Shown: one piece after another, positions 1 through 64,000 of the stretch
Layout of the letters: every line of letters begins with the position of its first letter
How positions within the stretch are numbered: the stretch's first letter is position 1
Assembly: GCA_036277095.1 (NCBI GenBank)
Contig: DASUNP010000005.1
Span: 411,775-475,774, forward strand
Length of the DNA stretch: 64,000 nucleotides
Origin: Blastocatellia bacterium
GTDB taxonomy: Bacteria > Acidobacteriota > Blastocatellia > UBA7656
Direction of reading: 5' to 3'
Notes under the pieces: model-generated
Told to the model about the DNA's origin: nothing
Database searches by the model: none
The model's input: the letters and a program-made list of their open reading frames with translations, nothing else
Made by a program: the position numbers and the translations under genes

Positions 1-925
1 ACAGCCGCGTCGATTCGATGGTTGAAGCGCAAAGCACTATGACTTTGCCCATCACCTCGTAGCCCTTCTTTGTGACCTGATCGATTACCGCTATGCCTTT
101 TGCCTTGCCGGTCTTCATATCGACTATGACGTGGCTCGCGATGGCGTTCGGGCGAATCTCGCAGCGGCCAGTCTTCAACGCTGCCGGGAGCGTGGAGCCA
201 GGGCTTGAGAAGTATGACGAGGTCGTGCATCCACGGTCGCAGTGGCCGCAGTAATGACACGGCGCGCGCCCCTTGTGACGCTGTGTGAGAATCGCCGCGC
301 GGCCTATCATGACGCGCCGGTCTTTCCAGCGGCTTTCGACTGCCCGCTTGAGCATCCACTCGCCGCAGGTGAGCTTCATCGGCGGCAGGAATTTTCCGTC
401 CGGCAGGTTCGCGACGTTCTCTACGGAGCCGCTGACGCCTATGAAATCTTCGACGCGGTCGTAATACGGCGCAAGCTCGCCGTAAGAGATGGGCCAGTCC
501 TCTCCGTACCCGTCGCGGCTCGCGGCTTTAAGCTCGTAATCGCTCAAGCGATAAACCTGGCGGCCCCACATGATCGTCCGTCCCCCGACGTGACGGCCGC
601 GAATCCAATCGAAGGGGCGCCCGTCGGGCGTCGTGTAAGGGTTGTCTATGTCGTCTACAAAAAAATGATTGCTGTATTCATTACACGCGTAGCATTTCGA
701 CTGAATAGACTGGCGCTCGCGGAAGAGTGTGCGGTTGCCGACCGTCCCGCGATACTTCACCTCGTAAGGCCAGGCGTGCTCTGTAAAATCTTTCATCGGG
801 TCGAGCTTGCGCCCAGCCTCAAGCACGATCACTCTCATGCCTTTTTCAGAAAGCTCTTTCGCGGCCCAGCCGCCCGTAGCGCCTGACCCTACGATTATCG
901 CGTCATAGATAACTTCTTTAGCCAT
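1..925 (-). CDS. GMC family FAD-dependent oxidoreductase, N-terminal ~308 aa (C-terminus beyond window edge)
   Basis: Minus-strand ATG at 923-925 gives [43 protein letters not shown]..., a classic FAD-binding DxxIVGSGxxG fold. Further down is [12 protein letters not shown], typical of GMC oxidoreductases. The frame stays open to position 1. The listed + ORF 242..886 is its antisense shadow. Confidence 0.75.
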
Positions 926-928
926 CGC

Positions 929-1792
929 TCACCCTTTCGCTAAACGGAGCACATCGCTGAGCGTCTCTTCTGCCGCCCGCGACGGTTTGTATTCAAGCCC
1001 GACAAATCCCTGATAGTTTGTTGCGGCTATCGCGCGAAACACGCTCGCGTAGTTTATCTCACCCGTGCCCGGCTCGTGGCGGCCGGGGACATCGGCCACG
1101 TGGAAGTGCGCGATGTCGGCGATGTTTTTTGTGATGTCTTCGATAATGTTACCTTCCATCACCTGATGGTGATAGATGTCAAACAGCAGCTTGACGGCGG
1201 GGCTTCGGACTTCCTTGATTATCTCAAACCCTTCCTGCGCCGTGTGCAGGTAATACATCGGGTGGTCTACGCGAGTGTTGAGCGGCTCAAGCACGAGCGT
1301 GATCCCGGCCTCTTCGGCAAACGGCGCTGCGGCCTTGAGCGCGGCGACGTACCCGCCGCGCTGGTCCGCGCGCGGCATTTTCTTGTCCTCAAACCCTGTG
1401 GTCACTATCAGGGTTTTAGACCCGAGCTTGCGCGCGACCGGGATCGATTCGCGTATCTCTGCGACGAACGCCTTTCGCGCCTCCTCCGAATTCATCGCCT
1501 TCCACCCCGAGCCCATCAACGTCGCCACCTCAAGCCCAAGCTCGGCTTTCTTGCGCGCTATCGCCTCAACATCTTTGTTCTTCCACGCCCAGAACTCGAA
1601 TGCCGTGTAGCCTATCTTTTTGATCCGCTCCATTCGTTCGAGGAAGGGAATCGCGGTCAAGATCATGTCTATGCAGACGGATAGTCTCACCCCGCCTGCC
1701 GCGAAACCGGCTGCCGGAGCCGATTTCAGGGTCGCTGGGAGAAAAGCCGAGGCCGAGGCTGCCAGCTTTATAAACTCTCTTCTACCGGTCAT
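929..1792 (-). CDS. Sugar phosphate isomerase/epimerase (xylose isomerase-like TIM barrel), Tat-exported
   Basis: Twin-arginine motif MTGRREFIKLAASASAF at an internal Met. Choosing this start removes the overlap with the upstream gene. The remainder has composition typical of an AP-endonuclease/xylose-isomerase-like TIM barrel. Confidence 0.6.
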   Translation of the reverse strand: MTGRREFIKLAASASAFLPATLKSAPAAGFAAGGVRLSVCIDMILTAIPFLERMERIKKIGYTAFEFWAWKNKDVEAIARKKAELGLEVATLMGSGWKAMNSEEARKAFVAEIRESIPVARKLGSKTLIVTTGFEDKKMPRADQRGGYVAALKAAAPFAEEAGITLVLEPLNTRVDHPMYYLHTAQEGFEIIKEVRSPAVKLLFDIYHHQVMEGNIIEDITKNIADIAHFHVADVPGRHEPGTGEINYASVFRAIAATNYQGFVGLEYKPSRAAEETLSDVLRLAKG

Positions 1793-1808
1793 CTGTCGTT
1801 CCTGTAGC

Positions 1809-2660
1809 CTACGAGAGCGCGTTCTTAAGGTACTCGAACGAGTGGCGCACACCGTCAACGGGATTTTCGGCTTCCATCTCGTATTCGATATTGACCGCGT
1901 AGCGAAACTTGATCTGCTTGAGCAGTTTCATGGTTTCGGCTATGGGCGTAGCGCCCTGGCCGAAGCGGCGGTAAGTGTGCTTCTCGTCGCGGTCGCGGTC
2001 CTTGACGTGCAGGCTGACTATGCGAGGGTGATGCTCGCGAATGAAAGCTACGGAGTCAAAACCGGCTGCCGAAAAATGGCCGATGTCGAGGTTGACGCTC
2101 ATGTACTCGGACGAGGCTTTGAGCGCGTTCTTATAATCTTCGGGCGTTTCGAACTCAAGCGTCCTGTCGCCCTTGAACCACGGGTCGCCGAACCAGTGGT
2201 TATGAAGTCCCATCTTGACCTTGTACTTGCGGCACCACTCGTCCAGGCGCGGCACGATTGCCTTTTTGACTGAAGCCGTCATTACGTTCGTGCCCAACAG
2301 GAGCGCGCCGTTATACCCTCGGTCCAGGTGTTCGTCCGTCGCGTTCAGCGGAAAGTTCACGCAGTAGGCGCTGACGCGAATCCCCGCGTCGTCAAACTTT
2401 TTGCGCGTGGCCTTGAAGTCGGCTTCCGTGGCCTTCATCGGGTTGAGGTGGCCGTCCCAAAGCTCTACGCTCGACAGCCCGATTGAACTCATCGCCTCGA
2501 TCATCTTCTCCAGCGAGAAGCTGCGGAACGTATAGCTCTGGACCCCGACTTGAATCTTAGAAAAGACTGAAGGCTTCACCTTATCGCCGGGCGGAACAAG
2601 CCCGAGGCCCGCCGCCGCGAGCAATCCTGCGTTGAACTCTCTTCGCGTGAGATGGTCCAT
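1809..2660 (-). CDS. Sugar phosphate isomerase/epimerase (xylose isomerase-like TIM barrel), Tat-exported paralog
   Basis: N-terminus MDHLTRREFNAGLLAAAGLGL is a Tat signal. Conserved His/Asp/Glu positions (HNHW, DIGHF, NIEYE) are typical of this TIM-barrel family. Confidence 0.6.
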   Translation of the reverse strand: MDHLTRREFNAGLLAAAGLGLVPPGDKVKPSVFSKIQVGVQSYTFRSFSLEKMIEAMSSIGLSSVELWDGHLNPMKATEADFKATRKKFDDAGIRVSAYCVNFPLNATDEHLDRGYNGALLLGTNVMTASVKKAIVPRLDEWCRKYKVKMGLHNHWFGDPWFKGDRTLEFETPEDYKNALKASSEYMSVNLDIGHFSAAGFDSVAFIREHHPRIVSLHVKDRDRDEKHTYRRFGQGATPIAETMKLLKQIKFRYAVNIEYEMEAENPVDGVRHSFEYLKNALS

Positions 2661-2727
2661 TTCGTGACTCTCCTTTAGGCCAGCGTGCGACGATAATAGT
2701 CATAATAAACGGGAGATTCAAGTCACG

Positions 2728-2756
2728 TTGTCAACTCGCGTCGCAACACTTATAAT
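2728..2756 (+). promoter_or_regulatory. Sigma70-type promoter: consensus TTGTCA -35, 17-nt spacer, TATAAT -10
   Basis: ttgtca(2728-2733)-actcgcgtcgcaacact-tataat(2751-2756). It lies 48 nt upstream of the TPP-enzyme ATG, and GAGGAG sits at 2791-2796. Confidence 0.45.
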
Positions 2757-2804
2757 TCCGCCGCCTCTGGCCCGACGATAACGGCAAGCGAGGAGTGAAA
2801 AGTT

Positions 2805-4487
2805 ATGGCGGAGATGACCGGCGCAGAAGCGATGTTTGAGATGATGGTGCGCGAGGGCGTGCGCTACGTTTTCGGAAACCCAGGGACGACCGAGCTGCCG
2901 CTGATGGATCTGTTCGCCGCGCGCTCTGAGATCGACTACATCCTGGCGCTTCACGAAGATTCTGCTTTAGGCATGGCCGCAGGCTACGCCGACGCCACGG
3001 GAAGGGCTGCGGTAATCAACCTTCATACGAATCCGGGGCTCGCTCATGCGCTGGGTAATCTATACAACGCCTACCGCGCGGGGACGCCGCTGGTAGTCAC
3101 GGCGGGCCAGCAGGACACTCGCGCGATGATCGAAGAGCCGCTGCTGACGGCAGACATGTTGGAGCTTGCCCGCCAGCACACGAAATGGGTTTGGGAGGCG
3201 CGGCACGCTTCCGAGATACCCGCCGTGATGGCCCGCGCATTCAAGATTGCCGAAACGCCTCCAACTGGTCCGGTGTTCGTATCGCTCCCCGTAGACGTGA
3301 TGGAACAGCGAGCCGACATTACTCTGCCGCCTACAACTCGAATCGGCACGCGCACCCGAGGCGACCGCGCGAGCGTAGAGCGAGCGGCGCAGATCCTGAT
3401 AGAGGCGAAAAACCCCGCGATCATAGCGGGCGACGGCTGCGCGCGGTCAGGCGCCGTAGAGGATGTAGTCAATCTTGCAGAAACGATTGGGGCGCGCGCC
3501 CACAGTGAGCCGTTGAATGCGCTGTTAGATTTTCCGACCGACCACGCGCTGTACGCCGGGCCGATGTTCGCAAACGCCAAGCAGACGAGCGAACAGCTTG
3601 AGGGCGCGGACGTGATAGTCATTATCGGCGCTAACAATCTTGCGCCGCTCGTCTACACCGGCGCGCGAATGATACCTGAAACGGCGCGGCTCATTCAGAT
3701 CAACGCAGACCCGCACGAGCTTGGAAAAAACTACGCGGCCGAAGTCGCGATACTGGCCGACCCGCGCTCGGCAATCGAGGAGCTGATCGAAGCGATTCGC
3801 GCGAAGGCCACCGATCAGGTTACGGAGATGATTGCGCGCCGCCGCGAGATGATCTCGGCTCGAATAAAAGAGGCCCGCGCGCGCTTCAGCGAGCAGGCAG
3901 GGGTCGCTTCCGACGACGCGCCGATGACGCCGGCCTACGTCGCGCGGGTGATGCGCGAGGCGGCAGACCCGAGGGCCGTGCTCGTAGACGAATCGGTGAC
4001 TTCGACGGCCTTCGTGCGCACAGGGTTTACTTTGAGCGAGCCGAACTCTTACTTTTACGCAAAAGGCGGATCGCTCGGCCTCGCGCTTCCGGCCGCCGTG
4101 GGCGTCAAGCTCGCGATGCCCGACCGCCAGGTGATCTGCGCCGTGGGCGACGGGTCGGCGCTCTATTCGATACAGGCGCTGTGGACCGCTGCGCGTTACG
4201 GCCTCGCGGTCAAGTTCGTGGTCTTCAATAACTCAAGTTACATGATCTTGAAAGGCGGGTTACTCGCGATGAAAGGCGCGTCAGTCGCGCGCGGCGTCTT
4301 TGTCGGAATGGACATCACAGAGCCCGAGATAGACTTTGTGCGCCTGGCAAGCTCGATGGGCGTCGGGGCGCGCCGCGTCGCTCGCGCGTCAGAGCTGCGC
4401 GCAGGGTTGGACTGGGCGCTTGGCGAAGCGGGGCCTACGCTCTTAGACGTCAGCATAGCGCGTGAAGTGCGAAGCGTGCTCAGGTAA
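2805..4487 (+). CDS. Thiamine pyrophosphate-dependent enzyme (benzoylformate decarboxylase / acetolactate synthase-like)
   Basis: N-terminal TPP pyrimidine-binding region (VRYVFGNPGTTELPLMD..., LHEDSALGMAAGYA). C-terminal TPP-binding GDGS motif (AVGDGSALYSIQAL...N). Length 560 aa. Confidence 0.75.
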   Translation: MAEMTGAEAMFEMMVREGVRYVFGNPGTTELPLMDLFAARSEIDYILALHEDSALGMAAGYADATGRAAVINLHTNPGLAHALGNLYNAYRAGTPLVVTAGQQDTRAMIEEPLLTADMLELARQHTKWVWEARHASEIPAVMARAFKIAETPPTGPVFVSLPVDVMEQRADITLPPTTRIGTRTRGDRASVERAAQILIEAKNPAIIAGDGCARSGAVEDVVNLAETIGARAHSEPLNALLDFPTDHALYAGPMFANAKQTSEQLEGADVIVIIGANNLAPLVYTGARMIPETARLIQINADPHELGKNYAAEVAILADPRSAIEELIEAIRAKATDQVTEMIARRREMISARIKEARARFSEQAGVASDDAPMTPAYVARVMREAADPRAVLVDESVTSTAFVRTGFTLSEPNSYFYAKGGSLGLALPAAVGVKLAMPDRQVICAVGDGSALYSIQALWTAARYGLAVKFVVFNNSSYMILKGGLLAMKGASVARGVFVGMDITEPEIDFVRLASSMGVGARRVARASELRAGLDWALGEAGPTLLDVSIAREVRSVLR

Positions 4488-4798
4488 CAGAAGACGGCGG
4501 GGATGAAAGCGTTACTCATGATGCTCATAGCGATGCTCATGATAAAAGCGATGCTCATTAATGATGCTTCTTCGCCGCGTAGCGGCGCGATGACTTTAGC
4601 CGTGTGCTTCAGCGCACGGACAACAAGCAGCAACGGATTCCCGTCGCGTCAGCGACGCTTGAATTCAGAGGCTCAGGCGTCGCGTCAGCGACGCGGCGCT
4701 TTTGATTGACGGTTGTCCCGGCGTTGAAACACCGGGCTAAAATCAAACTGCCGCTACGCGGCAGCGATGAATATTCATTGCTAAGAAGGTATTCACGG

Positions 4799-6142
4799 AT
4801 GCTCAAAACTCACCGAAGGTCAACGCTCTTCACCCTATTCTTCATAGCCGTTTTAATCGCGCTGCCCGCGCTGGACCTGTTCAACACACGGGCTGCGCAA
4901 GCTGCGAACGTCAAGGTCGTTTACGCGGGCCGCTTGATCGACGGCACGTCGAACACGGTGCGCACAAACGTTTCAATCATCATCGAAAAAGACCGCATAA
5001 AAGAGGTGCGCGATGGGCGCGCGACCGTCGCAGGAGCTGAAGTCATAGACCTGTCTGACGCGACCGTGATGCCTGGTTTTATCGACTGCCACACTCACAT
5101 GACAACACAGCTCGGGAGCACCTCGTTTCTCGGCGCGCTGACGCGAAGGAATTCCGACACGGCGATACAGGCTACGGTCTACGCGCGGCGGACTCTTATG
5201 GCGGGGTTCACAACCGTCCGTGATGTCGGCGCGCCGAACTTCGTCGATATAAGCCTCAGAGACGCGATCAACGCGGGGACGGTTCCGGGTCCGCGAATGT
5301 TTGTGGCCACTCGCGCCTTGAGCATCACCGGAGGCCACGGCGATGCGGGCGGCTTGCGCGAAGACTTATTGCCCGAGCCCGATTATCGCAACGGAATAAT
5401 CAACAGCCCCGAAGACGGGGTGCGCGCCGTCCGCTACCAGGCTAAGTACGGCGCGGACCACATAAAAATATCGGCCACGGGCGGCGTGCTATCGATAGCC
5501 GATTCCGGTTCGGGCCAGCAGATGACCCTCGAAGAGATGAAGGCAATCGTAGAGACTGCGCGCATGCTTGACCGCAAGGTCGCGGCTCACGCCCACGGGG
5601 CCGAAGGCATGAAGGATGCCCTGCGCGCGGGCGTCTCTTCCATTGAGCACGGCAGTTATATCGACGCGGAAGCGATAGTTCTGTTTAAGAAACACGGCGC
5701 GTATCTTGTGCCTACGATCATCGCGGGAAAGACGGTTGAGAATGCGGCAAAGATACCGGGGTTTTTCCCTCCGGCCATCGAAGCGAAAGCGCGCACGATT
5801 GGCCCGCTCATTCAAAACGCTTTCGGACGAGCCTACAGGGGCGGCGTCAAGATCGCTTTCGGCACAGACGCGGGCGTGGTCGAGCACGGCAAGAACGCTA
5901 AAGAGTTCGAATACATGGTCGAAGCCGGTATGCCGCCAATCGAAGCAATACTGTCGGCCACGCGCTCGGCCGCAGACCTGATAGGTCGCCCGGCAGAGAT
6001 CGGCAGCGTTCAAGCGGGCCGCTACGCCGACATCGTCGCGGTCAAAGGCGACCCGCTGGCCGACATCAAGTTGCTTCAAAATGTCAGCTTCGTGATGAAA
6101 GCCGGGCAGGTCTACAAGAGCGACGGCAAGCCCGTGATGTAG
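4799..6142 (+). CDS. Amidohydrolase family metallo-hydrolase, secreted
   Basis: Internal ATG at 4799 preceded by AAGAAGG. Signal peptide STLFTLFFIAVLIALPA. Metal-binding GFIDCHTHM motif and later HAHG. The ORF-track start at 4706 lies in the structured intergenic region. Confidence 0.7.
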   Translation: MLKTHRRSTLFTLFFIAVLIALPALDLFNTRAAQAANVKVVYAGRLIDGTSNTVRTNVSIIIEKDRIKEVRDGRATVAGAEVIDLSDATVMPGFIDCHTHMTTQLGSTSFLGALTRRNSDTAIQATVYARRTLMAGFTTVRDVGAPNFVDISLRDAINAGTVPGPRMFVATRALSITGGHGDAGGLREDLLPEPDYRNGIINSPEDGVRAVRYQAKYGADHIKISATGGVLSIADSGSGQQMTLEEMKAIVETARMLDRKVAAHAHGAEGMKDALRAGVSSIEHGSYIDAEAIVLFKKHGAYLVPTIIAGKTVENAAKIPGFFPPAIEAKARTIGPLIQNAFGRAYRGGVKIAFGTDAGVVEHGKNAKEFEYMVEAGMPPIEAILSATRSAADLIGRPAEIGSVQAGRYADIVAVKGDPLADIKLLQNVSFVMKAGQVYKSDGKPVM

Positions 6143-6172
6143 AGACTACTTGAAATAATCGGAGGAGATTTC

Positions 6173-7543
6173 ATGAATGTCTTAAAGCGCGCGCTTCTTG
6201 CAATCCTTCTGGCAGGCGCGGTCGTCTGCTTTCCCGCTCAGCAAGCGCAGACCTCGCACGCGCAGTCTGCGCGGATCAAGGCGCTGGTGGGCGGGACGCT
6301 GATCGATGGGTTTGGCAGCAAGCCCATTCGCAACAGCGTCGTAATCATCGAAGGCGAGCGAATCTCGCGCGTAGGCCAGGTCGGCTCGCTGGCAATCCCT
6401 GCGGGCGCCGAGGTGATATCGACCGAGGGGATGTCTGTGCTGCCGGGGCTTTGGGACATGCACGTTCATCTGATGATTAACGGCCATAGCGATTACGCGC
6501 ACTGGGACAAGACTTATATCGATCAGTTTGAGACGGTCATCATGCCTGCTTCGGCAAAACAGTTGTTGTTGGCCGGGGTGACGAGCGCGCGCGACCTGGG
6601 CGCTCCGCTAAAGGCGAGCATAGCCGTCCGGGACGCGATCAAATCGGGGAGGATTCCCGGCCCCACGCTTTACGTTTCGGGGCCTTTCATCCAGCACGAG
6701 CCGTATCCGGGCACGGAGGCTTTCCGTTGGGGAGTCAAGGGCGCGGCTGACGCGCGGGCGAAAGTGCGCCGCCTTGCCGACGCCGGGGTCGATTGCATCA
6801 AGCTGATAGACCAGGACCAGATGACTATGGAAGAGGTCGAGGCCGTAGTCGATGAAGCGCACAAGCGGCGTCTGACGGTCGTCGGCCACTCTCACCGCCC
6901 GGAAGAGATTCGCCGGGGGTTGCTCGCGGGCGTCGATTGCTTCGAGCACACGGGGCTCGCCACCGCGCCCGAATACCCCGCAGAGTTGATCGCGATGATA
7001 CGCGAGCGTGCGGCGAAGATGAGCCTGGGGCCGTTGTTCTGGACCCCGACTATCGAAGGGCTGTTCAACTACGAATACATTCGTGATAACCCCGAACAGC
7101 TCGACGATCCCTCCTGGCAGGTCGGGCTGCCTGACAACATCATCGCCGACATCAAGGCTTCGCTACAGCACCCGGACCGCCTGCCTTATTATCAAATAAC
7201 CCCGAGCCGTCGGCCCACGCTTGAGAAGAAATTCAATCAGCTTCGCGAGTCGGGCGTCGTGCTGTTGATAGGCACGGACAGCGGCATCCCTATGAAGTTT
7301 CACAGCCAGTCTACATGGAAAGAGCTGGACATATGGGTCAACCGCCTGGGCGTAGATCCTATGACTGCCATTCGCGCCGCGACCTACTGGCCGTCGGTTT
7401 TGATGAAGGTCGATAAAGATGTTGGGACTATCAGCGAAGGCAAATACGCGGACATCATCGCCGTGCGCGGCGACGTGCTGAGGTATATCGCTCTCTTGCA
7501 GGATGTCGATTTAGTGATCAAGCACGGGGTCAGGTACAAGTAG
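6173..7543 (+). CDS. Amidohydrolase family metallo-hydrolase, secreted (second, divergent copy)
   Basis: GGAGGA SD 7 nt upstream of the ATG. Signal peptide MNVLKRALLAILLAGAVVCFPAQQAQ. GLWDMHVHL metal-binding motif. Confidence 0.7.
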   Translation: MNVLKRALLAILLAGAVVCFPAQQAQTSHAQSARIKALVGGTLIDGFGSKPIRNSVVIIEGERISRVGQVGSLAIPAGAEVISTEGMSVLPGLWDMHVHLMINGHSDYAHWDKTYIDQFETVIMPASAKQLLLAGVTSARDLGAPLKASIAVRDAIKSGRIPGPTLYVSGPFIQHEPYPGTEAFRWGVKGAADARAKVRRLADAGVDCIKLIDQDQMTMEEVEAVVDEAHKRRLTVVGHSHRPEEIRRGLLAGVDCFEHTGLATAPEYPAELIAMIRERAAKMSLGPLFWTPTIEGLFNYEYIRDNPEQLDDPSWQVGLPDNIIADIKASLQHPDRLPYYQITPSRRPTLEKKFNQLRESGVVLLIGTDSGIPMKFHSQSTWKELDIWVNRLGVDPMTAIRAATYWPSVLMKVDKDVGTISEGKYADIIAVRGDVLRYIALLQDVDLVIKHGVRYK

Positions 7544-7575
7544 CAGGCGAAGGCATTGAAAAGCAGAAACCTATT

Positions 7576-7682
7576 TCACCGCAGAGACGCAGAGAGCGCA
7601 GAGCGGGCGCAGAGAAAACGTATTAGAGAGAAGATAATTCTGCTCTGCGTGAACTCTGTGTTCTCTGCGTCTCTGCGGTGAA
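7576..7682. repeat. Imperfect ~40-bp-arm palindrome built from GCAGAGA/CGCAGAG heptamers; candidate bidirectional terminator
   Basis: tcaccgcagagacgcagagagcgcagagcgggcgcagagaa ... ttctgctctgcgtgaactctgtgttctctgcgtctctgcggtgaa. It lies between convergent genes (amidohydrolase + strand, putative small ORF - strand). Confidence 0.6.
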
Positions 7683-7698
7683 TCCGGCTCTCTTATAA

Positions 7699-7860
7699 TC
7701 ACTGCTCATCTATTGAACGGCGCAGGTCTTTCTTATGCTTCTCGCGCCGCTCTTCGCGGCGGCGTTTGTCTTCGAATTTCTTGGTAGGCAATATGGGCGC
7801 GCGCTCGCGCGGTCGGAGCTTCTCTTTCTCTATCGTTATCTTGTCAGCCTTCTTTGCCAC
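7699..7860 (-). CDS. Putative small basic protein (53 aa, GTG start)
   Basis: Minus-strand GTG-initiated frame VAKKADKITIEKEKLRPRERAPILPTKKFEDKRRREERREKHKKDLRRSIDEQ. Highly charged. No clear SD. Missed by the track because it is under 60 aa. Confidence 0.2.
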   Translation of the reverse strand: MAKKADKITIEKEKLRPRERAPILPTKKFEDKRRREERREKHKKDLRRSIDEQ

Positions 7861-7974
7861 ATTTTCATTTTGGCCTAACTTGAAAGCGGCGACAAGTCGC
7901 TGAGATTCCGGTATGCTTTCAGGAGGCCCACGAGCCTGCCGGTTTCAGATTAAATTCTCTGTGAGGAAATATCG

Positions 7975-9378
7975 ATGCCCAGTCACATTCAACTCCGCCC
8001 GCGCCGAAACGTAGTCGCGCTGCTCGCGCTTATACTCGCCGCCCTTGCGGCTCCTTGCACTATCCAGCAGGCCGCTTCGGATGAGGCGCGGGTCGCGAAT
8101 CAGCCTAAGACTGAATACCGCGCGCGGCGGCAGAAGCTCTTGGAGCAAGTCAAAGACGGCGTAGTCGTTTTGATCGGCGCGCGCGAAGAAGACCTGGGCG
8201 AAGTGGCCCGCTTCCGCCAGAAGAATGATTTCATGTACCTGTCGGGTGTCGAAACGCCCGCCGCGTATTTGATGCTCGTTCCCGCGAGTCTCGCTCCGAA
8301 CAAGACCGCCCAGGAGGTAGTATTCATCCCGGCGCGCAACCCTTCGCACGAGCGTTGGAACGGAATCCAGATGGGGCCGGGCAAGGAAGCCGAGCAGTGG
8401 TTCGGCGCTCAGGAGGTCGCCTCTGCGGACAAGTTCTGGGACCGACTGCGCGAGACGGTTTCATCCCCCGAATTCAAGTCGAGCCAGGCAAAGCTCTACA
8501 CCATCGTTCCCCCGGGCGCGACGGCCAAGCTCACGCGCGAGAACGAATTCATCGAAACCGTTCGCCGCGACTTCCCGCAGGTCGAGGTTGCAAACGTTTC
8601 GCATCTCATCTGGGAGATGCGGAAGGTCAAGACGGCTGCTGAAATCGAGCTTCTTCAAAAAGCTATAGACATCACAAGCGAAGCCCACCGCGACGTGGCC
8701 CGCACGATCAAGCCCGGCGTCTACGAGTATCAAGTCCAGGCCGCGCTCGAATACGCATTCATGCGAAACGGCGCCGAGCGACCCGGCTTCCCCTCTATCG
8801 TGGGGTCAGGCATCAACTCGACGATCCTGCACTACAACACGAACCGCAAGCGGATCGAAGCGGGCGATCTTGTTGTCGTAGACATAGGGGCCGAGTACAG
8901 CTATTACACTGCGGACCTGACGCGGACCTACCCGGCCACTGGCAAATTTACCGCCCGCCAGCGCGAAATTTATCTGCTGGTCTTAGACGCGCAGCGCGCG
9001 GCGGAGCGCGCATTCAAGCCGGGCGAATCTACAGTGCATTCGCTCTATCAGGTTGCGGCCGACGTAATGCGCGCGAGCAAGCTGCGCGATACGCAGGGCC
9101 GCACTCTTGAAAGATATTTCATTCACGGCTTGAGCCACTGGCTTGGCATGGACGTGCACGACGTTGGGGAGTACAGAAAGATTCCGCCCGGCGCTGTGCT
9201 GACGATCGAGCCGGGCATTTACATTCCCGAAGAGAACTTCGGCGTAAGAATCGAGGACGATTACCTCGCCACGGATAAGGGGCTGGTCAAGATGAGCGCA
9301 AAGCTCGCTTCGGACCCCGACGAGATAGAGCGAATGATGGCCGCCGGGCCGCAAGCCGCAACGGGGCAGCGGAGATAA
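7975..9378 (+). CDS. M24B Xaa-Pro aminopeptidase (aminopeptidase P-like), secreted
   Basis: Signal peptide. N-terminal creatinase/prolidase domain. C-terminal M24 motifs VVDIGAEY...Y..DLTRT and HGLSHWLGMDVHD, then EPGIY and GVRIED. Confidence 0.8.
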   Translation: MPSHIQLRPRRNVVALLALILAALAAPCTIQQAASDEARVANQPKTEYRARRQKLLEQVKDGVVVLIGAREEDLGEVARFRQKNDFMYLSGVETPAAYLMLVPASLAPNKTAQEVVFIPARNPSHERWNGIQMGPGKEAEQWFGAQEVASADKFWDRLRETVSSPEFKSSQAKLYTIVPPGATAKLTRENEFIETVRRDFPQVEVANVSHLIWEMRKVKTAAEIELLQKAIDITSEAHRDVARTIKPGVYEYQVQAALEYAFMRNGAERPGFPSIVGSGINSTILHYNTNRKRIEAGDLVVVDIGAEYSYYTADLTRTYPATGKFTARQREIYLLVLDAQRAAERAFKPGESTVHSLYQVAADVMRASKLRDTQGRTLERYFIHGLSHWLGMDVHDVGEYRKIPPGAVLTIEPGIYIPEENFGVRIEDDYLATDKGLVKMSAKLASDPDEIERMMAAGPQAATGQRR

Positions 9379-9384
9379 GTGACA

Positions 9385-10092
9385 ATGGTCAAAGCGAGCA
9401 AGAATGCGGGCGAATCCGAGACGGGGCTTTTGACTCGAACCGTCAACGTAGGTGGGGCGAGCTACGACTATCAGGTCTATGTCCCTGCGGCGTTTGAGGA
9501 GGGCAAGAGACTCCCCGTGGTCCTTTTTTTGCACGGCATCTCTCAGCGCGGCACGGGCGGCATAGTTCCTTCCAGGGGGCCTGCGAGCTTCATGGCCCGT
9601 CATTATCTCGATCGCGTGCCTGCAATCATAGTGCTGCCGCAGTGCATCCATAATCGTTACTGGTCGAACCGCGATATGGGGGAGATGGCCGTGGCGGCTC
9701 TGGACCAGGCTGCGGCAGAGTTCGACGGCGACGACGAGCGCATGTCTTTGATAGGCGTTTCGATGGGAGGCTACGGCGCCTGGCGCCTGGCTGCGGAAAA
9801 CACCGGCAAGTTTTCAGCCATAGTGCCGATATGCGGCGGCAGCCCTTTGCGCACGGGCGACAGGTTTAACACGATAGCTCGCAAAGTAGGCCGCACGCCC
9901 GTCTGGGTATTTCATGGCTCGGACGATCCGGTAGTGCCCGTGAGCGAATCACGTCTCATGGTCGATGCGTTAAAAGCGGCGGGCGGCAACGTCCGTTACA
10001 CAGAGTACCCTGGCGTAGGCCACAACGTCTGGTTAAACGTCATAGCCGAGCGCGATTTGCTCCCGTGGGTGCTCTCTCAGCGCCGGTCGTGA
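9385..10092 (+). CDS. Alpha/beta hydrolase (esterase; phospholipase/carboxylesterase or PHB-depolymerase-like family)
   Basis: LPVVLFLHG oxyanion region, nucleophile elbow GVSMGG, and a late His in GVGHNVW. The ORF track starts at GTG 9379; the first ATG is at 9385. Confidence 0.6.
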   Translation: MVKASKNAGESETGLLTRTVNVGGASYDYQVYVPAAFEEGKRLPVVLFLHGISQRGTGGIVPSRGPASFMARHYLDRVPAIIVLPQCIHNRYWSNRDMGEMAVAALDQAAAEFDGDDERMSLIGVSMGGYGAWRLAAENTGKFSAIVPICGGSPLRTGDRFNTIARKVGRTPVWVFHGSDDPVVPVSESRLMVDALKAAGGNVRYTEYPGVGHNVWLNVIAERDLLPWVLSQRRS

Positions 10093-10107
10093 TGCGCTCG
10101 GAGAGAT

Positions 10108-12117
10108 TTACCGCGGCCATTCGACCGGGCGACTGCACATTGCAACCAGCTTGTTCGATTCATCATACCCGTTGACGAGCAGCATGATCTTTTCTCTTTT
10201 TCTTTCCCGTTCTATTCTACCTACGCGCCTCTTTCCGTCTTTGGTGTCCAGGGTCTTGAAGGGGCGATCATTCAAGTAGATATCGAGCCTTGAGATATTT
10301 CTGGTTGAGACTTCTATAGTCTGGGATCGGTCCCGGCTTTGTCGGAGTGTGACCGACAGGCCGTACACAGGTTTTTTCATCAACATTCTTGCGGCATTCT
10401 TGATAAGGTCCGCGTTCCTGTTCAGCAGATCATTCCGCGTCATGTAATGACGGTGGTCGGGAATGATTCCTAGCTCTTCAAGAGGCCGCCCGGCATACCT
10501 GCCTACGCGTATGCTTCGCCGCAAGGCAACTTTCATCCCCGCGCCTTTCGGCAAAGGTGTGAAATAGTATCGCGCCGTCTTGCCCAGAGCGAATCTTATA
10601 GTCTCGTAGGGCCATACGTTTGCGCCGCCTGCCCCCGTGTTGCCGCTCGTGCCCAGTATCTCTCCTATCTCGTTATCCTGGAAACCGGCTGCAAATATGT
10701 CCGTAGCGCTGTAGGAGAGCGCATCCGTTATCAGCACGACCGGTCCGTAATAAACCTGACCTATGTCGTTGCAATCCATTTCAGGGGTGATGGGAAAACC
10801 GGAAGAGTAAGTGGCATTGGTCATAACCGACTCGGCGATCGATTCGGCCCATTGAGACATTTCCCACTCTTTCGGAGCCCTTCTACATATTTCAAGGTTC
10901 AGGGGCGTGTTGATGAATTCAAACAATTCGGGCAGGATCCATCGGGGTGTGAATAACTGTAGCAGACGCTCGCCCGCGTCTATCTCACCGCCGCTGTTGC
11001 CGCGCACATCCAGTATAAGCCCTTCCTGCGGAAAAGAGTCGGATGTGAGAATGCGTCTGATGCGGTTAACCAATCGGCCCGGGCTCACTTCAAAAGTGAA
11101 AATCCTTATGTAACCGAACTCTTTTCCGTCCAGTTTTATGCGCTCGGCGCGAAGCACATCGGTCAGCCCGGTCTTTATGGCCTCTCTGACAAGGTCGGAT
11201 TCAACCTCATCCTTTACACTCGTATAAAGCATCTGCAACACGCTATTGATCTCTGTCTTCTTATGGTCTGTGGCTCGTTTGTGCATGCGTAAATATTCTT
11301 TGGCCGAGTCCCGAGGTCGCGGTTTGCTGGAGACGGCGCGGGGGTTAAAGACCATCCAATCCTGTTTTATCTCATATTTTTTGCCGTTCCTGGCCCGGTA
11401 AGTTAAGGTCACCCACATCTCATCGGGCGGCAAGGATGTGTCTAGCGGTCGTATTGTAAGGTTATCGAGGCCGCGCGCGAACCACGCCTCAGGATTGCTG
11501 CCGGCCTGTTTTTCGCCGTTGATCTCTATGGCCCGCTCGATAGGTATGCCGTTCCAGTAAAGCACCTCCACGCCGGGCTCCAAATAGTAGTACCCTTCGC
11601 TCTCCTCCCTTAGCGGCTCGTAATACGATTCGACTACGCGCGAGACCATGAATCTTCGCCTGTTATTTGTGAAGTACTCTTCGATCAAGAACGGTAGATA
11701 GGCGACCATCTCGTTAAACGGCTTGGGCAGTAGATACATCGTGTGGATGTCGCGGGCTGATGTGAATATCTCAAGCATCCTCTGGTGGAAGTCCATCTCG
11801 CCGGGCATGTCGCGTCCGCGCATCTCCGTCAGGCTGAACTCCATCAGTCTGAGCCTCTGTATGGGGTCGACCGCATGCAGCGCGCGCTTGAGCGGCAGAT
11901 GCACATAATTCATCTCCAGCAACACTATCGCGCGATCAATTATGCTCAGCCGCTCTCGCTTAGAGAGCCTTTGCTGTCTACTATATGTTCGCAGGAATTC
12001 TGAAAGGGTCTTCGATTTGTTTATGACCTCCTGGGGTTCCTGACGGCTAAAGCTGAGAAACTGCTCGGCGAAGCTCACAGTTTGTTCGCCTCCACTGACA
12101 TCATCAGGCTCTTGCAT
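10108..12117 (-). CDS. S41 family peptidase (C-terminal processing / tricorn-core like) with ~330-aa N-terminal extension, no signal peptide
   Basis: S41 motifs LILDVRGNSGGEIDAGE, catalytic-Ser context LSYSATDIFAAG, and a downstream Lys. Start set at the internal ATG (MQEPDD), which has a strong AAGGAGAG SD. Confidence 0.65.
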   Translation of the reverse strand: MQEPDDVSGGEQTVSFAEQFLSFSRQEPQEVINKSKTLSEFLRTYSRQQRLSKRERLSIIDRAIVLLEMNYVHLPLKRALHAVDPIQRLRLMEFSLTEMRGRDMPGEMDFHQRMLEIFTSARDIHTMYLLPKPFNEMVAYLPFLIEEYFTNNRRRFMVSRVVESYYEPLREESEGYYYLEPGVEVLYWNGIPIERAIEINGEKQAGSNPEAWFARGLDNLTIRPLDTSLPPDEMWVTLTYRARNGKKYEIKQDWMVFNPRAVSSKPRPRDSAKEYLRMHKRATDHKKTEINSVLQMLYTSVKDEVESDLVREAIKTGLTDVLRAERIKLDGKEFGYIRIFTFEVSPGRLVNRIRRILTSDSFPQEGLILDVRGNSGGEIDAGERLLQLFTPRWILPELFEFINTPLNLEICRRAPKEWEMSQWAESIAESVMTNATYSSGFPITPEMDCNDIGQVYYGPVVLITDALSYSATDIFAAGFQDNEIGEILGTSGNTGAGGANVWPYETIRFALGKTARYYFTPLPKGAGMKVALRRSIRVGRYAGRPLEELGIIPDHRHYMTRNDLLNRNADLIKNAARMLMKKPVYGLSVTLRQSRDRSQTIEVSTRNISRLDIYLNDRPFKTLDTKDGKRRVGRIERERKREKIMLLVNGYDESNKLVAMCSRPVEWPR

Positions 12118-12250
12118 GACGGCTCTCCTTCTTATCAAAGCTGACGGAGGACACCACACCTGATTACACGGCAGGTTGCGGCTCGGGCCGTATAAGCGGC
12201 GGCGGCGGCTCTAATCTTTTGCAGACTCCTGAAGGGCGGGCTCTAAATTT

Positions 12251-12367
12251 TTATCTCTTCTTTGCGCCCTTCTTTGCGGCTGCTTTCTTTGCCCCGGCTT
12301 TCTTTTGTCCGGTAACGAGTGTTTTGCGTCCGGTTCCGCCCTTGTTACTAGGTTGTCCTGTTGACAT
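12251..12367 (-). CDS. Putative 38-aa lysine-rich small protein
   Basis: MSTGQPSNKGGTGRKTLVTGQKKAGAKKAAAKKGAKKR. AAAGGAA SD-like sequence upstream. Lies just downstream of the kinase gene on the same strand. The only support is the ORF and its composition. Confidence 0.25.
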   Translation of the reverse strand: MSTGQPSNKGGTGRKTLVTGQKKAGAKKAAAKKGAKKR

Positions 12368-12398
12368 TAGATTCGTTCCTTTCCAGAAGAGGTTCGGC

Positions 12399-15300
12399 TC
12401 AGTTGTTGACTCTGAGTAAGTCGGCCAATTGGTTCCGGTACGATGCGATATCTGGACGCTTCGTGTAGCTGCTAAATGCTTCGGCGTCCCAACTTTGTTG
12501 AAGAGCCAGAAGCAGCTTATCGGAGCGCGTCACATAGTCTGTGGTCTGCGGGCCGTCGCCTGCGATCCGGCTGGCGCGAGCGGCAACAAGCAACGCACGC
12601 CACTGTGAGTCCTGACTGCCCGCGCGCGCGAATATCTCCTGCGCCTCCAGCACGGCTCGAAGCGCGCCCTTCGCGTCGTTAGCTTCCAGCATTACTTCAG
12701 CCAACACGAGCAGCGCGCTCGAAACCAGCCTGGGGTTCTTTATCTCTCTGGCCATGGCAACGGCTTCTTCGCAAGCTTGAACCGCAGGCCGCGCCGCGCC
12801 TGAAAGCGCATCGGCAAGGCCTATGCAGTATTTTGCCTGTATAGCCACATCCTTGAACTGTGTGCCCGCCAGCTCCAGCGCGCGTTGCCCTTTTTTTCTG
12901 GCCTCTGCAAAGTTACGCTCGCTGAGCGCCATCTGCGCATATATAAGGTAGACCCATGCATGCAGGGCCTTATACTCGGCCTCAGGGCGTGCGGCTATCG
13001 AGAGTGCTTCTTTCAGCGCGTTGCGCGCCTCTTCGTACCGGCCTACCTGCCACAGGATTCCGGCTCGATTCATCTGGTCGTATCCGATATACATCGGGGA
13101 CCCCGAAGCCTTGTTGATCTTATAACTCGCCTCTACATGCGTGAGCGCCTCGGGGTATCTTTCCTGCTCAAGGCCGAGCGTCAGGGCCAGGCTGAGATGC
13201 GCATCCGACAGCATCTCAGAGTCCCCCAATTCTTCCGAGAGGCTTAGCTGTTGTGTGAATATCGTCGTAGCGTCCTCGTAATTTCCTTTGCTGCGCTGGG
13301 CGCGACCGAGCAGCGATAGAGCGATAGAGGTCTCTTTGCGATAGCCCGAAGGCTGATAGAACGCGAGCGCCTGCTCAAGGAGTTGTATCGCCTCGTCATC
13401 ATTAGCCTGCTGCACGCTTAAAGAGCCTAAAGCGAGCAACGCCCTGGCCTCGCTCTTTCGCGCCTTATCGAGGCGGGCGAATTCCAGCGCCCGTTTGAAA
13501 TACTTGTCGGCTTCATCAAATTCCCCGCGCCAGGTGAATATATAACCGAGATCGATAAGGCCGTTTACCGCAAGGCTGCGCAGGTTGTTAGCCTGAGCCA
13601 GGTTTATGGCTTCCGTAGCGACGGTCCTGGCGCGGTCTGTGTTCTCTTCAACATAGACCGCGCTCAACTGAAGCTGCGCCCTGACTTGCTGATGCTGGTT
13701 CTTGTTCTCGCGGGCGATTTCCAGGGCTTTCTCAAGCTGCGCGCGCGCGTCTTGGACTTTATTAATTTTGTTAAACATGCTGCCGCGCTGAATGTAGACT
13801 TCGGCGACTCCTTCCATGTTGCTGCTTGAGTCACGATAGTTTTTTTCGGCCTTATCGAAGCTTTCGGTGGCGCGCTTAAAATCCTGTTTCCGACCGTAAA
13901 GGATCGCCAGCCGCAGAAAAACGCCCGGCGATGCGGGCGCAAGTCCGGCCGCTTGCTGATATAACTCGATGGCTTTGTCTATCTCCTCATTCTTTTCGTA
14001 TGAGCGGCCAAGATCCATGTACGCGCTCGATTTGTCGGCCTCCTCCGCCTGCTCGGCAATCGCGCGGTAATGGTTGATCGCCGCTGTAAGCTCTCGCCTG
14101 ACGGTGGCCGCGATGGCGTCCAGGTACATGGCGTCCAGCTTCGGGAGCGCGGTCCGATCAGGGACTAAAGAGAGGGCCGTGAGAACCTCTTCGCTGGCCC
14201 TGTCGACCGAGTCAATCTCCATGTAAGCTTCCGCCAGCCGCGCATGCGCGAGCGCGTACCGGTCGTCGATCTCTATGGCGCGCGCGAGGGATTTTGTCGC
14301 CTGGTAGTAAGAGCCTTCGCGTATGGAGCTTGTGCCTCGCTCATACCAGACCCTTGCTTCGGCGGGCGGCTGGTGCGTGGCGCCGCCGAAAAGCGACAGG
14401 GCCGACCATATCAGTGCGGCTAGCAGCACAGGCGCAATAAACAGAGCGAGCTTAAAACGATTCTTTCGCAGACGGCTCGCAAATGGCGCCGGAGCTGTGA
14501 CCGGAGCTGTAACAGGCAACGTCCGTATCTTGCGCGTTACAGCGCGCGTCTGCGCCGAGCCTGTTTCCCCCAACATTGCTTTCAGGTCAAGAAGGTCCGC
14601 GAGCATCTCTGCGGCAGACTGGTAGCGGGCAGCCGAATCTTTTGCCATCGCCTTGACGATTATTCTCTCCAATTCCGGCGGCACGTTCGGGTTGAACTCC
14701 GTGGGCTTTGGAGGGTCGGACTGAATCACCTTCAGGCAAATCTGAATCGTCGAAGACCCGGTAAAGGCCGATTTGCCGGTAGCGCAGTTATAAAGAAGCA
14801 CTCCCAGCGAGAATATATCTGTGCGGGAATCGATCGGCTCGCCTTTCAACAACTCGGGAGACATGTACCCGACAGTGCCCACCACCTTCCCATCGCCGGT
14901 CAACTGGGTCAACGTGTCCGCCTCCGTCTCGACGGCCTCTTTCTCAGGCAGGAGCTTGGCGAGCCCGAAGTCGAGGATCTTTATCTGCCCGCGTGCGGTC
15001 ATGATTACGTTTAGCGGTTTTATATCTCTGTGAATAACCCTGTGCGAGTGGGCCTCGGCAAGCGCTTCGGCCATCTGCACTGCGATCTCTACGACCTCCA
15101 ATGGCTCCAGGGGCTGGCGCTTTATCTTAGTCGAAAGGATTTCGCCCTCGATGTACTGCATCACTATGAAGGGCGTGCTGCCTTCGTCGTTCACCTCGTA
15201 GATGGCGCGGATATTGGGGTGATCCAGCTTTGCCGCCGCTTTCGCCTCTCTTATCAATCGCTTCCTCGCCACGCCATCGTTCAGTCCTTTGTCCAGCAGC

Positions 15301-15452
15301 AGCTTTATGGCAACTCTACGCCCCAGCTTTAAGTCCTCGGCAAGATACACCTCACCCATCCCGCCCCTGCCGAGTGGCGAGAGGATTTTGTAATTCTCCA
15401 GCACTTGTCCGGCTTTCATTGTCGGGAGCGCCGCTGATTCCTCATTGACCAT
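12399..15452 (-). CDS. Serine/threonine protein kinase with transmembrane segment and long C-terminal TPR-repeat region
   Basis: Hanks kinase motifs GRGGMGEVY, AIK, HRDIKPLN, DFGLAK, GTVGYMSPE. A TM helix near residue 330. About 650 aa of TPR-like repeats. Alternative start at Met12 (nt 15419). Confidence 0.85.
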   Translation of the reverse strand: MVNEESAALPTMKAGQVLENYKILSPLGRGGMGEVYLAEDLKLGRRVAIKLLLDKGLNDGVARKRLIREAKAAAKLDHPNIRAIYEVNDEGSTPFIVMQYIEGEILSTKIKRQPLEPLEVVEIAVQMAEALAEAHSHRVIHRDIKPLNVIMTARGQIKILDFGLAKLLPEKEAVETEADTLTQLTGDGKVVGTVGYMSPELLKGEPIDSRTDIFSLGVLLYNCATGKSAFTGSSTIQICLKVIQSDPPKPTEFNPNVPPELERIIVKAMAKDSAARYQSAAEMLADLLDLKAMLGETGSAQTRAVTRKIRTLPVTAPVTAPAPFASRLRKNRFKLALFIAPVLLAALIWSALSLFGGATHQPPAEARVWYERGTSSIREGSYYQATKSLARAIEIDDRYALAHARLAEAYMEIDSVDRASEEVLTALSLVPDRTALPKLDAMYLDAIAATVRRELTAAINHYRAIAEQAEEADKSSAYMDLGRSYEKNEEIDKAIELYQQAAGLAPASPGVFLRLAILYGRKQDFKRATESFDKAEKNYRDSSSNMEGVAEVYIQRGSMFNKINKVQDARAQLEKALEIARENKNQHQQVRAQLQLSAVYVEENTDRARTVATEAINLAQANNLRSLAVNGLIDLGYIFTWRGEFDEADKYFKRALEFARLDKARKSEARALLALGSLSVQQANDDEAIQLLEQALAFYQPSGYRKETSIALSLLGRAQRSKGNYEDATTIFTQQLSLSEELGDSEMLSDAHLSLALTLGLEQERYPEALTHVEASYKINKASGSPMYIGYDQMNRAGILWQVGRYEEARNALKEALSIAARPEAEYKALHAWVYLIYAQMALSERNFAEARKKGQRALELAGTQFKDVAIQAKYCIGLADALSGAARPAVQACEEAVAMAREIKNPRLVSSALLVLAEVMLEANDAKGALRAVLEAQEIFARAGSQDSQWRALLVAARASRIAGDGPQTTDYVTRSDKLLLALQQSWDAEAFSSYTKRPDIASYRNQLADLLRVNN

Positions 15453-15786
15453 GTCTTTAGACCGGGGATCGGGCCCCGCGTCGGCGGGCAGGGTTCAGGG
15501 GCAGGGATTAGAATGAACGCTAGCTCCTAGCCTTTAGTCTCTGGCCACCGACCGTTTCCCTCTGATCTTTCATTCTGCATGACTTCGAGCGAGAAAGAAG
15601 ACGTGACACCATCTTCAATGTGATCTCGTTTACCTGGGGCTCGAACCATTTCATACGCGTGGCGACAAGCTAACACACCTGCGGCTCTACCGCAATCTCC
15701 GTGTATTAATCAGAAAACTATCGTTACGCGCGGCGGCTTGTAAGGAAAGTCTAAAGATTTTAGAGAGCCGGAGATTCGACACGCCA

Positions 15787-17370
15787 TCAGGGAGCGCGCC
15801 GCTGCTGCCAGGCTTTCAGATAGCGCGCGGCTCGCGGATGAGCTTCGTTCCACTTCGGCTCCTGCTGGTTGTTTGCGATCATCACCGATGCGAGCGCGAC
15901 CATCCGGGCCACTTTTTCCATGTTCGCATAATCGATCTTTTCCCAGTGATCGCCCACTCCGTGATAATCGGGGTAAGAAAAGGCTACGCACAGCGTGTGA
16001 GCCGGGACGCCCTGGTCGGCCAGCGCCTGGTTGTCGCTGCGTCCGAAATAAGCGTCGCTGTTTCGCTCGTGCTTATAAACGCGGACTCCCGTGAGACTCC
16101 CCGCCTCTTTTATGATCGCACCAACGTCCGAGTAGTCAAAACCCGTGAGCGACGCGGTGCCGACCTGCGGCCCTTCGTCGCTATCCGTGCGGCCTACCTG
16201 CTCAAGGTTTATGTCGGCCACAGTCTTCTCAATCGGAAATATCGGGTGGCGGCCATAATAGCGTGAGCCGAGCAGCCCTTTCTCTTCGCCGAAAAACAGG
16301 ACGAAGAGTATGCTGCGGCGCGGGCGCTGCTTCATCGTGGCAAGCGCCGCAGCTATCTCTATGACGGCGACCGTCCCGCTCCCGTCGTCATTCGCGCCGT
16401 TGTAAATGCCGTCGCCTTCCTGGGGCCGCGCGCCTATGTGGTCGTAGTGCGCGGTCACCAATACGCAAGTATCTTTAAGCGCCGCGTCAGAGCCGCGCAG
16501 CAACCCCGCAACGTTGCGCAGCATTACGGGCCGCTCGCGGAAATCGGGCAACTTCACGGTCATATTCGTTTGGGTTGCGCCCGTCGGCATCGCGTCGTAA
16601 AGCTTGATCGCCGCCGGGGCGTGAACGGTTACAAAAGGAGGGCTCGACGTGGCGAAGTTTGCGACCCTGTTTTCAGGGTCTATCAGACGGCCCTGCCCCG
16701 CGCCCGAACCCACGGGGTTTACCCTATCGAACGAGACGACGAACACGGCTTTGAGGTCGTGCATGCGGTCTAGAAATCTACGTTGCGCTTGAAGCAACTC
16801 CCCACGGCGAGGTCCCACTTCACGGCGAAAGTCTGGAATCTCCGTCACGATCACCCGCCCGGCGATCAACTCGGGCGGGATAGAGTTGCTCGCCGCCATC
16901 TGTTTGTAATCGAGCTTGAATACCGGGGCGTTTGTCAGGTCGAGGACTCCTGATGACAGGAGGCTTACGTGATTTTTGGCGACGCTGACGGTCTCGCCGC
17001 CGGATTGAATCTTGATCTCGAAATTATCCATATCCCGCTCGGCAAGCAACCACCTGGCGGTCTGAAAATATCCGTCGTCGCCCGCAGGCTCAAGCCCCGC
17101 CCTCCGCATCTGCGCGGCGATGTAGCTTGCGGCCAGGTCCAACCCAGGCGAAGGCGTGTTGCGACCTTCCAGCAGATCGGAAGCGATAAAAGAGAGATGG
17201 CCCTGCATCGAAGCGGCCGATATGCGGGCCAGCGCCGATGTGATCTCAGCGCTCAGGGCGGGCTTACGCGATGCCGGTCGCTGCGCGTCGAGGCTTGCGA
17301 CGCTCAAGCATAAAATTATCAGAGCCCCGACTGCTCGATTGACAACGCGCTTGTTAAGCATTCGACTCAT
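15787..17370 (-). CDS. M28 family Zn-metallopeptidase with PA domain, secreted
   Basis: Signal peptide. M28 motifs HYDHIG, GANDDGSGTVAVIEIA, FFGEEKGLLGS. A PA-type insert is present. Confidence 0.75.
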   Translation of the reverse strand: MSRMLNKRVVNRAVGALIILCLSVASLDAQRPASRKPALSAEITSALARISAASMQGHLSFIASDLLEGRNTPSPGLDLAASYIAAQMRRAGLEPAGDDGYFQTARWLLAERDMDNFEIKIQSGGETVSVAKNHVSLLSSGVLDLTNAPVFKLDYKQMAASNSIPPELIAGRVIVTEIPDFRREVGPRRGELLQAQRRFLDRMHDLKAVFVVSFDRVNPVGSGAGQGRLIDPENRVANFATSSPPFVTVHAPAAIKLYDAMPTGATQTNMTVKLPDFRERPVMLRNVAGLLRGSDAALKDTCVLVTAHYDHIGARPQEGDGIYNGANDDGSGTVAVIEIAAALATMKQRPRRSILFVLFFGEEKGLLGSRYYGRHPIFPIEKTVADINLEQVGRTDSDEGPQVGTASLTGFDYSDVGAIIKEAGSLTGVRVYKHERNSDAYFGRSDNQALADQGVPAHTLCVAFSYPDYHGVGDHWEKIDYANMEKVARMVALASVMIANNQQEPKWNEAHPRAARYLKAWQQRRAP

Positions 17371-17385
17371 CGCCTCCCGTTTTTC

Positions 17386-18189
17386 TCAACCCCGGTCGCG
17401 GCGCAACGTCAGGCCGCCGTCGACCGTGATGACCTGGCCCGTTATGTAGTTGTCAGGCTCAACGAGCAGCCTCACCACGCGAGCAGTATCTTCAGGGCGT
17501 CCGAATCTAGGAATGATCTTCTTGTCGATGTAGAAATCGTACTTGCCCGACTCTATCGATTTGACGGCCATGCCCGCGCGGTTGACGCCCGGCGCTATGA
17601 CGTTCACGCGGATGCCGCCGGGACCGCCCCACTGCTTCGCCATTATCCGCGCCGCCTGCACGAGCGCGGACTTCGGACCCGCGTAGTTTATGCTCGATTC
17701 AAATGCAGCCACAGCCTGCATCGTAGAGACCAGCACTATCGCCCCTTCGTGCCCCCGGCTATGGATTCGCGCCGCCGCCTCGCGCGCAAGCAAGACGGGC
17801 GCGACATAGTTTTTTTGAAACGAATCGTGCAGGTCTTCGTCCGTCGCTTCGTCGAACTTTACGCGCGCCGGGTCGCCCGTGAAACAGATCAGCGCGTAAA
17901 GCCCCCCGCTCAAAGAGTCGGCCACGTCGACGTAACGAGCGCGCGCCGAGGGATCAGAGATGTCACCTTCGACCAGATGTATCTCGCGCCCGAAACTGGC
18001 TCCCACGGCCTGTTTGAGGGCTTCGGCGCGCTCGCGGTCGCTGCGGTATCCGGCAACCACTGTGGCGCCGTCGCGGGCCAGGAGCGCTGTGGTCGCGGCC
18101 CCAAGACCTCCCGTGCCGCCCGCCACCAGCACGACGCGGCCCGCCAGCCCCGCGTCGTTAAAATCAAAGTTGAGTTCGCCTCGGCTCAT
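17386..18189 (-). CDS. SDR family oxidoreductase
   Basis: Rossmann motif VVLVAGGTGGLGAA. Catalytic YxxxK context in the middle. Start moved to internal Met (MSRGEL). Confidence 0.65.
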   Translation of the reverse strand: MSRGELNFDFNDAGLAGRVVLVAGGTGGLGAATTALLARDGATVVAGYRSDRERAEALKQAVGASFGREIHLVEGDISDPSARARYVDVADSLSGGLYALICFTGDPARVKFDEATDEDLHDSFQKNYVAPVLLAREAAARIHSRGHEGAIVLVSTMQAVAAFESSINYAGPKSALVQAARIMAKQWGGPGGIRVNVIAPGVNRAGMAVKSIESGKYDFYIDKKIIPRFGRPEDTARVVRLLVEPDNYITGQVITVDGGLTLRRDRG

Positions 18190-18285
18190 GTTTAAACAAT
18201 AGGTGGACTGGCGAGCGGGCCGCAAGCTAAAGGTTGAGCCGATGGTTCGACAGCCGCGCGCTTTCAGCTTATATTCTTCCTACTG

Positions 18286-19719
18286 GTGCGCTTTCATCTA
18301 TCCCAGAACGTTCGCTCGCTTGTCGGTCTGGCCGCGCTCGTCTTGATCGGGCTCGCGAGCGCGCAATTGTATGATGAAAACGCGAACCTTCTCGAAACGA
18401 GCAACATCCTCTGGTACATCACGCTGTTCCTCTTACAGTTCGTTCTCTTCATGTGCGCTAGCTGGATCGCAATCAACACACCAAAAAACGACCGGGCGAT
18501 CAAATTAATTGTGCTAGCCGTCATTCTTATCTTCTCCGTCGCGTTTCACGAGCGCCTGGCGGTCGAGACTCCTTACCTGTCGAGCGATGTTTACCGCTAC
18601 ATCTGGGACGGGCGCGTGCAGGCCGCAGGGATCAATCCTTATCTTTATATGCCCGTCGCGCAGGAGCTAGAACCCTTGCGCGACGAAAAGATATTTCCGC
18701 ACATCAACCGACCCGACTACGCCCGCACTATCTACCCGCCCACGGCGCAAGCAATCTTCTTGATAACATATCTCGTTGGCCCATCGGACGTGACGACGTT
18801 CAAAGTCACAATGTCGCTTTTTGACGTGCTTGCGATACTGGCGATAATGCTCGCGCTTGCGCGGATGAAGCTGGACCCCGCGCTTGCGATCATCTTCGCG
18901 TGGCACCCGCTGGTCATCTGGGAAGGCGCGCACAGCGGGCACATTGAATCGCTCGCGATGGCGCTGCTTGCGTTCGCGCTGCTTGCGCGCGTTTCACAAA
19001 AGCACGCGCTCACGGGATTTTTGCTCGCGCTCGCAGTGCTTACGAAATTCTACCCCGCTCTACTCCTGCCGGCCTTTCTGTTTGCAAATCCGCAGCCGGG
19101 CGTGTGGCCCAGGTTACGCGCAATCTTAACCGACAGGCGCAACATTAAAATGCTGATTGCTTTCTTCGCCACAATAGTTCTGGCTTACCTGCCTTACATC
19201 AGTGCGGGCGGGGAAGTGCTGGGCTACCTGCCCGGCTATTTGAAAGAGGAAGGCTTTGTCGAAACCGGGAGCCGCTATTTTCTGTTGGACCTGGCGCGCA
19301 AGTTCGCCGACGTTCCTACGGCTGCCTACTCGGTCACGGCTGCGGCCGCGCTCATCGGACTGGCTATTTATTTTTTGCTGAAAGAAAAGCGCGACGGCCG
19401 GGAAGTGGCTCGCGCGGCGGTCGCGCTCATAGGCTTATTCTTGATCTTGAGCACGCCGCGCTATAGCTGGTACACGGCGTGGATAATCCCTTTCTTATGC
19501 TTCGCGCCGTGCGCGGGCTGGCTCTACCTTACGGGCGCGTCAGTCTTCTTGTATTTCTTATGGCTGATACCGAGCTACCCGAACATACCCGCGTGGATAG
19601 GCGCGGCCATCTACGCGCCGGCAGTCGCGCTCCTCGTCTTAGAATTGATACTTGTTAAAAGAAGAGAGAAAGCTGTTGAGCTAAAGCCTAGCGAGGTAGT
19701 TTCTCTGCCAGGGCAATAG
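18286..19719 (+). CDS. GT87/DUF2029-type polytopic membrane glycosyltransferase (GT-C fold, polyprenol-P-sugar dependent)
   Basis: About 10 predicted TM helices. A conserved loop YRYIWDGRVQAAGINPYLYMP...RPDYARTIYPPTAQ is shared almost verbatim with the paralog at 21333..22778. Confidence 0.6.
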   Translation: MRFHLSQNVRSLVGLAALVLIGLASAQLYDENANLLETSNILWYITLFLLQFVLFMCASWIAINTPKNDRAIKLIVLAVILIFSVAFHERLAVETPYLSSDVYRYIWDGRVQAAGINPYLYMPVAQELEPLRDEKIFPHINRPDYARTIYPPTAQAIFLITYLVGPSDVTTFKVTMSLFDVLAILAIMLALARMKLDPALAIIFAWHPLVIWEGAHSGHIESLAMALLAFALLARVSQKHALTGFLLALAVLTKFYPALLLPAFLFANPQPGVWPRLRAILTDRRNIKMLIAFFATIVLAYLPYISAGGEVLGYLPGYLKEEGFVETGSRYFLLDLARKFADVPTAAYSVTAAAALIGLAIYFLLKEKRDGREVARAAVALIGLFLILSTPRYSWYTAWIIPFLCFAPCAGWLYLTGASVFLYFLWLIPSYPNIPAWIGAAIYAPAVALLVLELILVKRREKAVELKPSEVVSLPGQ

Positions 19720-20434
19720 CAGACAGACCGAACGGGAATGTCACGCGCTTAAGCAATCTGGCTTCGAGCTTGAGCGTAGCCGCGAGCCCGCGATTCATCC
19801 ATTCAGGCACGGGCTTGACGTCCGACCCTTCAGCGCCCGTGAGCCTCGATATCAGCCGGTGCGCAGTCGCCGCGCCGAACAGCAAGGTATTCGCATAGGT
19901 CGCGCGGCGCGGCCTGAGCCCCTCGGAGTCGAGCAGTTGTCTAAGCTCTCGGAGCGTGTAACGATGGCGCGTGCCTACGGCTATGTCGTGACGCCCGCGC
20001 ACCCATTCGTAAGCAGGCTCACGAATAAAGAGCAGCCCGCCGGGCTTTAATACGCGGCGCATCTCTCGAACGGCGCTTCGCGCTTCATCAAGGTTTAGCT
20101 GATAGATGACATCAAAGCAGGTCACAAGGTCGAACGCGCCCGAGATAAAAGGCAAGCTCGCAACCGACGCTACGGCGCCTGTATCCAGCCCGCGCGCGCG
20201 CCAGAACTCCGCCGCGAGCGGAGAGAGATCTACACCGAAGCAGTCCTCTGCGCCCAGGCGCTCTCTGAGCCAGGCGAGCGAATAGCCGGTCCCGCAACCT
20301 ACGTCGAGCAGGCGGAGGCTTTCATCTCTCTTCAGATGTTTGTTGAGAATCGCGGCGGTCACCGCGCGCATGCCGTCGTACCACCAGAGACGGTCTTCAA
20401 GCTCGAACATCGCGCGGTACTCTTCGCTTTGCAT
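19688..20434 (-). CDS. Class I SAM-dependent methyltransferase
   Basis: Motif I LLDVGCGTGYSLAWL. Start set at the internal ATG 20434; the track's TTG start at 20488 reads into the heptamer repeat. Confidence 0.7.
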   Translation of the reverse strand: MQSEEYRAMFELEDRLWWYDGMRAVTAAILNKHLKRDESLRLLDVGCGTGYSLAWLRERLGAEDCFGVDLSPLAAEFWRARGLDTGAVASVASLPFISGAFDLVTCFDVIYQLNLDEARSAVREMRRVLKPGGLLFIREPAYEWVRGRHDIAVGTRHRYTLRELRQLLDSEGLRPRRATYANTLLFGAATAHRLISRLTGAEGSDVKPVPEWMNRGLAATLKLEARLLKRVTFPFGLSAIALAEKLPR

Positions 20435-20480
20435 AAGAACAGGGCCATTTGGATGGCGGATTATGCGCTTCGCGCACCGC

Positions 20481-20540
20481 GATTTCAAATCTCAAATCTC
20501 AGGTCAATCCCTGACCCCTGACCCCTGGCCCCTGGCCCCC
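20481..20540. repeat. Heptamer tandem repeats: GATTTCAAATCTCAAATCTCAG then CCCTGAC x2 and CCCTGGC x2
   Basis: Direct tandem 7-mers visible in sequence. They overlap the stop and last ~11 codons of the GT2 gene (...GARGQGSGVRD*). Confidence 0.7.
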
Positions 20541-21265
20541 GTCTCGGCAAGCTGTGACTGACCTTTTGCTACGATGCGCCACCACAGTAGGCTTAAGTCT
20601 ACGAGCGTTTTGAAGAGCCGCCGGAAGTTGAAGAACTGAGATTTGCCGTAAACCCTGTGATAGTGATGGACGGGGCATTCGGCGAAACGCAGCCCCGCGT
20701 CCTGAAAGCTCTTAATCATCTCGACACAGATCGTGCCGCTTGTAGAATAGAGCCGGACGCGGTCGAAGCTCGACCTTCGGATCAAGCGGAAGTCGCAGTC
20801 TACGTCTTTGATCTTTATCCCGAACGCGAGCTTGACCGTCCAGCAATAGATATTACCGACTACGATTCGGTGAAAGGGGTCGGACCGGCTGATCTTGTAC
20901 CCGTTGACAATGTCTATGGCTTCGGTCATCAGCGGCAGGAGCTTTTCCATCTCCGAGGCGTCGTACTGCGCGTCGCCATCCGTATAGAAGATCAACTCCT
21001 TTGTCGCGCTCGCAAATCCCGTCCTCAGCGCGGTCCCGTAGCCCAGATTCGTCGGGTGGTGTATGACTCGCAGGCGCGGGTAAAGCGCCTCAAGCTCAGA
21101 AAGAATCTGCGCGGTGTTGTCGCGGCTTCCGTCGTTGATGACCAAAACTTCGTAATCGTCCGTTAGCCGTCTCAGGGTGCGGTCCGCGCTCGCGACCATG
21201 CTTGCTATCGTGCCCGCGTCGTTGTAGGCGGGAAAGAATGCGCTTATGCTCGGCTGCTTGTTCAT
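20504..21265 (-). CDS. GT2 family glycosyltransferase (polyprenol-phosphate sugar synthase / Dpm1-like)
   Basis: N-terminal GT-A signature AYNDAGTIASMV...YEVLVINDGSRDNT and DxD region YTDGDAQYD. About 250 aa. Confidence 0.75.
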   Translation of the reverse strand: MNKQPSISAFFPAYNDAGTIASMVASADRTLRRLTDDYEVLVINDGSRDNTAQILSELEALYPRLRVIHHPTNLGYGTALRTGFASATKELIFYTDGDAQYDASEMEKLLPLMTEAIDIVNGYKISRSDPFHRIVVGNIYCWTVKLAFGIKIKDVDCDFRLIRRSSFDRVRLYSTSGTICVEMIKSFQDAGLRFAECPVHHYHRVYGKSQFFNFRRLFKTLVDLSLLWWRIVAKGQSQLAETGARGQGSGVRD

Positions 21266-21303
21266 TGAGGATTAATTCTATAAGCCCGACACCCGGTCTT
21301 ACA

Positions 21304-21354
21304 AGTGCTGAGTGCTGAGTGAAAACTATTACTCAGGACTCAGCACTCAGCACT
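21304..21354. repeat. CTGAGTG-family heptamer palindrome (copy 1)
   Basis: agtgctgagtgctgagtg-aaaactatt-actcaggactcagcactcagcact. The 3' arm encodes the last residues (...EVLSAES*) and the stop of the GT87 paralog. Confidence 0.75.
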
Positions 21355-22778
21355 TCTTTCTTGCGCAGGTAATCCCACGCCAGCAGTGCGAGCGTCGGGC
21401 CGTAAAGTGATGCACCCAACCACACAGGCAAGTGAGGGTATACGTTCGGTATGTACCAGAGCAGGTAGAGCAGAATCGTCGCCCCCGTAAGATAGAGCCA
21501 GCCCGCGCGCGGCACAAAGCATAAGAAAGGGATTATCCAGGCATAGTACCAGGGGTAGCGCGGGGTCGTCAGCAGCAGGTAGAGCCCTATGAGTGCGACC
21601 GCTGCGCGGGCAACATCCGTCGCGTCGCGCTTGGGCCGCGTGATCCACCAGAGACCCAACGCGAGAAGCGCAATCGCGGCCAGGGCGACAAAAACAGCGG
21701 TCGGCAACGGCACGATTTTTTGGATGAGAGAATACAGAAAATATCGCGTGCCGCCTTCGACATAACCTTCTTCCGCAAATTCATTCGGCAAGTAGCCCAA
21801 CACTCCTCGGCCTACGCTCAGGTAAGGAATGTAGGAAGCAATAACCGTGGCGACGAATGCCGCAATCATTTTGAGATTCGGCTTGCTCAGTATTGTCGAG
21901 ACAAGCCGCCGCAGCCAGCCGATCTTTTCGTCAGTCTCATATGAAAACATCATCGCGGGGAGCAGCAGCCCTGGATAAAACTTGACCATAGCGGCCAGCC
22001 CGATCATCACTCCGGCGAGCACAGGCTTTTTATAAACGCGCGCCACGAACGCCAGCGCGAGAAATGCTATGAAGGCCGATTCGACGTGCCCGCTGTGAGC
22101 GCCTTCCCATACCAATAGCGGGTGCCACGCGAAGATGATCGCGCGCGCGGGGTTGAGGCCGGCCCTCGCCAGCACGAGCATGACCGCGAGCATTGTGAGC
22201 ATGTCGAACAACGACATCGCCACTCTGAACGCGGTGATGCTCAAAGGGTGAGCGAGGTAAATGCCCAGGTAGATCGCCTGCGCGATGGGCGGGTAAGGCG
22301 TCGGCGCGTAGTCGCTGCGATTGATGTTCGGATAAATCTTGTCTTCTCTGAGATGTGCCAGCTCCGGCGCGGAAGGAACGTAACGATACGGGTTGATTCC
22401 TGCCGCTTGAACGCGCCCGTCCCATATGTAGCGGTAGGTGTCCGTCGACAGGTATGGCCGTTTGTTGACTAGCTGAGCGCGAAAGCAGCCGGCGAAAAGA
22501 ATTATTACGCCCAGGGTGGCAAGCATTACTCCGCGCGGAAGCCCGGCGGGCATTCGAAGCACAGCGTAGCAGGCAATGAGGTAGAGAGCGAAATGACCTA
22601 TGAAGGTCATTATGTAAGCCGCTATCCATTGCGTGAACCAGTGGAGGTCGCCGCTATACAAATAGAGCGCGGCGCTCGCGAGGCCGACCAGCGCGAGCGC
22701 CAGGGGATAGCCGAAGGCCCGCGCCGAAGATTGAGTCGGATCGGCTTTCGTAAGCGGAAGGTCTGTTGCATTTAACAT
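21333..22778 (-). CDS. GT87/DUF2029-type membrane glycosyltransferase, paralog of 18286..19719
   Basis: Polytopic. Shares the YRYIWDGRVQAAGINPY...YPPIAQAIY block with the other copy. Confidence 0.6.
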   Translation of the reverse strand: MLNATDLPLTKADPTQSSARAFGYPLALALVGLASAALYLYSGDLHWFTQWIAAYIMTFIGHFALYLIACYAVLRMPAGLPRGVMLATLGVIILFAGCFRAQLVNKRPYLSTDTYRYIWDGRVQAAGINPYRYVPSAPELAHLREDKIYPNINRSDYAPTPYPPIAQAIYLGIYLAHPLSITAFRVAMSLFDMLTMLAVMLVLARAGLNPARAIIFAWHPLLVWEGAHSGHVESAFIAFLALAFVARVYKKPVLAGVMIGLAAMVKFYPGLLLPAMMFSYETDEKIGWLRRLVSTILSKPNLKMIAAFVATVIASYIPYLSVGRGVLGYLPNEFAEEGYVEGGTRYFLYSLIQKIVPLPTAVFVALAAIALLALGLWWITRPKRDATDVARAAVALIGLYLLLTTPRYPWYYAWIIPFLCFVPRAGWLYLTGATILLYLLWYIPNVYPHLPVWLGASLYGPTLALLAWDYLRKKEVLSAES

Positions 22779-23473
22779 TACTTATGAAATGCGTCGGCGG
22801 CGGGCCAACGCGACAGCATAAAGCGCCTGGTGTTTTCGGCCCGCGCCGGATCGCGCCCGTCTTCTGCAAGCTCGCGGCGTAGCCACCGAAGCGCGTCGAC
22901 GTTGTCGACGTCATACCACTCCGGGAGCAAGACGACTTCAAGCCCGATCTCGCGCGCGCGCGCGATGGTTTCGGCTAGCACCAGCTCCGTAGACCACGTG
23001 ATGCGGTCAAACAACTGACGGTGAGGCCGCTTGATGCCTATCAAATAGTACCCGCCGTCGACCGCCGGACCCAGCACTACGCGGTCGCCCGCGCGCCCGA
23101 GCTCTTCAAACGCTCTTACGAGATACTCGCGCGGAAGTGTCGGGCTGTCCGCGTCCATGATTGCAGCCGAACTGTAGCCTTCGCCGAGCAGGTCCGAGAG
23201 CGCGTGAAAGAGCTTATCGCCAAAGCTCGCGCCGCGCTGCGCAAGCATCCGCGCACCGTTCGACAACATGCCGTCGAAAAAATGTTCGGAGCCAATGGGT
23301 GTGTACGATATGACCGCGTCGGTCGCAGGGACGCCCCCGATCAACGCGAGAGTGTCTTTGAGGAAGCAACGGTACAACTCTGTCGCATCGTCTTTTGATA
23401 ACAGCGAATGCAATCTGGTCTTCACCGTCCCGGGCTGTGGCGCTTTGGCCGCTACTGCCAGTGCTTGTCGCAT
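22778..23473 (-). CDS. DUF2064 family protein (MobA-like nucleotidyltransferase fold; TIGR04282-type transferase)
   Basis: Start LAVAAKAPQPGTVKTRL, then ...IMDADSPTL...VVLGPAVDGGYYLIG...WSTELVLAET. Matches my recollection of the DUF2064 family. Start overlaps the upstream stop (ATGA). Confidence 0.55.
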   Translation of the reverse strand: MRQALAVAAKAPQPGTVKTRLHSLLSKDDATELYRCFLKDTLALIGGVPATDAVISYTPIGSEHFFDGMLSNGARMLAQRGASFGDKLFHALSDLLGEGYSSAAIMDADSPTLPREYLVRAFEELGRAGDRVVLGPAVDGGYYLIGIKRPHRQLFDRITWSTELVLAETIARAREIGLEVVLLPEWYDVDNVDALRWLRRELAEDGRDPARAENTRRFMLSRWPAADAFHK

Positions 23474-23482
23474 CCGTCAGGT

Positions 23483-24430
23483 TCAGCTCTTTCTTAGAAT
23501 CTGGTACAGCTTCACATTCTCTGCATCTGCCTCATCAAGCATTTCCAACTGAATTGTTACGTGCCCTATGTTGAAGTCATGCTGCAGTCGCTCTTGCAGG
23601 GCGACGAGCGTCTCGCGATGCCTGGCGCCCGGCACCACCGTGACGTGCGCCGATAGCGCGTCTTTCCCCGAGCTTATCGTCCAGACGTGCAGGTCGTGAA
23701 CGTTCGTAACGCCCTGGACTTCGTGCATCGCCGCGATCACCGCGCGCACGTTGATGTGAGACGGCGTCCCTTCGAGAAGTATGTTCACGGACTCGCGTAT
23801 GAGATGCCACGAGCTGTAGATTATCAGCAACGACATAAAGATGCTGATAATCGGGTCGACTATCGTCCACCCCCACCGCCAGATTATTACCCCCGCCGCG
23901 ATGGCCCCGACAGAGCCGAGCGCGTCGCCTAACACATGCAGGAACGCGGCGCGCACGTTCAGATTCTCTTCCGATGCCGAGTGCAACAACCACGCGCTGA
24001 TTATGTTGATGACCAGACCGCCCGAGGCTATCCATATCACCTCTAAGCTCAGAATCTCGTCCGCGCGCTTGGGAGTCTTTATCCGCTCGAAGGCTTCGTA
24101 AAAGATCAGTAGAGAGATGACGACCAGCGCCACTCCGTTTGCGAGCGCGGCCAGTATCTCAAGACGGTAATAGCCGTACGTCTTGCTCGTAGTGACGGGG
24201 CGCGCGGCGAACCACAACGCGAGCATTGCCAGAAGGAGCGCGGCGACATCGGCGAGCATGTGCCCGGCGTCCGACAGCAGCGCGAGAGAGTTTGTCAAAA
24301 ACCCGCCTATCGCCTCGGCGAGCATGTAGACGACGGTCAGGCCGAGCACGAACTTGAGCCTGCGCCGGCTCGCGCTCGCGTGGGAGTGCGCGTGTTTGTG
24401 ATCGTGTTTATGCCCCTCGTGCTCGCTCAT
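23483..24430 (-). CDS. Cation diffusion facilitator (CzcD/ZitB-type) metal efflux transporter
   Basis: His-rich N-terminus MSEHEGHKHDHKHAHSHA. Six TM helices. C-terminal cytoplasmic domain HDLHVWTISSG. Confidence 0.8.
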   Translation of the reverse strand: MSEHEGHKHDHKHAHSHASASRRRLKFVLGLTVVYMLAEAIGGFLTNSLALLSDAGHMLADVAALLLAMLALWFAARPVTTSKTYGYYRLEILAALANGVALVVISLLIFYEAFERIKTPKRADEILSLEVIWIASGGLVINIISAWLLHSASEENLNVRAAFLHVLGDALGSVGAIAAGVIIWRWGWTIVDPIISIFMSLLIIYSSWHLIRESVNILLEGTPSHINVRAVIAAMHEVQGVTNVHDLHVWTISSGKDALSAHVTVVPGARHRETLVALQERLQHDFNIGHVTIQLEMLDEADAENVKLYQILRKS

Positions 24431-24458
24431 GTGGAACTCGTCTATTTCTGGAACTCGT

Positions 24459-25286
24459 CTATTTCACCCCGAGCAGCTCGACTTCGAAGATCAGAGTCGC
24501 ATTAGGCGGGATGACTCCGCCCGCGCCCCTCGGACCGTAGCCGAGATGCGAAGGGATGATCAGCTTGCGCTTGCCGCCGACCTTCATCGTGATGACTCCC
24601 TCGTCCCAACCTCGTATGACCTGGCCGACTCCGATGACGAAGGTGAACGGCTCGCCGCGCTCATGCGAGCTGTCAAACTTTTTGCCGTCTTCGAGCGTGC
24701 CGGTGTAATGAACGGTGACCTGCTGGCCGACTTCGGGTGTCTCTCCTGTGCCTACGGTCAGGTCGCTATATTTGAGTCCTGAAGCTGTCGTCACCACTCC
24801 GTTCTCCTCCGAGGTTATTGCCAGGTTTGAGATCTGTGTGCCTTGCCAGGAGACTATCTGCCAACGGCCCTGCCGTTTTGCCCAGACCTGCGTGTGATTG
24901 ATCCTGCGCTTGCCGCCGAAAACGATCTGGCCGGTTATTATCGCCGTGTTTCCGTAAAAGCGCACCTTCTGATTCTCGACCACCATCGGCTCGCGGTTAG
25001 GCACTTGAGACCGCGCAGGCTCAAGGGCTTTATTCTTATCGCCGACCATCCCGTCGTGGCTTATGCCTACGTAATCGTCGGCTATTAAAGAACCGAGCAC
25101 GTTCGCGTCGCGGCGGCGCAACGCCGCTATCCACTCTTGTTGAAGCTTCAGCACGGCCTGTTCTTCGTTGACCGTAGCGCGAGGGCCGGGGGCCGTGCGC
25201 GGTTTTCGGCTCCTGGTCTGCGCCCCGGCGGGCGAAATAATTGCGACCGCAATGAGCGCGGCGAGAATCGGTCTTTTTATCTGCAT
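24459..25286 (-). CDS. Secreted FKBP-type peptidyl-prolyl isomerase with N-terminal SnoaL-like/DUF4440 domain
   Basis: Signal peptide [24 protein letters not shown]-terminal FKBP motifs [31 protein letters not shown] and [14 protein letters not shown]. The track start at 25367 reads through the TTTGAAATTTCAAAT repeat. Confidence 0.75.
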
Positions 25287-25300
25287 AACTCCGTCTCTAT

Positions 25301-25333
25301 AATTTGAAATTTCAAATTTGAAATCTGAGATTC
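25301..25333. repeat. TTTCAAAT-family palindromic repeat (aatttgaaatttcaaatttgaaatctgagattc)
   Basis: Lies between the radical SAM stop and the FKBP start. Shares the GATTTCAAATCTCA core with elements at 20481, 52538 and 55829. Confidence 0.65.
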
Positions 25334-26383
25334 TTAGAGGCTCCACCGCACGCCGCAGTTTTTGCACGCGCTCGGCGGCTCATCGCTTTGAAGGTCGCTT
25401 CTGAATCTCTTGTAAAGGTGATCGTTCCATATGTCCATCAGCGGCCGCTCGAAAGCGTTGCCGAGGACGTACGAGGTGTAATCGCGCTCGGCGAAAGGAG
25501 CGATGCAGCACGGCAGCACGTTGCCGTTCGCCGTGATGTACATCAGCGTCCAGGGCCTCCGGCACAGGCTCCAGGGCTGGTCGTCTTCTTTAGGCATCAA
25601 GCTCTGTTCGGGCGAAGCGGCTCCAGACGCGTTGAAAACAATTCCAAGCTCGGATGCCAGTGCGTGCGCCTCTTCGATCACGCGCAACTCGTCTTCTCTA
25701 GCCGACGCGAACAGCGCCTGGTCGGGCCGCGCCAGGCCCTGCCCCTGCTGGTGGTCGTCAAAAAATACGAGCCGTTGCAGATAGACTTCGCCCACTCCCA
25801 TATCGCGCGCGAGCAGGACGAAGGCTTTAAGCTGGTCGAGCGTCTCTTTCAACCCGACCAGCCACAGCGAAAGTCTCGGCTGCTCGACACGCATCTCTTT
25901 TTGAAGCGCGACGAACTCGCGCACGTTCTTGACTATAAGGTTGAAGCGCGAGAGCCCGCGAACCATCGCGAAGGTTTCGGCGTCAGCCGCGTCGAGTGAG
26001 ATCCGATATTCGTCGAGGCCGCTGGCGATCAAATGTTGCTGCACGTGCGGGTAGAGCATCGTGCCGTTTGAATTAAAGAGCACGTAAACGCCGCGGTCTT
26101 TCAAGTAGCCGATCATGCGAGGCAGCTCTTTATTTATCAGGGGCTCGCCTATGCCGTGCAGGACCGCGCGCTTGAGGCCCGGCACCTGATCGACGATCAT
26201 CTTCATCTTTTCAAAAGAGAGGTCGGCGGGCCGCTCTACTGAAGCGAACGTGCGCGGGCAGTGCTGGCAAAGAAGATTGCAGCGGTTAGTAGTCTCAAGA
26301 TAGAGGCAGACCGGAGGGTTTGAAACAATCGGCCCTAGAGTCTTTACTTGTTTGAAGTAAGGCTTGCTCTCGATTGTCGCCAT
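25334..26383 (-). CDS. Radical SAM protein with partial SPASM/twitch-like C-terminal Cys cluster
   Basis: CNLLCQHCP (CxxxCxxC) at residue 35. GIGEPL motif. C-terminal cysteines C-x12-G-x5-CC ... CKNC. Confidence 0.7.
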
Positions 26384-26421
26384 AGCGCAAAAGTTTAGCT
26401 TGCGCTACTCCGCCTCAGCAA

Positions 26422-26503
26422 GTCCTGAGTGCTGAGTCCTGAGTCCTGAGTGAAGAATTAGAGGCAGTGTTCTTAAGTTTTTTACTCAGCACTCAGCACT
26501 CAT
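26422..26503. repeat. CTGAGTG-family heptamer palindrome (copy 2)
   Basis: gtcctgagtgctgagtcctgagtcctgagtga ...loop... actcagcactcagcactcat. The BshC stop codon lies in the 3' arm. Confidence 0.75.
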
Positions 26504-28203
26504 TTAGCGTTGACGACTTGAGATGCGACGCCGCCCAGGTAGACCAGCTTGTGATTCGAATAGCCTATCTCAGCCGCGTTATACAGATCGTTAAACAGCG
26601 TAGGGCCGTAACGCGACAGGAAGTAGTAGACGTTAAGCTCGCGCTCTTGAAAATTCTTATCGGGCATCAATGTGAGATACGCCCTTTCGATCTGGCGATA
26701 GACGGTCTCTTCCCTGCGCGCGCTTGAATGAATGAAGCGCGTGCGAAGGTGCTCGATCTGGTAAAGGATCTTTGCGCGCGCGCGCTTGAGCGAGACGGAA
26801 AGCGTGCGGTCGGCGCGGCTGATGGTGTCTTCGAGCTTATTGAGCTGCTCGGTCAGTATTCGCTCGGTTTCGGCGAATGTGTTAGCCGTCTCGCGGTCCA
26901 GGCTCTGCTCGACGACTTTCGTCATCGCCGGGTGCAGCCCCTCGAAAAAGTCGCGAAGCGCGAGGCCGTGCTTCTTCATGGTCTTCTGATGCCGGCCTTC
27001 GACTATCGTGAAGCTCGCGCGGGGCAGCACGCAAGGCTTGGCGCGACCGAGCGTTTCGTAAACGGCTCCGAGTTGCGCGAAGTAAGCTATCTCCGCCGGG
27101 CCTCCTACGTAAGCAGCCGTAGGCAGCAGGTAATCTTGAACTACGGGCCTGAGCGTCACGTTGGGGCTGAAACAGTTGGGGCAGCGGCGCGCAAGCTCGA
27201 CAAGCTCTTCGCGGCTGAACGAGCGGTCCGAGCCTTTGAGATGAAAGCGCCCGTCCTGTTCAACCATAGCGACGCGGCGGCCTTCGTCGAGTATAAACAG
27301 CGGCACCATGTCTTCAGAGACATGAATTTGCGCGTGATAACCCGCCGCTTCAAGCTCGCGGCTGCGCCCGACAAGCGCGCGGACGATCTCTGTCGAATGC
27401 TCAAGGGATTCGGCGTAAAGCGGTGCCGCGACCTGCTTCAACTGCTCGTCTTGAGGATCGAGCAGCACGACCCCGTAATCTCGAAACAGCCGCGCCATCA
27501 ATCGCGCGAACGCCTCGGCGAACCCTACGCCGTGTTGATAACTTTCGCGCAAATCGCGTTCGAGGTCTGCCACGAATTCCGAGGGCGGGAGCGCGTTGAT
27601 GAACTCCGTGATCTTCTCGTCAATCCCTTCGCAGAGCGTGATGTGGCCCACGGGGGAGTCCGGCTTGTGCTCGCACGCCTCGTAGCGCACGTCTTTCAAA
27701 TGGCCTTCGCGGTCGATCAGGCGTGTGTGATTGACCTCTTCGTAATCGTGGTCCTCGCTCGCCACCCAGAAGACCGGCACGGCCTCGACTCCCTGCTCGC
27801 GAAGACATGCGGCGAGCTTGACTACAGTCAGCGCTTTATGAATCGTGTAAAGCGGCCCGGTAAAAAGTCCCGCCTGCTGGCCTGTGACAATGGCGACCGA
27901 GCCTGGGCGGCGGAGCATATCGATGTGTTTGAAAGTAAGCTCGGGCGATCCTGCGCGGCGGTTTATGCGTTCGAGCGCGTCGGCTACATGGTCGCGGTCG
28001 CGCTGCTCGGCCCCTACGCGGCGAGCGTGTTCGGCCAGTGGCGAGATTGAGCGGCCGCCGTCGCTATAAAACCTGGAGACGCTATCAAAGTTGTAAAGGA
28101 AATCGTTATAGAGTCGTGACGTGCGCGGGATGTCCGTGAAGCGGATCGCGTCTGACAGACGGTCGGCGGCGGCTTCGAGGTCCTTACAGTCAGCTTCTTT
28201 CAT
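26500..28203 (-). CDS. bshC: Bacillithiol biosynthesis cysteine-adding enzyme BshC
   Basis: VTGQQAGLFTGPLYTIHKAL, VFWVASEDHDYEEVNH and C-terminal YYFLSRYGP match BshC (B. subtilis YllA: GGQQAGLLTGPLYTIHKI, IFWVAGEDHDLDEINF, YYLNRYGPKFF). Length 567 aa. Confidence 0.8.
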   Translation of the reverse strand: MKEADCKDLEAAADRLSDAIRFTDIPRTSRLYNDFLYNFDSVSRFYSDGGRSISPLAEHARRVGAEQRDRDHVADALERINRRAGSPELTFKHIDMLRRPGSVAIVTGQQAGLFTGPLYTIHKALTVVKLAACLREQGVEAVPVFWVASEDHDYEEVNHTRLIDREGHLKDVRYEACEHKPDSPVGHITLCEGIDEKITEFINALPPSEFVADLERDLRESYQHGVGFAEAFARLMARLFRDYGVVLLDPQDEQLKQVAAPLYAESLEHSTEIVRALVGRSRELEAAGYHAQIHVSEDMVPLFILDEGRRVAMVEQDGRFHLKGSDRSFSREELVELARRCPNCFSPNVTLRPVVQDYLLPTAAYVGGPAEIAYFAQLGAVYETLGRAKPCVLPRASFTIVEGRHQKTMKKHGLALRDFFEGLHPAMTKVVEQSLDRETANTFAETERILTEQLNKLEDTISRADRTLSVSLKRARAKILYQIEHLRTRFIHSSARREETVYRQIERAYLTLMPDKNFQERELNVYYFLSRYGPTLFNDLYNAAEIGYSNHKLVYLGGVASQVVNAK

Positions 28204-28215
28204 AATAACACTGTT

Positions 28216-29172
28216 TTATTCCAATTCCGGGAAAAGCCCTGATTCACGCAATACGGATTCGATCTTTCCTCTCTCTTGTTGAGAGACGGGCGCGAGCGGA
28301 GCGCGAGGCTCGCCGCCCCTGTATCCGATCATATCCATCGCGGCCTTGAGCCCCGCGACTCCGAGCCCCGCCGTGACTATGTGCGAGACAGGGGCGAGCC
28401 GCGTCTGGAGGTCGCGCGCTCGCGCGTGGTCGCCGCGCCCGGCGGCGGCGTAGATGTCTACGCAAGCGCGCGGGGCCGCGCACGCCACGCCGAGTATTGC
28501 GCCGCGAGCGCCCATCAAAAGCGACGGGTAGAGTATGCCTCCGTTGCCCGTCAGCACCGCGAACGCTTCGGGCGCGCGGCGTATCGTGTCCGCGATGGCT
28601 CCGAAATTACCAGAGCTGTCTTTGACGCCCGCGATATTTTCGTGCGCGGCAAGCTCGGCGATTATTGCGGGCTCTATGACGACGCCAGTGTTTTGCGGAA
28701 CGTTGTAGATGAGCACGGGCACTATAGAATCATCCGCGACCCGGCTGAAGTGACGCCGGAGGGCGTCGCCCGTCATAGAGGATTTATAAAAATAAGGTGT
28801 GATTAGGAGTACAAAGTCTGCGCCCGCGTCGGCAGCCGCCCGGGCTGCTGTTATCGCCGCGCGCGTAGAAAGCTCGTTTACCCCGGCGACAATGGTGTGG
28901 CTGGGCGCAGCCGCACGCTTTATTGCATTGATGACCTCCAGCCTTTCATCCTGCGAAAGGTGTACGGCCTCTCCGTTCGAGCCTAAAGCGACGTAACCGG
29001 CAAGCCCCGTCTCGTTATAACGCGCGATGTTTTCGGCCAGGGCGTCAAAATCGACGCGCCCTTGCGAGTCGAACGGAGTCACGAGCGGCGGCATTATTCC
29101 GTTGAGCGGTAAGTTATTCATCTGACTTTGATACTGCTTGTACGTCACCTCTAAATAAAGGGTTTCAGACAA
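28216..29172 (-). CDS. Dihydrodipicolinate synthase / N-acetylneuraminate lyase family (DapA-like) class I aldolase
   Basis: PLVTPF, GYVALGSNGE and the Schiff-base Lys region ...IAGVKDSSGN. Alternative start at Met18. Confidence 0.7.
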   Translation of the reverse strand: MSETLYLEVTYKQYQSQMNNLPLNGIMPPLVTPFDSQGRVDFDALAENIARYNETGLAGYVALGSNGEAVHLSQDERLEVINAIKRAAAPSHTIVAGVNELSTRAAITAARAAADAGADFVLLITPYFYKSSMTGDALRRHFSRVADDSIVPVLIYNVPQNTGVVIEPAIIAELAAHENIAGVKDSSGNFGAIADTIRRAPEAFAVLTGNGGILYPSLLMGARGAILGVACAAPRACVDIYAAAGRGDHARARDLQTRLAPVSHIVTAGLGVAGLKAAMDMIGYRGGEPRAPLAPVSQQERGKIESVLRESGLFPELE

Positions 29173-29290
29173 CTCAAAGGCAAATAGGGATTATAAGTGT
29201 CCGCATCGAACCCCGCAACTTTTGGATCGATTCAACGATTTGTACTCCGCAAGTGTTGAAAAACCTTACGGGCGGGGTTATCAATCAATT

Positions 29291-30247
29291 ATGAGATTAA
29301 TCTTCATGGGCACGCCGGAATTCGCCGTGCCCACGCTCGCGCGCCTGCTGGATGACCGTCACGACGTGGCGGCAGTCTTTACGCAGCCGGATAAACCCGC
29401 TGGGCGTGGCAACAAGCTGCAAGCGCCGCCGGTAAAGACTCTCGCGATTGATCGCGGGATAGAAGTTTTTCAGCCTTCAAAGATCAAAAACAATGAGGAG
29501 GTGCGAGCCGCCTTCGAGCGCATTCGGGCAGACGCCTGCGTGGTCGCGGCCTACGGGCGAATACTCCCCCCGTGGATGCTCGGCCTGCCGCGATTGGGGT
29601 GCATCAACGTTCATGCGTCGCTGCTGCCGAAATACAGGGGCGCGGCCCCCATCAACTGGGCGATTGCAAATGGTGAGCGCGAGACGGGCATTACGATTAT
29701 GCAGATGGATGTGGGGCTCGACACCGGTCCTATGCTCGCGCGCCGCGCGGTCGAGATTGGAGCAGAAGAGACTGCGCAGGAGTTAACGGCGAGGCTGGCC
29801 CGCATCGGCGCAGAGCTTTTATCCGAGACGCTGCCTCGCATAGAACGCGGAGAGGTCCGGCATTTCCCGCAGAATGACTCGGAGGCGACGTACGCGCCTG
29901 TTCTGAAACGCGAAGACGGGTTGATCGATTGGCGAATGAGTGCGCGCGAGATAGCCGACCGCATCCGTGGGTTCCAGCCCTGGCCGGGAACTTACACGAT
30001 CTTTCGCGGCGCGCGGTTGATCCTCTGGCGCGCGACGGTCTTTGAGGAAGAGGCCAGAGAGGTTGAGCCGGCTACGATAGTCGCCGCGGATAAAAACGGC
30101 TTTACGGTTGCGTGTTCGGGTGCGACTTTTCTTCGCGTCGAAGAGTTGCAGATCGAAGGGAAGAGAAGAACCGGCGCGCGCGATTTCCTGAACGGCGCTC
30201 GCCTCGGCGTAGGCGACAAGATAAAGGACGAAAGGGAGCCGCCTTGA
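29291..30247 (+). CDS. fmt: Methionyl-tRNA formyltransferase
   Basis: MRLIFMGTPEFAVPTL and HASLLPKYRGAAPINWAI (formyltransferase SLLP motif). C-terminal domain present. Start at internal ATG 29291. Confidence 0.85.
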   Translation: MRLIFMGTPEFAVPTLARLLDDRHDVAAVFTQPDKPAGRGNKLQAPPVKTLAIDRGIEVFQPSKIKNNEEVRAAFERIRADACVVAAYGRILPPWMLGLPRLGCINVHASLLPKYRGAAPINWAIANGERETGITIMQMDVGLDTGPMLARRAVEIGAEETAQELTARLARIGAELLSETLPRIERGEVRHFPQNDSEATYAPVLKREDGLIDWRMSAREIADRIRGFQPWPGTYTIFRGARLILWRATVFEEEAREVEPATIVAADKNGFTVACSGATFLRVEELQIEGKRRTGARDFLNGARLGVGDKIKDEREPP

Positions 30248-30390
30248 CGTGGCGCGCGCGCGGCTAATATAATTTATTCCGTAACTGAATAAGGGGAGTA
30301 GATCACTCCAGTCCGGCGGGGCCGTCAATACGTTCACTTTGCCAAGTGATCCGGTACGCCGGCGAGGCTTCAAAAAAGCCTACGGATCAA

Positions 30391-30428
30391 GACCTTTTGC
30401 GGCAATTGCGCAAAAGGTCTTTTCTTTT
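30391..30428 (+). terminator. Rho-independent terminator-like hairpin (11-bp stem gaccttttgcg/cgcaaaaggtc, 6-nt loop, then TTTTCTTTT)
   Basis: Stem plus U-run on the + strand, ~145 nt after the fmt stop. It abuts the htpX RBS (GAAGGAG at 30432). Confidence 0.55.
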
Positions 30429-30445
30429 GCGCAGAAGGAGTATTT

Positions 30446-31312
30446 TTGATGAACCGTTTGAAGACTGTGATGTTGCTTGCCACGCTGACCGCGCTTTTCC
30501 TGTGGATCGGCTATGCCATCGCAGGACAGGCAGGGTTCGCCATAGCGCTCATATTCGCGGGCGCGATGAACTTTGCGGGTTATTGGTGGTCGGACCGCAT
30601 CGTGCTCAGGATGTACGGCGCGCGCGAGGTGAGCGAGGCCGAAGCGCCCGAGCTGTTTCACGTAGTCGGCGATCTGGCCGCGCGCGCGCGGTTGCCTATG
30701 CCCAGAGTCTACATAGTGCCCGAAGAAACGCCCAACGCTTTTGCCACTGGGCGCAACCCCGAGCACTCAGCCGTTGCCGTGACCGAAGGGCTGCTTCGGC
30801 TGCTCGACCGCCAGGAGCTGCAGGCCGTCCTCGCGCACGAGCTTGGACACGTGCGTAACCGCGACACGTTGATCTCGACCGTCGCCGCGACGATCGCGGG
30901 GGCCTTGAGCATGCTCGCAAACATGGCTATGTGGGGCGCGATGTTTGGCGGAAGCTCGGACGACGAAGACGAAGGCGGCGGCTTTGCCGGAGGACTGCTC
31001 GGCCTCATCATCGCGCCCATCGCGGCTGGCCTGATCCAGATGGCTATATCGCGATCGAGAGAGTTTCTGGCCGACGAGACGGGCGCGCGATTGTCGGGCA
31101 ACCCGATAGCGCTTGCTCGCGCTCTGGGCAAGATCGAAGCGTGGAGCCGGCGCGTGCCCATGACAGCGGGCACCCCGGCGACTGCACACATGTTTATCAT
31201 CAACCCGTTCAAGGGCGCGAACCTGGCGCAGTTGTTCAGCACGCACCCTTCTACGGAGGCGCGCGTCGAGCGGCTTGAGGCGATGGCTCGACAGACTGTG
31301 ACAAAAGTTTAA
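30446..31312 (+). CDS. htpX: Zinc metalloprotease HtpX (M48)
   Basis: N-terminal TM helices and [10 protein letters not shown] zinc motif. 288 aa. Confidence 0.8.
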
Positions 31313-31327
31313 AGGAGGCAAAAAGAT

Positions 31328-31597
31328 ATGAAATGTCCTGCTTGCAGTAATGAGCTAAAGATGGCGGATCGACAGGGAGTGGAGATCGATTACTGCCCCG
31401 GTTGCAGAGGCGTCTGGTTGGATCGGGGCGAGCTTGACAAGATCATCGAGCGGTCGGCGGCCGCCTACGACGACAGGAGTCATCGCGACGAGCGACGCAA
31501 TCAATACGACGATCTTGATGATAGCGATTACGGCAGGCGCTACGGCCACAAAGGCCAAAAGCGCAAATCGTTCCTCGGCGACCTTTTCGATTTCTAA
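31328..31597 (+). CDS. Zinc-ribbon (zf-TFIIB-like) domain protein
   Basis: CPACSN...CPGCRG four-Cys ribbon followed by WLDRGELDKI. Acidic and Arg-rich tail. 89 aa. Confidence 0.6.
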   Translation: MKCPACSNELKMADRQGVEIDYCPGCRGVWLDRGELDKIIERSAAAYDDRSHRDERRNQYDDLDDSDYGRRYGHKGQKRKSFLGDLFDF

Positions 31598-31600
31598 CGC

Positions 31601-31635
31601 GATAGGCTGCGCCCAAGCGACGGGCGCAGCCTATC
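31601..31635 (+). terminator. GC-rich 14-bp-stem hairpin after the zinc-ribbon gene (no U-run)
   Basis: gataggctgcgccc-aagcgac-gggcgcagcctatc. Confidence 0.4.
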
Positions 31636-31673
31636 GATAAACTGTTCGATCGTAACGAGTGTAAAGAATAAAA

Positions 31674-32732
31674 ATGGAGATCAGTCTTTTTCCGTTCGCT
31701 GAGTACTGGTGGTTTTACGCTGCTTTCACGGGGTTCGTACTCTTGATGCTCGCGCTGGACCTGGGCGTCTTTCACCGCAAAGCGCACTCGGTCACTTTCC
31801 GCGAGGCAGCAGTGTGGAGCGTCGTGTGGGTGACGCTCGCGCTCGCGTTCAACTACCTGCTCTACCAATACGCGCTATGGAAGTTCCCCCAGGACCCGCG
31901 GCTGATGGCCGTGGAGGGGTTTATCCCGGACGTGGCGGCGTGGCAGGTCTCGCTTGAGTTTTTGACCGGGTACGTAGTCGAGAAGTCTCTTTCGGTAGAT
32001 AACATTTTTATATTCGTAGTCGTCTTCGGATACTTCTCGGTCCCGGCCAAGTACCAGCACAGAGTTCTATTCTACGGCATACTGGGCGCCCTCGTCTTTC
32101 GCGCAATCTTCATCGCGCTGGGCGCGGCGCTGATCCAGTATCATTGGGTGCTGCTCGTATTCGGCGGGTTCTTGATCGTCACAGGCATCAAGATGGTCTT
32201 CACTTCGGACAAGGAGATCGAGCCGGAAAAAAACCTGCTGATAAGACTCTTTCGCCGCTTCGTGCCCGTTACTCACGAACTCCACGGGCAGAAGTTTTTC
32301 ATCCGAAAGGTCGACCGCCTGTACGCCACGCCCCTGCTCGTATCGCTACTGTTTCTTGAGATGACCGACGTGATCTTTGCCGTAGACTCTGTGCCCGCGA
32401 TATTCGCGCTCACTTCGGAGCCGTTGATAGTATTCACTTCAAACATATTCGCCATACTCGGATTGCGCGCGATGTATTTCATGCTTGCGGGCGCCGTAGA
32501 CAAGTTTTATCTGCTCAAGTATGGGCTTGCCGCCGTGCTTGTCTTCGTCGGCTTGAAGATGATCTGGCTCAACGACGCGTATGGCGGCAAATTCCCGATC
32601 CTGTTTTCGCTAGGCATAATAATCGGGATCATCGCATTGTCGGTCACGCTTTCACTTCTGTTCCCGAAAGCCATCGACGTGCCCGTCCGGTCGCCCCGCG
32701 CGGAAGTCGAGCGAGTGAAGGGCGAGAATTGA
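31674..32732 (+). CDS. TerC/Alx family integral membrane protein
   Basis: Multiple TM helices with the TerC signature (SVDNIFIFVVVF...FAVDSVPAIF). Confidence 0.75.
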   Translation: MEISLFPFAEYWWFYAAFTGFVLLMLALDLGVFHRKAHSVTFREAAVWSVVWVTLALAFNYLLYQYALWKFPQDPRLMAVEGFIPDVAAWQVSLEFLTGYVVEKSLSVDNIFIFVVVFGYFSVPAKYQHRVLFYGILGALVFRAIFIALGAALIQYHWVLLVFGGFLIVTGIKMVFTSDKEIEPEKNLLIRLFRRFVPVTHELHGQKFFIRKVDRLYATPLLVSLLFLEMTDVIFAVDSVPAIFALTSEPLIVFTSNIFAILGLRAMYFMLAGAVDKFYLLKYGLAAVLVFVGLKMIWLNDAYGGKFPILFSLGIIIGIIALSVTLSLLFPKAIDVPVRSPRAEVERVKGEN

Positions 32733-32764
32733 TTTTCGCTTTTTCACGTTGGTAACATCAGGCG

Positions 32765-33712
32765 GTGGCGAGTCAACGACTGATACCGGCAATCGTGGGG
32801 CCTACGGCTTCGGGCAAAAGTGAGCTTGGCATAAGGCTGGCCCTCGCGAGCGAAGGCGAGATCATAAACCTCGACTCGGTCCAGGTCTATCGCCGCATCC
32901 AGGTTGCCACGGCCAAAGTCTCCGTCGAAGAGCGGCGCGGCGTGCCGCACCACCTGATCGATGTAGTCGAGCCTACCGAGAATTTTACCGCTGGCGAATA
33001 CGCGCGCCTTGCGACCGACGCCTTAGGCGACGTTGAGGCGCGCGGTCGGACGCCTATATTCGTGGGCGGCACAGGCTTTTATTTGCGCGCGCTCGTCTCG
33101 CCTCTGTTTGAAAGCCCCAGGACAGACCTCAGGCTGCGCGAGCGATTGATCGGTGTTGCCGAGCGTCGAGGCAGAGAGCACCTGCACAGACTTCTCAGCC
33201 GCATAGACGCGCGCGCCGCATCGCGGCTACAGCCGCGCGACCTGTCACGCGTCATGCGCGCAATTGAAGTCTTCTTTCAGACGGGCCGAAGAATATCAGA
33301 GTCGCAGCCCGAAGCGCCGCCGCCGCCTGAGTTCGCCGCGCGCGTGCGCGTGATCGCTTTAAGCCCGCCGCGCGACGCGCTCTACGAGCTGATAAACCGG
33401 AGGGCCGAGCTGATGTTTGAAGGCGGGCTTGTAGAAGAAGTCGAGCGGCTGGCGAGCGAGGGCGTCCCCTTAGACGCGAAGGCATTTCAGGCCCACGGCT
33501 ACCGCCGCGTGGTCGAGTACCTCAAGGGCGCGCGCACGCGCGAGGATGCGCTCAACCAGATGAAGCTGGACACGCGCCACTACGCCAAACGCCAGTTTAG
33601 CTGGTGGCGCGCGTGGCCCGGCGTGAAATGGATTTATCGGTTCGGCAACGACCCGAAAGCATTCGATGAGGCACAGGATTATTTGAGATTTGATTCTTCA
33701 AATCTCGAATAA
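32765..33712 (+). CDS. miaA: tRNA dimethylallyltransferase
   Basis: P-loop IVGPTASGKSELG, then DSVQVYRR and HHLIDVVEP motifs. Confidence 0.85.
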   Translation: MASQRLIPAIVGPTASGKSELGIRLALASEGEIINLDSVQVYRRIQVATAKVSVEERRGVPHHLIDVVEPTENFTAGEYARLATDALGDVEARGRTPIFVGGTGFYLRALVSPLFESPRTDLRLRERLIGVAERRGREHLHRLLSRIDARAASRLQPRDLSRVMRAIEVFFQTGRRISESQPEAPPPPEFAARVRVIALSPPRDALYELINRRAELMFEGGLVEEVERLASEGVPLDAKAFQAHGYRRVVEYLKGARTREDALNQMKLDTRHYAKRQFSWWRAWPGVKWIYRFGNDPKAFDEAQDYLRFDSSNLE

Positions 33713-35476
33713 TCACACGAGCCGGGATGCCGATTGGCCGTAATATTGATAAGCACCCCAGGTCGGTCCTTCTTTCATAATCTTATCGCGGGCCTCTGCA
33801 AGGGCGTCGGATAAGAGAGCGCCGCCGAGCGCTCTCTTATAAAATTCTGTGGCGAAAGTCGTGGCCGTCGAGTCTATAACCGGCCAGCCCGTCCCTATGT
33901 AGTTCTGGACCCCACGCTCGAAGAATGCTTCGGCCATCCCCGCCAGCTTTTTATTCGATTCCTGCGCGGTCGGACGCTGTTTTTTGTTCATGACAGCCGA
34001 GAAACAAGCATTTGCGAATACCAGGCGCGGAACCTGGCGAGAGCGAAAAATCTCGCGCGCCGACAATATGCAATTCCTCTTGAATACCCAACCGCTGCGA
34101 TTCGGGTTAGCCTCATCAAAGACGCCGTGGCCCGCGTAGTGTATTACGTCAAACATCTCATTCACGATCAGCGCAAGTATCTCTACGGGGTTGCATTGCT
34201 TAGCGCCGATTCTGGATTCGATTGTAATTTGAAGCCCTCCCCTCTTAGCCAGCTCTTGCTGGAATTCTTCGAGCTGTTTTTTTACGGCCTCACCCTCTTC
34301 GGTCGCGCTGGGGAGCGTGAGATCCAGGTCGTCGTCGGCAGGGTTGGCGATCACCAGGCAGCGGAGCGATTTGTTGACCGGCGGCGCTATGCCCGGCGCT
34401 GAAGAGAGCATCGTGCGAAACTGGCGCGTCAGCTTTAAGTCCGTGCCAAAGTAACTCCGCCGTTGGTTCGGGCCGAAGCAAGCCATCTCCCAGGGGAGCG
34501 AAGCCGTCGTGTTGTCTAAAACCAGGGTCAGGGGCTTGCCCGTTATGAGCCGCTCGAAATCCTCTGGGAAGATATATTTATGCAGCAGCCTTGCGAACTT
34601 CTCCTGGCTCTCGGGGTCTGAATTCATCAAGCTCTCTGCGATGCCCTCGGTGAAGAAGGGCTGCACATCAACTTTACGAATTGGTACTACAGCCTTGTCT
34701 GTCAAAGCCGAAAACTCGAACCCCTCTGCGCCCCGCTCAATCGTTATGCGATTGACAAAACCCCGATCCCCGACGTTGTCTCTCCGGGCCGAGGCTGCGG
34801 GGTTCGCCGTGCCTATCATGTCTACAGACTTCAGCATTTTCACTTCTATGTTCTCGAAAGGCTGATCCTTGACGAAGCCCTCAATTATGCGCGTCAGTTC
34901 TTCGACGCGCTCCTTATTTCTCTCTACCAGGATCAACTCTTTAAGGAATCTTTTCTTCTCGTCGAGGTGGTGCAAGCCGTCGCATATCCCTGAGATCATG
35001 CCTTTGACGGCTTCATCCACTTTCAAACCGCCATCTCCCGAGCCTATTAGAACGGTTGCGAACTTATTGAGCTGAAGAGACGAAATCGCGTAACTGATGT
35101 TCATCACCAGGTAGCGCAGGTCGTCGTAGGAGAACTGCCCGTAATCGCCCATGCCGCCCAGCAGTATCGAACTTGCGGTGATCTGTTTTTGGGTCACGGG
35201 GATGAAGAACAGCTCGCCGAGGTCTCCGCTTATCATCCCGTGCTCGCCCGCCTCTGTTATCCAGTTGTCCATAGCCGCGTCGAGCGCGCCGACTGCTCTG
35301 ATCGGGGCGACGCCTTTATAATGCCCGACGACCACGACCGGAACTGCGATTTGTGTGATATCAGCCCGCGCGATCTTGACCCTAAGCTCCAGCTTGCTGC
35401 CTGCCCCGGGGCCTTGACCCTTCTTCTTCTTATCTGCGGACCCTTTAGTTTGCTGACCGGCTGGTTTAAAAGCCAT
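33713..35476 (-). CDS. CHAT-domain (caspase-like) protease fused to an unassigned Gly-rich N-terminal domain; stand-alone
   Basis: C-terminal ~250 aa carry the CHAT His/Cys dyad context (DVIHYAGHG ... RLVFANACFSA). The N-terminal ~200 aa (VVVVGHYKG, LLGGMGDYG, LIGSGDGG) match no family I recognise. Lys-rich disordered tip. Confidence 0.6.
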   Translation of the reverse strand: MAFKPAGQQTKGSADKKKKGQGPGAGSKLELRVKIARADITQIAVPVVVVGHYKGVAPIRAVGALDAAMDNWITEAGEHGMISGDLGELFFIPVTQKQITASSILLGGMGDYGQFSYDDLRYLVMNISYAISSLQLNKFATVLIGSGDGGLKVDEAVKGMISGICDGLHHLDEKKRFLKELILVERNKERVEELTRIIEGFVKDQPFENIEVKMLKSVDMIGTANPAASARRDNVGDRGFVNRITIERGAEGFEFSALTDKAVVPIRKVDVQPFFTEGIAESLMNSDPESQEKFARLLHKYIFPEDFERLITGKPLTLVLDNTTASLPWEMACFGPNQRRSYFGTDLKLTRQFRTMLSSAPGIAPPVNKSLRCLVIANPADDDLDLTLPSATEEGEAVKKQLEEFQQELAKRGGLQITIESRIGAKQCNPVEILALIVNEMFDVIHYAGHGVFDEANPNRSGWVFKRNCILSAREIFRSRQVPRLVFANACFSAVMNKKQRPTAQESNKKLAGMAEAFFERGVQNYIGTGWPVIDSTATTFATEFYKRALGGALLSDALAEARDKIMKEGPTWGAYQYYGQSASRLV

Positions 35477-35723
35477 GTTCGCCTCCTGTGTTGCGAAAGG
35501 TTAGAATCATGCAACGGCGACCGTGCCATGTTCCTTAATCGTTGGGTTAATCGGCTTAGTCTATACCACATGACGCGAAACAGAGTCTATACATTGCAAG
35601 CAGCATTACACGCGCGAGTGGGCGCTCGCGCCTACCAATACTTGCCGCAATCTGTATAATGAGGCTGGCTTTCGTCAGGTCTTTCGCACGTCGTTTCGGG
35701 ACAGCTTTAACGGAGAGAAGATT

Positions 35724-37448
35724 GTGAAAAAGCTAATCACTCGAATACCCGTCTCGGTTTTGCTGATCGTTACGGTGTCGCTCTCGGCTAGCCTGTCGGT
35801 CGCGGCCCCGCCCCAGGGAGCCGGGCGCGACTGGCCCACTTACGGCGGCACCTTGGACAGTCAGCGATACTCCTCTCTCACTCAGATCAACCGCGCGAAC
35901 GCGTCTCGACTCCAGGTCGCGTGGACTTTTCAAACGGGCTTCTCGACGCCGCAAACGTCATTCGAGTGTACGCCCATAGTCGTCGACGGCGTGATGTACG
36001 TGACTTCGGCCAAAGGCGACGTGTTTGCGCTCCGGGCCGACACGGGAGAGATGCTCTGGCAATACGATCCGCTCGTCGACCTCGCAAGCGTGAAGCTTTG
36101 CTGCGGCATCATCAATCGTGGCGTCGCCGTCAGCCGGGGGCGCGTCTTTATCGCGACGCTCGACGCGCGACTCATAGCCCTGGACGCTCGCACGGGCCAG
36201 GTCGTCAAATCATTCGGCGACGGCGGCGAAGTCAAGATCGCCGACTACACGAAGGGCTACAGCGAGACGGCTGCGCCCGTGGTCTTCGGCGGCAAGATAC
36301 TCATAGGCGTGGCGGGGGGCGAGTTTGAAACGCGAGGCTTCTTTAGCGCTTACGACGAGCAGACGGGGAAGCTTATCTGGCGCTGGCACACCATCCCCGC
36401 TCCCGGTGAGCCGGGCAGCGACACGTGGCCCGACACGGGCGTCTACAAAGTCGGAGGCGCGACGGCCTGGATGACCGCCGCAGTCGATGAGGCCAACAAT
36501 CAGGTGATCTTTGGGACCGGCAATCCCAACCCTGACTTCGACGGGCGCGCGCGTCCGGGCGACAACCTCTACAGTTGTTCAATCGTCGCCTTGGACATCA
36601 CGACTGGAAAGCTCCGGTGGTACTTCCAGCAGGTGAAGCACGATCTTTGGGATTACGATCAATCGTCGTCTCCCGTACTGTTCGACTCTACGATCAATGG
36701 CCGAAGGGTAGAGGCCGTGGGCGCCGCCGGCAAGATAGGCTGGTTCTACATACTCGACCGCAAGACGGGAAAATCCTTGCTCCCGATGCGCGAGATAGAA
36801 GTCCCGCAAGACGCGCGCCAGGCCACAGCCCGGACCCAGGTCGTCCCGGCTGTGCCGCCGTTCGTAGCTCACAAAAACATATTCGCGCCGCCTACGAAAG
36901 CGGGCGTATTGATCTCGCCGGGCCTGAGCGGCGGCAGCGAGTGGAGCCCTCTCGCCTACAGCCCGCAAACGCGCTTTGCCTACATCGCCGCCGTCGACAA
37001 GCCGATGTTTTATACGGTCGAGACGCCCAACCCATTCGGCCTGGTGCTGGGCGGGCTTGCGGTCGTCCCTCCAGAGGTCGAGCCAGTGGGCGCGTTCGTA
37101 GCGATAGATGTGAACACGGGCCTCGTGCGCTGGCGCACGGCGACGAAGCCTCACCCGGTTGGCGGGCTTTGCGCTACAGCGGGAGGTCTGGTCTTCGCGG
37201 GCGAATCGAACGGGATGTTTAATGCGCTGGACGCCCAGACGGGCAAGCGGCTCTGGCAGTTTCAATGCGGCGCGGGTGTCAACGCCGCACCCATGACTTA
37301 TGAGGTGAACGGGCGGCAGTATGTCGCAGTCGCCGCGGGCGGGCTCGCGATGGAGAGCTTGACCAGCGGCCAGGCGGGGATTACCAACTTCCGTCGCGGC
37401 AGCGCCTTGTTCGTATTCGCCTTGCCTGCCACAGAAAGACAGTCCTGA
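35724..37448 (+). CDS. PQQ-dependent dehydrogenase (quinoprotein alcohol/sugar dehydrogenase beta-propeller), secreted
   Basis: Signal peptide and repeated PQQ beta-propeller W-motifs (TGEMLWQYD, TGKLIWRWH, TGKLRWYFQ, TGKRLWQF). GTG start with GGAGAG SD. Confidence 0.75.
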   Translation: MKKLITRIPVSVLLIVTVSLSASLSVAAPPQGAGRDWPTYGGTLDSQRYSSLTQINRANASRLQVAWTFQTGFSTPQTSFECTPIVVDGVMYVTSAKGDVFALRADTGEMLWQYDPLVDLASVKLCCGIINRGVAVSRGRVFIATLDARLIALDARTGQVVKSFGDGGEVKIADYTKGYSETAAPVVFGGKILIGVAGGEFETRGFFSAYDEQTGKLIWRWHTIPAPGEPGSDTWPDTGVYKVGGATAWMTAAVDEANNQVIFGTGNPNPDFDGRARPGDNLYSCSIVALDITTGKLRWYFQQVKHDLWDYDQSSSPVLFDSTINGRRVEAVGAAGKIGWFYILDRKTGKSLLPMREIEVPQDARQATARTQVVPAVPPFVAHKNIFAPPTKAGVLISPGLSGGSEWSPLAYSPQTRFAYIAAVDKPMFYTVETPNPFGLVLGGLAVVPPEVEPVGAFVAIDVNTGLVRWRTATKPHPVGGLCATAGGLVFAGESNGMFNALDAQTGKRLWQFQCGAGVNAAPMTYEVNGRQYVAVAAGGLAMESLTSGQAGITNFRRGSALFVFALPATERQS

Positions 37449-37515
37449 GTGCTGAGTGCTGAGTGAAAGAAAAAGGACGGTTCGCCTATCAGGTTTTTAC
37501 TCAGCACTCAGCACT
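37442..37515. repeat. CTGAGTG-family heptamer palindrome (copy 3)
   Basis: gtcctgagtgctgagtgctgagtg - A-run...T-run loop - tactcagcactcagcact. The first heptamer contains the PQQ-dehydrogenase stop codon. Confidence 0.75.
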
Positions 37516-37664
37516 ATTCTTTCCTCGTGGGCTTGAAATTTCTCCCCCCATAGCCTATAAAGTCGCTGGCTCACTCATAATCCTCAGGGCATACAAAATG
37601 AACGGCGCGCGCCGCTCTGAATAGATCTTTTAATTACACTCACTCTCGACAAGGAGAATGCGAA

Positions 37665-40616
37665 ATGAAGAATCTCCGGTTGTATATCCGCGCTCGCCTG
37701 CGCGCGGGTCTCACCATGCTCGCATTGATTGCGTTGACGATCCCCGCACTGGGACAATCTCAAGCGACCACGGGCGTCATCGAAGGAATAGTCTACGATC
37801 AGAACGGGGCTGTGATCGCGGACGCAAACGTGCGCGTCAAGCAGAAGGAGACGGGGCTTGAGCGGACCAGCCGGACAGATGAGAACGGCAGGTTCCGCGC
37901 GCTGCTGCTCCCGTCCGGCACCTACATTATCGAAGTCGAGAAGCAAGGTTTCGGTCGCCTCGTGCGCGATACCATAGAACTGAGCGTAGGCCAGACGCTG
38001 AACCTCCCGCTCACGCTCCAGCCGGCGGGCGCAAGCGAGGTCGTCACGATCACGGGCGACGCGCCCGTAGTCGAGACTACGCGCTCCGAGCAATCGACGC
38101 TCGTCGACAAGCGCTCGGTCGAAAACCTCCCAATCAACGGGCGGGACTTCGTAGGCTTTATCAAGCTCGCGCCGACAGTCTCGATCGTGCAGGGGCCGGA
38201 CGGGGCTGAGATCACCATCAACGGGCAGAAGGGGATTCAGAACAACATCTCCGTCGACGGAGCGGACGCGAACAACCCGTTTTTCGGCGAGCAGCGCGGC
38301 GGCCAGCGGCCACAGTTCACCATCTCGCTTGAAGCCGTCAAAGAGTTTCAAGTCGTGGCCGACGGCGGCTCGGCTGAGTTCGGCCGGTCATCAGGCGGCT
38401 TTATCAACGTCGTCACCAAATCGGGGACGAACGAATTTCATGGCTCGGCATTCGCCTTCTTCCGCGACGAATCGATCACTTCGGAGAATCCTGACGCGGT
38501 CGACGCGGGATTGCCTACGGACGATTTCCGCCAGTGGCAATTCGGCGGCTCGATTGGCGGCCCGATCAAGCGAGACAATGCCTTCTTCTTTTTCGCCTTC
38601 GACCAGAACGACGGCATAAGCAAGAAGCCCAACCGCATAGACCCGCGCCTGGTCGAGATCTTTGCGACTCGTTTCAACAGCCCCGGCGAAGAAGGGATCA
38701 TCGAGCGCACGAACGACGCGACGGCTCTGCTCGCCAAGCTCGATTGGAATGTCAATGCAAAGAACCTGCTCACGGTCCGTCACAACTACAGCCGGGCCGA
38801 ACAGGTCAACGGCACGTTCGACGTGCCGACCTGGGGCCGCAGCGCGAACGGGCGCGAGACGGACAACTCCAACGCGTTCATCACTCAATTGGTGACGACT
38901 TTTTCGCCGACGCTGCTGAACGAATTTCGATTCCAATATGCTCGTGAAGCCCGCCCGCGCTTTTACGACGGGCCGGACATCGCCGACGTGGCGATAGGCG
39001 GCGTCGATCCTGAGACAGGCGCGGAGACGGCGTTTCGATTCGGGCGGCCATTCTTTCTGCCCGTGCCGGAAGTCGACAAGCGGTGGCAGTTCACCAATAA
39101 CTTCTCCGTCATTCGCGGCTCGCACTCGATCAAGATGGGGTTCGACTACAACCAGACGAATACGAGCCAGACCTTCGTAGGCTTCGGGCGCGGCCGCTAC
39201 ATATTCGCGTCCGTAGAAGCGTTCGAAGCTTATCTCGACGACCCGGCTGATTCCGGCGGGCTGCTTTTGTACTTGCAGTTCGCACCGCTCAACGGGCTTT
39301 CAGTTGAGGAAGCCGGCACGCAGTCGTTCACTCAAAAAGAGCCCGAGTTCTACATTCAAGACAAGTGGCAGCCGAAACCAAATCTCTCGATCAGCTACGG
39401 GCTTCGCTACTACGCGCAGCTTCAAGACCAGCCTATCACGCCTTTGGAACAGCGCCCCTACGCGCAGTTCATAGGCCAGCCGGGATTTCCGTCCGACGGC
39501 ACGATACCGTCTGAGAAGAACGGCTGGCAGCCGCGCTTAGGCATAGCTTGGGACCCGAACAACGACGCGAAGACGGTCTTTCGCGCAAACATAGGCATCT
39601 ACTACGCGCGCGTACCGGGATTGGTGCTCGCCGGGCCGCGCAACACGGATGGCGCGATAGCGTTTAACATATTTACCTGCTGCGCCCTTCCGTTTTTGCC
39701 CACGCCGCCCGCAAACTTGGGGATATTCGAAAACACCGCGAGCTTCGCTCCGTTCAATCCGGGCGTGCGCGTCTTTGCTGAAGACTTCCAGAACCCGCGC
39801 ACCTTGCAGTGGGGCATGTCGGTCGAGCGCGAAGTCGCTAAAGACTTCACGCTCTCTGCCGGATTCAATTATGCGAATACGGTTCACCTCACACGCTTCG
39901 TCAACCGGAACGGGCCGAGCTTCCAGGGCAACTTCGCGCCCGACGGGCGGAGGCTTTTTGACGGCCCGCAGCCGTTTGCCAAACCGGATGGGTCGGGGAT
40001 AGGAGAGCTTGCGACGACCGAGTCCTCGGCGCGCTCGCTTTACCGAGGTTTTGTCTTTACGGCGAACAAGCGCTTCAGCAGTCGCTTCCAGTTCCAGGCC
40101 AACTACGTGTTGAGCTGGGATTACTCGGACGACGACAACGAGCGCGACCCGTTCACGTTCCGTTACGCGGACGTGTTGGACTTCGGCCCCGAGTACTCTT
40201 ATTCGGACCGCGACCAGCGCCACCGCTTCAACGCGTTCGGCGTTTTCCAGTTGCCCGCAGAGATTTCGCTGACGACTATCTTCCAGGCGCGCTCGGCTCA
40301 GCCCGACCAGATACTGCTGGCCGACTTGAACCTGGACGGCATCTTCAACGACCGCCAGTTCGTCAACGGCCAGGACGTCGGTCGCAACACGCTCAGGAAG
40401 AACAACCAGTTTTACTCTTTCGACTTCCGCGTGAGCCGCATATTCAAGGCTGGCGAGAATATTCAGGTTGAGCCATTGATAGAAGTCTTCAACCTGTTCA
40501 ACAACACGAACCAGATTTCGCCCCCGCGACCTCTCCTGCAGAACTTCGACGGCACGGTCCGTTCTGGCTTCGGCGAGCCGCGCCAGGCCCAGCTCGGATT
40601 GAAATTCCGTTTCTAA
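37665..40616 (+). CDS. TonB-dependent receptor with N-terminal carboxypeptidase-regulatory-like domain
   Basis: Signal peptide. CarboxypepD_reg fold region (TGVIEGIVYDQNGAVIADANVRV...NGRFR...LPSGTYII). Plug and beta-barrel, ending in a C-terminal aromatic residue (...LKFRF). Confidence 0.8.
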   Translation: MKNLRLYIRARLRAGLTMLALIALTIPALGQSQATTGVIEGIVYDQNGAVIADANVRVKQKETGLERTSRTDENGRFRALLLPSGTYIIEVEKQGFGRLVRDTIELSVGQTLNLPLTLQPAGASEVVTITGDAPVVETTRSEQSTLVDKRSVENLPINGRDFVGFIKLAPTVSIVQGPDGAEITINGQKGIQNNISVDGADANNPFFGEQRGGQRPQFTISLEAVKEFQVVADGGSAEFGRSSGGFINVVTKSGTNEFHGSAFAFFRDESITSENPDAVDAGLPTDDFRQWQFGGSIGGPIKRDNAFFFFAFDQNDGISKKPNRIDPRLVEIFATRFNSPGEEGIIERTNDATALLAKLDWNVNAKNLLTVRHNYSRAEQVNGTFDVPTWGRSANGRETDNSNAFITQLVTTFSPTLLNEFRFQYAREARPRFYDGPDIADVAIGGVDPETGAETAFRFGRPFFLPVPEVDKRWQFTNNFSVIRGSHSIKMGFDYNQTNTSQTFVGFGRGRYIFASVEAFEAYLDDPADSGGLLLYLQFAPLNGLSVEEAGTQSFTQKEPEFYIQDKWQPKPNLSISYGLRYYAQLQDQPITPLEQRPYAQFIGQPGFPSDGTIPSEKNGWQPRLGIAWDPNNDAKTVFRANIGIYYARVPGLVLAGPRNTDGAIAFNIFTCCALPFLPTPPANLGIFENTASFAPFNPGVRVFAEDFQNPRTLQWGMSVEREVAKDFTLSAGFNYANTVHLTRFVNRNGPSFQGNFAPDGRRLFDGPQPFAKPDGSGIGELATTESSARSLYRGFVFTANKRFSSRFQFQANYVLSWDYSDDDNERDPFTFRYADVLDFGPEYSYSDRDQRHRFNAFGVFQLPAEISLTTIFQARSAQPDQILLADLNLDGIFNDRQFVNGQDVGRNTLRKNNQFYSFDFRVSRIFKAGENIQVEPLIEVFNLFNNTNQISPPRPLLQNFDGTVRSGFGEPRQAQLGLKFRF

Positions 40617-40626
40617 TCCCTCATTT

Positions 40627-40654
40627 GCTATGGGCGGCCCGCGCCGCCCATAGC
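40627..40654 (+). terminator. 12-bp-stem GC hairpin after the TonB receptor gene (no U-run)
   Basis: gctatgggcggc-ccgc-gccgcccatagc. Confidence 0.4.
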
Positions 40655-40820
40655 GCCGCAAGACCGAAGCGCCGTCAGACGCCGCGCGCACTCCGCGTCA
40701 AATAGACACGAATTCAATTTAGCGAAGGATTAGAATAAGTATGGAACTTGAGCAAGTCTGCTGATATTATCTCGCACGATTATTTGGCTCACACGTAGAT
40801 AACACAGGAATCAAAAGCCG

Positions 40821-41504
40821 GTGATTACCGCCCTTCTAATTACAGTAATCTTTATCGCAGGTTCTGTCTTAGCTTTATACTTCTGGCAGCGAGCCCCGCG
40901 ACAAGGCCGAAGCGATAGAGCACTGCCGCCCCCTCCCGAACACCGTGGCTTATTCGACGCACAACCGGATGAAACCGAGCCCGGCCTTTCGTCTAAAGAA
41001 GAGGCCGACTTAAAACGCGCGCGGCTGATTGAGCGCGCGGCCCGGCGTGATCTCGCCGCGCTCGACGACGCAGGCGGCGATCGCAATCTTTATAACGAAA
41101 TCTTGGATGAATTTGTGCGGCGAGCCGAAACAAGTCATGAAGAGTTACGCGCGCTCGTCACGCACATCTCGGAAAGCAAACAGCTACGCTCAAACGCCCG
41201 TTTGGCGCGGGCGTTGATTGAGCAATTGAAGCACCCGGCCGACCGCCGCGCTATCGCAGATGCGCTGCACGTCTCTGCTTTATCGGATGACGCGGCCGTC
41301 TACGAGCAGGCGGTCGAAAAGTCTGTTGAGATTTGGCAAGCCGGGGAAGCGACAGAGTTAAAGTCAGAAGATCTGCTCGCGCTGATTGAGAGCCAGTACT
41401 GGGTGCTGGCTCCGGAGGCAAGGCGCTCCGGCGCGGGCTTTGCGCTCAGACAGGCTCTTGAACGTTGCCGGCGCCAACTGGCCGGGCGTGCGCGAGCGCT
41501 GTAA
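40821..41504 (+). CDS. Hypothetical membrane-anchored helical protein (one N-terminal TM), upstream of the SPFH gene
   Basis: MITALLITVIFIAGSVLALYFW, then Ala/Arg/Glu-rich helical sequence. No recognised motif. Confidence 0.45.
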   Translation: MITALLITVIFIAGSVLALYFWQRAPRQGRSDRALPPPPEHRGLFDAQPDETEPGLSSKEEADLKRARLIERAARRDLAALDDAGGDRNLYNEILDEFVRRAETSHEELRALVTHISESKQLRSNARLARALIEQLKHPADRRAIADALHVSALSDDAAVYEQAVEKSVEIWQAGEATELKSEDLLALIESQYWVLAPEARRSGAGFALRQALERCRRQLAGRARAL

Positions 41505-41537
41505 CGCGCCTTACAACAAGGAGAATCGAGGATCACC

Positions 41538-43748
41538 ATGATCGAAAAAGATATTATCGCGTTAGCTCCGTACTTGATCGCCGGCTTCATCGGGCTGGTG
41601 ATGCTGATCATTATCTACAAAATCTTCAGCGTCAACGTAGGCCCGACAGAGATCGCAATCAAGGAGCGGCGCTACTTAGGCGCAAAGATGCCGCCGGGCC
41701 GCGTGGTCGCGACCGAAGGCGAGGTCGGCATACAGGCCGACGTGCTCAAGCCCGGCCTCCACATGATCAAGTGGCCGACCGAGCGCGTAGTCCGCAAAGT
41801 GCCTCTGATCGAGATAGGGCCCGACGAGATTGGCATCATCGAAGCCATAGACGGCGAGCCTATGCCTGCGGGAAGGATATTCGCGCCCGACCGCGCTCAA
41901 AACGCGCACAACAATTTCCAGGACCCCATTGCGTTCATCAAGCAGGGCGGCGTTAAGGGCATTCAGCTCCGCACGCTCCCGCCGGGGCTGTGGCCGATTC
42001 ACCCTTACCTGTTCCGCGTCTCTGTAGCAAAGATGACGATCGTCCCGCCTGGCAGAGTAGGCATAGTTACAGCGGCGGACGGCGGGCCGTTGGACGCGGG
42101 CCGCCTTCACGGCAAGGCCATCGACGGTCACCGGAACTTTCAAGACGCGGAGCAGTTCATCGCCTCCGGCGGGCAGAAAGGGCCGCAGGTCGAAATCCTC
42201 ACGCCCGGGACCTATCGCATACTGACGGACTCGGCCCCGATCGAGGGCGGCGCCGAGCGCAAGCCGGGCCTGTTTTTTGTCCGGCTCTACGACGCGACGA
42301 TAATCAACGAGAATAACATCGGGCTGGTCGAAGCTTTAGACGGCGCTCCGCTCGACCCGCGCGATTACGTCGCCGTGCCAATCGAAGGCCACGACAATTT
42401 TCAGGACTGCAACGAGTTCATTCGTCACGGCGGTCAGCGCGGGCCGCAGAAAGACATACTGCTGCCCGGCACATACTACATCAACCCGCTCGTCTTCAAA
42501 GTGATCCCTGAGACCGCAAAGGAGATCAAACCGGGCGAGGTTGCGGTGATCGTGTCAAACGTCGGCAAAGACCCTTCAGAAGAGATACGCCGCGCGATGG
42601 CTGACAAAGTTCGCGAGCGACTTGAGCGCGAAGAGAAGGAGCAGGTCGCAATGTCTGTGGCGCGATTAGACAAGCTCGATACCGAAGATCGCAGCGTCGC
42701 CGAGATTCAAGAAGAGTTGACCCTGGTTGACCCGGCGGACTCGCGGCTGGATGAAGGCGCGCACGAAGCTTACGTTGTGCCCGACGGTTTTCGAGGCATT
42801 CAAGAAACGGTCGTAGGGCCGGGCCGTTACTACGTGAACACCCTGGCCGTAAGCCCGATCGTCATCCCGACTACCAACCAGACGGTCGAGTGGACAGCGG
42901 GCGAGATCGCAAACACGTTCAACCCGTTCGAGGTTATATCGAAAGACGGCTTCACGATGCAGCTCGAAGTCCGCGTGGTCTTCCGCGTCAAGCCCGAAGA
43001 CGCGCCCTTCATGGTCGCGAAGATCGGCTCGATCGATCGGTTGATTCAAAACGTGATGCACCCGCTGATCGATTCCATATTCCGCAACCAGGCGTCGGAA
43101 TCCTCCGCGATGGCTTACTTGCAGAACCGCCACGAAGAGCAGGAACGGGCCGAAGCGCGCGTGCGCGCTCACCTGCTCAAGTATCACGTGGATGTTGTGA
43201 ACGTCTTGATCTGCCACATACACCTGCCCGAAGAGCTGATGAAGACGCAGACGGAAAAGATACTCGCCGAGCAGCGGCAGAACATGTTTAACGCGCAGCG
43301 CGAGGCCGAAGAGAAGCGCATTCAACTCGAAAAGACTCGCGCGCACGCCGACAACCAGAGAGACTTGATGGCGGCAACCGTCGGCGTCGAGATCTCTACC
43401 AAGCGCGCCGAGCAGCGCAAGGCCGAGGGCGAGGGCGAAGCCCATTACATCTCTGCGACGGGCCGCGCCGAGGCCGAAAAAGTTCGCCTGATGGGCGAAG
43501 CGCAGGGCGTGGCTTACGCAGAGCAGGTCAACGCGCTCGGCCCGCAAGGCGTGGCCTTAGTCGAGATACTGAAAGTGATCGGCGAGAAACAAGTTCGCAT
43601 CACGCCTGACGTGATGGCTACGGGCGGCACGGGCGACGGGGCCGGAGGTTTGGGCACGCTGCTCCTGCTGAATCTGTTTCGCGAACGCCTTGGCACAGGT
43701 GCTCAAGCGACTCCGGAGAACGGCTCGCCCGTCCCTGCCAAAAGGTAA
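41538..43748 (+). CDS. SPFH/band-7 (flotillin-like) membrane protein with triplicated ~95-aa insert
   Basis: N-terminal TM. SPFH start (PGLHMIKWP) and SPFH C-terminal part plus flotillin-type EA-rich coiled coil. Between them are three repeats of ...DGxPLxxGR...GHxNFQDxxxFIxxGGxxGPQxxILxPGTYxI(N)P. Confidence 0.65.
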   Translation: MIEKDIIALAPYLIAGFIGLVMLIIIYKIFSVNVGPTEIAIKERRYLGAKMPPGRVVATEGEVGIQADVLKPGLHMIKWPTERVVRKVPLIEIGPDEIGIIEAIDGEPMPAGRIFAPDRAQNAHNNFQDPIAFIKQGGVKGIQLRTLPPGLWPIHPYLFRVSVAKMTIVPPGRVGIVTAADGGPLDAGRLHGKAIDGHRNFQDAEQFIASGGQKGPQVEILTPGTYRILTDSAPIEGGAERKPGLFFVRLYDATIINENNIGLVEALDGAPLDPRDYVAVPIEGHDNFQDCNEFIRHGGQRGPQKDILLPGTYYINPLVFKVIPETAKEIKPGEVAVIVSNVGKDPSEEIRRAMADKVRERLEREEKEQVAMSVARLDKLDTEDRSVAEIQEELTLVDPADSRLDEGAHEAYVVPDGFRGIQETVVGPGRYYVNTLAVSPIVIPTTNQTVEWTAGEIANTFNPFEVISKDGFTMQLEVRVVFRVKPEDAPFMVAKIGSIDRLIQNVMHPLIDSIFRNQASESSAMAYLQNRHEEQERAEARVRAHLLKYHVDVVNVLICHIHLPEELMKTQTEKILAEQRQNMFNAQREAEEKRIQLEKTRAHADNQRDLMAATVGVEISTKRAEQRKAEGEGEAHYISATGRAEAEKVRLMGEAQGVAYAEQVNALGPQGVALVEILKVIGEKQVRITPDVMATGGTGDGAGGLGTLLLLNLFRERLGTGAQATPENGSPVPAKR

Positions 43749-43754
43749 TCAATA

Positions 43755-43850
43755 GTCCTGAGTGCTGAGTCCTGAGTGCTGAGTAAAAACCCTTATCGGG
43801 GCGCTGTCCTTTTTCTTTCACTCAGCACTCAGGACTCAGCACTCAGGACT
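43755..43850. repeat. CTGAGTG-family heptamer palindrome (copy 4)
   Basis: gtcctgagtgctgagtcctgagtgctgagt - A-run...T-run loop - cactcagcactcaggactcagcactcaggact. Lies 7 nt after the SPFH stop. Confidence 0.75.
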
Positions 43851-43899
43851 TCTTCTCGCCTTGTCGGTCAAAACATCCTGCCCTAGAATACCCTGCACA

Positions 43900-44523
43900 A
43901 TGATAATCAATCTTATTCGATCAATTTCAAAAATGGGTCTGGTCGCGTTGGCCCTGATGTTCGTCTGGGCCTGCCCGCCGCCGCCTAACCTGAATTCGAA
44001 TCAGTCGAACGCAAATCAGCCAGGCGCTTCCGCGCCCAGACAGGCGTCTGCTTCAGGCGATGTTAAATTCCAGCCGCCCGCCGCCTGGGTCTCTGAGCCG
44101 TCGTCATCGAGCATGCGCGTTGCGCAGTACCGCCTGCCGCGAGCAGCGGGCGACGGGGAAGACGCATCGCTAATAGTCTATTACTTCGGGCAGGGGCAGG
44201 GCGGCTCGGCGCAGGCGAACCTCGATCGCTGGATAGGCCAGATGGAACAACCCGGCGGCGGCTCTTCGAAAGAGAAGGCCAAGACCGAAAAGATGACCGT
44301 CAACGGGCTCGACGTAACGCTGCTCGATGTCACGGGGACTTACACGGCGGAGATGACTCCGGGCTCGGGCAACCAGCAGAACAAGCCCGGCTCTCGCATG
44401 CGCGCGGCCATGATCGACACGCCGAAGGGCGCGTACTTCGTCAAGCTCGTCGGGCCTGAAAAGACAATCGCCCGCTGGGACGGCGAATACATGTCTTTCA
44501 TAAGATCGTTCGAGTTCAAATGA
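43900..44523 (+). CDS. Hypothetical lipoprotein/secreted protein
   Basis: Hydrophobic leader ending ...LALMFVWAC (possible lipobox Cys). Gly/Ser/Gln-rich. No recognised family. Start is uncertain (43861, 43900 or 43933). Confidence 0.45.
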   Translation: MIINLIRSISKMGLVALALMFVWACPPPPNLNSNQSNANQPGASAPRQASASGDVKFQPPAAWVSEPSSSSMRVAQYRLPRAAGDGEDASLIVYYFGQGQGGSAQANLDRWIGQMEQPGGGSSKEKAKTEKMTVNGLDVTLLDVTGTYTAEMTPGSGNQQNKPGSRMRAAMIDTPKGAYFVKLVGPEKTIARWDGEYMSFIRSFEFK

Positions 44524-44536
44524 CCGGCTAAGGAAG

Positions 44537-44977
44537 ATGATAGAGATTGCGCTCAAGCTATTAGACGAGGGGCTTGCGCTCCCGCGTTACCAGCACGAGG
44601 GCGACGCCGGGTTTGATCTCACGAGCCGCATAGACTTTTGTATAGAGCCGGGCGAGCGCGCGACTGTGCCAACAGGGATAGCCGCGCAGATACCGCGCGG
44701 GTACGCCGGGCTGGTCCTGCCCAGAAGCGGGCTGGCGGCCCGTCACGGAATTGCGCTCGTCAATTCGCCGGGCTTGATCGACTCGGGCTATCGCGGCGAG
44801 ATCGCCGTCGTGCTTATAAACACCGATAAGCGGAACCGGTTCGAAATCAAGCGCGGCGACCGCATCGCTCAGCTCGTAATTCAAAAGATCGAAGAGGCGG
44901 TCATACGCCAGGTGGCGGAACTTGACGAGACTTCGCGCGGCGCGGGCGGCTTCGGAAGCACGGGCACAAAAACATGA
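44537..44977 (+). CDS. dut: dUTP diphosphatase
   Basis: Five dUTPase motifs including AGFDL, RSGLA, GLIDSGYRGE and C-terminal RGAGGFGSTG. Confidence 0.9.
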   Translation: MIEIALKLLDEGLALPRYQHEGDAGFDLTSRIDFCIEPGERATVPTGIAAQIPRGYAGLVLPRSGLAARHGIALVNSPGLIDSGYRGEIAVVLINTDKRNRFEIKRGDRIAQLVIQKIEEAVIRQVAELDETSRGAGGFGSTGTKT

Positions 44978-46395
44978 CCAAACCAAAAAACATGATTAAG
45001 CCGATATTGCTTTTGCCGGTAATGTTGCTCACGGTCTTTGCCGCTTCCGCATTTGCGGCGACGCCCACGATGAGGCTCGACTACTACCACACGGGCAACG
45101 CGACCGAAGAGATGTTCAGCCTCGACCGCGTAGTCATAGAGCCGCTCCCGTGGCCGGGAAACCTGCGCAATGGCGTCGACGCGACCAACCTCGGAAAGTA
45201 CATCTTCGAAATCATCGACCCACAGACGAGCAGCATAATTTATTCGCGCGGCTTCGCATCGATCTACGGCGAGTGGGAGACGACCGACGAGGCGAAGAGC
45301 ATGAACCGCACTTTTCATGAATCGCTCCGCTTCCCCGCGCCCGAACGAATTGTGAAGGTCGTTCTGAAAAAGCGCGACGCGAAGAACGCTTTTCGAGAGA
45401 TATGGACCGTCAATGTTGACCCGAAAGATATTTTTATCGATAACTCAAAGCCCGCGTCTCCGGGTCCGTTGATTGAGATTCAGAAAAGCGGCGACCCTGC
45501 GTCGAAAGTAGATTTCCTGATCTTAGGCGACGGGTACACCCCACGAGAGCGCCAGAAGTTTGAGCGTGACGCGCGCCGCTTGACTGAGATACTCTTTCGG
45601 ACATCGCCTTTCAAAGAGCGCCGCGCCGACTTCAACGTGTGGGGGCTTTGCCCAGCGTCGGCTGAGTCGGGCATCTCTCGGCCCTCGACGGGCGTCTATC
45701 GCCGGTCGCCAATCGGGGCGACTTACGACGCGTTCGGCTCGGAGCGTTACGTACTGACGTTCGACAACCGCGCGTTTCGCGACGTGGCCTCGTTCGCTCC
45801 TTACGAATTCGTAGAGATATTAGTAAACAATCAGACCTACGGCGGCGGAGGAATATTCGGGCTCTACGCGACGGTGGCGGCAGACAGTTTGTGGGCGCCT
45901 TACGTCTTCATACACGAATTCGGCCACCACTTCGCGGGGCTTGCCGACGAGTATTACACGTCAAGCGTGGCTTACGCCGCTCAGACCGAGCGCGTAGAGC
46001 CGTGGGAGGCAAACGCGACGGCTCTGCTCGATCCTAATAATCTGAAGTGGAAAGACCTCGTAGCGCCCGGCACGCCAATACCTACGCCCTGGAATAAAGA
46101 GGCTTTCGAGACTTATTCGCGCGAGATTCAAAAGCGCCGCCGCGAGATAAGAGCGGCCCGGCGACCCGAGCGCGACATGGACGCGCTGTTTACGGAAGAG
46201 AAAGAGCACGAGAGCCGAATGCTCGCTGCCGATAAATATGCGGGGAAGGTCGGCGCGTTTGAAGGGGCGATCTACGAGGCGCGGGGATACTTTCGCCCGC
46301 AGGTAGATTGCATAATGTTCACGCGCAACGACGTGCCTTTTTGCGCCGTCTGTCGCCGCACGATAGAGCGCGTCATCGATCTCTACACGCGCTGA
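44974..46395 (+). CDS. M64 family (IgA-peptidase-like) zinc metallopeptidase, secreted
   Basis: Signal peptide and HEFGHHFAGLADEY zinc motif. Start overlaps the dut stop (ATGA). Confidence 0.75.
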   Translation: MTKPKNMIKPILLLPVMLLTVFAASAFAATPTMRLDYYHTGNATEEMFSLDRVVIEPLPWPGNLRNGVDATNLGKYIFEIIDPQTSSIIYSRGFASIYGEWETTDEAKSMNRTFHESLRFPAPERIVKVVLKKRDAKNAFREIWTVNVDPKDIFIDNSKPASPGPLIEIQKSGDPASKVDFLILGDGYTPRERQKFERDARRLTEILFRTSPFKERRADFNVWGLCPASAESGISRPSTGVYRRSPIGATYDAFGSERYVLTFDNRAFRDVASFAPYEFVEILVNNQTYGGGGIFGLYATVAADSLWAPYVFIHEFGHHFAGLADEYYTSSVAYAAQTERVEPWEANATALLDPNNLKWKDLVAPGTPIPTPWNKEAFETYSREIQKRRREIRAARRPERDMDALFTEEKEHESRMLAADKYAGKVGAFEGAIYEARGYFRPQVDCIMFTRNDVPFCAVCRRTIERVIDLYTR

Positions 46396-46401
46396 CAAAA
46401 G

Positions 46402-48123
46402 TTAAACCTTGGCGAGCGTCAGCCCCTGCTGGTCCTGATATTTTCCGCCCCTGTCGCTGTAACTCGTCTCACACTCTTCGTCGGATTCAAAGAAGAGAAT
46501 CTGTATAAAGCCTTCTTCGGCGTAAAGCCGCACGGGAAGGTTCGCGGCGTTGTACAGCTCGACGACGAGTCGACCGCACCAGTTGGCTTCCAAAGGAGTT
46601 GTATTCGCCATCAACCCGCAATTGCTAACAAAAACTCCCGCCTCGATAGCAAAGTTTCCGGCTTCGGGCACAGTAAGGCAATAAACGTCATGGGTGCCGC
46701 CAACTTCAGAGACGGACAGTACCTTATGGTTCTTCTGCGGCTCGCCTCGAAAGGCTTTTATGACCTCCGGGAATCTGCGAAATACCGAGCGATCACATTG
46801 TAATAACCGGGCAGCCCCCCGGATCGAGCCTGTTTCATCAAGGGCCGCTCTTACGACCTCTTCGTTTATTTCGAATCGCGTATTGAGTTGGCGCGCGATG
46901 CTGCGTTGCTTCTCGCGGCGCTCTATGTCGACGGATGCCCAATACTGTTTTGACTTTTCGGAAACTTCTTCACGGCGCTCCGGATGATTTGTCCAGAAGC
47001 TTTCTTGCCTCGTCCGCTGTTTGGCGCGCTCCGCTTCTGTCCAGTAGGCTCTCCGCTGATCACAGAGTCGTATACGTGCCTCTCGATAGGCATCATCCTT
47101 CCAAAACTTGCGCGTTCTTTCTGACTGTAACTTGCTATAACGAGCGCGCCACTCTTCGCTCTGTCGCAAACGATCAAAGGCCGCGCGGATCGACTCGCTG
47201 TGTTCTCGGGGATCGAAATCGGCTCCGTAGCTTATGCAGTTGTGATAGCGAATATGCTCGCCGGCATTCATCCGTGTGATGTTCAGCGGTATGTTGTTGG
47301 TCCGATCATTATCGATGTGGTGACGATGTGTGCCAGGAGAATCTTCATAAATACCATTTCGAAGATTCCACTCATCGGCCAGGCGGTGCGTAGGAATCAA
47401 ATGACCGTTGATCGGTTGATAAACCATCTCATATCCACGATGAAGTTGACGATACAACGGCATGAGCGAATCACCTGGGCGCAGATCATGGGCCTGAACC
47501 ATTCGCCCATCTCGACGGATGAATTCATGGTCGGGAGTGCAAAGAATAGGTTTATCATTATCAAGCACTATCTTTATCAAAGAATCACGCCCAATATACC
47601 TTGGGTTATCCAGAAGCGAGACGATAATCCGTCCGTTAGGCCCTACGCTGTATCCCCAAAATAACTCGCCCTTTTCAGCCCGACAGGCCATCTCTTCCAA
47701 TGTCGGCGATGTGCCATCAACAAGCTCAACGCGCGTGTCCCCGCGAAAACATCTCGCGTAAGTCGATTTTCCGATCGCGAGCGCCGTTACATTGCGGGGT
47801 ATGTTGAACCGCTCGATCGTGACCCCGAGCGCGTAAGAGTGCGGTGGCAACAGCCAGTACTCGGAGCCGTCATCCGCACGGCGAATAGGCACATTCAGCA
47901 GACTGTTCGGGTCGAAGTTCTTCGGGTCGATCTCGGTCCCTGTGACGGGGGAGAAGACTTTGAACTCGTCGCGCGCCAACCGGCAGTCGTAACCGTAGCT
48001 CGACAGCCCGCAGCTAATAATCCGCCTGTCATCTACGCGGCGCACCAGGCGCTCTTCGTACGGATTGATAAGCCCCTCATCGCGGCACATGCGCTTAATC
48101 CAACCATCGGACTTGATTGACAT
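46402..48123 (-). CDS. dcd: dCTP deaminase interrupted by an intein (precursor 573 aa; exteins 124 + 72 aa)
   Basis: N-extein ...NIPRNVTALAIGKSTYAR and C-extein CGLMANTTP...GRLVVELYNAANLPVRLYAEEGFIQILFFE...YQDQQG align with E. coli Dcd (...LDGRSSLAR|LGLMVHV...[29 protein letters not shown]...YRNQQG). A 377-aa insert lies at the conserved AR|(L/C)GL position. Confidence 0.85.
   Translation of the reverse strand: MSIKSDGWIKRMCRDEGLINPYEERLVRRVDDRRIISCGLSSYGYDCRLARDEFKVFSPVTGTEIDPKNFDPNSLLNVPIRRADDGSEYWLLPPHSYALGVTIERFNIPRNVTALAIGKSTYARCFRGDTRVELVDGTSPTLEEMACRAEKGELFWGYSVGPNGRIIVSLLDNPRYIGRDSLIKIVLDNDKPILCTPDHEFIRRDGRMVQAHDLRPGDSLMPLYRQLHRGYEMVYQPINGHLIPTHRLADEWNLRNGIYEDSPGTHRHHIDNDRTNNIPLNITRMNAGEHIRYHNCISYGADFDPREHSESIRAAFDRLRQSEEWRARYSKLQSERTRKFWKDDAYREARIRLCDQRRAYWTEAERAKQRTRQESFWTNHPERREEVSEKSKQYWASVDIERREKQRSIARQLNTRFEINEEVVRAALDETGSIRGAARLLQCDRSVFRRFPEVIKAFRGEPQKNHKVLSVSEVGGTHDVYCLTVPEAGNFAIEAGVFVSNCGLMANTTPLEANWCGRLVVELYNAANLPVRLYAEEGFIQILFFESDEECETSYSDRGGKYQDQQGLTLAKV
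46621..47751 (-). mobile_element. Intein with HNH homing-endonuclease domain inside dcd
   Basis: Block A CFRGDTRVELVDG. Block B ILCTPDHEF. HNH motif THRHHIDNDRTNNIPLNITRMNAGEHIRYHN. Blocks F/G VYCLTVPEAGNFAIEAGVFVSN followed by the +1 Cys. Boundaries were verified codon by codon. Confidence 0.8.
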
Positions 48124-48602
48124 CCGCCCTCCTGAAAATCTATCTGTCGCTGCGATCAGGCGAGAAATTTAGCCGCCCGCGCCCGCCGAAGTCAAACCGC
48201 GCCGTGCCCAACGTAACTAATCTGCAACCCGAATGGGAAACGTTTCGTAGAATCTCCTTTACTCGCTTTGTAGTTCTTGTTATAAATGTGCGCGCAAATT
48301 GGCCCTGAATTTTCAAACAATATCCTCAAGCAGTGGACGGGCTTGTAGGTTGGGGAATAGGGAAAGAGTTCTATAAGCCACGACATAGACTGACCGCACC
48401 TGACAAAGCACTCATAGGACTGCCGATGTCTTGGGAGGCCGCCTGCTGAAGGTGTCCCTGGCTTTGGTGTGCATGTGCTCGCGCGCGAGCGCGAAAGCTT
48501 CAGGCTTAGTCTGTCCGTAGCTACATATCTTAAAGCCTATGCCCTAACCTTTGGCTGCGCGGATGCCGGTGCGCAAGAAAAAAACAACAAAGGAGCAGAT
48601 TG

Positions 48603-49910
48603 ATGAAATCACAACCTGTGATTGACGAGACGATCCGAACCGAAGCGTTCACAAAACACCTGGGAATGTTCGCCTTCCCCAGGGGGGCGAACCTCATAGA
48701 GAGAACAAAGCCGCTCGGCCGTTGGGTCGATGAGCGCACGAGCTTTTCCACCTGGCCTTATAGCCGCTCTCTTCGCGGCGCTCCTTCGACCGTCACTTCG
48801 CTCTCTTCGCAAAACGGGCGGGTCGTAGAAGGCATCAATTTCGGCTCTCAAGATTACCTGGGGCTGTCTCAGCACGCCTCCATACGCGACGCGGCGATCG
48901 CGGCCTTGATCGAATACGGCCCGCACGCCGCAGCCTCGCCCATGCTGCAAGGCAACACGGCTCTTTCGCGCGATCTCGAACAAGACCTCTCGGAACTGCT
49001 CAACATGGACCATGTCCTCTTATTCCCGACGGGCTGGGCCGCAGGCTTCGGCGCGATAGCGGGGCTCGTCCGGCCTCACGATCACATAGTCATAGATCAG
49101 CTCGCTCACGCCTGTCTCATGCAGGGCGCCCGCGCCGCGACCGCGAACCATCACTTCTTTCGCCACAACGATGTGGCCGACGTCCGCCAGAAGCTCGCAG
49201 CCATACGCGCGCGCGACGCGAAGCACGCAATCCTCGTAGTCTCGGAAGGCCTCTTTTCGATGGACTCCGACTGCCCGGACATCAGGGGTCTGCAAGAGGC
49301 CGCGCACGAATTCAACGCCGTTCTGCTAGTCGACGTGGCGCACGATCTCGGGGCCAGCGGACCGCGCGGCTCGGGCCAGATAGGCGTACAACACATGCTC
49401 GGCAACGTCGATTTAGTGATGGGCAGCTTCTCGAAGACCTTCTCAAGCAACGGAGGATTCCTGGCCACTCACGACCGCTCTGTGCGTCAGTACGTGAGCA
49501 TATACGCGGGCTCTCACACCTATTCGAACGCGCTCTCGCCCGTGCAGGCGGGCGTCGTCAAGGAAGCCCTCCGAATAGTGACGAGCGAGGAAGGTGAGCT
49601 GTTGCGCGCCCGCTCGCTAAAGAACATAACCGACATCAGACGTAGTTTCGCCGAGCGCGGCATAGAGTGCCTGGGCACTGGGTCGAACATCGTGCCCGTG
49701 ACGGTCGGCGACGAGCGGCTGGCTAAATGGACGAGCCGGTTGCTGGAGGAGAACGGGCTGCTGGCAAACCTGGTAGAGTTTCCGGCGGTGTCGAGAGGCC
49801 GCGCCAGGTTCAGATTTCAAGTAATGGCTTCGCACAACGAAGCGCAGATCGAGGCGGCGGTCGATATATTCTGCCGGTGCCTGGAACGTGCGCGCGCCGA
49901 TGTTTCTTAA
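48603..49910 (+). CDS. Alpha-oxoamine synthase family PLP enzyme (serine palmitoyltransferase / BioF / KBL-like)
   Basis: INFGSQDYLGL substrate motif. Fold-type I PLP Lys context GSFSKTFSSNGGF. ~60-aa N-terminal extension. ATG 48603 with AAGGAG SD; the track starts at the TTG three nt earlier. Confidence 0.7.
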   Translation: MKSQPVIDETIRTEAFTKHLGMFAFPRGANLIERTKPLGRWVDERTSFSTWPYSRSLRGAPSTVTSLSSQNGRVVEGINFGSQDYLGLSQHASIRDAAIAALIEYGPHAAASPMLQGNTALSRDLEQDLSELLNMDHVLLFPTGWAAGFGAIAGLVRPHDHIVIDQLAHACLMQGARAATANHHFFRHNDVADVRQKLAAIRARDAKHAILVVSEGLFSMDSDCPDIRGLQEAAHEFNAVLLVDVAHDLGASGPRGSGQIGVQHMLGNVDLVMGSFSKTFSSNGGFLATHDRSVRQYVSIYAGSHTYSNALSPVQAGVVKEALRIVTSEEGELLRARSLKNITDIRRSFAERGIECLGTGSNIVPVTVGDERLAKWTSRLLEENGLLANLVEFPAVSRGRARFRFQVMASHNEAQIEAAVDIFCRCLERARADVS

Positions 49911-49934
49911 ATTAGGTTGCTGTTGATTAGGAGG

Positions 49935-49988
49935 CCGCAAAGCTCGCTAACTTATCAGCGAGCTTTGCGGCTCTTTGCGCTCTTTGCG
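49935..49988 (+). terminator. Perfect 14-bp-stem hairpin plus CTCTTTGCG x2 tandem repeat after the oxoamine synthase gene
   Basis: ccgcaaagctcgct-aacttatc-agcgagctttgcgg followed by ctctttgcgctctttgcgtt. Confidence 0.55.
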
Positions 49989-50023
49989 TTGAAAATAGGT
50001 TTATCCAATTCTACTATCATCGC

Positions 50024-51583
50024 ATGGCCGAGCATTCGTTTGATAACGTCGGGCAGTTGTTGGGCGCGCGCGTCCGCGAATACCCGGAAAAAGATTTTCT
50101 GTTTTCAGAAAGCTCGGGGCGCGTATTCACTTACACAGAGTTTGACAGCGCGGTCAACCACGCCGCCGCTCTGCTGATCTCGTCGGGCGCGCGCAAGGGC
50201 GAGCGCGTGAGCCTGCTGCTTACAAACTCGGTTGAATACCTGATCTTCTATTTCGCCTGCTTCAAAATCGGGGCGTGGGCAGGCCCCGTCAACGCCTTGC
50301 TCAAGCCCCAAGAGATCGAATTCATTATCGGCAACAGCGAGTCTTCGACAGTCGTCACGCAACCGGACCTCTACGCGAAAATCACGCGCACGCCACAGCT
50401 TCAATCCGTCATAGTAATTGACGACGAGCAGCCGCTCGAAAAGGCCGAGAAAGCCATTTCGGAAATCACAGTTCGTTATGGCCTGCCTGCTGCCGAGCAT
50501 CTGGCAGACTTTCGCGCGCAGGCGGTTGACCCGGAGATCACAATTGATTCGGAAGCCGTCATCATCTACACGTCGGGGACTACGGGTAAGCCCAAGGGCG
50601 TGCTGCTCACGCACGGCAATCTCCTTGCCAACGCCGAGCAGATAAGCGACTGGCTGCGGCTTACGGGCGCGGACCGCTCGCTTTTGATAATGCCCTTGTT
50701 CCACGTCAACGCGTTGATGACGACCTGTCTTGCCGCGCTTTGGGCCGGCGGAAGCGTAGTGCTCGCGCCTCGCTTCAGCGCCTCGCGCCACTGGGAGACG
50801 GTCACGACTTACGGGGTCAGTTATTTCGGCTCGGTCGCGACGATGCTCTCGCTTCTAAACCAGACTTACCCCGAAGGCGTCCCCGCCGGTTTAGATATCA
50901 GCAGCCTGCGGTTCGCGCTGTGCGGCTCGGCCCCGGTGCCCGTCGAAGTGATGAAGCGGTTCGAGTCGCTTTTCGCCTGCCCGGTGATCGAAGGCTACGG
51001 GCTTTCGGAATCGACCTGCCGGTCGACATTTAATCCCACGAACGAGCGTCGCCGCGTAGGCTCTGTCGGGTTGCCCATAGGAAACGAGGTCAAGGTATTT
51101 GACGACGACGACCGCGAGCTCGGGCCGGGCGAGGTGGGAGAGATAGTGTTGCGCGGGCCAAACATAATGAAAGGCTATTACCACAACGAGGCGGCCACGC
51201 GCGAAGCATTTCGCTCGGGCTGGTTTCACACGGGCGATCTTGGTTACAAAGACGCGGACGGCTTCTTCTACATAGTCGACCGCAAGAGCGATATGATAAT
51301 TCGCGGCGGCGAGAACATCTACCCGCGAGAGATAGATGAAATCCTGTACCAGCACCCGAAGGTAAAAGACGCCGCGACCGTAGGCGTGAAGGACGCGCTT
51401 TTCGGCGAGGAGGTAAAATCATTTGTCGTGCTCGCCGAAGGCCAGCAGGCTACCGAGCAAGAGCTGTTGGATTTTTGCCGGGAGCGGCTTGCGGACTTCA
51501 AGTGCCCGAAGGCGATAGTCTTTCTTGACGATATTCCGAAAGGCCCGACTGGGAAGCTGCTCAAGCGAGAATTACAGAAATAG
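50024..51583 (+). CDS. Acyl-CoA (long-chain fatty acid) ligase, AMP-binding family
   Basis: AMP-binding motif IIYTSGTTGKPKGV, then GYGLSE and later GWFHTGD, and the C-terminal Lys (PKGPTGKLLKREL). Confidence 0.8.
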   Translation: MAEHSFDNVGQLLGARVREYPEKDFLFSESSGRVFTYTEFDSAVNHAAALLISSGARKGERVSLLLTNSVEYLIFYFACFKIGAWAGPVNALLKPQEIEFIIGNSESSTVVTQPDLYAKITRTPQLQSVIVIDDEQPLEKAEKAISEITVRYGLPAAEHLADFRAQAVDPEITIDSEAVIIYTSGTTGKPKGVLLTHGNLLANAEQISDWLRLTGADRSLLIMPLFHVNALMTTCLAALWAGGSVVLAPRFSASRHWETVTTYGVSYFGSVATMLSLLNQTYPEGVPAGLDISSLRFALCGSAPVPVEVMKRFESLFACPVIEGYGLSESTCRSTFNPTNERRRVGSVGLPIGNEVKVFDDDDRELGPGEVGEIVLRGPNIMKGYYHNEAATREAFRSGWFHTGDLGYKDADGFFYIVDRKSDMIIRGGENIYPREIDEILYQHPKVKDAATVGVKDALFGEEVKSFVVLAEGQQATEQELLDFCRERLADFKCPKAIVFLDDIPKGPTGKLLKRELQK

Positions 51584-51669
51584 TTTTAAGTTTTTAGTTT
51601 TCAGAATCTCTGAGAAGCAACGACGACTAGAAACCTAAAACTAAAAACCTAAAACTAAAAATTAAAAAC
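51584..51669. repeat. TTTTAGA/CTAAAAC-family heptamer palindrome
   Basis: gttttaagtttttagttttc ... gaaacctaaaactaaaaacctaaaactaaaaattaaaaac. Starts 1 nt after the acyl-CoA ligase stop. Its 3' arm overlaps the stop of the small minus-strand ORF. Confidence 0.7.
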
Positions 51670-51876
51670 TGTCTTAGCGATCCAGAAGGCGAGCGCGAGG
51701 CAGCCGAAAAATAGCGCGCCGCAAGCCACGGCCTCGCCTACGCGGAGCCGCCTTGAGCCGACAAGGGCAGGGTTTCGGCCTTCGGCCCGCGTGATCGAAG
51801 CTGCGATCCAGTGAGAAACCGTAAGCCAGACTAAAATGCCTGCGGCCAGTCCTATGATTGCTGATATGAAATACAA
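51655..51876 (-). CDS. Putative small two-TM membrane protein
   Basis: MYFISAIIGLAAGILVWLTV...ACGALFFGCLALAFWIA: two hydrophobic helices. Lies 15 nt downstream of sixA on the same strand. Confidence 0.35.
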   Translation of the reverse strand: MYFISAIIGLAAGILVWLTVSHWIAASITRAEGRNPALVGSRRLRVGEAVACGALFFGCLALAFWIAKTVFNF

Positions 51877-51891
51877 CTCTCGATCCCCGGT

Positions 51892-52401
51892 TCAGGATTT
51901 GGCGAGAAGGCGCAACTGCTTAGAGGTTAGCAGCCACATCAAATTGCCGTGAAGCGTCGGCACGGTTTCAATCACGTTGATCAAACAGACGCTGCCCTTC
52001 TTTAGGACCAGCGATAGATTTCCGTTGCCCTGCGCTACACGACTGATGATCTCGCCCAGGTCGGGCTGATGGCCCACGAGCGCGAGCGACTCTACGCCCG
52101 TGAGCTTTTTGATCTCGGCGAACAATCTGTCGATTGAAGCGCCCGGCTTGAGATTATCGGTCTGCTCAATCTCTTTTTTTGAAAGCCCCAGGCCGCTCGC
52201 CACGATCTCGGCCGTCTCGACGGCTCGCACGAGCGGGCTGGTGAGTATCAGGTCCAGCTCAACGTTAAGCTTTAGCAGGCCCTTTGCAATCTCCCGCATC
52301 CTCTCCCGCCCTTCACTGGTAAGATCGCGTTTCTCATCCGTGAAGTTGTTCTTCTTATCGAGCTGCTGTGCTATCGCATGCCGGATAATATAAAGATCCA
52401 T
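51892..52401 (-). CDS. sixA: Phosphohistidine phosphatase SixA (histidine phosphatase superfamily)
   Basis: N-terminal RHG-type motif LYIIRHAIA, then TSPLVRAVETAEI and LVGHQP. Confidence 0.7.
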   Translation of the reverse strand: MDLYIIRHAIAQQLDKKNNFTDEKRDLTSEGRERMREIAKGLLKLNVELDLILTSPLVRAVETAEIVASGLGLSKKEIEQTDNLKPGASIDRLFAEIKKLTGVESLALVGHQPDLGEIISRVAQGNGNLSLVLKKGSVCLINVIETVPTLHGNLMWLLTSKQLRLLAKS

Positions 52402-52614
52402 AAAGGTCTACCTTCCGAGACTGCTGATTATACGTTATCGGCGGGCCGGACGGCCAGGGTTCGATTTGAATGGCGCGACCCGTCAGAACGGGTTCCCCGG
52501 CGCTTACGCATAAGCCGGCGACTACGCTCTCCGCCGCGATTTGGGATTTCAAATCCCCGATAGTGCGAGTAAACTTTTCTAAGAGCGCAAGCACACATTT
52601 TGGGGCCGTAGAAG

Positions 52615-53736
52615 ATGACAATCAACCCGAAACCGTTTTACCTTGGCCGAGTCTTTGGCATACCGATCCGCGCGCACTACAGCTGGCTGCCGGTCTTCCC
52701 TTTTTACGCCTGGGCCATAGCCGAGTTCTTGCTGCCGCGCGAGATCAAAAACCTCGAGATGAGCGACCTGCCCGCTTATCAATACTGGGCGCTCGGGCTT
52801 ATGACCTCAATGCTGCTGTTCGCATCGGTCCTCGCGCACGAGCTTTCGCACGCCATCATGGCGCGCGCCGAAGGGTTCGGGACCGGCAACATCACGCTCT
52901 ACATGTTCGGCGGCCTCGCCTCGCTCGAAGGCCAGCCCGCCCAGCCTTCATCCGAGTTCAAGATAGCAATCGTAGGCCCGGCCGCCAGCTTCGCCCTCGG
53001 ACTTGTCTTCTACGGTCTGGCCGAAGCGATCAGTTACCAATCCGACGGCAGCGCCGTCAGCCTCGTGCTGCGCCACCTTGGACTGGTCAACTGGTTCCTC
53101 GCGGGATTCAACATACTGCCCGGGATGCCGCTCGACGGGGGCCGTGTGTTGCGCGCCCTGCTTTGGCGCTTCAATAAGAACTTCCGCGTGGCGACGCAAC
53201 TGGCCGTCCGCTCAGGATTCATGATCGCATTCTCGCTCGTAGCACTGGGCGTCTACTCTTTCCTCTACCAGGAGCGCATCACGGGGTTATGGAGCATCGC
53301 AATCGGGCTGATGATCGCGTTCATGCTCAACACGACCGAAGGGCACTCGCACCGCATACTTCGACCGAAGCGCGGCACTATAAATGAAGTGATGAACCCC
53401 GACGTCGTGCTGATCCCGCCCAACATGAAGATATCCGATTTCATAAATAAAGTGCTCAGGAATAATCATCACACCAGCTTCCCCGTAGCCCTCAACGGGA
53501 AGCTTCACGGGCTGCTGTTGCTCGAAGAGCTGAGATCACTCCCCGAAGAGAAGTGGGCGAGTGTCGAGGCCCACCAGGTCATGCGCCCCGTAGACAATTC
53601 GATGTTTTTGAGCCTTCAAACGCCGATAGAGGCTGCGCGGTCTTTGATGACCGGCAACGGGCTTGGCCGCGCGGTTGTGATCGATTCAAACGGGCTTATC
53701 GTCGGCTACCTGACTTTGAACGATGTAAGTAAATAA
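52615..53736 (+). CDS. Site-2 protease family (M50) metalloprotease with C-terminal CBS-domain pair
   Basis: HELSHAIMA (HExxH) in a TM helix. NILPGMPLDGGRVLRA (LDG motif). C-terminal CBS-like segments (…VVLIPPNMKISDF… …AVVIDSNGLIVGYLTLNDV). Confidence 0.75.
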   Translation: MTINPKPFYLGRVFGIPIRAHYSWLPVFPFYAWAIAEFLLPREIKNLEMSDLPAYQYWALGLMTSMLLFASVLAHELSHAIMARAEGFGTGNITLYMFGGLASLEGQPAQPSSEFKIAIVGPAASFALGLVFYGLAEAISYQSDGSAVSLVLRHLGLVNWFLAGFNILPGMPLDGGRVLRALLWRFNKNFRVATQLAVRSGFMIAFSLVALGVYSFLYQERITGLWSIAIGLMIAFMLNTTEGHSHRILRPKRGTINEVMNPDVVLIPPNMKISDFINKVLRNNHHTSFPVALNGKLHGLLLLEELRSLPEEKWASVEAHQVMRPVDNSMFLSLQTPIEAARSLMTGNGLGRAVVIDSNGLIVGYLTLNDVSK

Positions 53737-53746
53737 GATTCGTCTT

Positions 53747-55684
53747 CTATTTGGCTTTCGGCGCAGCGGCGCGATTTTTCTTCAGGTAAGAATTGAACCC
53801 TGCGAAAAGCGAAGCGGCGATGCGCTCGCGGAAGGACGAAGTCTGTAACAGCGCTTCGTCGCGCGGGTTTGACATGAAAGAGACTTCCGCCAACACGCTC
53901 GGCATTGCTGCGCCCAGCAGCACGACGAAAGGCGCGTGCTTCACCCCACGATTGGCCGCCGTGCGGGGCGACGTGGCGCCTATTCCGCGCACCAGGCCCG
54001 CCTGAATATAACGAGCAAGCTCACGGGATTCGGCCACGCGGTTTCCCACTGTGACGCTCGCGACTACGGGCTGGATTTTTTCGGCTGTGCTGTCGGAAGC
54101 TATCTTCGCGTTCTCGCGATTTGCCGCTTGAAGGTCTTCGGACTTCGCGCGGTCAGGGCTGAGGAAGAAAGTCTCGACTCCCGAAGCCGCCTTCGAAGGG
54201 CTCGCGTTGGCGTGAATCGATATGAACAGATCGGCCCGCCGCGAGTTGGCAATGGCGGTTCTCTCTTCGAGCGCGATGAAGCGGTCCGCGTCGCGCGTCA
54301 AGATGACCTCGACATCCGGGTAGTTGCGCTTGATGTAAGCGCGCAGGCGACGGGCAACATCAAGCACCAGGTCCTTCTCTTTCATTCCGCCGGGGCTTAT
54401 GGTCCCCGTGTCGTGCCCGCCGTGACCAGGGTCTATCACCACGCACTTGACCGGCGCTTCACTCGTCCTGCCGTCGACCGTCGTCGCAACGGCGCCTGTC
54501 GCCGGGGCCACCGGTTTAACGTCAGCCGCGTTGAAAGGCATTATCGGTTCGGTGATCTCGGGGAGCGCAAGCATCGCCTCTCCTCGCGAAGCCGGCCCGC
54601 CCGGTTTTACGGTCGACCCTGATGCGGGGCGATTTTCAGGTCTCGCCGCGCTAGCGGAATCATTAGCTTTCGCCTCCTCGCTTTCATGCGAATCCGAAGC
54701 AATCGAGTACCTCGGCTTCGCCGCCGTCCCTGCGGCGTGCAGGTCGATGACGATGCGCTCCGGGTCCGAGAGCCGGAACACGGAATGGTCGGAGAGCGAG
54801 CTTACATCGATATCGACTTTAACGCCCGACTGGTTGGCGCTGCTGACAACGATTCGCTTGAGCAAGCTGGACTCGCCAACTATAAAGCGCCGCCCATAGA
54901 GAGATGGCGACACGGCCGCGCCGCTCAGAAGCAGGCTCAAGCGATTTGCGCCCGCGCGCGAGTCTTCGAACGCCGTCTCGCCCGAAAGGTCGATGACCAC
55001 GCGCGCGTAATCAGGCCCGCTGAAGTTCCGCACGTTTGTCAGCCGCGCCTGGTTAGGCGACTCGGCGAGATTGCCATCAACGATTTCGCCGGAGACGAAA
55101 ACGTCTACGGGGCGATGGCTCAATTGCGCTTCAAACCTGGTCAGCACGGCCCGCGCCTCGCGCGCCATGACAGAGTTGGGATAATACTCGATCAACTCTC
55201 TGTAAGCGCTGGCCGCGCCGTCTAGGTCTTGCAGGTTCTCTTCGTAAATCTCGGCGATGTTTATAAGCGAGTCGCCGACGAAACTGCTCTGCGGGTGATC
55301 GGCGATTATTCTTCGGAGCGTCTCAATCGATTGCTGATAGAGCGCGGAATCGCCGGTGGCGTCGGCCATCTCGCGTTGAAGCTCGGCCATTCTTAGAAGC
55401 GATTCGGCGGTAAAAAAAGTGTCCGTGTTCAGACGTATGACCTGGTTGTAAGCGTCGAGCGCGCGACGGTAATCCGTGCTGCTCCTCTCTTCGAGAGGGC
55501 GCTCGTGCAGCGCGCGGCTGAAATCTTTGGCGTGCTGGAAGAGGCTTTCAGAGAGTGAGAGCGGCCCGCGCGCCGAGGCGCTCTCCGGGTCGGCGGCGTT
55601 TAAGCTGGGCCGGACCGTGAGGCAGAAAGCCAGCGCGAAGACGATAGCATTGATTATGAATTTCTGCCGCCCTGCTCTTTGCAT
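53747..55684 (-). CDS. N-acetylmuramoyl-L-alanine amidase (AmiC-like, Amidase_3) with N-terminal helical/TPR-like and AMIN-like domains
   Basis: Signal peptide. Amidase_3 motifs VIDPGHGGHDTG, ...RTAIANSRRADLFISIHANA, ...GVKHAPFVVL. Upstream ...YARVVIDLSGE and ...VKVDIDVSS AMIN-like segments. Confidence 0.8.
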   Translation of the reverse strand: MQRAGRQKFIINAIVFALAFCLTVRPSLNAADPESASARGPLSLSESLFQHAKDFSRALHERPLEERSSTDYRRALDAYNQVIRLNTDTFFTAESLLRMAELQREMADATGDSALYQQSIETLRRIIADHPQSSFVGDSLINIAEIYEENLQDLDGAASAYRELIEYYPNSVMAREARAVLTRFEAQLSHRPVDVFVSGEIVDGNLAESPNQARLTNVRNFSGPDYARVVIDLSGETAFEDSRAGANRLSLLLSGAAVSPSLYGRRFIVGESSLLKRIVVSSANQSGVKVDIDVSSLSDHSVFRLSDPERIVIDLHAAGTAAKPRYSIASDSHESEEAKANDSASAARPENRPASGSTVKPGGPASRGEAMLALPEITEPIMPFNAADVKPVAPATGAVATTVDGRTSEAPVKCVVIDPGHGGHDTGTISPGGMKEKDLVLDVARRLRAYIKRNYPDVEVILTRDADRFIALEERTAIANSRRADLFISIHANASPSKAASGVETFFLSPDRAKSEDLQAANRENAKIASDSTAEKIQPVVASVTVGNRVAESRELARYIQAGLVRGIGATSPRTAANRGVKHAPFVVLLGAAMPSVLAEVSFMSNPRDEALLQTSSFRERIAASLFAGFNSYLKKNRAAAPKAK

Positions 55685-55828
55685 TTTTATCGGTCAATTG
55701 GGGCGCTTTACAGGGAGCATCGCGCGAATCCGAATACGCTGATTGAATTTAATCTCGCCGCACCTGCCGCGACTCCCGCTCAGTATACATCAAACAAGGG
55801 GCCGCATATAAGTACCCATCGGGGGAAG

Positions 55829-55880
55829 GGCCATCTCAGATTTCAAATCTCAAATTTGAGATTTGAAATCTGAGATGGCC
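55829..55880. repeat. Perfect 26-bp-arm palindrome, TTTCAAATCTCAAAT family
   Basis: ggccatctcagatttcaaatctcaaat|ttgagatttgaaatctgagatggcc. Lies between the amidase start and the transglycosylase stop. Confidence 0.8.
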
Positions 55881-55881
55881 G

Positions 55882-56703
55882 CTAGTAGTTATTCGACAAG
55901 CGGCCCGCGCCGCCGCCTGAAAAGGTTATAGCTGATGGCGCCACGGGGCCGGTCTGGGCGACGGTCTGCGCTACGCGACCGGACCGATGGCGGTCGCGAC
56001 CGTAGCGGGCCGATATGACTTTTACATAATGCTGCGTTTCGCGGTATCGCGGGACGGTGTAGCCGTGACGGATGACCGCGCCTTCGCCCGCGTTATAGCC
56101 CGCAAGCGCAAGCTCGACATCGCCGTTAAACATGTCGAGGAGGAACCGCAGATACCTCACGCCGCCTTCTATGTTTTCAGCCGGATCATATATATTCGAC
56201 ACGCCGAACCTTCGCGCGGTCGCGGGCATCAACTGCATCAACCCCGAAGCCCCTTTGTAAGATCGCGCCCGTGGGTTAAAGCCCGATTCTTGTCTCATCA
56301 CCGCGAATATCAAGTTAGGGTCTACGCCGTGGCGCGCGGCCGCTTTCATCACCATCTCGTCATAGACGGGATTGCCGCTCGTGCCTACGCTTGCGGCTGC
56401 AAGCTGAGGCTCCGCCGCCGTAGCCCCCGACATGACTACGGGCGGAGGTGGAGTCGGCGTAGCGGGTGATTGTGCGACCGCTGCCGCAGGTTTCGCCGCG
56501 CCCTTCTTTTGCGCGCCGGGCTGCGTTTTGCCCGCCGGCTGAGCTGTCGCTTTCGGGTCTGCCGTCTTTGCGTTCTGCACAGGCAATGCGGCCTCTTGAA
56601 CTGTCATGACGGGCGTGCGTTGAGCTTCCTGCTCTTGCGCGCGCGCGTCGCCGCCGGCGATCCCCAGAATAAGCATGATTGCGAGGAAGACGGATAACTT
56701 CAT
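55882..56703 (-). CDS. Lytic transglycosylase (SLT domain), secreted, with Pro/Ala-rich linker
   Basis: Signal peptide. SLT catalytic region ...LIFAVMRQESGFNPRARSYKGASGLMQLMP. AGYNAG motif. Confidence 0.8.
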   Translation of the reverse strand: MKLSVFLAIMLILGIAGGDARAQEQEAQRTPVMTVQEAALPVQNAKTADPKATAQPAGKTQPGAQKKGAAKPAAAVAQSPATPTPPPPVVMSGATAAEPQLAAASVGTSGNPVYDEMVMKAAARHGVDPNLIFAVMRQESGFNPRARSYKGASGLMQLMPATARRFGVSNIYDPAENIEGGVRYLRFLLDMFNGDVELALAGYNAGEGAVIRHGYTVPRYRETQHYVKVISARYGRDRHRSGRVAQTVAQTGPVAPSAITFSGGGAGRLSNNY

Positions 56704-56861
56704 TTACCCTCCGGTTTCTTGGGGCGAGTTTATCCGGTAAAGACCGACCCGTCGCACGCCGAGCGGGGCAATTGCTTCCGGGGACGATTCGAAAGTGGAG
56801 TTGAAAACCCAGGTGGGAGCCGTTTCTCAACCTCACTTCGGCAGCCAGTCATCCTTAACTG

Positions 56862-56975
56862 GATTTTAGATTTTAGATTTTGGATTTTGGATTGCCGATG
56901 CCGGTTCCTGAATCCAAAATCTAAAATCGCGGCGCGCGTATGCGCATCATCCGCCACGAAAATCCAAAATCGAAA
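56862..56975. repeat. TTTTAGA/TTTTGGA heptamer-repeat palindrome in the divergent region between the transglycosylase and ftsY
   Basis: gattttagattttagattttggattttggatt ... aatccaaaatctaaaatc ... aaaatccaaaatcgaaa. Confidence 0.7.
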
Positions 56976-57164
56976 GGCCTTGGCTTTGCGACCCAGGATC
57001 ACTCCTGGTGTGCCTTTATCGGTGATTTTCTTACAGCTAACTACGCGGCCAGTCTAATATGCTAGTCGAGCTTTGTCAATAATTAGATATGGTTGACGCT
57101 CGTTTCAATCGGGTGCTAACCTTTATGGTTCTAACTCTAAAGGATATTTTTATGAAGCTTAACT

Positions 57165-58214
57165 ATGGCATTCTGGAAACGTAAAAAGGAACCCGACATC
57201 ATCACGCTGGGCCTCAACCGCGCGGCCACGCCCGAAGAAGAGGCCATAGCGGCGCTCCCCGACGAGCCTGAGACAGACTTCATTGACAAGTTCAAACAAG
57301 CCGTCGCTTCGACTCGCGAGAACCTTGCCGAGCGGATTGAAACGGTTGTCGGAGGCCGCCGCGAGATCGACGCCCAGGTGCTTGACGAGCTTGAAGAAGC
57401 CTTGATAGGCGCAGACATCGGCGTGCAAACGTCGCTTGAGATAATTGAAAAAGCGCGCCAGCAAGTCGCCCGTAAACAGCTTAACGACGTAGACGAGCTT
57501 AAGCGGCTTATCAAATCCGAGCTTCTCGCTATACTCGACGCCGCCGAGCGCAACCGCAAGCGCGGCACCGTAGCGAGCGAAACCGAAGTGCCGCTCGACA
57601 TAAAACCCTATATCATCATGATCGTCGGCGTGAACGGGGTAGGAAAGACTACGACCATTGGCAAGCTCTCGCACCGCATCAAGAGCGAGGGCAACGAGGT
57701 ATTGATCTGCGCGGCGGACACTTTCCGCGCCGCCGCAAACGATCAGCTAGCCATTTGGGCCGAGCGCTCGGGCGTTCCGCTTGTGCAGCAAAAACCGGGG
57801 ACAGACCCGTCGGCGGTGCTGTTTGACTCGATAAGCTCGGCCCGCTCCCGCAACGCCGATGTCTTGATAATCGACACGGCGGGCCGGCTGCACACGAAGC
57901 TGAATCTGATGCAAGAGCTTGAGAAGATGCGCCGCGTGGCGGGCCGCGAAGTCGAAAGAGCGCCGCACGAAGTCCTCCTCATCATCGACGCGGTCACGGG
58001 TCAAAACGGGCTTGAGCAAGCGCGCCAGTTCACACGCGCCGTTCCGGTGACGGGACTTGTGCTTACGAAGCTCGACGGGACAGCCAAAGGCGGGATCGTC
58101 ATCGCCATCGCGAAGGAGCTTGGCATTCCCATCAGGTATGTCGGCGTTGGCGAGAAGATGAACGACCTCATAGAATTCTCGCCTGAAGCTTACATCAACG
58201 GCCTGTTCGATTGA
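57165..58214 (+). CDS. ftsY: Signal recognition particle receptor FtsY (short A-domain)
   Basis: NG domain motifs [31 protein letters not shown] and [11 protein letters not shown]. Confidence 0.85.
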
Positions 58215-58222
58215 TTTTTTGG

Positions 58223-59599
58223 TCAGGCGAGAGCCGCCGCGGGGTGGCCGACGACTGCGTCTCTCCGCTCAAGCGTCATTCGTATTCCTCGCCGGGGCCT
58301 CAAGGTTATCATTGGCCTCGGCTCGACCTTTTCTCCCTCGGCCAGCCGCATGCGCCAGCGCTGCGCGATAGTCGCGATCAGTAATACGCCTTCCATCCAC
58401 GCGAACCCTTCGCCTATGCACACGCGGGGGCCGCCGCCGAAGGGGAAATACGAGAACTTTGGCCGCGCTTCCCTCGCGGCGGGCGTCCAACGCTCGGGGT
58501 CGAACCTGAATGCATCCGGGTAGTAGCGCTCGTCGTGATGCATCACCCAGGGGCTCATCAAGATTATCGACCCGGCGGGCACGATGAAGTTATCTATCGG
58601 ATAGTCACTGAGCACCTGTCGCCCCATAGTCCACGCGGGCGGATACATCCTCATCGCTTCGGCCATCACCATCTCCGTGTATTTGAGCCGCGCGAAATCG
58701 TCAGAGGTCGGCAGCCTCGCTCCAAGCTCCCTGTCTATCTCTTCGTGCAGACGCGCTTCGACATCCGCGTGACGTGCGAGCAGATACCAGGTCCAGGCTA
58801 GCGCGTTTGCCGTAGTCTCGTGGCCCGCAAGGAATATTGTCATCGCTTCGTCGCGCAGTTGAAGATCGGTCATGCTCCCGCCGTCGCCTTCTTCGTCCTG
58901 GGCCATCAAAAGCATCGACAGCAAATCTCCGCGATCCGCGCCCGTAGCGCGATGCTCGTTGATGATGCGATAGATCGTAGCGTCTAATCTTCGGCTTGCT
59001 TTCAGAAAACGAAAATTGCTCGGCAGCGGCAGCTTCATCAGAAGGTTCGGGAACGGGGAAGTGATTCGATTGAATAGCTGCATTATGTCTGTGAGCGCCG
59101 TGCGAATCTCCGCCGCTTCAGATTCAACGTCGGTGTCAAACAGCGTCTTGCCGACAATCGCCAGAGTCACGCGCATCATCTCTTGAGCGATATCTAAGGT
59201 TTCTCCGTCCTGCCAGCGGTCGCGAGTCATCGCGCCGTATTCGGCCATCACCTTGGCGTAAGCGTTCATGCGCTGGCGGTGAAAGGCGGGCTGTGACAGG
59301 CGGCGCTGGCGGCGGTGGAATTCGCCCTCGCTCGTAAGCAGTCCTTCGCCCAGAAACCGCTTCGCCATCTGAAGCCCACGGCTCTTGATAAAGTTGCGGT
59401 TATTCGTGACGAGCACGTCACGTATGTAATCCGGGTTATTGATCAGGTAAATGGCCTGCGGGCCGAACTGAAGATGGACAACGTCACCATGCTCGCGCGC
59501 GGCCGTGAGCAAGAAGCCCAGAGGGTCGCGGCGAAAGTCCAAGAGATTACCGACAACGGGCTTGCCCTTCGGCCCGGGCGGATGGCTTTGAGTTGACAT
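58223..59599 (-). CDS. Cytochrome P450
   Basis: Heme-binding loop [18 protein letters not shown] (ETTAN...E..R) and AGHETT I-helix motif. Start set at Met14. Confidence 0.8.
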
Positions 59600-59792
59600 A
59601 CCGTACTCCTGGAGTCGTGAGGCGGCGCGCAGATTCAATTATGCACTTTTTTCTAGTAATATAGCCATAGACAGCGATGGCCATTCTAAGATATTAAGTT
59701 ACTTTGTATGGGTTTCCATGCGATATAATGATTCTGAACCTAATGACGACGACTTTATGCAGAATTAGCGCGAGATATAACAGGAGTTGATA

Positions 59793-60566
59793 ATGGCAGA
59801 AGCAATGTTGGACCGGCATATCGAAATCACGCCCGAGGTACGGAGCGGTAAACCGCGTATAGCGGGTAGAGGGATTACCGTAGCAGATATTGTCTTAATG
59901 CATTGGCGCCTGGGCATATCTCTGGAGGAAATTGCTGGAAAGTACGATTTGCCTTTAGCAGCAGTTTACGCGGCAATGTCTTATTACTATGATCATAAGC
60001 GGGAGATCGATCAAAGCATCGAAGAAGATGAAGCTTTTGCCGAATCATTCCGGTCTAACAACCCATCTCCCTTGCAAGAAAAGCTTGAAGCCCTGGTTGA
60101 CGACCTTGCAGCAATCACAGAGTTTTCAGACGAAGAGATAAGGCAAGAGGTGACCGACAAACAGGTCGGCAAAAAAACATATGGCAGAATTGGCTCGCCA
60201 GATGAGTTGCAAGCACGACTCGCAGACGACGCGGCTAAGATACCGCAATGCACAGAATCTGAACTGGGCCGGGCGCTAATCATCTTCGCGTATCGGATAA
60301 TAGAGCAATTCAACCTGACGCCCAAAGAAGTATCTGATGACATTCATTACACGGAGTCACGGAGGGTAGTCCAACCGCCTTCACTCCAATACGGCTACGA
60401 CTTGGCTGAATTCCGCCGCGCCAACAACTACGACCTGATAACGGCGATCAAGCAATCAAGCGCCGAGGGACTAAGGGGGGTTCGCAGCTTCGGCTATTAC
60501 GATCACTGGGCTGATGAGGTGAAGGGTGAGGGTGAGGGTGAGGCGAAGGAGAAGAGGAGGGCGTAG
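59793..60566 (+). CDS. DUF433 (antitoxin-like HTH) domain protein with ~180-aa C-terminal extension
   Basis: N-terminus HIEITPEVRSGKPRIAGRGITVADIVLMHWRLGISLEEIAGKYDLPLAAVYAAMSYY matches the DUF433 pattern. The remaining 180 aa are unassigned and end in a GEGEGEA repeat. CAGGAG SD 6 nt upstream. AT-richer locus. Confidence 0.55.
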   Translation: MAEAMLDRHIEITPEVRSGKPRIAGRGITVADIVLMHWRLGISLEEIAGKYDLPLAAVYAAMSYYYDHKREIDQSIEEDEAFAESFRSNNPSPLQEKLEALVDDLAAITEFSDEEIRQEVTDKQVGKKTYGRIGSPDELQARLADDAAKIPQCTESELGRALIIFAYRIIEQFNLTPKEVSDDIHYTESRRVVQPPSLQYGYDLAEFRRANNYDLITAIKQSSAEGLRGVRSFGYYDHWADEVKGEGEGEAKEKRRA

Positions 60567-60643
60567 ATATGACAAGCAAGGGCGAAGAGAAATTCTTTGT
60601 TGAATTTGAGCCTTCAAGCTTGAAGTAAGAATGTAACATCCTA

Positions 60644-61012
60644 ATGTCCGATCCGGCTGACAAACAGCGTAACTTCATTAAGGAAAAGATACGTTTTCAT
60701 CTTGATGAGCATGTCGATCCTGCCATAGCCGCGGCTTTGCGCCGCAAAGGTATTGACGTAACAACTACTGTCGAAGCCGGATTGTACGGGCGAAGTGATA
60801 ATAATCATCTAGAGTATGCCCTTCCCGAGCGGCGAGTGGTCGTAACTCACGACGCGGATTTTCTGAGATTTGCCGAACGTTCCAAAGATCATGCCGGAAT
60901 TGTTTACTGTAAGATGAAGGCTCGCTCGATAGGTGAAATCATTCGCGGCCTGATTCTGATCTATGAAGTTCTGACGCCGGAGGAATTGGCTGGTCGTGTT
61001 GAGTATTTGTGA
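60644..61012 (+). CDS. DUF5615 family PIN-like nuclease (putative toxin partner of DUF433)
   Basis: 122 aa, ...IRFHLDEHV...VVVTHDADF... pattern typical of DUF5615/Mut7-C-like PIN proteins. Lies 77 nt downstream of the DUF433 gene on the same strand. Confidence 0.5.
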   Translation: MSDPADKQRNFIKEKIRFHLDEHVDPAIAAALRRKGIDVTTTVEAGLYGRSDNNHLEYALPERRVVVTHDADFLRFAERSKDHAGIVYCKMKARSIGEIIRGLILIYEVLTPEELAGRVEYL

Positions 61013-61024
61013 CAAGCTTTTTGC

Positions 61025-62248
61025 TTAACTCGCGTATCTCTCTTCGACTGTGGCGGCGAAGACGATCACGCCGATGACGCCGATTATGCCGGCGATAATA
61101 AAGGGCGTCTGCGGGGTGACGGTCCACAACAACCCGCCGATTGCCGCAGCAGGAGTGACCGTGAGGCTGCGGACCAGGTAATACAACCCGACCGTTCGCG
61201 CGCGCAAATGCGGTTCCGCAAAATCGACTATCATCGCCTTGCGAGAAGGCTCGCCGATCTCTCTGAGCCCGCCGATGATAAAAGCCGCGACAAGCGTCGC
61301 CGCGCCCGTCGCCATCACGACCGCTACCGGAAAGAGCGCGAAGCAAAAAAAGGTCGCGATCACGAAAGGCTTGCGCCCTATTCGGTCCGCTATTTTCGCC
61401 GCGGGGATGTAGACCAGCATCGATGTCGCCATCTGTATTGCCACGAGCGCGCCGTAGCGGACCGCGCTCACGCCGAGTATGTTCGTCACGTAAAGCACTA
61501 TCAAGACTTCCGCCAGCCCTTCGCACGTCCTGATTATGATGTCTGAGATGAGCAGCCGCTTTAACGCCGCGTGAAACGACCTCCAGACGCCGCGAATGTT
61601 TGTGGCCTCGCCTTTTGTTATGGGGATGTTTACGACCATCACCGCTAGCGCCGTAACGGCCGCCAGAATGAGCGTGATGACGAGCCCTTTCTTTACGCCC
61701 GCCGTCACGCCCGACGCGGCGATGAAAGCCCCGCCCACGAGCGGCGCGATGGCCATCGGCACTCGCTTGATTAATGACTGGAGCGTGAAGCCCATGGCTC
61801 GCCGTTCTTTCGGGAGCGCATCGCCGATCACCGCAAAGATCGCGGGCGAAGCCATGCTGACCCATGCCATTGAGAATGCAAGTCCCACGAAAGCGAAAGG
61901 CCAGGAAGGGCTGAACAGGTAAATCAAATAGCCTATCGTTGCCAGCGCGATGAAGAAATGGAAAGCCCGGCGGCGGCCTACGCGGTCCGCGATCCAGCCG
62001 CCCGGATACTGATAGACCGCGTCAAAGAAATCTTTCACCGTCCCGAACGCGCCTATGGCCACGGTGCCCGCGCCGAGCGCTTCGAGATATTTCGGAAGAA
62101 ACTTCTTCCACAGCTCTTCGCCCATACCAAGCAGAAAGACTGCTAAGGATGCGGCGGCCACGTTGCGCTCAAGGCCGAGAAAGTCGATCAAGCGCGAACG
62201 GCGCGTAGCGGCAATCTGCTTTTCTTCACTTTTGCCTTTTGCCGTCAT
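61025..62248 (-). CDS. MFS transporter
   Basis: About 12 TM helices. MFS loop motif GWIADRVGRR. Start moved to an internal Met to avoid a 58-nt overlap with chrA. Confidence 0.7.
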   Translation of the reverse strand: MTAKGKSEEKQIAATRRSRLIDFLGLERNVAAASLAVFLLGMGEELWKKFLPKYLEALGAGTVAIGAFGTVKDFFDAVYQYPGGWIADRVGRRRAFHFFIALATIGYLIYLFSPSWPFAFVGLAFSMAWVSMASPAIFAVIGDALPKERRAMGFTLQSLIKRVPMAIAPLVGGAFIAASGVTAGVKKGLVITLILAAVTALAVMVVNIPITKGEATNIRGVWRSFHAALKRLLISDIIIRTCEGLAEVLIVLYVTNILGVSAVRYGALVAIQMATSMLVYIPAAKIADRIGRKPFVIATFFCFALFPVAVVMATGAATLVAAFIIGGLREIGEPSRKAMIVDFAEPHLRARTVGLYYLVRSLTVTPAAAIGGLLWTVTPQTPFIIAGIIGVIGVIVFAATVEERYAS

Positions 62249-62256
62249 AGCCCGCC

Positions 62257-63663
62257 TCAATCGAACAGCAGCGCGCGCGCAAGGCCTATCAAACCACCTG
62301 CCAGCACTACCCACAACACGTCGACTCTCAATCTATAAAGCGCAAAGAAGGCTGCCGCGCTCACGGCTAAGGCAAACCAGTTTATGCCGCCTCCGGACCC
62401 GCGAGGGAGGATCACCGCCGCGCCAAACAGCAGCGCGAGATTCAAGATCACTCCGACGACGGCGGCCGTCACAGCCGAGAGAGCGCCGGTCAAGTGTTTG
62501 TTCCCGCGCAGCTCTTCGATGTAAGGCGCTCCCACGAATATAAAAATGAAGCTCGGCAGGAACGTAGTGTACGTAGTCACGAGCGCGCCAATGACCGCGC
62601 TCGTCGTTTGCGGCAATCCTTCCTGGCCCGCCAGGTTCCACCCGGCCATAAAACCTATGAACTGCAAAACCATGATGAGCGGTCCCGGCGTCGTCTCGGC
62701 AAGGGCGAGCCCGTCGATAGCCTGTTCGGGCTGAAGCCATCCATAAGTGCCGACCGCGGCCTGCGTCACGTATGCAAGCACTGTGTACGCGCCGCCAAAT
62801 GTTATGAGAGCCGCTTGCGTGAAGAAGCGATACTCTTGCGCGTGAAGGCTATCCCATCCGCGCCACGCTACCAGCGCCGCGTACGGCAATGCCCACATCA
62901 GAAGCCCTACGGCCAAAGTTTTGAGCAGCCGTCTTCGCGAGGGCAGGGTGTGTGGCGGGGCGGGCTCGTGGTCGAGGATCACCGTGGGCGCTTCATCTCT
63001 TTCTTGAGTTGTCGCTTCGCCTTTGCTCGTCGCCGATCGGAACACCCCTGGCCAGAAGAGTACGCCCGCAAGCCCTATCGCCGCCGCCAGGAGCACGATG
63101 AGCGGGAAGGGCGCTTTGACAAAATAGATCGCGACGAAAGCTGCGACGGCTATCAGGAAATGCGCGACGGAGCGGAGCGCGCGGCTGCCGATCTTAATGA
63201 CGGCCTCGACGACTATCGCTACTACGACCGGCTTGAACCCGTCGAGCGCGCCCGCCACTGCCGGGAGCCGCCCGTACGCGGCGTAGATGTAAGAGAGCGC
63301 GAGCAGGATGAAGATGGACGGGATGACAAAGAAGGCGCCCGCGACTATGCCGCCCCACGTGCGGTGCATGAGCCAGCCGATGTAGATGGCTAACTGTTGC
63401 GCTTCGGGGCCTGGCAGCAACATGCAATAGTTCAGCGCGTGAAGGAATCGCTCCTCGCCGAGCCAGCGGCGGCGCTCGACCAGCTCGCGGTGCATGATGG
63501 CTATCTGGCCGGCAGGCCCGCCGAACGAGATGAATCCGAGCTTCACCCAGAATCGGAATGCTTCGGCGAACGAGACGACACGCTCCGGCGCCGCAGTGTT
63601 GCTCGCCTGCTCGGTCGGTGCGACAATCGGTTCGCGCTCTCTCATGCTTATTCGACTTTTCAC
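62257..63663 (-). CDS. chrA: Chromate transporter ChrA (duplicated CHR domain)
   Basis: [50 protein letters not shown] in the N-terminal half, and a matching second half ([13 protein letters not shown]...). Confidence 0.8.
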
Positions 63664-63751
63664 TTTAGCGCAGGCGGCTTACTTTTACATAGCCCGCGTC
63701 TGTATAATGCGTTTCGCGCAATCGAAGCTAATTACAAACCGGAGAACGAAC

Positions 63752-64000
63752 ATGAACAGCATTCCTGAAATCGGGCAGACGGTCTTGAACTTTATTGACG
63801 GCCAGTGGGTCGCGTCCGACACCGACAAATTGACGGACCGCTTCGACCCGGCGGACCAGACCGTGATGGTCGCGCGCGCGCCCGATTCCTCGCGCGCGGA
63901 CGCGCGGCGAGCCATCGAAGCAGCCGACCGCGCGCTCGCAGGGTGGCGCGACTGGACTCCGCCCAAGCGCGGGCGACTTCTTTTCGAATGGCTCGCGTGG
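63752..64000 (+). CDS. Aldehyde dehydrogenase family protein, N-terminal fragment (continues beyond window)
   Basis: ATG 63752 with GGAG SD. MNSIPEIGQTVLNFIDGQWVAS...RGRLLFEWLAW, a typical ALDH N-terminus. Confidence 0.55.
   Translation, partial: MNSIPEIGQTVLNFIDGQWVASDTDKLTDRFDPADQTVMVARAPDSSRADARRAIEAADRALAGWRDWTPPKRGRLLFEWLAW

Follow-up and report, generated by a model that had tools for sequence, protein, structure and literature searches.

The genes flagged in the window, which is the whole 64-kb stretch of DNA analysed here, belong to a gene cassette that is widespread in soil bacteria and unstudied so far, and the conserved core of this cassette, DUF2064–GT87–radical SAM/SPASM–GT2, differs from the set of genes that was flagged. 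On balance, we favour the reading that the region is the Blastocatellia version of this uncharacterised envelope-glycosylation cassette, merged with an ArnC-like GT2–MTase–GT87-B module, and that it would place a modified sugar on polyprenyl phosphate and deliver it to an envelope acceptor. In the literature, we found no publication on the DUF2064–GT87–rSAM–GT2 cassette.

Gene layout of the cluster

All five open reading frames of the initial annotation (18286-23473) were found as claimed. Two putative polytopic GT-C glycosyltransferases, GT87-A (18286-19719, + strand, 477 aa) and GT87-B (21333-22778, − strand, 481 aa), bracket a class I SAM-dependent methyltransferase (MTase; 19688-20488, − strand) and an ArnC/Dpm1-like candidate polyprenyl-phosphate sugar synthase (GT2; 20504-21265, − strand, 253 aa), and a DUF2064/TIGR04282 protein with a CofC/MobA-like nucleotide-diphospho-sugar transferase fold (22778-23473, − strand, 231 aa) adjoins them. 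DUF2064 had been described as following in the same orientation, which holds for GT87-B, GT2 and MTase but not for GT87-A, which lies on the opposite strand; within the minus-strand unit, DUF2064 is the first gene and not the last. GT87-A converges on MTase and their 3' ends overlap by 32 nt, while the DUF2064 stop codon and the GT87-B start overlap by 1 nt. Judging from a comparison with a 253-aa ortholog, the true start of MTase is probably the ATG at 20434 (248 aa).

The flagged range misses one component. A radical SAM enzyme with a SPASM/twitch C-terminal domain (rSAM; 25334-26383, − strand, 349 aa), which lies outside it, is the conserved cassette partner that had been overlooked. Two genes, for an FKBP and for a CDF transporter, stand between rSAM and DUF2064, which speaks against the favoured reading; both are found alike in relatives with and without the cassette. 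A BshC gene lies upstream of rSAM.

Conservation of the cassette across phyla

Synteny proved to be conserved in relatives, with DUF2064 strongly linked to GT87 and a GT2. The core DUF2064–GT87–rSAM–GT2 occurs in Acidobacteriota, Alphaproteobacteria and Verrucomicrobiota, the relatives in other phyla having been retrieved with a GT87 loop motif (described below) as the search pattern. Viewed from rSAM, across 77 metagenome loci outside Blastocatellia, which are not phylogenetically independent, the gene directly upstream is GT87 in 41/45 and the gene directly downstream is a GT2 in 50/54, and DUF2064 lies upstream in 29/31. From the GT87 side, again outside Blastocatellia, DUF2064 lies directly upstream in almost all of ~35 loci and rSAM adjoins GT87 in 22 of the 30 testable loci. 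Independent gene calls with Pfam labels read MT–DUF2064–GT87–rSAM–GT2 in locus L165 and MT–DUF2064–GT87–GT2 in L166; the core is often accompanied by a methyltransferase in Acidobacteriota and by a PNP-family nucleosidase in Alphaproteobacteria. In the cassettes of other phyla, the rSAM encoded between GT87 and GT2 is 55-60% identical to the window rSAM. Blastocatellia gain or lose rSAM and DUF2064 jointly at a single fixed position in the chromosome, both being present in 6 cases, neither in 19, DUF2064 only in 1 and rSAM only in 0 (Fisher p = 3e-5, uncorrected for phylogeny).

Origin of the two GT87 copies

GT87-A and GT87-B are 53% identical over 449 aa, and their sequences indicate that they derive from two different ancestral modules, combined in the window lineage. 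In the tree, GT87-A falls with the DUF2064-linked GT87 copies of other Blastocatellia, and GT87-B with GT2–MT-linked copies in a clade with 100% bootstrap; the 100%-supported split leaves GT87-A outside the B-type clade, as it does the copies next to DUF2064 in L035, L041, L043, L061, L070 and L012, and the monophyly of this A-type set itself has a bootstrap of just 59%. GT87-B is orthologous to the GT87 that other Blastocatellia carry in an ArnC-like GT2–MTase–GT87 module. The window GT2 is 78-94% identical to the GT2 of such modules in L002, L005, L006, L007 and L085, but its identity to the GT2 encoded in cassettes of other phyla is just 26-29%. Likewise, MTase always stands after the ArnC-like GT2 in relatives (60-89% identity), whereas it shares just 27% identity with the methyltransferase that precedes DUF2064 in cassettes of the Acidobacteriaceae type. 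Because identity to the cassette GT2 and MTase is just 26-29%, the window GT2 and MTase may belong to an unrelated pathway.

The alternative that survives best takes up this point and sees two unrelated neighbours without shared intermediates, namely a DUF2064/rSAM/GT87-A system and an Arn-like amino-sugar system (GT2–MTase–GT87-B). The separation of the GT87 copies in the tree speaks for it, as does the fact that the window GT2 and MTase are not orthologous to those of the cassette, and three MAGs hold both modules at separate loci (L006/L061, L008/L070, L009/L041). In addition, a perfect 18-bp unstranded hairpin of GTGCTGA heptamers (21303-21355; repeat I7) extends across the stop codon of GT87-B and probably acts as a transcript end or stabiliser that sets GT87-B apart from GT2–MTase; together with a promoter-like site that comes after it (21304->21275), it suggests separate transcription units. 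The separate loci in the MAGs and this boundary support the two-module origin in the favoured reading as well. However, DUF2064 and rSAM are present in every genome showing GT2–MT–GT87-B, that is, in the three MAG pairs and in the window lineage (L005, L007, L085). Moreover, no GT2 lies within 10 kb of the Blastocatellia loci that combine DUF2064, rSAM and GT87-A; this counts against the favoured reading and also leaves the ArnC-like GT2 as the sole candidate donor synthase seen. It is to GT87-B, not to GT87-A, that DUF2064 is translationally coupled in the window lineage. We consider two independent systems possible but rather unlikely.

Donor synthase and GT-C transferases

The window GT2 matches PF00535 at 96.7 bits. 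Its best NCBIfam matches are ArnC, PgfS, AglJ, PpgS and dolichyl-P hexose transferase, led by ArnC PRK10714 at 74.8 bits (cutoff 529), and its best PDB match is also an ArnC (9hwj, 77 bits, residues 6-225). ArnC and Dpm1 are enzymes that make polyprenyl-phosphate sugars, and the proposal that a Dpm1-like GT2 makes a polyprenol-P-sugar donor agrees with this grouping, ArnC being the best match.

Both GT87 proteins pass PF09594 (GT87-A 49.7 bits, GT87-B 43.8 bits, cutoff 25). The AF2 model of GT87-B (pLDDT 77.7, pTM 0.82) was matched by Foldseek to PIG-U, GPI mannosyltransferase I, ALG3, PimE (9dm7), ALG6 and ArnT, which include enzymes using polyprenyl or dolichyl phosphate sugars. These matches to the model support a GT-C fold for the GT87 proteins and bear out the GT-C-like nature first ascribed to the pair. 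The near-identical loop reported for the two proteins is present as an exact 17-mer, YRYIWDGRVQAAGINPY, but it is not special to these paralogs, being the family-wide consensus around invariant D113, Y115, R116, Y117, W119 and D120 (alignment A1), all of which are kept in GT87-A. Gene conversion was ruled out as the source of the shared motif because no near-identical DNA stretch was found there between the two genes, implying that the conservation is selective; the best inverted repeat between them (74% over 187 nt) lies away from the motif. The invariant residues D113 and Y117 are as far apart as D58 and Y62, the catalytic residues of PimE (PMC12041525).

In related genomes, the GT2–MTase–GT87-B module lies elsewhere and adjoins a sugar dehydratase and an aminotransferase; in L002 its neighbours are an SDR of dehydratase/decarboxylase type, an aminotransferase resembling PseC/ArnB, an ArnT-like GT-C and a flippase-like protein. 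These L002 flanks, the ArnC matches of the window GT2 in NCBIfam and among solved structures, and the logic of a GT2 donor synthase paired with a GT-C transferase all resemble the ArnC/ArnT pathway, which synthesises undecaprenyl-phosphate L-Ara4FN and transfers it to lipid A. Unlike that pathway, the window has a GT2 that scores far below the ArnC cutoff and is shorter than the solved ArnC chains (253 aa vs 322-363 aa), a transferase of GT87 type and not ArnT (GT83), and a methyltransferase where Arn has formyltransferase and deformylase steps; homologs of ArnA, ArnB and ArnT were not found in the 64 kb. Three-component periplasmic glycosylation by Gtr proteins (GtrA flippase, GtrB GT2, GtrC GT-C) is similar in that a cytoplasmic GT2 makes a polyprenyl-P-sugar that a polytopic GT-C uses outside the membrane, and GtrB sll0501 is a PDB match of the window GT2 (37 bits). 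The window cluster differs in its extra DUF2064, rSAM and MTase and in having no GtrA-like gene, for which the intergenic gaps of 17386-26383 are too short.

A mycobacterial-type mannolipid/mannan pathway, with GT2 as polyprenyl-phosphate-mannose synthase and the GT87 proteins as PimE/MptB-like alpha-mannosyltransferases, appears improbable. The GT87 proteins do share the GT-C fold and the Pfam families of the Ppm1/PimE/MptB system, PF09594 directly and PF26314 (MptA_B_family) through their homologs, which JGI names 'alpha-1,6-mannosyltransferase'; the fold matches include PimE, PIG-M and ALG3, and the GT87 Asp opens the first extracytoplasmic helix with a Tyr four residues on, as D58 and Y62 do in PimE. 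However, MptB is matched weakly (23.4 bits) and under its cutoff of 40, a profile search of PDB sequences, including the solved PimE, gave no GT87 match, and ArnC fits the GT2 better than DPMS (77 vs 45 bits). An amino or deoxy sugar is suggested by the aminotransferase and dehydratase beside the L002 GT2 ortholog. The host, an acidobacterium, is diderm, and the linkage to DUF2064 and rSAM, which would be left without a role, has no mycobacterial counterpart.

The radical SAM enzyme

The rSAM protein is of SPASM type, matches PF04055 and PF13186, and no other ORF in the window has a CX3CX2C motif. None of the NCBIfam cutoffs is reached, the best match being TIGR04317 (134.8 bits vs 380). Its structure model, of moderate confidence (pLDDT 69.9), has DesII as best fold match (8hzy, E 1.4e-11, TM 0.65), followed by SuiB, SkfB, PqqE, BlsE, viperin, anSME, MoaA and BtrN, with AbmM and AprD4 also among the top matches. 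The likeness to DesII, BtrN, BlsE and AprD4 extends to a gene context of sugar metabolism and, for BtrN, to the C-terminal auxiliary-cluster domain, which matches by sequence (E 1e-10), but the identity is just 16-18% and the peptide maturases SuiB, SkfB, PqqE and anSME fit about as well as DesII. Among cassette loci, rSAM was found in 22 and an NAD-dependent sugar epimerase/dehydratase in 5, with both in 0. This mutually exclusive alternation, together with DesII as the best fold, fits a nucleotide-sugar substrate.

It seems very improbable that rSAM is a peptide or protein maturase whose product GT87 glycosylates. The maturase folds named above and the nearest NCBIfam models, which are called 'maturases' (TIGR04317, TIGR04311), would accord with it, but the cassette genes overlap by 1-4 nt in L067, so that a gene for a precursor peptide would not fit between them, a sugar epimerase/dehydratase takes turns with rSAM, and the sugar and nucleotide enzymes DesII, BlsE, viperin, BtrN, AbmM and AprD4 are top matches as well.

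Proposed pathway

In the merged cassette that we favour, the part contributed by the widespread cassette in the window lineage would extend from rSAM to DUF2064, with GT87-A as the ancestral partner. DUF2064, with its CofC/MobA-like fold, would activate a phosphorylated sugar with a nucleotide, rSAM would remodel the nucleotide sugar in a DesII/BtrN-type reaction, and MTase would decorate the remodelled sugar. The sugar, thus made in the cytoplasm, would be loaded by GT2 on polyprenyl phosphate at the inner membrane face. Once the lipid-linked sugar has been flipped, a step for which the cluster contains no flippase gene, GT87-A and GT87-B would hand the sugar over in the periplasm to one acceptor or two, which may be a lipid, LPS or a glycan; the invariant Asp in their PYLSxDxYRY loop would serve as catalytic base.

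DUF2064 and the arsenosugar label

DUF2064 matches PF09837 (98.1 bits) and PDB 3cgx (E 8e-29), stays under the cutoff of TIGR03552 (CofC) at 35.5 bits, and passes TIGR04282 (171.5 bits vs cutoff 134). We take TIGR04282 and TIGR04283 to be the former 'rSAM/selenodomain-associated transferases 1 and 2', whose triad with TIGR04167 is now named arsenosugar biosynthesis; going by the family names and TIGRFAMs descriptions, the members of the classical triad are co-located. The trio of MTase, GT2 and DUF2064 had been likened to the TIGR04282/TIGR04283 pairing, which stands for DUF2064 but not for GT2 (33.2 bits vs a TIGR04283 cutoff of 182), and the initial annotation as a whole is partly supported. 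As in the triad, a TIGR04282 protein here accompanies a GT2 and a radical SAM enzyme; unlike in the triad, the cassette GT2 is AglJ/Dpm1/ArnC-like, the rSAM is SPASM/twitch-type and not ArsS-type, and a membrane transferase of the GT-C type joins them almost constantly. MTase matches Methyltransf_11 at 77.8 bits and reaches no NCBIfam cutoff, the best match being the DVU_1556 family (63.6 bits vs 155). We know of no member with a known substrate in either the DUF2064 family or the window-type rSAM family.

Arsenosugar biosynthesis as read from the NCBIfam names, with DUF2064 and GT2 acting beside a dimethylarsenite-adenosylating radical SAM enzyme and an arsenite methyltransferase, deserves hardly any credence. 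In its favour, the NCBI name of TIGR04282, 'arsenosugar biosynthesis glycosyltransferase', also stands on the records of homologs, the region does contain genes for a radical SAM enzyme and a methyltransferase, and the MTase upstream of DUF2064 in Acidobacteriaceae matches ArsM-type models best, though weakly (70.8 bits vs 510). Against it, the cassette GT2 of other phyla also falls below the TIGR04283 cutoff (49.5 and 57.2 bits), TIGR04167 is absent from the best 25 NCBIfam families of rSAM, no MTase reaches the ArsM cutoff, the 64 kb contain no second rSAM ORF, ars genes number 0/10 among the genes scanned in and around the cluster, and the proposed route has no step for a membrane transferase of the GT-C type. 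The database label "arsenosugar biosynthesis" is without support in the window, where nothing arsenic-related was found.

Hairpins at gene ends

The window contains four heptamer-repeat hairpins, each at a gene 3' end. A second one near the cluster (26422-26499, unstranded) lies between the BshC stop and the rSAM start, and the 99-nt stretch that contains it (26412-26510) has an MFE of -42 kcal/mol. This hairpin forms the upstream boundary of the rSAM…GT87-B unit, and the same hairpin 16-mer is found just after BshC in the relative L005.

Gene organization of the cluster

The five genes of the predicted glycan cluster, including a GT87 pair that brackets a methyltransferase and a GT2 glycosyltransferase as the initial annotation had it, are all present as open reading frames with Pfam support. 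GT87-A (18286-19719, plus strand, 477 aa) is convergent with a class I methyltransferase (MTase; 19688-20488, minus strand, probable start at 20434) and lies on the strand opposite to the other four genes, which include GT2 (20504-21265, minus strand, 253 aa), GT87-B (21333-22778, minus strand, 481 aa) and a DUF2064 protein (22778-23473, minus strand, 231 aa) that passes PF09837. DUF2064 had been described as following the others in the same orientation; it does share the minus strand with GT87-B, GT2 and MTase, but it heads this unit, its stop codon overlapping the GT87-B start, and GT87-A is on the other strand. The window also encodes a radical SAM protein (rSAM; 25334-26383, minus strand) outside the range first flagged. 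Judged by best hits, the source organism is a member of the Blastocatellia (Acidobacteriota).

A cassette conserved across phyla

Computational analysis established the family and fold assignments of these proteins and a widespread, tight linkage of DUF2064, GT87, rSAM and a Dpm1/ArnC-type GT2. Scanning genomes with the GT87 alignment yielded 187 relatives, spread over Acidobacteriota, Alphaproteobacteria and Verrucomicrobiota; from these, 80 loci were kept, in which the window proteins were mapped, all open reading frames were clustered and the representatives were scanned against Pfam and NCBIfam (loci of relatives from this and the metagenome scan carry L numbers). Outside Blastocatellia the recurrent order is DUF2064–GT87–radical SAM/SPASM–GT2, and this cassette was seen in Stellaceae, Hyphomicrobiaceae, Acidobacteriaceae (among them Granulicella mallensis and a Terriglobus), Pyrinomonadaceae and Chthoniobacterales; in one such locus, L067, its genes overlap by 1-4 nt. 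A metagenome scan with the rSAM alignment gave at least 536 confirmed relatives, and among the 77 non-Blastocatellia loci kept, GT87 is immediately upstream of rSAM in 41/45 testable loci, DUF2064 is upstream in 29/31 and GT2 is immediately downstream in 50/54. Consistent with this, independently called genes bearing precomputed Pfam labels read MTase–DUF2064–GT87–rSAM–GT2 in L165 and MTase–DUF2064–GT87–GT2 in L166. Conserved synteny of DUF2064, GT87 and GT2, which the initial annotation had named as a check, is seen from both the GT87 and the rSAM sides, with rSAM as a further core member. By the numbers of relatives, at least 536 for rSAM in metagenomes and 187 for GT87 in genomes, the cassette is common in soil bacteria.

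The cassette comes in two flavours, in which rSAM alternates with a sugar epimerase/dehydratase. Among 30 scorable non-Blastocatellia genome loci, 22 carry rSAM, five have an NAD-dependent sugar epimerase/dehydratase instead, three have neither and none (0/30) has both. Of the 22 rSAM-type cassettes, 17 encode a PNP_UDP_1 nucleosidase/phosphorylase (PNP) upstream, and most have a downstream gene for a 4-TM protein that matches no Pfam family. PNP is absent from all five epimerase-type cassettes, four of which have an MTase upstream of DUF2064, and it occurs without rSAM only once (L069) in the genome loci scored. Homologs of the PNP and 4-TM genes that alphaproteobacterial cassettes carry were not found in the window.

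Two proteins were seen 3' of GT2 in these cassettes. One is the 4-TM protein, c22, a conserved membrane protein of ~215 aa with ~4 TM helices (counted by eye) in alphaproteobacterial cassettes (L054 13043-13690, L067 12983-13633 and ~20 other cassette loci); it has no Pfam or NCBIfam match and is a candidate flippase or membrane partner. The other, directly 3' of GT2 in some cassettes (L058 12970-15036, L089 3753-4421, L124 2520-4031), is a second, much larger rSAM protein of 688 aa, in which residues 445-585 make up the Radical_SAM domain.

The radical SAM enzyme

The window rSAM is 55-60% identical to the cassette rSAM of other phyla and is the only open reading frame with a CX3CX2C motif in the 64-kb window. 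This motif (C35, C39 and C42), together with a C-terminal Cys-rich auxiliary-cluster domain (C274, C292, C340 and C343 invariant, C293 nearly so), places it in the SPASM/twitch subfamily (PF04055, 53.8 bits; PF13186, 65 bits). No curated cutoff of a named rSAM family (TIGR04317 W-cofactor maturase, PqqE, HpnH, MftC and others) was reached: the window protein scores at best 134.8 bits against 380 for TIGR04317 and 71.8 against 381 for PqqE, and the L067 cassette rSAM scores 29.6 against 225 for HpnH. A structure model built from an alignment of database homologs, of moderate quality (pLDDT 69.9), matches DesII best, followed by SuiB, SkfB, PqqE, BlsE, viperin, anSME, MoaA and BtrN, the last of which also matches the C-terminal domain by sequence. 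DesII is a radical SAM enzyme that acts on a TDP-amino-sugar.

Merging of two modules in Blastocatellia

In Blastocatellia the genes stand at a site with the stable order BshC–(rSAM)–FKBP–CDF–(DUF2064)–GT87–SDR–M28, where rSAM and DUF2064 are gained and lost jointly: both are present in 6 loci and both absent in 19, with DUF2064 alone in 1 and rSAM alone in 0 (Fisher p = 3e-5, uncorrected for the relatedness of the loci). The 19 loci without DUF2064 and rSAM still have FKBP and the CDF transporter at this site, and the neighbouring SDR (17386-18225) and M28 peptidase are likewise present with or without them; because they are there either way, these four are not part of the system.

The window cluster originated from two modules, the cassette and a module of the order GT2–MTase–GT87. 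The window GT2 shares 78-94% identity, and its MTase 60-89%, with the counterparts in the GT2–MTase–GT87 module. With the GT2 and MTase of the cross-phylum cassette the identity is just 26-29%, and orthology to these was rejected. When the two GT87 copies were placed in a neighbour-joining tree with 100 bootstraps, they fell in different groups separated by a 100%-supported split. GT87-B groups at 100% support with the GT87 proteins from GT2–MTase–GT87 modules (L002, L006, L008, L009), within a larger B-type clade, also with 100% support, that holds lone CDF–GT87–SDR copies as well. GT87-A lies outside the B-type clade with the DUF2064-adjacent copies of L035, L041, L043, L061, L070 and L012, the monophyly of this A-type set having only 59% bootstrap support. 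In three metagenome-assembled genomes (MAGs) the two modules are on different contigs (L006/L061, L008/L070 and L009/L041), and the merged order, DUF2064–GT87-B–GT2–MTase and then the inverted GT87-A, is found in the window, L005, L007 and L085; L001 probably also belongs to the merged lineage.

At L002, an SDR of the 4,6-dehydratase or UDP-4-keto-pentose-synthase type and a PseC/ArnB-like aminotransferase come before the GT2–MTase–GT87 module, and the opposite strand close by encodes an ArnT-like GT-C and a flippase-like protein. This neighbourhood resembles an Arn-type amino-sugar pathway; no homolog of its dehydratase, aminotransferase, ArnT-like or flippase-like genes was found in the window.

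Several features of the Blastocatellia site were observed in passing. A secreted protein of 685-733 aa with no Pfam match is encoded between GT87 and SDR in many Blastocatellia (L004 9469-11526, minus strand; L013; L014; ~10 other loci) and is absent from the window. The FKBP gene (24459-25367, minus strand, GTG start at 25367) encodes an N-terminal DUF4440/SnoaL-like domain and a C-terminal FKBP domain; as annotated it overlaps the 3' end of rSAM by 34 nt, and since the L001 ortholog has 273 aa against 302 aa here, its true start is probably further downstream. A homolog of BshC, the bacillithiol cysteine-adding enzyme (26500-28203, minus strand; PF10079 in orthologs), adjoins the locus across Blastocatellia, and its conservation hints at bacillithiol-type thiol metabolism in this class. 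Several MAG contigs labelled 'uncultured Clostridia bacterium' (L008, L011, L023, L025, L032, L070) carry the Blastocatellia-specific BshC–CDF–GT87–SDR–M28 synteny at 60-80% protein identity, and their labels are probably wrong.

The GT87 paralogs are GT-C enzymes with a conserved loop

Both GT87 proteins pass PF09594 (GT87-A, 49.7 bits; GT87-B, 43.8 bits; cutoff 25) and are 53% identical over 449 aa. The loop that they had been noted to share, YRYIWDGRVQAAGINPY, is indeed present in each, and it is the consensus of the whole GT87 family, with D113, Y115, R116, Y117, W119 and D120 invariant in an alignment of 21 sequences. Gene conversion between the copies as the source of the identical 17-mer is ruled out, because no near-identical DNA was found between the two genes and the motif is family-wide; judged from the alignment, it is probably a conserved active-site loop and not the trace of a recent exchange.

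The GT87 profile had no match at E ≤ 1 among the sequences of solved structures, and so the fold was judged on a predicted structure. The AF2 model of GT87-B (pLDDT 77.7, pTM 0.82) has the predicted polytopic GT-C fold and matches PIG-U, PIG-M (GPI mannosyltransferase I), ALG3, PimE, ALG6 and ArnT in Foldseek with probability 1.00 throughout and target-normalised TM scores of 0.37-0.64. All of these but the non-catalytic PIG-U are GT-C enzymes whose sugar donors are linked to polyprenyl or dolichyl phosphate. In the model and alignment, the first extracytoplasmic helix (residues 112-125) starts at the invariant D113, with Y117 four residues on. In PimE, the catalytic D58 is at the tip of the first juxtamembrane helix and is stabilised by Y62 (PMC12041525); D113/Y117 resemble this pair in spacing. 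From the ArnC-like GT2 and the L002 context, the GT87 donor may not be polyprenyl-phosphate-mannose.

GT2, DUF2064 and the arsenosugar label

The initial annotation compared the MTase, GT2 and DUF2064 trio to the arsenosugar-type pairing of TIGR04283 with TIGR04282, of which only the DUF2064 half held. The DUF2064 protein belongs to TIGR04282 (171.5 bits, cutoff 134), as does that of the L067 cassette (147.9 bits). Its best structure match is 3cgx (E 8e-29), a structural genomics entry named 'putative nucleotide-diphospho-sugar transferase', and it matches the CofC model weakly. The window GT2 fails TIGR04283 (33.2 bits, cutoff 182), and the cassette GT2s of L067 and L077 are also under this cutoff (49.5 and 57.2 bits). 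The TIGR04282 partnership with a TIGR04283 GT2 and an ArsS-type (TIGR04167) rSAM was not found in the window, whose sole rSAM is of the SPASM type and does not have TIGR04167 among its 25 best NCBIfam families; DUF2064 is thus common to the cluster and that triad, but the other two features fail here. No evidence of arsenic chemistry was found in the window, and the cassette loci examined are tied to arsenic by the TIGR04282 name alone. A soil-metagenome study reads TIGR04282 'arsenosugar biosynthesis' as a marker of arsenic stress (PMC11237643); because of this tie by name alone, such use of TIGR04282 is doubtful, and in practice so are arsenic inferences drawn from it in soil metagenomics. 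Our literature search found no publication using the term DUF2064, few papers citing TIGR04282 or TIGR04167, none of them a study of the protein, and nothing relevant on TIGR04283, PF09837 and GT87 in Acidobacteria.

The function group first proposed for GT2, a Dpm1-like maker of a polyprenol-phosphate sugar, is supported, although its family differs from TIGR04283. Its best NCBIfam matches, all under their equivalog cutoffs, are ArnC, PgfS, AglJ, PpgS and dolichyl-phosphate hexose transferase, plus one to the N-terminal part of PgaC. The top match is ArnC (NF007986, undecaprenyl-phosphate Ara4FN transferase), and since its 74.8 bits are far under the cutoff of 529, the likeness is at the family level only. 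Among solved structures ArnC is again the best match (9hwj, 77 bits over residues 6-225), ahead of chondroitin synthase, DPMS and GtrB. With best matches of the ArnC/PgfS/AglJ/PpgS type and to 9hwj, the window GT2 is a candidate polyprenyl-phosphate sugar synthase; the GT2 of the cross-phylum cassette is AglJ/Dpm1-like.

Proposed pathway

We propose a pathway that starts with the activation of a sugar in the cytoplasm, for which DUF2064 is the probable nucleotidyltransferase. The activated sugar would be remodelled, either by rSAM or, where a cassette lacks rSAM, by an SDR enzyme, and it would also be methylated. GT2 would load it on polyprenyl phosphate, and once the lipid-linked sugar is flipped, the GT87 enzymes would pass it on to an acceptor in the envelope, with the two paralogs adding two residues or serving two donors or acceptors. 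Pfs-type nucleosidases clear 5'-deoxyadenosine, and given this established role, the alphaproteobacterial PNP would most simply be a 5'-deoxyadenosine-clearing helper for rSAM.

Alternatively, the cassette sugar could itself come from the 5'-deoxyadenosyl part of SAM, by analogy with the hopanoid, futalosine and arsenosugar routes. In that case rSAM would adenosylate a substrate, the PNP-family enzyme would phosphorolyse off adenine to give a 5-substituted ribose-1-phosphate, DUF2064 would turn this into a nucleotide sugar, GT2 would load it on polyprenyl phosphate and GT87 would install it on the envelope. The distribution of PNP, with rSAM in 17/22 rSAM-type and in 0/5 epimerase-type cassettes, fits such a route, but clearance of inhibitory 5'-deoxyadenosine is the simpler explanation and the window has no such PNP gene, and we consider this origin of the sugar very improbable. 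If true, it would add a new, SAM-derived class of glycan modification to the envelopes of soil diderms.

The pathway that we favour, in which an activated sugar is remodelled and passed through a lipid carrier, combines a GT2 donor synthase with a GT-C transferase, a logic that is familiar: the cluster would work like ArnC/ArnT, Ppm1/PimE and GtrB/GtrC, but its proteins fall under none of their equivalog definitions. Nor was the GtrA-like small flippase of the Gtr system found here, where no intergenic gap between 17386 and 26383 reaches 120 nt. In the literature searched we found no description of a nearly constant four-gene unit that adds DUF2064 and a highly conserved rSAM (55-60% identity across phyla) to this logic. 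If the model is right, it would represent a new modified-sugar decoration of the envelope in abundant, poorly studied soil bacteria and would offer a first way into the function of DUF2064. Work in culture may be able to test the hypothesis, because one cassette locus (L081, with the order MTase–DUF2064–GT87–GT2–epimerase) is from Granulicella mallensis X5P3, which is a strain and not a MAG designation.

Transcription units and RNA elements

A REP-like hairpin family with arms of tandem GTSCTGA heptamers has four copies in the window (21303-21355, 26422-26499, 37442-37514 and 43755-43849), each at or just past a stop codon, and the folded segments containing them have MFEs of -32 to -67 kcal/mol. 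The heptamer-hairpin 16-mer has 16 matches in the window against 0.01 expected, and it also occurs after BshC in L005 and once in L042. Since the copy at 26422-26499 lies between BshC and rSAM, and that at 21303-21355 spans the GT87-B stop and is followed by a promoter-like site, the arrangement suggests that rSAM–FKBP–CDF–DUF2064–GT87-B form one transcript and GT2–MTase another. Scans for intrinsic terminators and promoter consensus were barely over the shuffled expectation and give hints only.

An Rfam scan of the window found no riboswitch or known RNA in the cluster, the only match in the window being a c-di-GMP-I aptamer at 56943-57024 (minus strand; 35.5 bits, gathering score 35). It lies upstream of a gene for a secreted SLT-like lytic transglycosylase (55882-56703, minus strand), identified by eye from the translation, and 3' of the latter is a large open reading frame (53747-55684, minus strand) whose translation has, by eye, the look of an amidase_3-type cell-wall hydrolase. 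This arrangement would put peptidoglycan remodelling under c-di-GMP control.

Follow-up and report, generated by a model that had tools for sequence, protein, structure and literature searches.

The SAVED-CHAT protease of Haliangium ochraceum is activated by cA3 and cleaves and activates a C14 caspase, PCaspase (Steens et al., 10.1101/2023.06.23.546230), in a hybrid of type III-B CRISPR and CBASS. The Macro domain of type II Thoeris senses His-ADPR, and type IV Thoeris has a caspase-like effector (10.1101/2024.10.24.620036; 10.64898/2025.12.03.692087). Borvo (BovA) is a one-gene anti-phage defence system consisting of a CHAT protease (10.1101/2024.10.26.620412), and Kaur et al. 2020 (PMC7159879) describe NTP-dependent conflict systems in which alpha/beta-hydrolases are paired with caspases. 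Other comparable proteases are regulated by TPR/Cas7-11 and RNA, as in Craspase (Cas7-11 with the TPR-CHAT protein Csx29), or by securin, as in separase.

Here we analysed a CHAT protease gene in a 64-kb stretch of a Blastocatellia genome (the window, meaning all of the DNA analysed). The gene occupies positions 33713..35476 on the minus strand, begins with ATG and ends with TGA. The ORF list and Pfam searches indicate that it encodes a 587-amino-acid protein with a macro-fold, Peptidase_M17_N-like domain and a CHAT cysteine protease. An identical database protein (P0001) is named ‘CHAT domain-containing protein’. The protein is predicted to be soluble, with no transmembrane segments (Kyte-Doolittle 19-residue maximum, 1.37). 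On one side, miaA (IPPT, E 6e-77; 32765-33712, plus strand) abuts the CHAT stop codon, and on the other a PQQ dehydrogenase gene (E 4.5e-123; 35724-37448, plus strand) is divergent from the CHAT gene, the same flanks that a first-pass annotation of the sequence had named. We took the antisense ORFs in the gene (34127-34402, 34509-34865, 35189-35659 and 35257-35571) to be by-products of the GC-rich sequence.

Residues 241-587 (33716..34756, minus strand) form the CHAT region, comprising an N-terminal subdomain and a catalytic core with the caspase/separase-like fold of clan CD. The Pfam CHAT model (PF12770) matches residues 293-570 with an E value of 8.5e-30 and 104.6 bits, against a cut-off of 24. 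The first-pass annotation had based a His...Cys dyad on the motifs IHYAGHG and LVFANACFS, which lie at residues 445-451 and 485-493, and the dyad proved to be intact. H446 and H450 are invariant across an alignment of 31 sequences; the latter, in the ‘GHG’ motif, is predicted to be the catalytic His (codon 34127..34129, minus strand). The predicted catalytic Cys491 of the ‘ANAC’ motif (codon 34004..34006, minus strand) occurs in every full-length sequence of this alignment and is missing only from the truncated protein P0112. The gene product is an intact predicted caspase-like protease, in which the His450/Cys491 dyad is conserved. In the N-terminal subdomain, PWEM (328-331) and RQFRT (351-355) are also invariant. 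RQFRT was considered as a cleavage site but not adopted as one, as the AlphaFold2 model puts it in a beta-strand that appears to match a generic strand of this subdomain in the Pfam CHAT consensus.

Resemblance to the described CHAT systems is concentrated in the catalytic core. The best PADLOC match of the window protein was BovA (E 6.2e-6), over profile positions 524-643 of 711 only, and the SAVED_CHAT model reached E 0.018 over the CHAT catalytic core only. BovA matched one of the longer relatives described below with an E value of 5e-10, and PADLOC recognised the catalytic core alone in family members. Of the 711 positions in the BovA profile, only some 120-140 are matched, and the N-terminal architecture is unrelated. 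Pfam detected no SAVED domain in the protein; where SAVED-CHAT has its SAVED sensor, the window protein has the macro-fold/M17_N-like domain. A sequence search of the PDB with the full-length protein returned no matches, and the fold search alone was informative.

The macro-fold domain corresponds to residues 29-215 (34832..35392, minus strand). It is preceded by a Lys/Gly-rich tail, residues 1-28 (35393..35476, minus strand), which is predicted to be disordered (pLDDT <50 for residues 1-25), varies between homologues and occupies the position of the post-lipase linker in long forms (alignment A1). Residues 216-240 then form an interdomain linker that varies in length and is modelled with low confidence (34757..34831, minus strand; pLDDT <50 for 223-237, indel-rich columns in A1). 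The AlphaFold2 pTM is 0.61, with uncertain interdomain geometry. The N-terminal 200 or so residues had been thought to fit no family; however, Pfam Peptidase_M17_N (PF02789) matches residues 49-174 with 30.3 bits (gathering cut-off, 23.4) and scores 32-46 bits in relatives. The domain is sequence-closest to this family and adopts a predicted macro fold that matches both the N-domains of leucyl aminopeptidases (LAPs) and ADPr-binding macro domains.

The most conserved stretches of the domain are three Gly-rich loops, each located at the C-terminal end of a strand (G51/G55/P58; G108-M109-G110/G113/F115; G145/G147/G149/L151). The first-pass annotation had placed the Gly-rich segments after beta-strands, and the AlphaFold2 models show them as loops in just this position. 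Canonical macro motifs are N-A-A-N, a G-G-G loop and a G-[IV]-[YF]-G loop. The NAAN and GGG positions are V-G-H-Y and A-V-G-A-L-D in the N-domain, and its loop 2 is Gly-rich (GSGDGG). An ‘R-[GA]-D-I-T’ motif at residues 37-41 (RADIT in the window, RGDIT in many homologues) resembles the macro-domain GDIT, with N or S in place of its Asp in several homologues. Pfam Macro (PF01661) gave no match to the protein at E<=0.1, and the macro-like protein TTHA0132 gave only a marginal profile match (E 0.097). LAP N-domains are the best sequence matches (PDB profile E 5e-4 and 3e-3), and the NCBIfam models for LAP reach 19-20 bits, with cut-offs of 415-468, over the N-domain only.

These LAP matches in Pfam, PDB and NCBIfam searches, together with the absence of the canonical NAAN and GGG macro motifs, lend support to an interpretation of the N-domain as an oligomerisation or protein-docking scaffold like that of the hexameric M17 aminopeptidases, with the protease activated by TPR-S proteins or the caspase. 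TPR-S ‘sensor’ genes adjoin several relatives, so sensing could be elsewhere, and a defence role would still be possible. LAP N-domains are not known to act as nucleotide sensors. The window protein shares the PF02789 match and the fold with M17 leucyl aminopeptidases but lacks their catalytic domain (no Pfam match to Peptidase_M17); its third loop is Gly-rich and macro-like, and the domain's fusion partner is a cysteine protease. We regard the scaffold interpretation as rather unlikely. The macro fold with its conserved Gly-rich loops fits a sensor-CHAT fusion, and to this extent the ligand-binding module suggested in the first-pass annotation is borne out. Nor does the domain map confidently to a housekeeping enzyme with synteny across core genomes: the M17 catalytic domain is missing and the gene order around the site is shared within a narrow Blastocatellia subclade only.

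In close relatives with the gene at this site, the order is PQQ dehydrogenase, C14, CHAT, miaA. The Peptidase_C14 caspase gene is kept in 5 of 9 of them, 24-40 nt upstream of the CHAT gene, and is absent from 4, including the window. The non-coding region upstream of the window gene, shared with the divergent PQQ-dehydrogenase gene (35529..35723, minus strand), is homologous to the relatives' PQQ-C14 intergenic region and contains the former C14 Shine-Dalgarno sequence (TTAAGGAA). It is about 85-90% identical to L083 and L085 across nt 1-195 of the reverse-complemented spacer; the L083/L085 system at this site is 71% identical. Between this region and the CHAT gene is a deletion scar (35477..35528, minus strand; alignments A3 and A4), consisting of a short unmatched junction and then the conserved C14-CHAT intercistronic ribosome-binding region (CACAGGAGGCGAAC) right before the CHAT ATG; the roughly 0.9-kb C14 ORF of relatives is missing from it. 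Neither HMM nor tblastn searches found C14 remnants in the 247-nt spacer, where only flanking non-coding homology is left, and the same methods detected no homologue of the C14 caspase or the lipase domain elsewhere in the 64-kb window. A sigma-70 promoter scan of the spacer yielded nothing above chance, and such a scan is uninformative for an acidobacterium.

From these alignments we conclude that a clean deletion removed C14 from the window and spared both the upstream region and the CHAT ribosome-binding site. The site ancestrally held an operon of two genes, C14 caspase and CHAT. The window copy falls in a derived clade of short proteins that have lost the lipase domain. The loss of the lipase domain and the caspase leaves the window gene without both candidate executioner modules, and no substitute partner occurs within the 64-kb window, as might be expected if the gene were a functionless, decaying relic. 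However, the ORF of 587 codons is undisrupted, none of the family-invariant residues, the dyad included, has been lost, and the gene is intact in 4/4 genomes or contigs without C14. The promoter-proximal region and ribosome-binding site are also retained. The dN/dS ratio among copies without C14 is 0.11-0.27 in both domains, which indicates that the surviving CHAT gene is under purifying selection, although dS is near saturation and the signal may partly predate the caspase loss. A relic is thus very improbable.

The surroundings of the window gene are housekeeping genes, not a defence island. The first-pass annotation had proposed looking for nearby nucleotide cyclases; none was found near the gene in the window, nor was a TIR, gasdermin or CRISPR gene. 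Six-frame searches of the window for TIR-TPR-S, SIR2, patatin, C11, PG_binding-GH19, TPR-S and FRG gave no matches. The annotated neighbouring genes, both in the window and at related loci, include no CD-NTase or type III CRISPR gene. Across 80 loci there is no conserved neighbour cluster of the gasdermin type, and the immediate neighbours in the window are miaA and the PQQ dehydrogenase gene. The CRISPR context of Craspase is lacking here, as are the CD-NTase or Cas10 of the SAVED-CHAT/PCaspase system near the window gene. The linked C14 caspase of that system has been lost from the window copy but is present in 41 of the 80 family loci, and most relatives add a lipase-like domain.

A word-indexed homologue search with the N-domain profile recovered 4 proteins only, all fragments or truncated family members. 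A word-index search for relatives of the window protein gave 296 matches. When representatives were searched exhaustively with the N-domain profile, 873 clusters reached E<=1e-10, and we put the size of the family at between some hundreds and about two thousand clusters at 50% identity. The family ranges over Acidobacteriota, Nitrospira, Deltaproteobacteria, Burkholderiaceae, Hymenobacter and Chlorobi; no members were found in IMG/VR viral contigs. The macro-fold domain is coupled to CHAT in every protein scanned. We also considered the N-domain as a promiscuous sensor module joined to other effectors, and found no support for this: CHAT was present in 10/10 of the odd-length N-domain matches sampled.

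Most relatives are proteins of about 1,050-1,130 amino acids that combine a lipase-like alpha/beta-hydrolase (LCAT/PGAP1/DUF7379), the macro-fold domain and CHAT; an ‘AHSMGG’ nucleophile elbow is present in 45 of 53 long ORFs. The Peptidase_C14 gene lies directly upstream in the 41 loci that have it, on the same strand and about 20-250 nt from the CHAT gene, and its His and Cys are invariant (33/33). The description of the window gene as stand-alone is therefore true locally and not of the family, given the usual fused lipase and the frequent upstream caspase. Other same-strand partners are Peptidase_C11 (clostripain-type), TPR-S with patatin, SIR2_2, TIR_2 with TPR-S, PG_binding with GH19, and SLATT_3. 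Of the relatives, only L055 and L051 have an upstream TIR, and L035 gave a weak match. The L055 locus combines TIR-TPR-S with lipase-macro-CHAT, and a Nitrospira cassette has the order SLATT-TPR-S-C14-CHAT. According to PADLOC, the partner TIR resembles ThsB and the partner SIR2 resembles defence-type SIR2. TIR, SIR2 and cyclase genes are all missing from most family loci, so that a dedicated signal generator is usually absent.

The TIR, SIR2, TPR-S, SLATT, patatin and second-protease neighbours point to the family being involved in conflict or defence. Alternatively, the protein could be a housekeeping or regulatory protease, a stable core gene of Blastocatellia acting in regulated proteolysis such as sigma/anti-sigma or stress signaling, like the CHAT-domain anti-sigma factor DdvA. 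However, relatives were found 465 times among 185,579 species genomes (about 0.25%), with a patchy distribution across phyla. Moreover, the varied partners, including clan-CD proteases and peptidoglycan hydrolases, are typical of conflict systems, and the C14 partner gene has been recurrently gained and lost. We consider such a housekeeping role unlikely. The wider family, apparently undescribed, has the look of a cassette of variable make-up that serves bacterial self-defence or cell death. The suggestion that the window gene is a one-gene signaling or defence unit stands as far as the family neighbours point to defence; the single-gene state itself is secondary, with C14 deleted and a lipase domain usual.

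In a literature search of incomplete coverage, on CHAT proteins with Peptidase_M17_N or macrodomains, caspase operons and orthocaspases of Acidobacteria or Nitrospira, we found no description of this family or of such a domain fused to a cysteine protease, nor of a Thoeris type with a macro-CHAT effector. Type IV Thoeris couples a TIR protein to a caspase-like protease activated by N7-cADPR, whereas the window and most family loci lack a TIR. In the family, the macro-fold domain is closer to LAP N-domains and to MacroD/macroH2A-type domains than to the Macro domain of Thoeris ThsA. In the conflict systems of Kaur et al., as in the family, a caspase-superfamily peptidase obligatorily co-occurs with an alpha/beta-hydrolase, and TIR, SLATT and effector swapping are shared features as well. 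Their cores are vWA-MoxR, iSTAND or GTPase, however, none of which was seen in the macro-fold-CHAT family, and PMC7159879 makes no mention of a macro-fold or CHAT fusion of this kind.

The best explanation, to which we give about an even chance, is that the window gene encodes a soluble CHAT protease, predicted to be catalytically competent, whose macro-fold N-domain is most likely regulatory or sensory, making it a ligand-gated initiator, comparable to SAVED-CHAT in its activation of PCaspase, that here has no linked executioner. A small ligand would bind the Gly-rich cleft of the macro-fold domain and switch on the CHAT protease, possibly via oligomerisation as in SAVED-CHAT. Our best guess for the ligand is an NAD-derived, ADP-ribose-type nucleotide, because of the macro fold and the TIR or SIR2 neighbours of some relatives. 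In relatives, CHAT would then activate lethal partners by cleavage, be it the neighbouring pro-caspase, the fused lipase or others, and a stressed or infected cell would stop growing or die. Here the initiator protease persists without a linked executioner, and it would therefore have direct cellular targets or a substrate encoded elsewhere. The ligand, targets and biological role given here are inferred.

A bolder proposal, which we think distinctly unlikely, is that the family comprises undescribed nucleotide-gated initiator proteases that sense ADP-ribose-type molecules and control a multi-arm death programme. The signal would come from linked TIR/SIR2 proteins, NAD+ breakdown or phage ADP-ribosyltransferases, and the arms would be C14/C11 caspase-like executioners, the fused lipase, SLATT pores and enzymes that hydrolyse peptidoglycan. 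On this proposal the gene in the window would encode a minimal, self-sufficient ‘ADPr alarm’ protease that needs no dedicated signal synthase or executioner.

Cascades that lead from a sensor-CHAT protein to a caspase have so far been known from one SAVED-based system, and macro-domain sensing from type II Thoeris. The present family joins a macro-fold module to CHAT and, in the usual case, to a lipase and a further clan-CD protease as well, with TIR/SIR2 neighbours in some members. Near-isogenic sites with and without the caspase gene constitute a natural experiment in which the initiator protease appears to be kept under selection alone, and they open the role of a CHAT initiator that has no executioner to direct testing. 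Should the macro-fold domain prove to be a nucleotide receptor, NAD-derived immune signaling would gain a protease-cascade output, and the family would provide a close bacterial parallel to initiator/executioner caspases.

We identified the macro-fold-CHAT gene as an ORF of 587 aa at 33713..35476 (-), with an ATG start and a TGA stop. The CHAT domain occupies residues 293-570 (Pfam, E 8.5e-30) and the protein contains the motifs IHYAGHG and LVFANACFS, which the first-pass annotation had read as a CHAT His...Cys dyad. A 31-member alignment bears this out, as H446 and H450 do not vary and none of the full-length sequences lacks C491; H450 (of 'GHG') and C491 are taken as the predicted catalytic His and Cys. 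Hydrophobic segments are absent from the protein, and its predicted location is the cytoplasm. An identical database protein is named 'CHAT domain-containing protein [Blastocatellia bacterium]' and comes from a 475-kb MAG contig. The gene lies, as originally described, between miaA (IPPT; 32765-33712, +) and a PQQ dehydrogenase gene (35724-37448, +), the latter divergent and separated from it by a 247-nt spacer. The stop codons of the convergent miaA and CHAT genes abut at 33712/33713 with 0 intergenic bases, and no hairpin resembling a terminator was detected at the junction. The flanking genes in the window are housekeeping genes (BshC, DHDPS, fmt, HtpX, TerC, miaA, TonB-dependent receptor, SPFH protein and M64 peptidase). 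The window also encodes a 736-aa protein (41538-43748, +) in which SPFH/Band 7 is confined to the C-terminal half (residues 419-591) and the N-terminal 400 aa are unassigned, and a 573-aa ORF (46402-48123, -) that carries PF22769 (dCTP deaminase-like; residues 3-125) and an intein splicing domain (PF14890, residues 141-501) and looks like a dCTP deaminase interrupted by an intein.

The N-terminal domain, previously regarded as unassigned, matches Peptidase_M17_N over residues 49-174 (Pfam, 30.3 bits versus a gathering score of 23.4), and relatives score 32-46 bits. There is no M17 catalytic domain in the window protein, and the scores of NCBIfam LAP models are no higher than ~20 bits and come from the N-domain. 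Against PDB sequences, the N-domain profile matched LAPs (E 5e-4 and 3e-3) and, marginally, the macro-like TTHA0132 (E 0.097), in an alignment that pairs 'vvrGDITqv' with 'VVQGDITEF' and 'vliGsGeGnL' with 'LLGTGVGGL'. The most conserved positions lie in three Gly-rich loops, each after a beta-strand (G51/G55/P58, G108-M109-G110/G113/F115 and G145/G147/G149), in agreement with the strand-loop pattern first noticed in the sequence. In macro domains, these positions hold the diphosphate and ribose of ADP-ribose. The canonical macro motifs NAAN and GGG are absent from the window N-domain, and hydrolase activity is thus unlikely. The proposed macro-like ligand-binding module is thus supported as regards its fold, and ligand binding as its function we infer. 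Alternatively, the domain may be a scaffold and not a sensor; two points favor this, namely that in sequence it is close to LAP N-domains and that TPR-S proteins are among the partners described below.

A word-indexed search recovered 296 homologues, nearly all annotated M17_N+CHAT, and a scan of 185,579 genomes, one per species, found 465 relatives in Acidobacteriota, Nitrospira, Deltaproteobacteria/Syntrophia, Burkholderiaceae, Hymenobacter and one Chlorobi. When the N-domain profile was used for an exhaustive HMM search, it retrieved 873 clusters (50% identity) at E<=1e-10 and 1,989 at E<=1e-3, the weaker tail of which may include true LAPs; CHAT was present in 10 of 10 odd-length hits sampled. 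We surveyed architecture and neighbors in 80 loci by ORF calling and clustering. The majority of family members are 1,040-1,130 aa long and begin with an LCAT/PGAP1/DUF7379-type alpha/beta-hydrolase, whose nucleophile elbow 'AHSMGG' occurs in 45 of 53 long ORFs. The short form (575-635 aa), which includes the window gene, constitutes one Blastocatellia and Pyrinomonadaceae clade in a rough NJ tree without bootstrap. Its position beside long-form Pyrinomonadaceae sequences indicates that the short form arose by loss of the lipase domain. Two MAGs carry paralogous macro-CHAT copies on different contigs (loci L012 and L019 in CAVSTX01; L022 and L023 in JBAWGU01). In one homologue, P0226 (1220 aa), the macro-fold (residues 57-259) and CHAT (389-685) are followed by a second, Peptidase_C25-like region (896-1213), and this protein may be a single-chain version of the two-protease arrangement.

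The sole neighbor conserved across phyla is a Peptidase_C14 caspase of 260-300 aa (Pfam E 1e-28 to 1e-36; PADLOC 'caspase'), whose gene immediately precedes the CHAT gene on the same strand. The comparison of related genomes suggested by the first-pass annotation placed it, by an HMM of the C14 partner, in 41 of the 80 loci, and 33/33 sequences retain its His and Cys. Two tandem C14 copies precede the short-form gene at L013:1563-3205 and L068:6234-7902, in each case preceded by a gene for an FRG-domain protein; such a gene also lies upstream of the single C14 in L010. A PF04185 phosphoesterase gene (phospholipase C/acid phosphatase family; L006:9792-11294, with equivalents in L008, L009, L012, L013 and L068) is found on the same strand 3' of short-form genes that lack the fused lipase, and could be a replacement effector or reflect lineage synteny. 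Where C14 is missing, genes upstream on the same strand or alongside encode Peptidase_C11 clostripain (L016, L034), TPR-S+patatin (L020), SIR2_2 (L037), TIR_2+TPR-S (L055; partial copy in L051), a weak TIR match (L035), PG_binding_1+GH19 (L051, L054) or TPR-S (L054). In Nitrospira loci, SLATT_3/DUF4231 and then a 658-aa TPR-S protein are found upstream of C14, and in L076 and L077 peptidoglycan-binding hydrolases lie downstream. By PADLOC, the partner TIR resembles ThsB and the partner SIR2 resembles defense-type SIR2. The remaining neighbors are lineage-specific housekeeping genes. Pairings of alpha/beta-hydrolases and caspases together with TIR and SLATT were described by Kaur et al. (PMC7159879).

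The small upstream ORF of L035 has a sub-threshold TIR_2 match (23.4 bits versus a cut-off of 28). This locus (CP092081.1, Nitrospira sp. UBC2, 656937-674688; a MAG with a record at chromosome level) carries the long form and could be a convenient source for cloning. At L027:3132-5105 (cluster C18, Nitrospira), residues 28-117 of the 658-aa TPR-S protein give a weak PADLOC 'Effector (TIR)' match (E 1.9e-4); if it is real, TIR linkage in the family would extend beyond the present count of two or three loci. The caspase partner in Hymenobacter (L063:3573-6413; also L043, L058, L075 and L079) is a ~950-aa fusion of Amidase_2 (PGRP-like), a ~380-aa region without Pfam match and C14, and genes for an ECF sigma factor and an unannotated 305-aa protein lie downstream of the CHAT gene.

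Such an unchanging core, combined with exchangeable modules of lethal appearance, is typical of conflict systems. A non-immune regulatory protease would be consistent with the fixed core-genome location, the ECF sigma neighbors in Hymenobacter and the absence of family members from viral contigs, but the patchy distribution and the range of partners speak against it.

No homologue of C14, the lipase domain or other partners was found within the 64-kb window. The order PQQ dehydrogenase/x/CHAT/miaA/TerC is common to nine close relatives (69-76% identical), and C14 occupies position x in five (P0003, P0010/L081, P0002/L083, P0012/L085 and P0013/L086), with genes of 297-302 aa that stop 24-40 nt short of the CHAT start; it is missing there in the window, L001, L082 and L084. 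The first ~195 nt of the 247-nt spacer are ~85-90% identical to the region between the PQQ dehydrogenase and C14 genes in L083 and L085, through and including the C14 Shine-Dalgarno sequence, and the last ~25 nt match the C14-CHAT intercistronic region and CHAT start. Because the spacer matches both sides of the missing gene, we conclude that the ~0.9-kb caspase ORF was excised cleanly; the CHAT gene now directly follows the upstream region of the former operon. A functionless relic is disfavored, as the gene is intact in four genomes or contigs and under purifying selection: pairwise dN/dS among copies without C14 is 0.11-0.27 in both domains, and similar in pairs with the C14-carrying L081, at dS of ~0.8-1.3, close to saturation. 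These ratios indicate that the gene is maintained and not decaying. We have high confidence in this history and anatomy. The window gene is a doubly reduced, orphaned copy, the family's least complete representative; it does stand alone in the window, as first noted, whereas five of nine same-site relatives carry C14, and its one-gene arrangement is a secondary state.

The protein combines an intact clan-CD protease core with a macro-fold N-domain bearing conserved Gly-rich loops, coupled to CHAT in every protein scanned. Relatives are frequently paired in operons with a second clan-CD protease, catalytically intact as judged from its residues, and occasionally with NAD-consuming signaling enzymes. 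In SAVED-CHAT, cA3 binding leads to filaments and active CHAT, which cleaves and activates the promiscuous C14 PCaspase (10.1101/2023.06.23.546230); Macro and caspase modules operate in Thoeris types II and IV (10.1101/2024.10.24.620036; 10.64898/2025.12.03.692087). By analogy, binding of a ligand in the macro-fold cleft, perhaps of an ADPr-type nucleotide, would switch on CHAT, which would act as initiator on the pro-caspase encoded next to it, on the fused lipase or on other effectors. We consider the chances of this gated-initiator mechanism to be about even, and hold the ADPr-type ligand more tentatively. The window copy, which persists alone, may act on an unlinked substrate or may itself cut proteins of the cell, a mode of action that has been proposed for Borvo, a CHAT system of one gene (10.1101/2024.10.26.620412).

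Overall, the initial observation of a lone CHAT protease is confirmed and its interpretation is partly supported; we infer that the window protein functions as a CHAT initiator protease with a macro-fold sensor. The family is large, a literature search found no published description of it, and it is a good experimental target.

Follow-up and report, generated by a model that had tools for sequence, protein, structure and literature searches.

Gene content and boundaries of the locus

The locus lies in a 64,000-nt stretch of DNA (the window) from a Blastocatellia bacterium, a soil bacterium. It contains three open reading frames on the forward strand, the middle one encoding a 736-aa membrane protein of the SPFH type, and an inverted repeat between the second and the third. 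The coordinates that the sequence-only reading had given for the three genes agree with the ORF listing.

40821..41504, + strand: upstream partner gene, 227 aa (ORF call)
41538..43748, + strand: SPFH protein gene, 736 aa (ORF call; Band_7 match)
43754..43850, strand not applicable: inverted repeat with 35-nt arms and a 27-nt spacer, 97% complementary
43861..44523, + strand: downstream ORF, 220 aa

The 227-aa protein has a single N-terminal TM helix (aa 2-22) with an Arg-rich flank, followed by a helical domain. Its gene was located directly 5' of the SPFH gene in 77 out of 80 related loci; the remaining three are cut by a contig end, so that it is present in all 77 testable Blastocatellia loci. 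Of the 76 loci in which the gap between the two genes was measured, 74 gave values from -16 to 177 nt. Beyond the two closest relatives the identity of the upstream protein is only 26-46%, compared to 80-87% for the SPFH gene. All of its 39 homologues are unnamed, no significant match was found in Pfam, NCBIfam, PHROGs or PDB, a profile search of the PDB sequences gave no relative, and the sole PADLOC match, to AbiEi, was marginal (E 9e-4). The protein thus constitutes an orphan family, and its earlier description as a one-TM helical protein other than NfeD holds, as neither Pfam nor NfeD matches were obtained. For the cassette as a whole, PADLOC and PHROGs returned marginal or generic matches only, those of PADLOC being to unrelated models (E about 1e-3). 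In two related loci, the two cassette genes are separated by an NfeD-like gene and a flotillin-like gene of 583 aa, whose products are distinct from the cassette proteins.

The upstream partner was not found beside a Geomonas-type relative, nor beside the Ralstonia, Streptomyces clavuligerus, Rhizobium and Clostridium copies of the SPFH gene. Its absence beside the Geomonas-type, Rhizobium and Clostridium relatives means that it cannot be a general component of the system.

Judged by its sequence, the downstream ORF begins like a lipoprotein; it matched no family in Pfam or NCBIfam, in keeping with its earlier designation as a lipoprotein of unknown family. However, a three-gene cassette had also been proposed, and here gene order speaks for the upstream gene and against the lipoprotein gene, which follows the SPFH gene in only 2 out of 80 related loci and lies beyond the hairpin. 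Since the upstream gene is conserved and the lipoprotein gene is not, the cassette consists of two genes, and this only within Blastocatellia. Its 3' boundary is marked by the inverted repeat, which begins immediately 3' of the SPFH stop codon and is likely a transcript end or a dispersed palindromic element. A shorter second copy is present at 26421-26502 of the window. A search for a conserved downstream partner across the 80 related loci gave nothing general; a GntR-ABC transporter cluster is located downstream in about 20 of them.

Tandem modules ahead of an intact SPFH core

BLAST of the whole 736-aa protein against itself returned the identity match only, and the repeat units were therefore compared pairwise. 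The units at aa 88-166, 164-252 and 250-326 matched each other with BLASTP E-values of 1.2e-15, 1.0e-14 and 2.2e-21 and 40-52% identity, and a repeat HMM derived from 491 occurrences of the repeat in other proteins scored them at E 6e-31, 3e-31 and 2e-33. All three share the motifs DG.P, H.NFQD, FI..GG..G.Q and L.PG. The three repeats and their motifs, as reported by the sequence-only reading, are thus real, while the unit measures 75 aa instead of the suggested ~95 aa; the second unit reaches 87 aa because of a 13-aa insert. No single repeat matched Pfam at E <= 10, confirming that Pfam has no annotated domain for it, and the repeat profile found nothing among the PDB sequences at E <= 10. 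Within the module, conservation is highest in the NFQD and GG.xG.Q loops.

The repeat HMM also detected half-units at aa 56-78 (E 4.5e-6) and aa 410-438 (E 1.9e-7), the latter coinciding with the start of the Band_7 match. These half-units bear out the earlier suggestion that the repeats derive from the SPFH N-terminal strand element: the N-terminal beta element of the SPFH scaffold has been amplified in tandem.

The Pfam model Band_7 (PF01145) matched a single stretch, aa 419-591, with 88 bits against a cut-off of 23.6, spanning profile positions 15-170 of 176. This was the sole significant Pfam match, the only other one at E <= 0.1 being a sub-threshold Not1, and no NCBIfam match was found. 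The SPFH domain therefore follows the repeats as one intact stretch, contrary to the proposal that they split it; aa 31-90 are an extra module copy lacking NFQD and not a detached SPFH half. The assignment to flotillins likewise failed, as no Pfam Flot model matched at E <= 0.1. The 736-aa protein is nevertheless a member of the SPFH / Band 7 superfamily, having the SPFH alpha/beta fold together with an N-terminal anchor (helix aa 5-30) and a C-terminal helical region (helices aa 565-683).

The protein was modeled using AlphaFold. An alignment of 121 orthologues, at least 82% identical, resulted in a pLDDT of 51 and that model was discarded; when representatives of 50% clusters were added, the diverse alignment gave a mean pLDDT of 84, mostly >90 for aa 10-600. 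Structure prediction, one of the checks suggested by the sequence-only reading, revealed five modules of like topology, all with a 3-7-[insert]-7-3-7 strand pattern. The protein runs from a TM helix through these five beta modules into the SPFH core and the long helices, as follows.

41562..41624, + strand: N-terminal TM helix, aa 9-29 (hydrophobic stretch in sequence; model helix aa 5-30)
41628..41807, + strand: module 0, aa 31-90, without NFQD insert (repeat-HMM half-unit aa 56-78, E 4.5e-6)
41808..42035, + strand: NFQD module 1, aa 91-166 (repeat HMM E 5.8e-31; BLASTP; model)
42033..42293, + strand: NFQD module 2, aa 166-252 (repeat HMM E 3.4e-31; BLASTP; model)
42294..42518, + strand: NFQD module 3, aa 253-327 (repeat HMM E 1.7e-33; BLASTP; model)
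42519..42578, + strand: module 4, first two strands, aa 328-347 (weak repeat-HMM match aa 330-348, profile 4-22)
42579..42764, + strand: charged helical insert, aa 348-409 (model helices aa 348-380, 387-395, 399-405)
42765..43223, + strand: module 4, last three strands, and SPFH alpha/beta core, aa 410-562
43230..43586, + strand: long C-terminal helices, aa 565-683 (model helices aa 565-637, 643-667, 669-683)
43650..43688, + strand: hydrophobic C-terminal helix, aa 705-717, GTLLLLNLF (model, low pLDDT)

The model helix covering the TM region has a pLDDT of about 90. In the model, module 0 has five strands in the 3-7-7-3-7 pattern of the repeats, and it weakly matches Band_7 at profile positions 14-40. 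Modules 1-3 carry the conserved NFQD...GG.xG.Q insert with a short helix, and the additional 13 aa of module 2 sit ahead of its last strand. In module 4, the loop position of the NFQD insert is occupied by the helical insert of about 60 aa; read from the sequences, this loop is much shorter in Geomonas-type and cyanobacterial relatives. The first strands of module 4 were modeled at aa 328-330 and 334-340. As the Band_7 match lacks profile positions 1-14, the missing SPFH first strand is placed at aa 330-347, and the first two strands of module 4 are the SPFH domain's own first strand element. The C-terminal helices of about 120 residues (aa 565-683) correspond to the coiled-coil or cap-helix region and are densely invariant across the 121 orthologues, in which L709, L710, L713 and F714 of the last helix are also invariant.

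Fold matches, family and membrane orientation

In a Foldseek search against the PDB, the top 11 matches were all to the major vault protein (MVP), with E-values from 2e-14 to 1.5e-11 over about 800 alignment columns. Prohibitin, erlin, stomatin, HflK/C and flotillin ranked behind MVP, and the MVP R1-R7 fragment 3gf5 was matched at E 3.6e-6. Since long rods do not superpose rigidly, the global TM-scores to MVP reach only about 0.2, and the long helices may contribute part of the Foldseek score. As modeled, the 736-aa protein has the overall build of the eukaryotic MVP (PDB 4V60, 9R86, 3GF5), with the same fold and the same architecture of repeat array, shoulder and cap helix. The sequence-only reading had missed both MVP as the closest structural match and the wide occurrence of the layout.

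At the sequence level, the MVP models PF01505, PF17794, PF17795, PF17796 and PF11978 gave no match at E <= 10 on the repeat region, the whole protein was not matched by the Pfam Vault and MVP_shoulder models at E <= 0.1, and neither kind of model matched any of ten diverse relatives. Among the real MVPs listed, every one has PF01505, PF17794 and PF11978, and all but one have all five. Using hhalign with an MVP profile that is vertebrate-only and of low diversity, the SPFH core alone aligned to the MVP shoulder (82 columns, 74% probability, E 2.8e-5), while the repeat profile aligned to the MVP repeats with a probability of 0.4%. The MVP-like plan may thus be convergent, because the repeat profile shows no detectable sequence similarity to the MVP repeats or to PDB sequences.

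Altogether 2933 homologues of the 736-aa protein were found. The best 120 of them are 82-97% identical, and the named ones among these are from Blastocatellia, Pyrinomonadaceae or Acidobacteriota. The HMM search with the repeat, also suggested as a check, retrieved 1330 clusters of proteins at 50% identity (E <= 1e-3). The repeat is present in 1-15 copies, which always precede the SPFH-plus-helix region wherever members retain such a region. It is also present in the cultivable genera Rhizobium (WP_025418874.1), Clostridium (C. butyricum WP_003431566.1), Streptomyces (S. clavuligerus), Ralstonia and Geomonas. In this large bacterial family the layout has no database name, and the earlier remark that the architecture was not known to be described is supported: no paper describing TM-anchored multi-repeat bacterial SPFH proteins was found in a search that most subscription journals lay outside.

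The 736-aa protein itself has one K/R on either side of its TM helix and is uninformative in this respect; across the family, 55 out of 65 members have more K/R on the C-terminal than on the N-terminal flank. Together with the STAND/AAA ATPase, PP2C or vWA domains found at the C-termini of relatives, this bias indicates that the bulk of the protein is most likely cytoplasmic.

A proposed cage and its place among known systems

Building on the module anatomy, the SPFH membership, the fold match and the family-wide layout demonstrated here, we propose that the 736-aa protein forms an SPFH cage that faces the cytoplasm and owes a longer wall to its stacked modules, a reading we regard as reasonably probable. 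We infer the assembly by analogy: as in the solved HflK/C, flotillin, stomatin, prohibitin, erlin and QmcA complexes, the subunits would associate laterally until a ring is closed, with the TM helices as its anchor and the C-terminal helices as its roof. The additional modules would form an end-to-end stack and make the wall longer, in the way that the MVP repeats do in the vault barrel, so that a taller space would be enclosed above part of the membrane on its cytoplasmic side. The co-conserved upstream one-TM protein would probably serve the assembly as a client or adaptor specific to this lineage. More speculatively, the family may build half-vault-like tall barrels on the cytoplasmic face, with a height given by the number of NFQD modules (1-15) and a vault plan either shared or reinvented. 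Should this tentative picture be true, such barrels would link the SPFH cages of membranes to the vault as a free particle.

Another possibility, compatible with the cage but itself unlikely, is that the modules serve chiefly as surfaces for binding or sensing rather than to extend the wall, and that the family provides a platform at the membrane for signalling in stress or against invaders. The strong conservation of the NFQD and GG.xG.Q loops would fit such a role, as would the C-terminal vWA, STAND/AAA ATPase or PP2C domains of relatives, the S. clavuligerus copy directly 3' of two TIR-domain genes and the Ralstonia copy on a conjugative plasmid beside PRTRC genes. However, the 736-aa protein has no effector fusion, the PADLOC matches of the cassette are marginal, PADLOC finds nothing specific in the effector-fused relatives, the Rhizobium and Clostridium copies occur singly, surrounded by housekeeping genes, and no match points to any ligand.

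It is less probable still that the protein faces the periplasm, either as an HflK/C-type regulator of a membrane protease or with the beta modules as adhesin-like spacers. Some relatives bear the JGI label 'regulator of protease activity HflC', HflK/C and QmcA are among the structural matches, and long cyanobacterial members match CshA adhesin repeats. The CshA matches, like those to an ATP-synthase barrel-sandwich, are summed sub-threshold stretches and were treated as noise, and the charge bias of the family indicates a cytoplasmic rather than an HflK/C-like periplasmic bulk.

A flotillin whose SPFH domain is interrupted by a foreign repeat module, in a three-gene cassette with the helical protein and the lipoprotein, is largely refuted and very improbable. 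Module 0 does resemble the SPFH start in its weak Band_7 match, and the three genes lie close together on one strand; yet Band_7 is intact after the repeats with its missing first strand at aa 330-347, by the repeat HMM the repeats are copies of an SPFH element rather than foreign, no Flot model matches, and the lipoprotein gene is not conserved. Finally, a true MVP orthologue, acquired or inherited and forming free cytosolic vault particles, is the least credible reading, even though MVP is the best full-length Foldseek match and bacterial MVP homologues are on record (PMC3595041, PMC3762200, bioRxiv 10.1101/872010), and a soluble MVP-type protein with N-termini joining the half-shells was rejected since the N-terminus here is a TM helix.

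With a family this large and with members in cultivable genera, two questions become testable in bacteria: what determines the wall height of an SPFH cage, and where the vault building plan came from. For annotation, a repeat domain that has so far gone unrecognised is common to many proteins labelled 'SPFH', 'flotillin', 'YqiK', 'HflC' or 'VWA domain-containing', and it merits a model of its own.

Canonical SPFH cage proteins, namely HflK/C (7VHP, 7WI3), QmcA (8Z5G), flotillin (9BQ2, 9L3G), stomatin, prohibitin and erlin, have a single N-terminal beta element, whereas the 736-aa protein has five in series and lacks an NfeD partner in the window, a paralogue pair and a Flot match. A flotillin of the reggie / FloT / YqiK type was rejected, there being no Flot model and no NCBIfam flotillin match, as was a flotillin-type operon with an NfeD (YqiJ/YuaF) partner, the upstream gene having no NfeD match; the JGI 'YqiK' and PGAP 'flotillin family protein' labels on relatives are generic. 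HflK/HflC was discarded because the gene is single, with no paralogue or ftsH among its conserved neighbours.

A prokaryotic layout of repeat, shoulder and tail, as in the NFQD family, is also seen in archaeal SPFH proteins (PMC13607799) and Asgard MVP homologues (PMC12962969). ECOD-based work classed the archaeal SPFH N-terminal element as 'MVP repeat', and these 'MVP repeat + SPFH' proteins have one repeat and 317-396 aa (PMC13607799). The Asgard homologues have five repeats and were recognised as MVP-like by reciprocal structure matches (PMC12962969). The NFQD family differs from both in being bacterial and TM-anchored, with its own repeat type in 1-15 copies. The bacterial MVP homologues on record (Moorea/Lyngbya F4Y3B4, Saprospira H6L4P8 and others; PMC3595041, PMC3762200, bioRxiv 10.1101/872010), among which Herpetosiphon A9AUD4 is listed as a 'band 7 protein', likewise combine MVP-like repeats with a band-7-type shoulder. 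They were found by BLAST with MVP, to which they are about 25-54% identical, and Pfam or InterPro annotates some of them as MVP, while the NFQD family is invisible to MVP sequence searches.

The bacterial modules are about 75 aa long with an NFQD helix insert, unlike the MVP repeats, which are shorter (about 55 aa), and the bacterial protein has an N-terminal TM helix at the place where the MVP halves join. The number of modules is five in the 736-aa protein and 1-15 across the bacterial family, compared to nine in MVP (PMC13100048). Vaults have been set apart from all other SPFH proteins by having repeats where the others have a membrane motif (PMC13100048). The NFQD family combines both, with a TM anchor and 1-15 modules of the MVP-repeat fold ahead of the SPFH core.

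Modules and predicted fold of the 736-aa protein

The three repeats that a sequence-only reading had noted in the 736-aa protein are real: aa 88-166, 164-252 and 250-326 are mutually 40-52% identical (BLASTP E 1e-14 to 2e-21) and have in common the motifs DG.P, H.NFQD, FI..GG..G.Q and L.PG. The unit, however, is 75 aa long and not ~95 aa as proposed, the second copy reaching 87 aa owing to a 13-aa insert. The repeats had also been thought to split the SPFH domain, but Band_7, the Pfam model of this domain, gave a single match, which spans aa 419-591 and takes in positions 15-170 of the 176-position profile, and the domain is therefore intact and located after the repeats.

A repeat HMM was made from 491 repeat instances of other proteins. 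It matched each of the three repeats with an E-value of about 1e-31 and gave, in addition, three half-unit matches: with its second half at aa 56-78 (E 4.5e-6), weakly with its first half at aa 330-348, and with its second half at aa 410-438 (E 1.9e-7), the stretch in which the Band_7 match begins. As a consequence, the protein is made up of five modules:

Module 0, aa 31-90: without the NFQD insert
Modules 1-3: the NFQD repeats
Module 4: the N-terminal element of the SPFH domain itself, interrupted by a charged helical insert of 60 aa (aa 348-409) at the loop where the repeats hold NFQD

The half-unit matches, including that at the Band_7 start, bear out the suggested origin of the repeats from the strand element at the N terminus of the SPFH domain. 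The observation in the sequence-only reading was thus partly confirmed, and its interpretation is partly supported.

The structure was modeled by AlphaFold using an alignment of 56 sequences, distant relatives among them, with a mean pLDDT of 84 and aa 10-600 mostly above 90; with only 121 near-identical orthologues aligned, the pLDDT was 51 and the model was not usable. A transmembrane (TM) helix was predicted at aa 5-30, and the five modules were predicted to follow one strand pattern (3, 7, insert, 7, 3, 7 residues), with a short helix within the insert of modules 1-3. After the modules come the SPFH alpha/beta core and helices at aa 565-637, 643-667, and 669-683. When the model was compared with the PDB by Foldseek, the 11 best matches were all to the major vault protein (MVP) of eukaryotic vaults, with E-values of 2e-14 to 1.5e-11 over ~800 alignment columns, while prohibitin, erlin, stomatin, HflK/C, and flotillin ranked below. 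The MVP R1-R7 fragment 3gf5 was matched at E 3.6e-6.

Breadth of the family

A search of 1.84 billion cluster representatives with a three-unit repeat profile matched 1330 proteins at E ≤ 1e-3, of which 147 reached E ≤ 1e-30, with 1 to 15 matched stretches per protein. In members retaining the SPFH-plus-helix region, the repeats always precede that region and follow the hydrophobic N-terminal helix in those proteins that have one. The named members span several phyla. They include cyanobacterial proteins (Symploca, Iningainema, Okeania) of up to 1802 aa with 13-15 repeats, Geomonas proteins of 837 aa with 6-7 repeats, and plasmid or chromid members from Rhizobium (48 records), Streptomyces (16), Clostridium (10), Ralstonia (6), Clostridioides, Novosphingobium, and Paraburkholderia. 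Some relatives carry an extra C-terminal domain, namely vWA (P0121, cyanobacterial, 13-15 repeats), STAND/AAA ATPase (P0197 and P0200) or PP2C phosphatase (P0222). All database labels of the members are generic (SPFH, flotillin family, YqiK, HflC, VWA domain-containing). We conclude that the window protein belongs to a large bacterial SPFH family with an MVP-like plan, and that neither the repeat domain nor the layout of this family is named in the databases.

Gene neighborhood

The genes and elements around the SPFH gene in the window are as follows:

26421-26502: second, shorter copy of the palindromic element (CTGAGTG/CTGAGTC heptamers), 17 kb upstream of the first; chance expectation none (0 in 100 shuffles)
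37665-40616, + strand: outer-membrane protein of 983 aa with CarboxypepD_reg domain, TonB Plug, and OMP beta-barrel; precedes the cassette only in the closest relatives
40821-41504, same strand as the next two genes: upstream partner, 227 aa
41538-43748, same strand: SPFH protein, 736 aa
43754-43850, after the SPFH gene: palindromic intergenic element (CTGAGTG/CTGAGTC heptamers), inverted repeat with 35-nt arms
43861-44523, same strand: lipoprotein, 220 aa
44537-46395, + strand, 3' of the lipoprotein gene: dUTPase, then M64 (IgA peptidase-like) peptidase, reading frames overlapping by 4 nt
46402-48123, - strand: dCTP deaminase (PF22769) with an inserted intein (PF14890 Intein_splicing, aa 141-501 of 573), a near neighbor of the dUTPase gene on the opposite strand

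Gene context was assessed in 80 related loci, all from Blastocatellia or Pyrinomonadaceae, with SPFH genes 80-96% identical. The upstream partner gene was present in 77, the remaining three being cut by the contig end, and in all but two of the 76 measured loci (74 of 76) the gap to the SPFH gene ranged from -16 to 177 nt. The lipoprotein gene, previously taken as the third gene of a cassette, follows the SPFH gene in only 2 of the 80 loci, the two genes of the window have the inverted repeat between them, and no other gene is general downstream; therefore, the cassette consists of two genes and is lineage-specific. The small partner was absent beside one Geomonas-type relative, as well as beside the copies in Rhizobium, Clostridium, Ralstonia, and Streptomyces.

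The partner has one TM helix, an Arg-rich flank and then a helical domain. A hypothetical protein of a Blastocatellia metagenome-assembled genome matches it with 100% identity, which places the window in an acidobacterium. The partner evolves much faster than the SPFH protein, with 26-46% identity beyond the two closest relatives. Motifs including RGLF, LHVAALSDDA, and EYW.L..EARRSGAGF are conserved. No significant relative was found in Pfam, NCBIfam, PHROG or PDB, and the sole PADLOC match, to AbiEi, was marginal.

In two loci (L045, 3453-5857; L076, about 3504-5869), an NfeD-like gene (PF01957, E 2e-6, just below the cut-off) and a canonical Band_7/flotillin-like gene of 583 aa lie inside the cassette, between the counterparts of its two genes; neither occurs in the window. 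On the Streptomyces clavuligerus plasmid NZ_CP065235.1 (L083, 2447-6449), a family member directly follows two TIR-domain genes in an operon-like arrangement, a hint that the context in this lineage may be of an immunity type; the PADLOC matches were generic TIR ones only. Another member lies on a conjugative plasmid of Ralstonia insidiosa (CP093305.1), just downstream of PRTRC system genes, and the repeat region was matched at four separate places on this plasmid.

Putative assembly and comparison with MVP

The C-terminal TM flank is richer in K/R than the N-terminal one in 55 of 65 TM-bearing family members (means 2.17 vs 0.28), while the flanks of the window protein itself are uninformative as to orientation. 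Together with the ATPase and phosphatase fusions, this sequence bias points to a cytoplasmic location for the bulk of the family proteins. By analogy with solved SPFH cages, the window protein would probably assemble side by side into a ring, with the TM helices as anchor and the C-terminal helices as roof. The four extra modules would then stack into a longer wall, as is the case for the MVP repeats of the vault barrel, resulting in a taller enclosed space above a membrane patch. The upstream partner would be a local client or adaptor.

The repeats matched no Pfam Vault model even at E ≤ 10 and no PDB sequence at E ≤ 10, and when they were compared with a vertebrate MVP profile by hhalign, the probability was 0.4%. 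Between the SPFH core and the MVP shoulder only 82 columns align, at 74% probability. Judged by sequence, a relation of the repeats to MVP is not detectable.

Bacterial MVP homologues, found by BLAST, are already known (PMC3595041, PMC3762200, bioRxiv 10.1101/872010), Asgard homologues with five repeats are on record (PMC12962969), and an ECOD-based classification covers archaeal SPFH proteins that have a single 'MVP repeat' (PMC13607799). A 2026 vault paper still terms the MVP domains vault-unique and sets vaults against membrane-anchored SPFH proteins (PMC13100048), and part of a survey from 2009 on the SPFH subfamilies of prokaryotes contains no indication that repeats were amplified (PMC2636767). 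In the literature, of which our coverage was incomplete, no bacterial SPFH family that is TM-anchored and has a tandem array of such modules in variable number was found to be described. The window protein is built like MVP, but it stands outside the MVP family as sequence defines that family.
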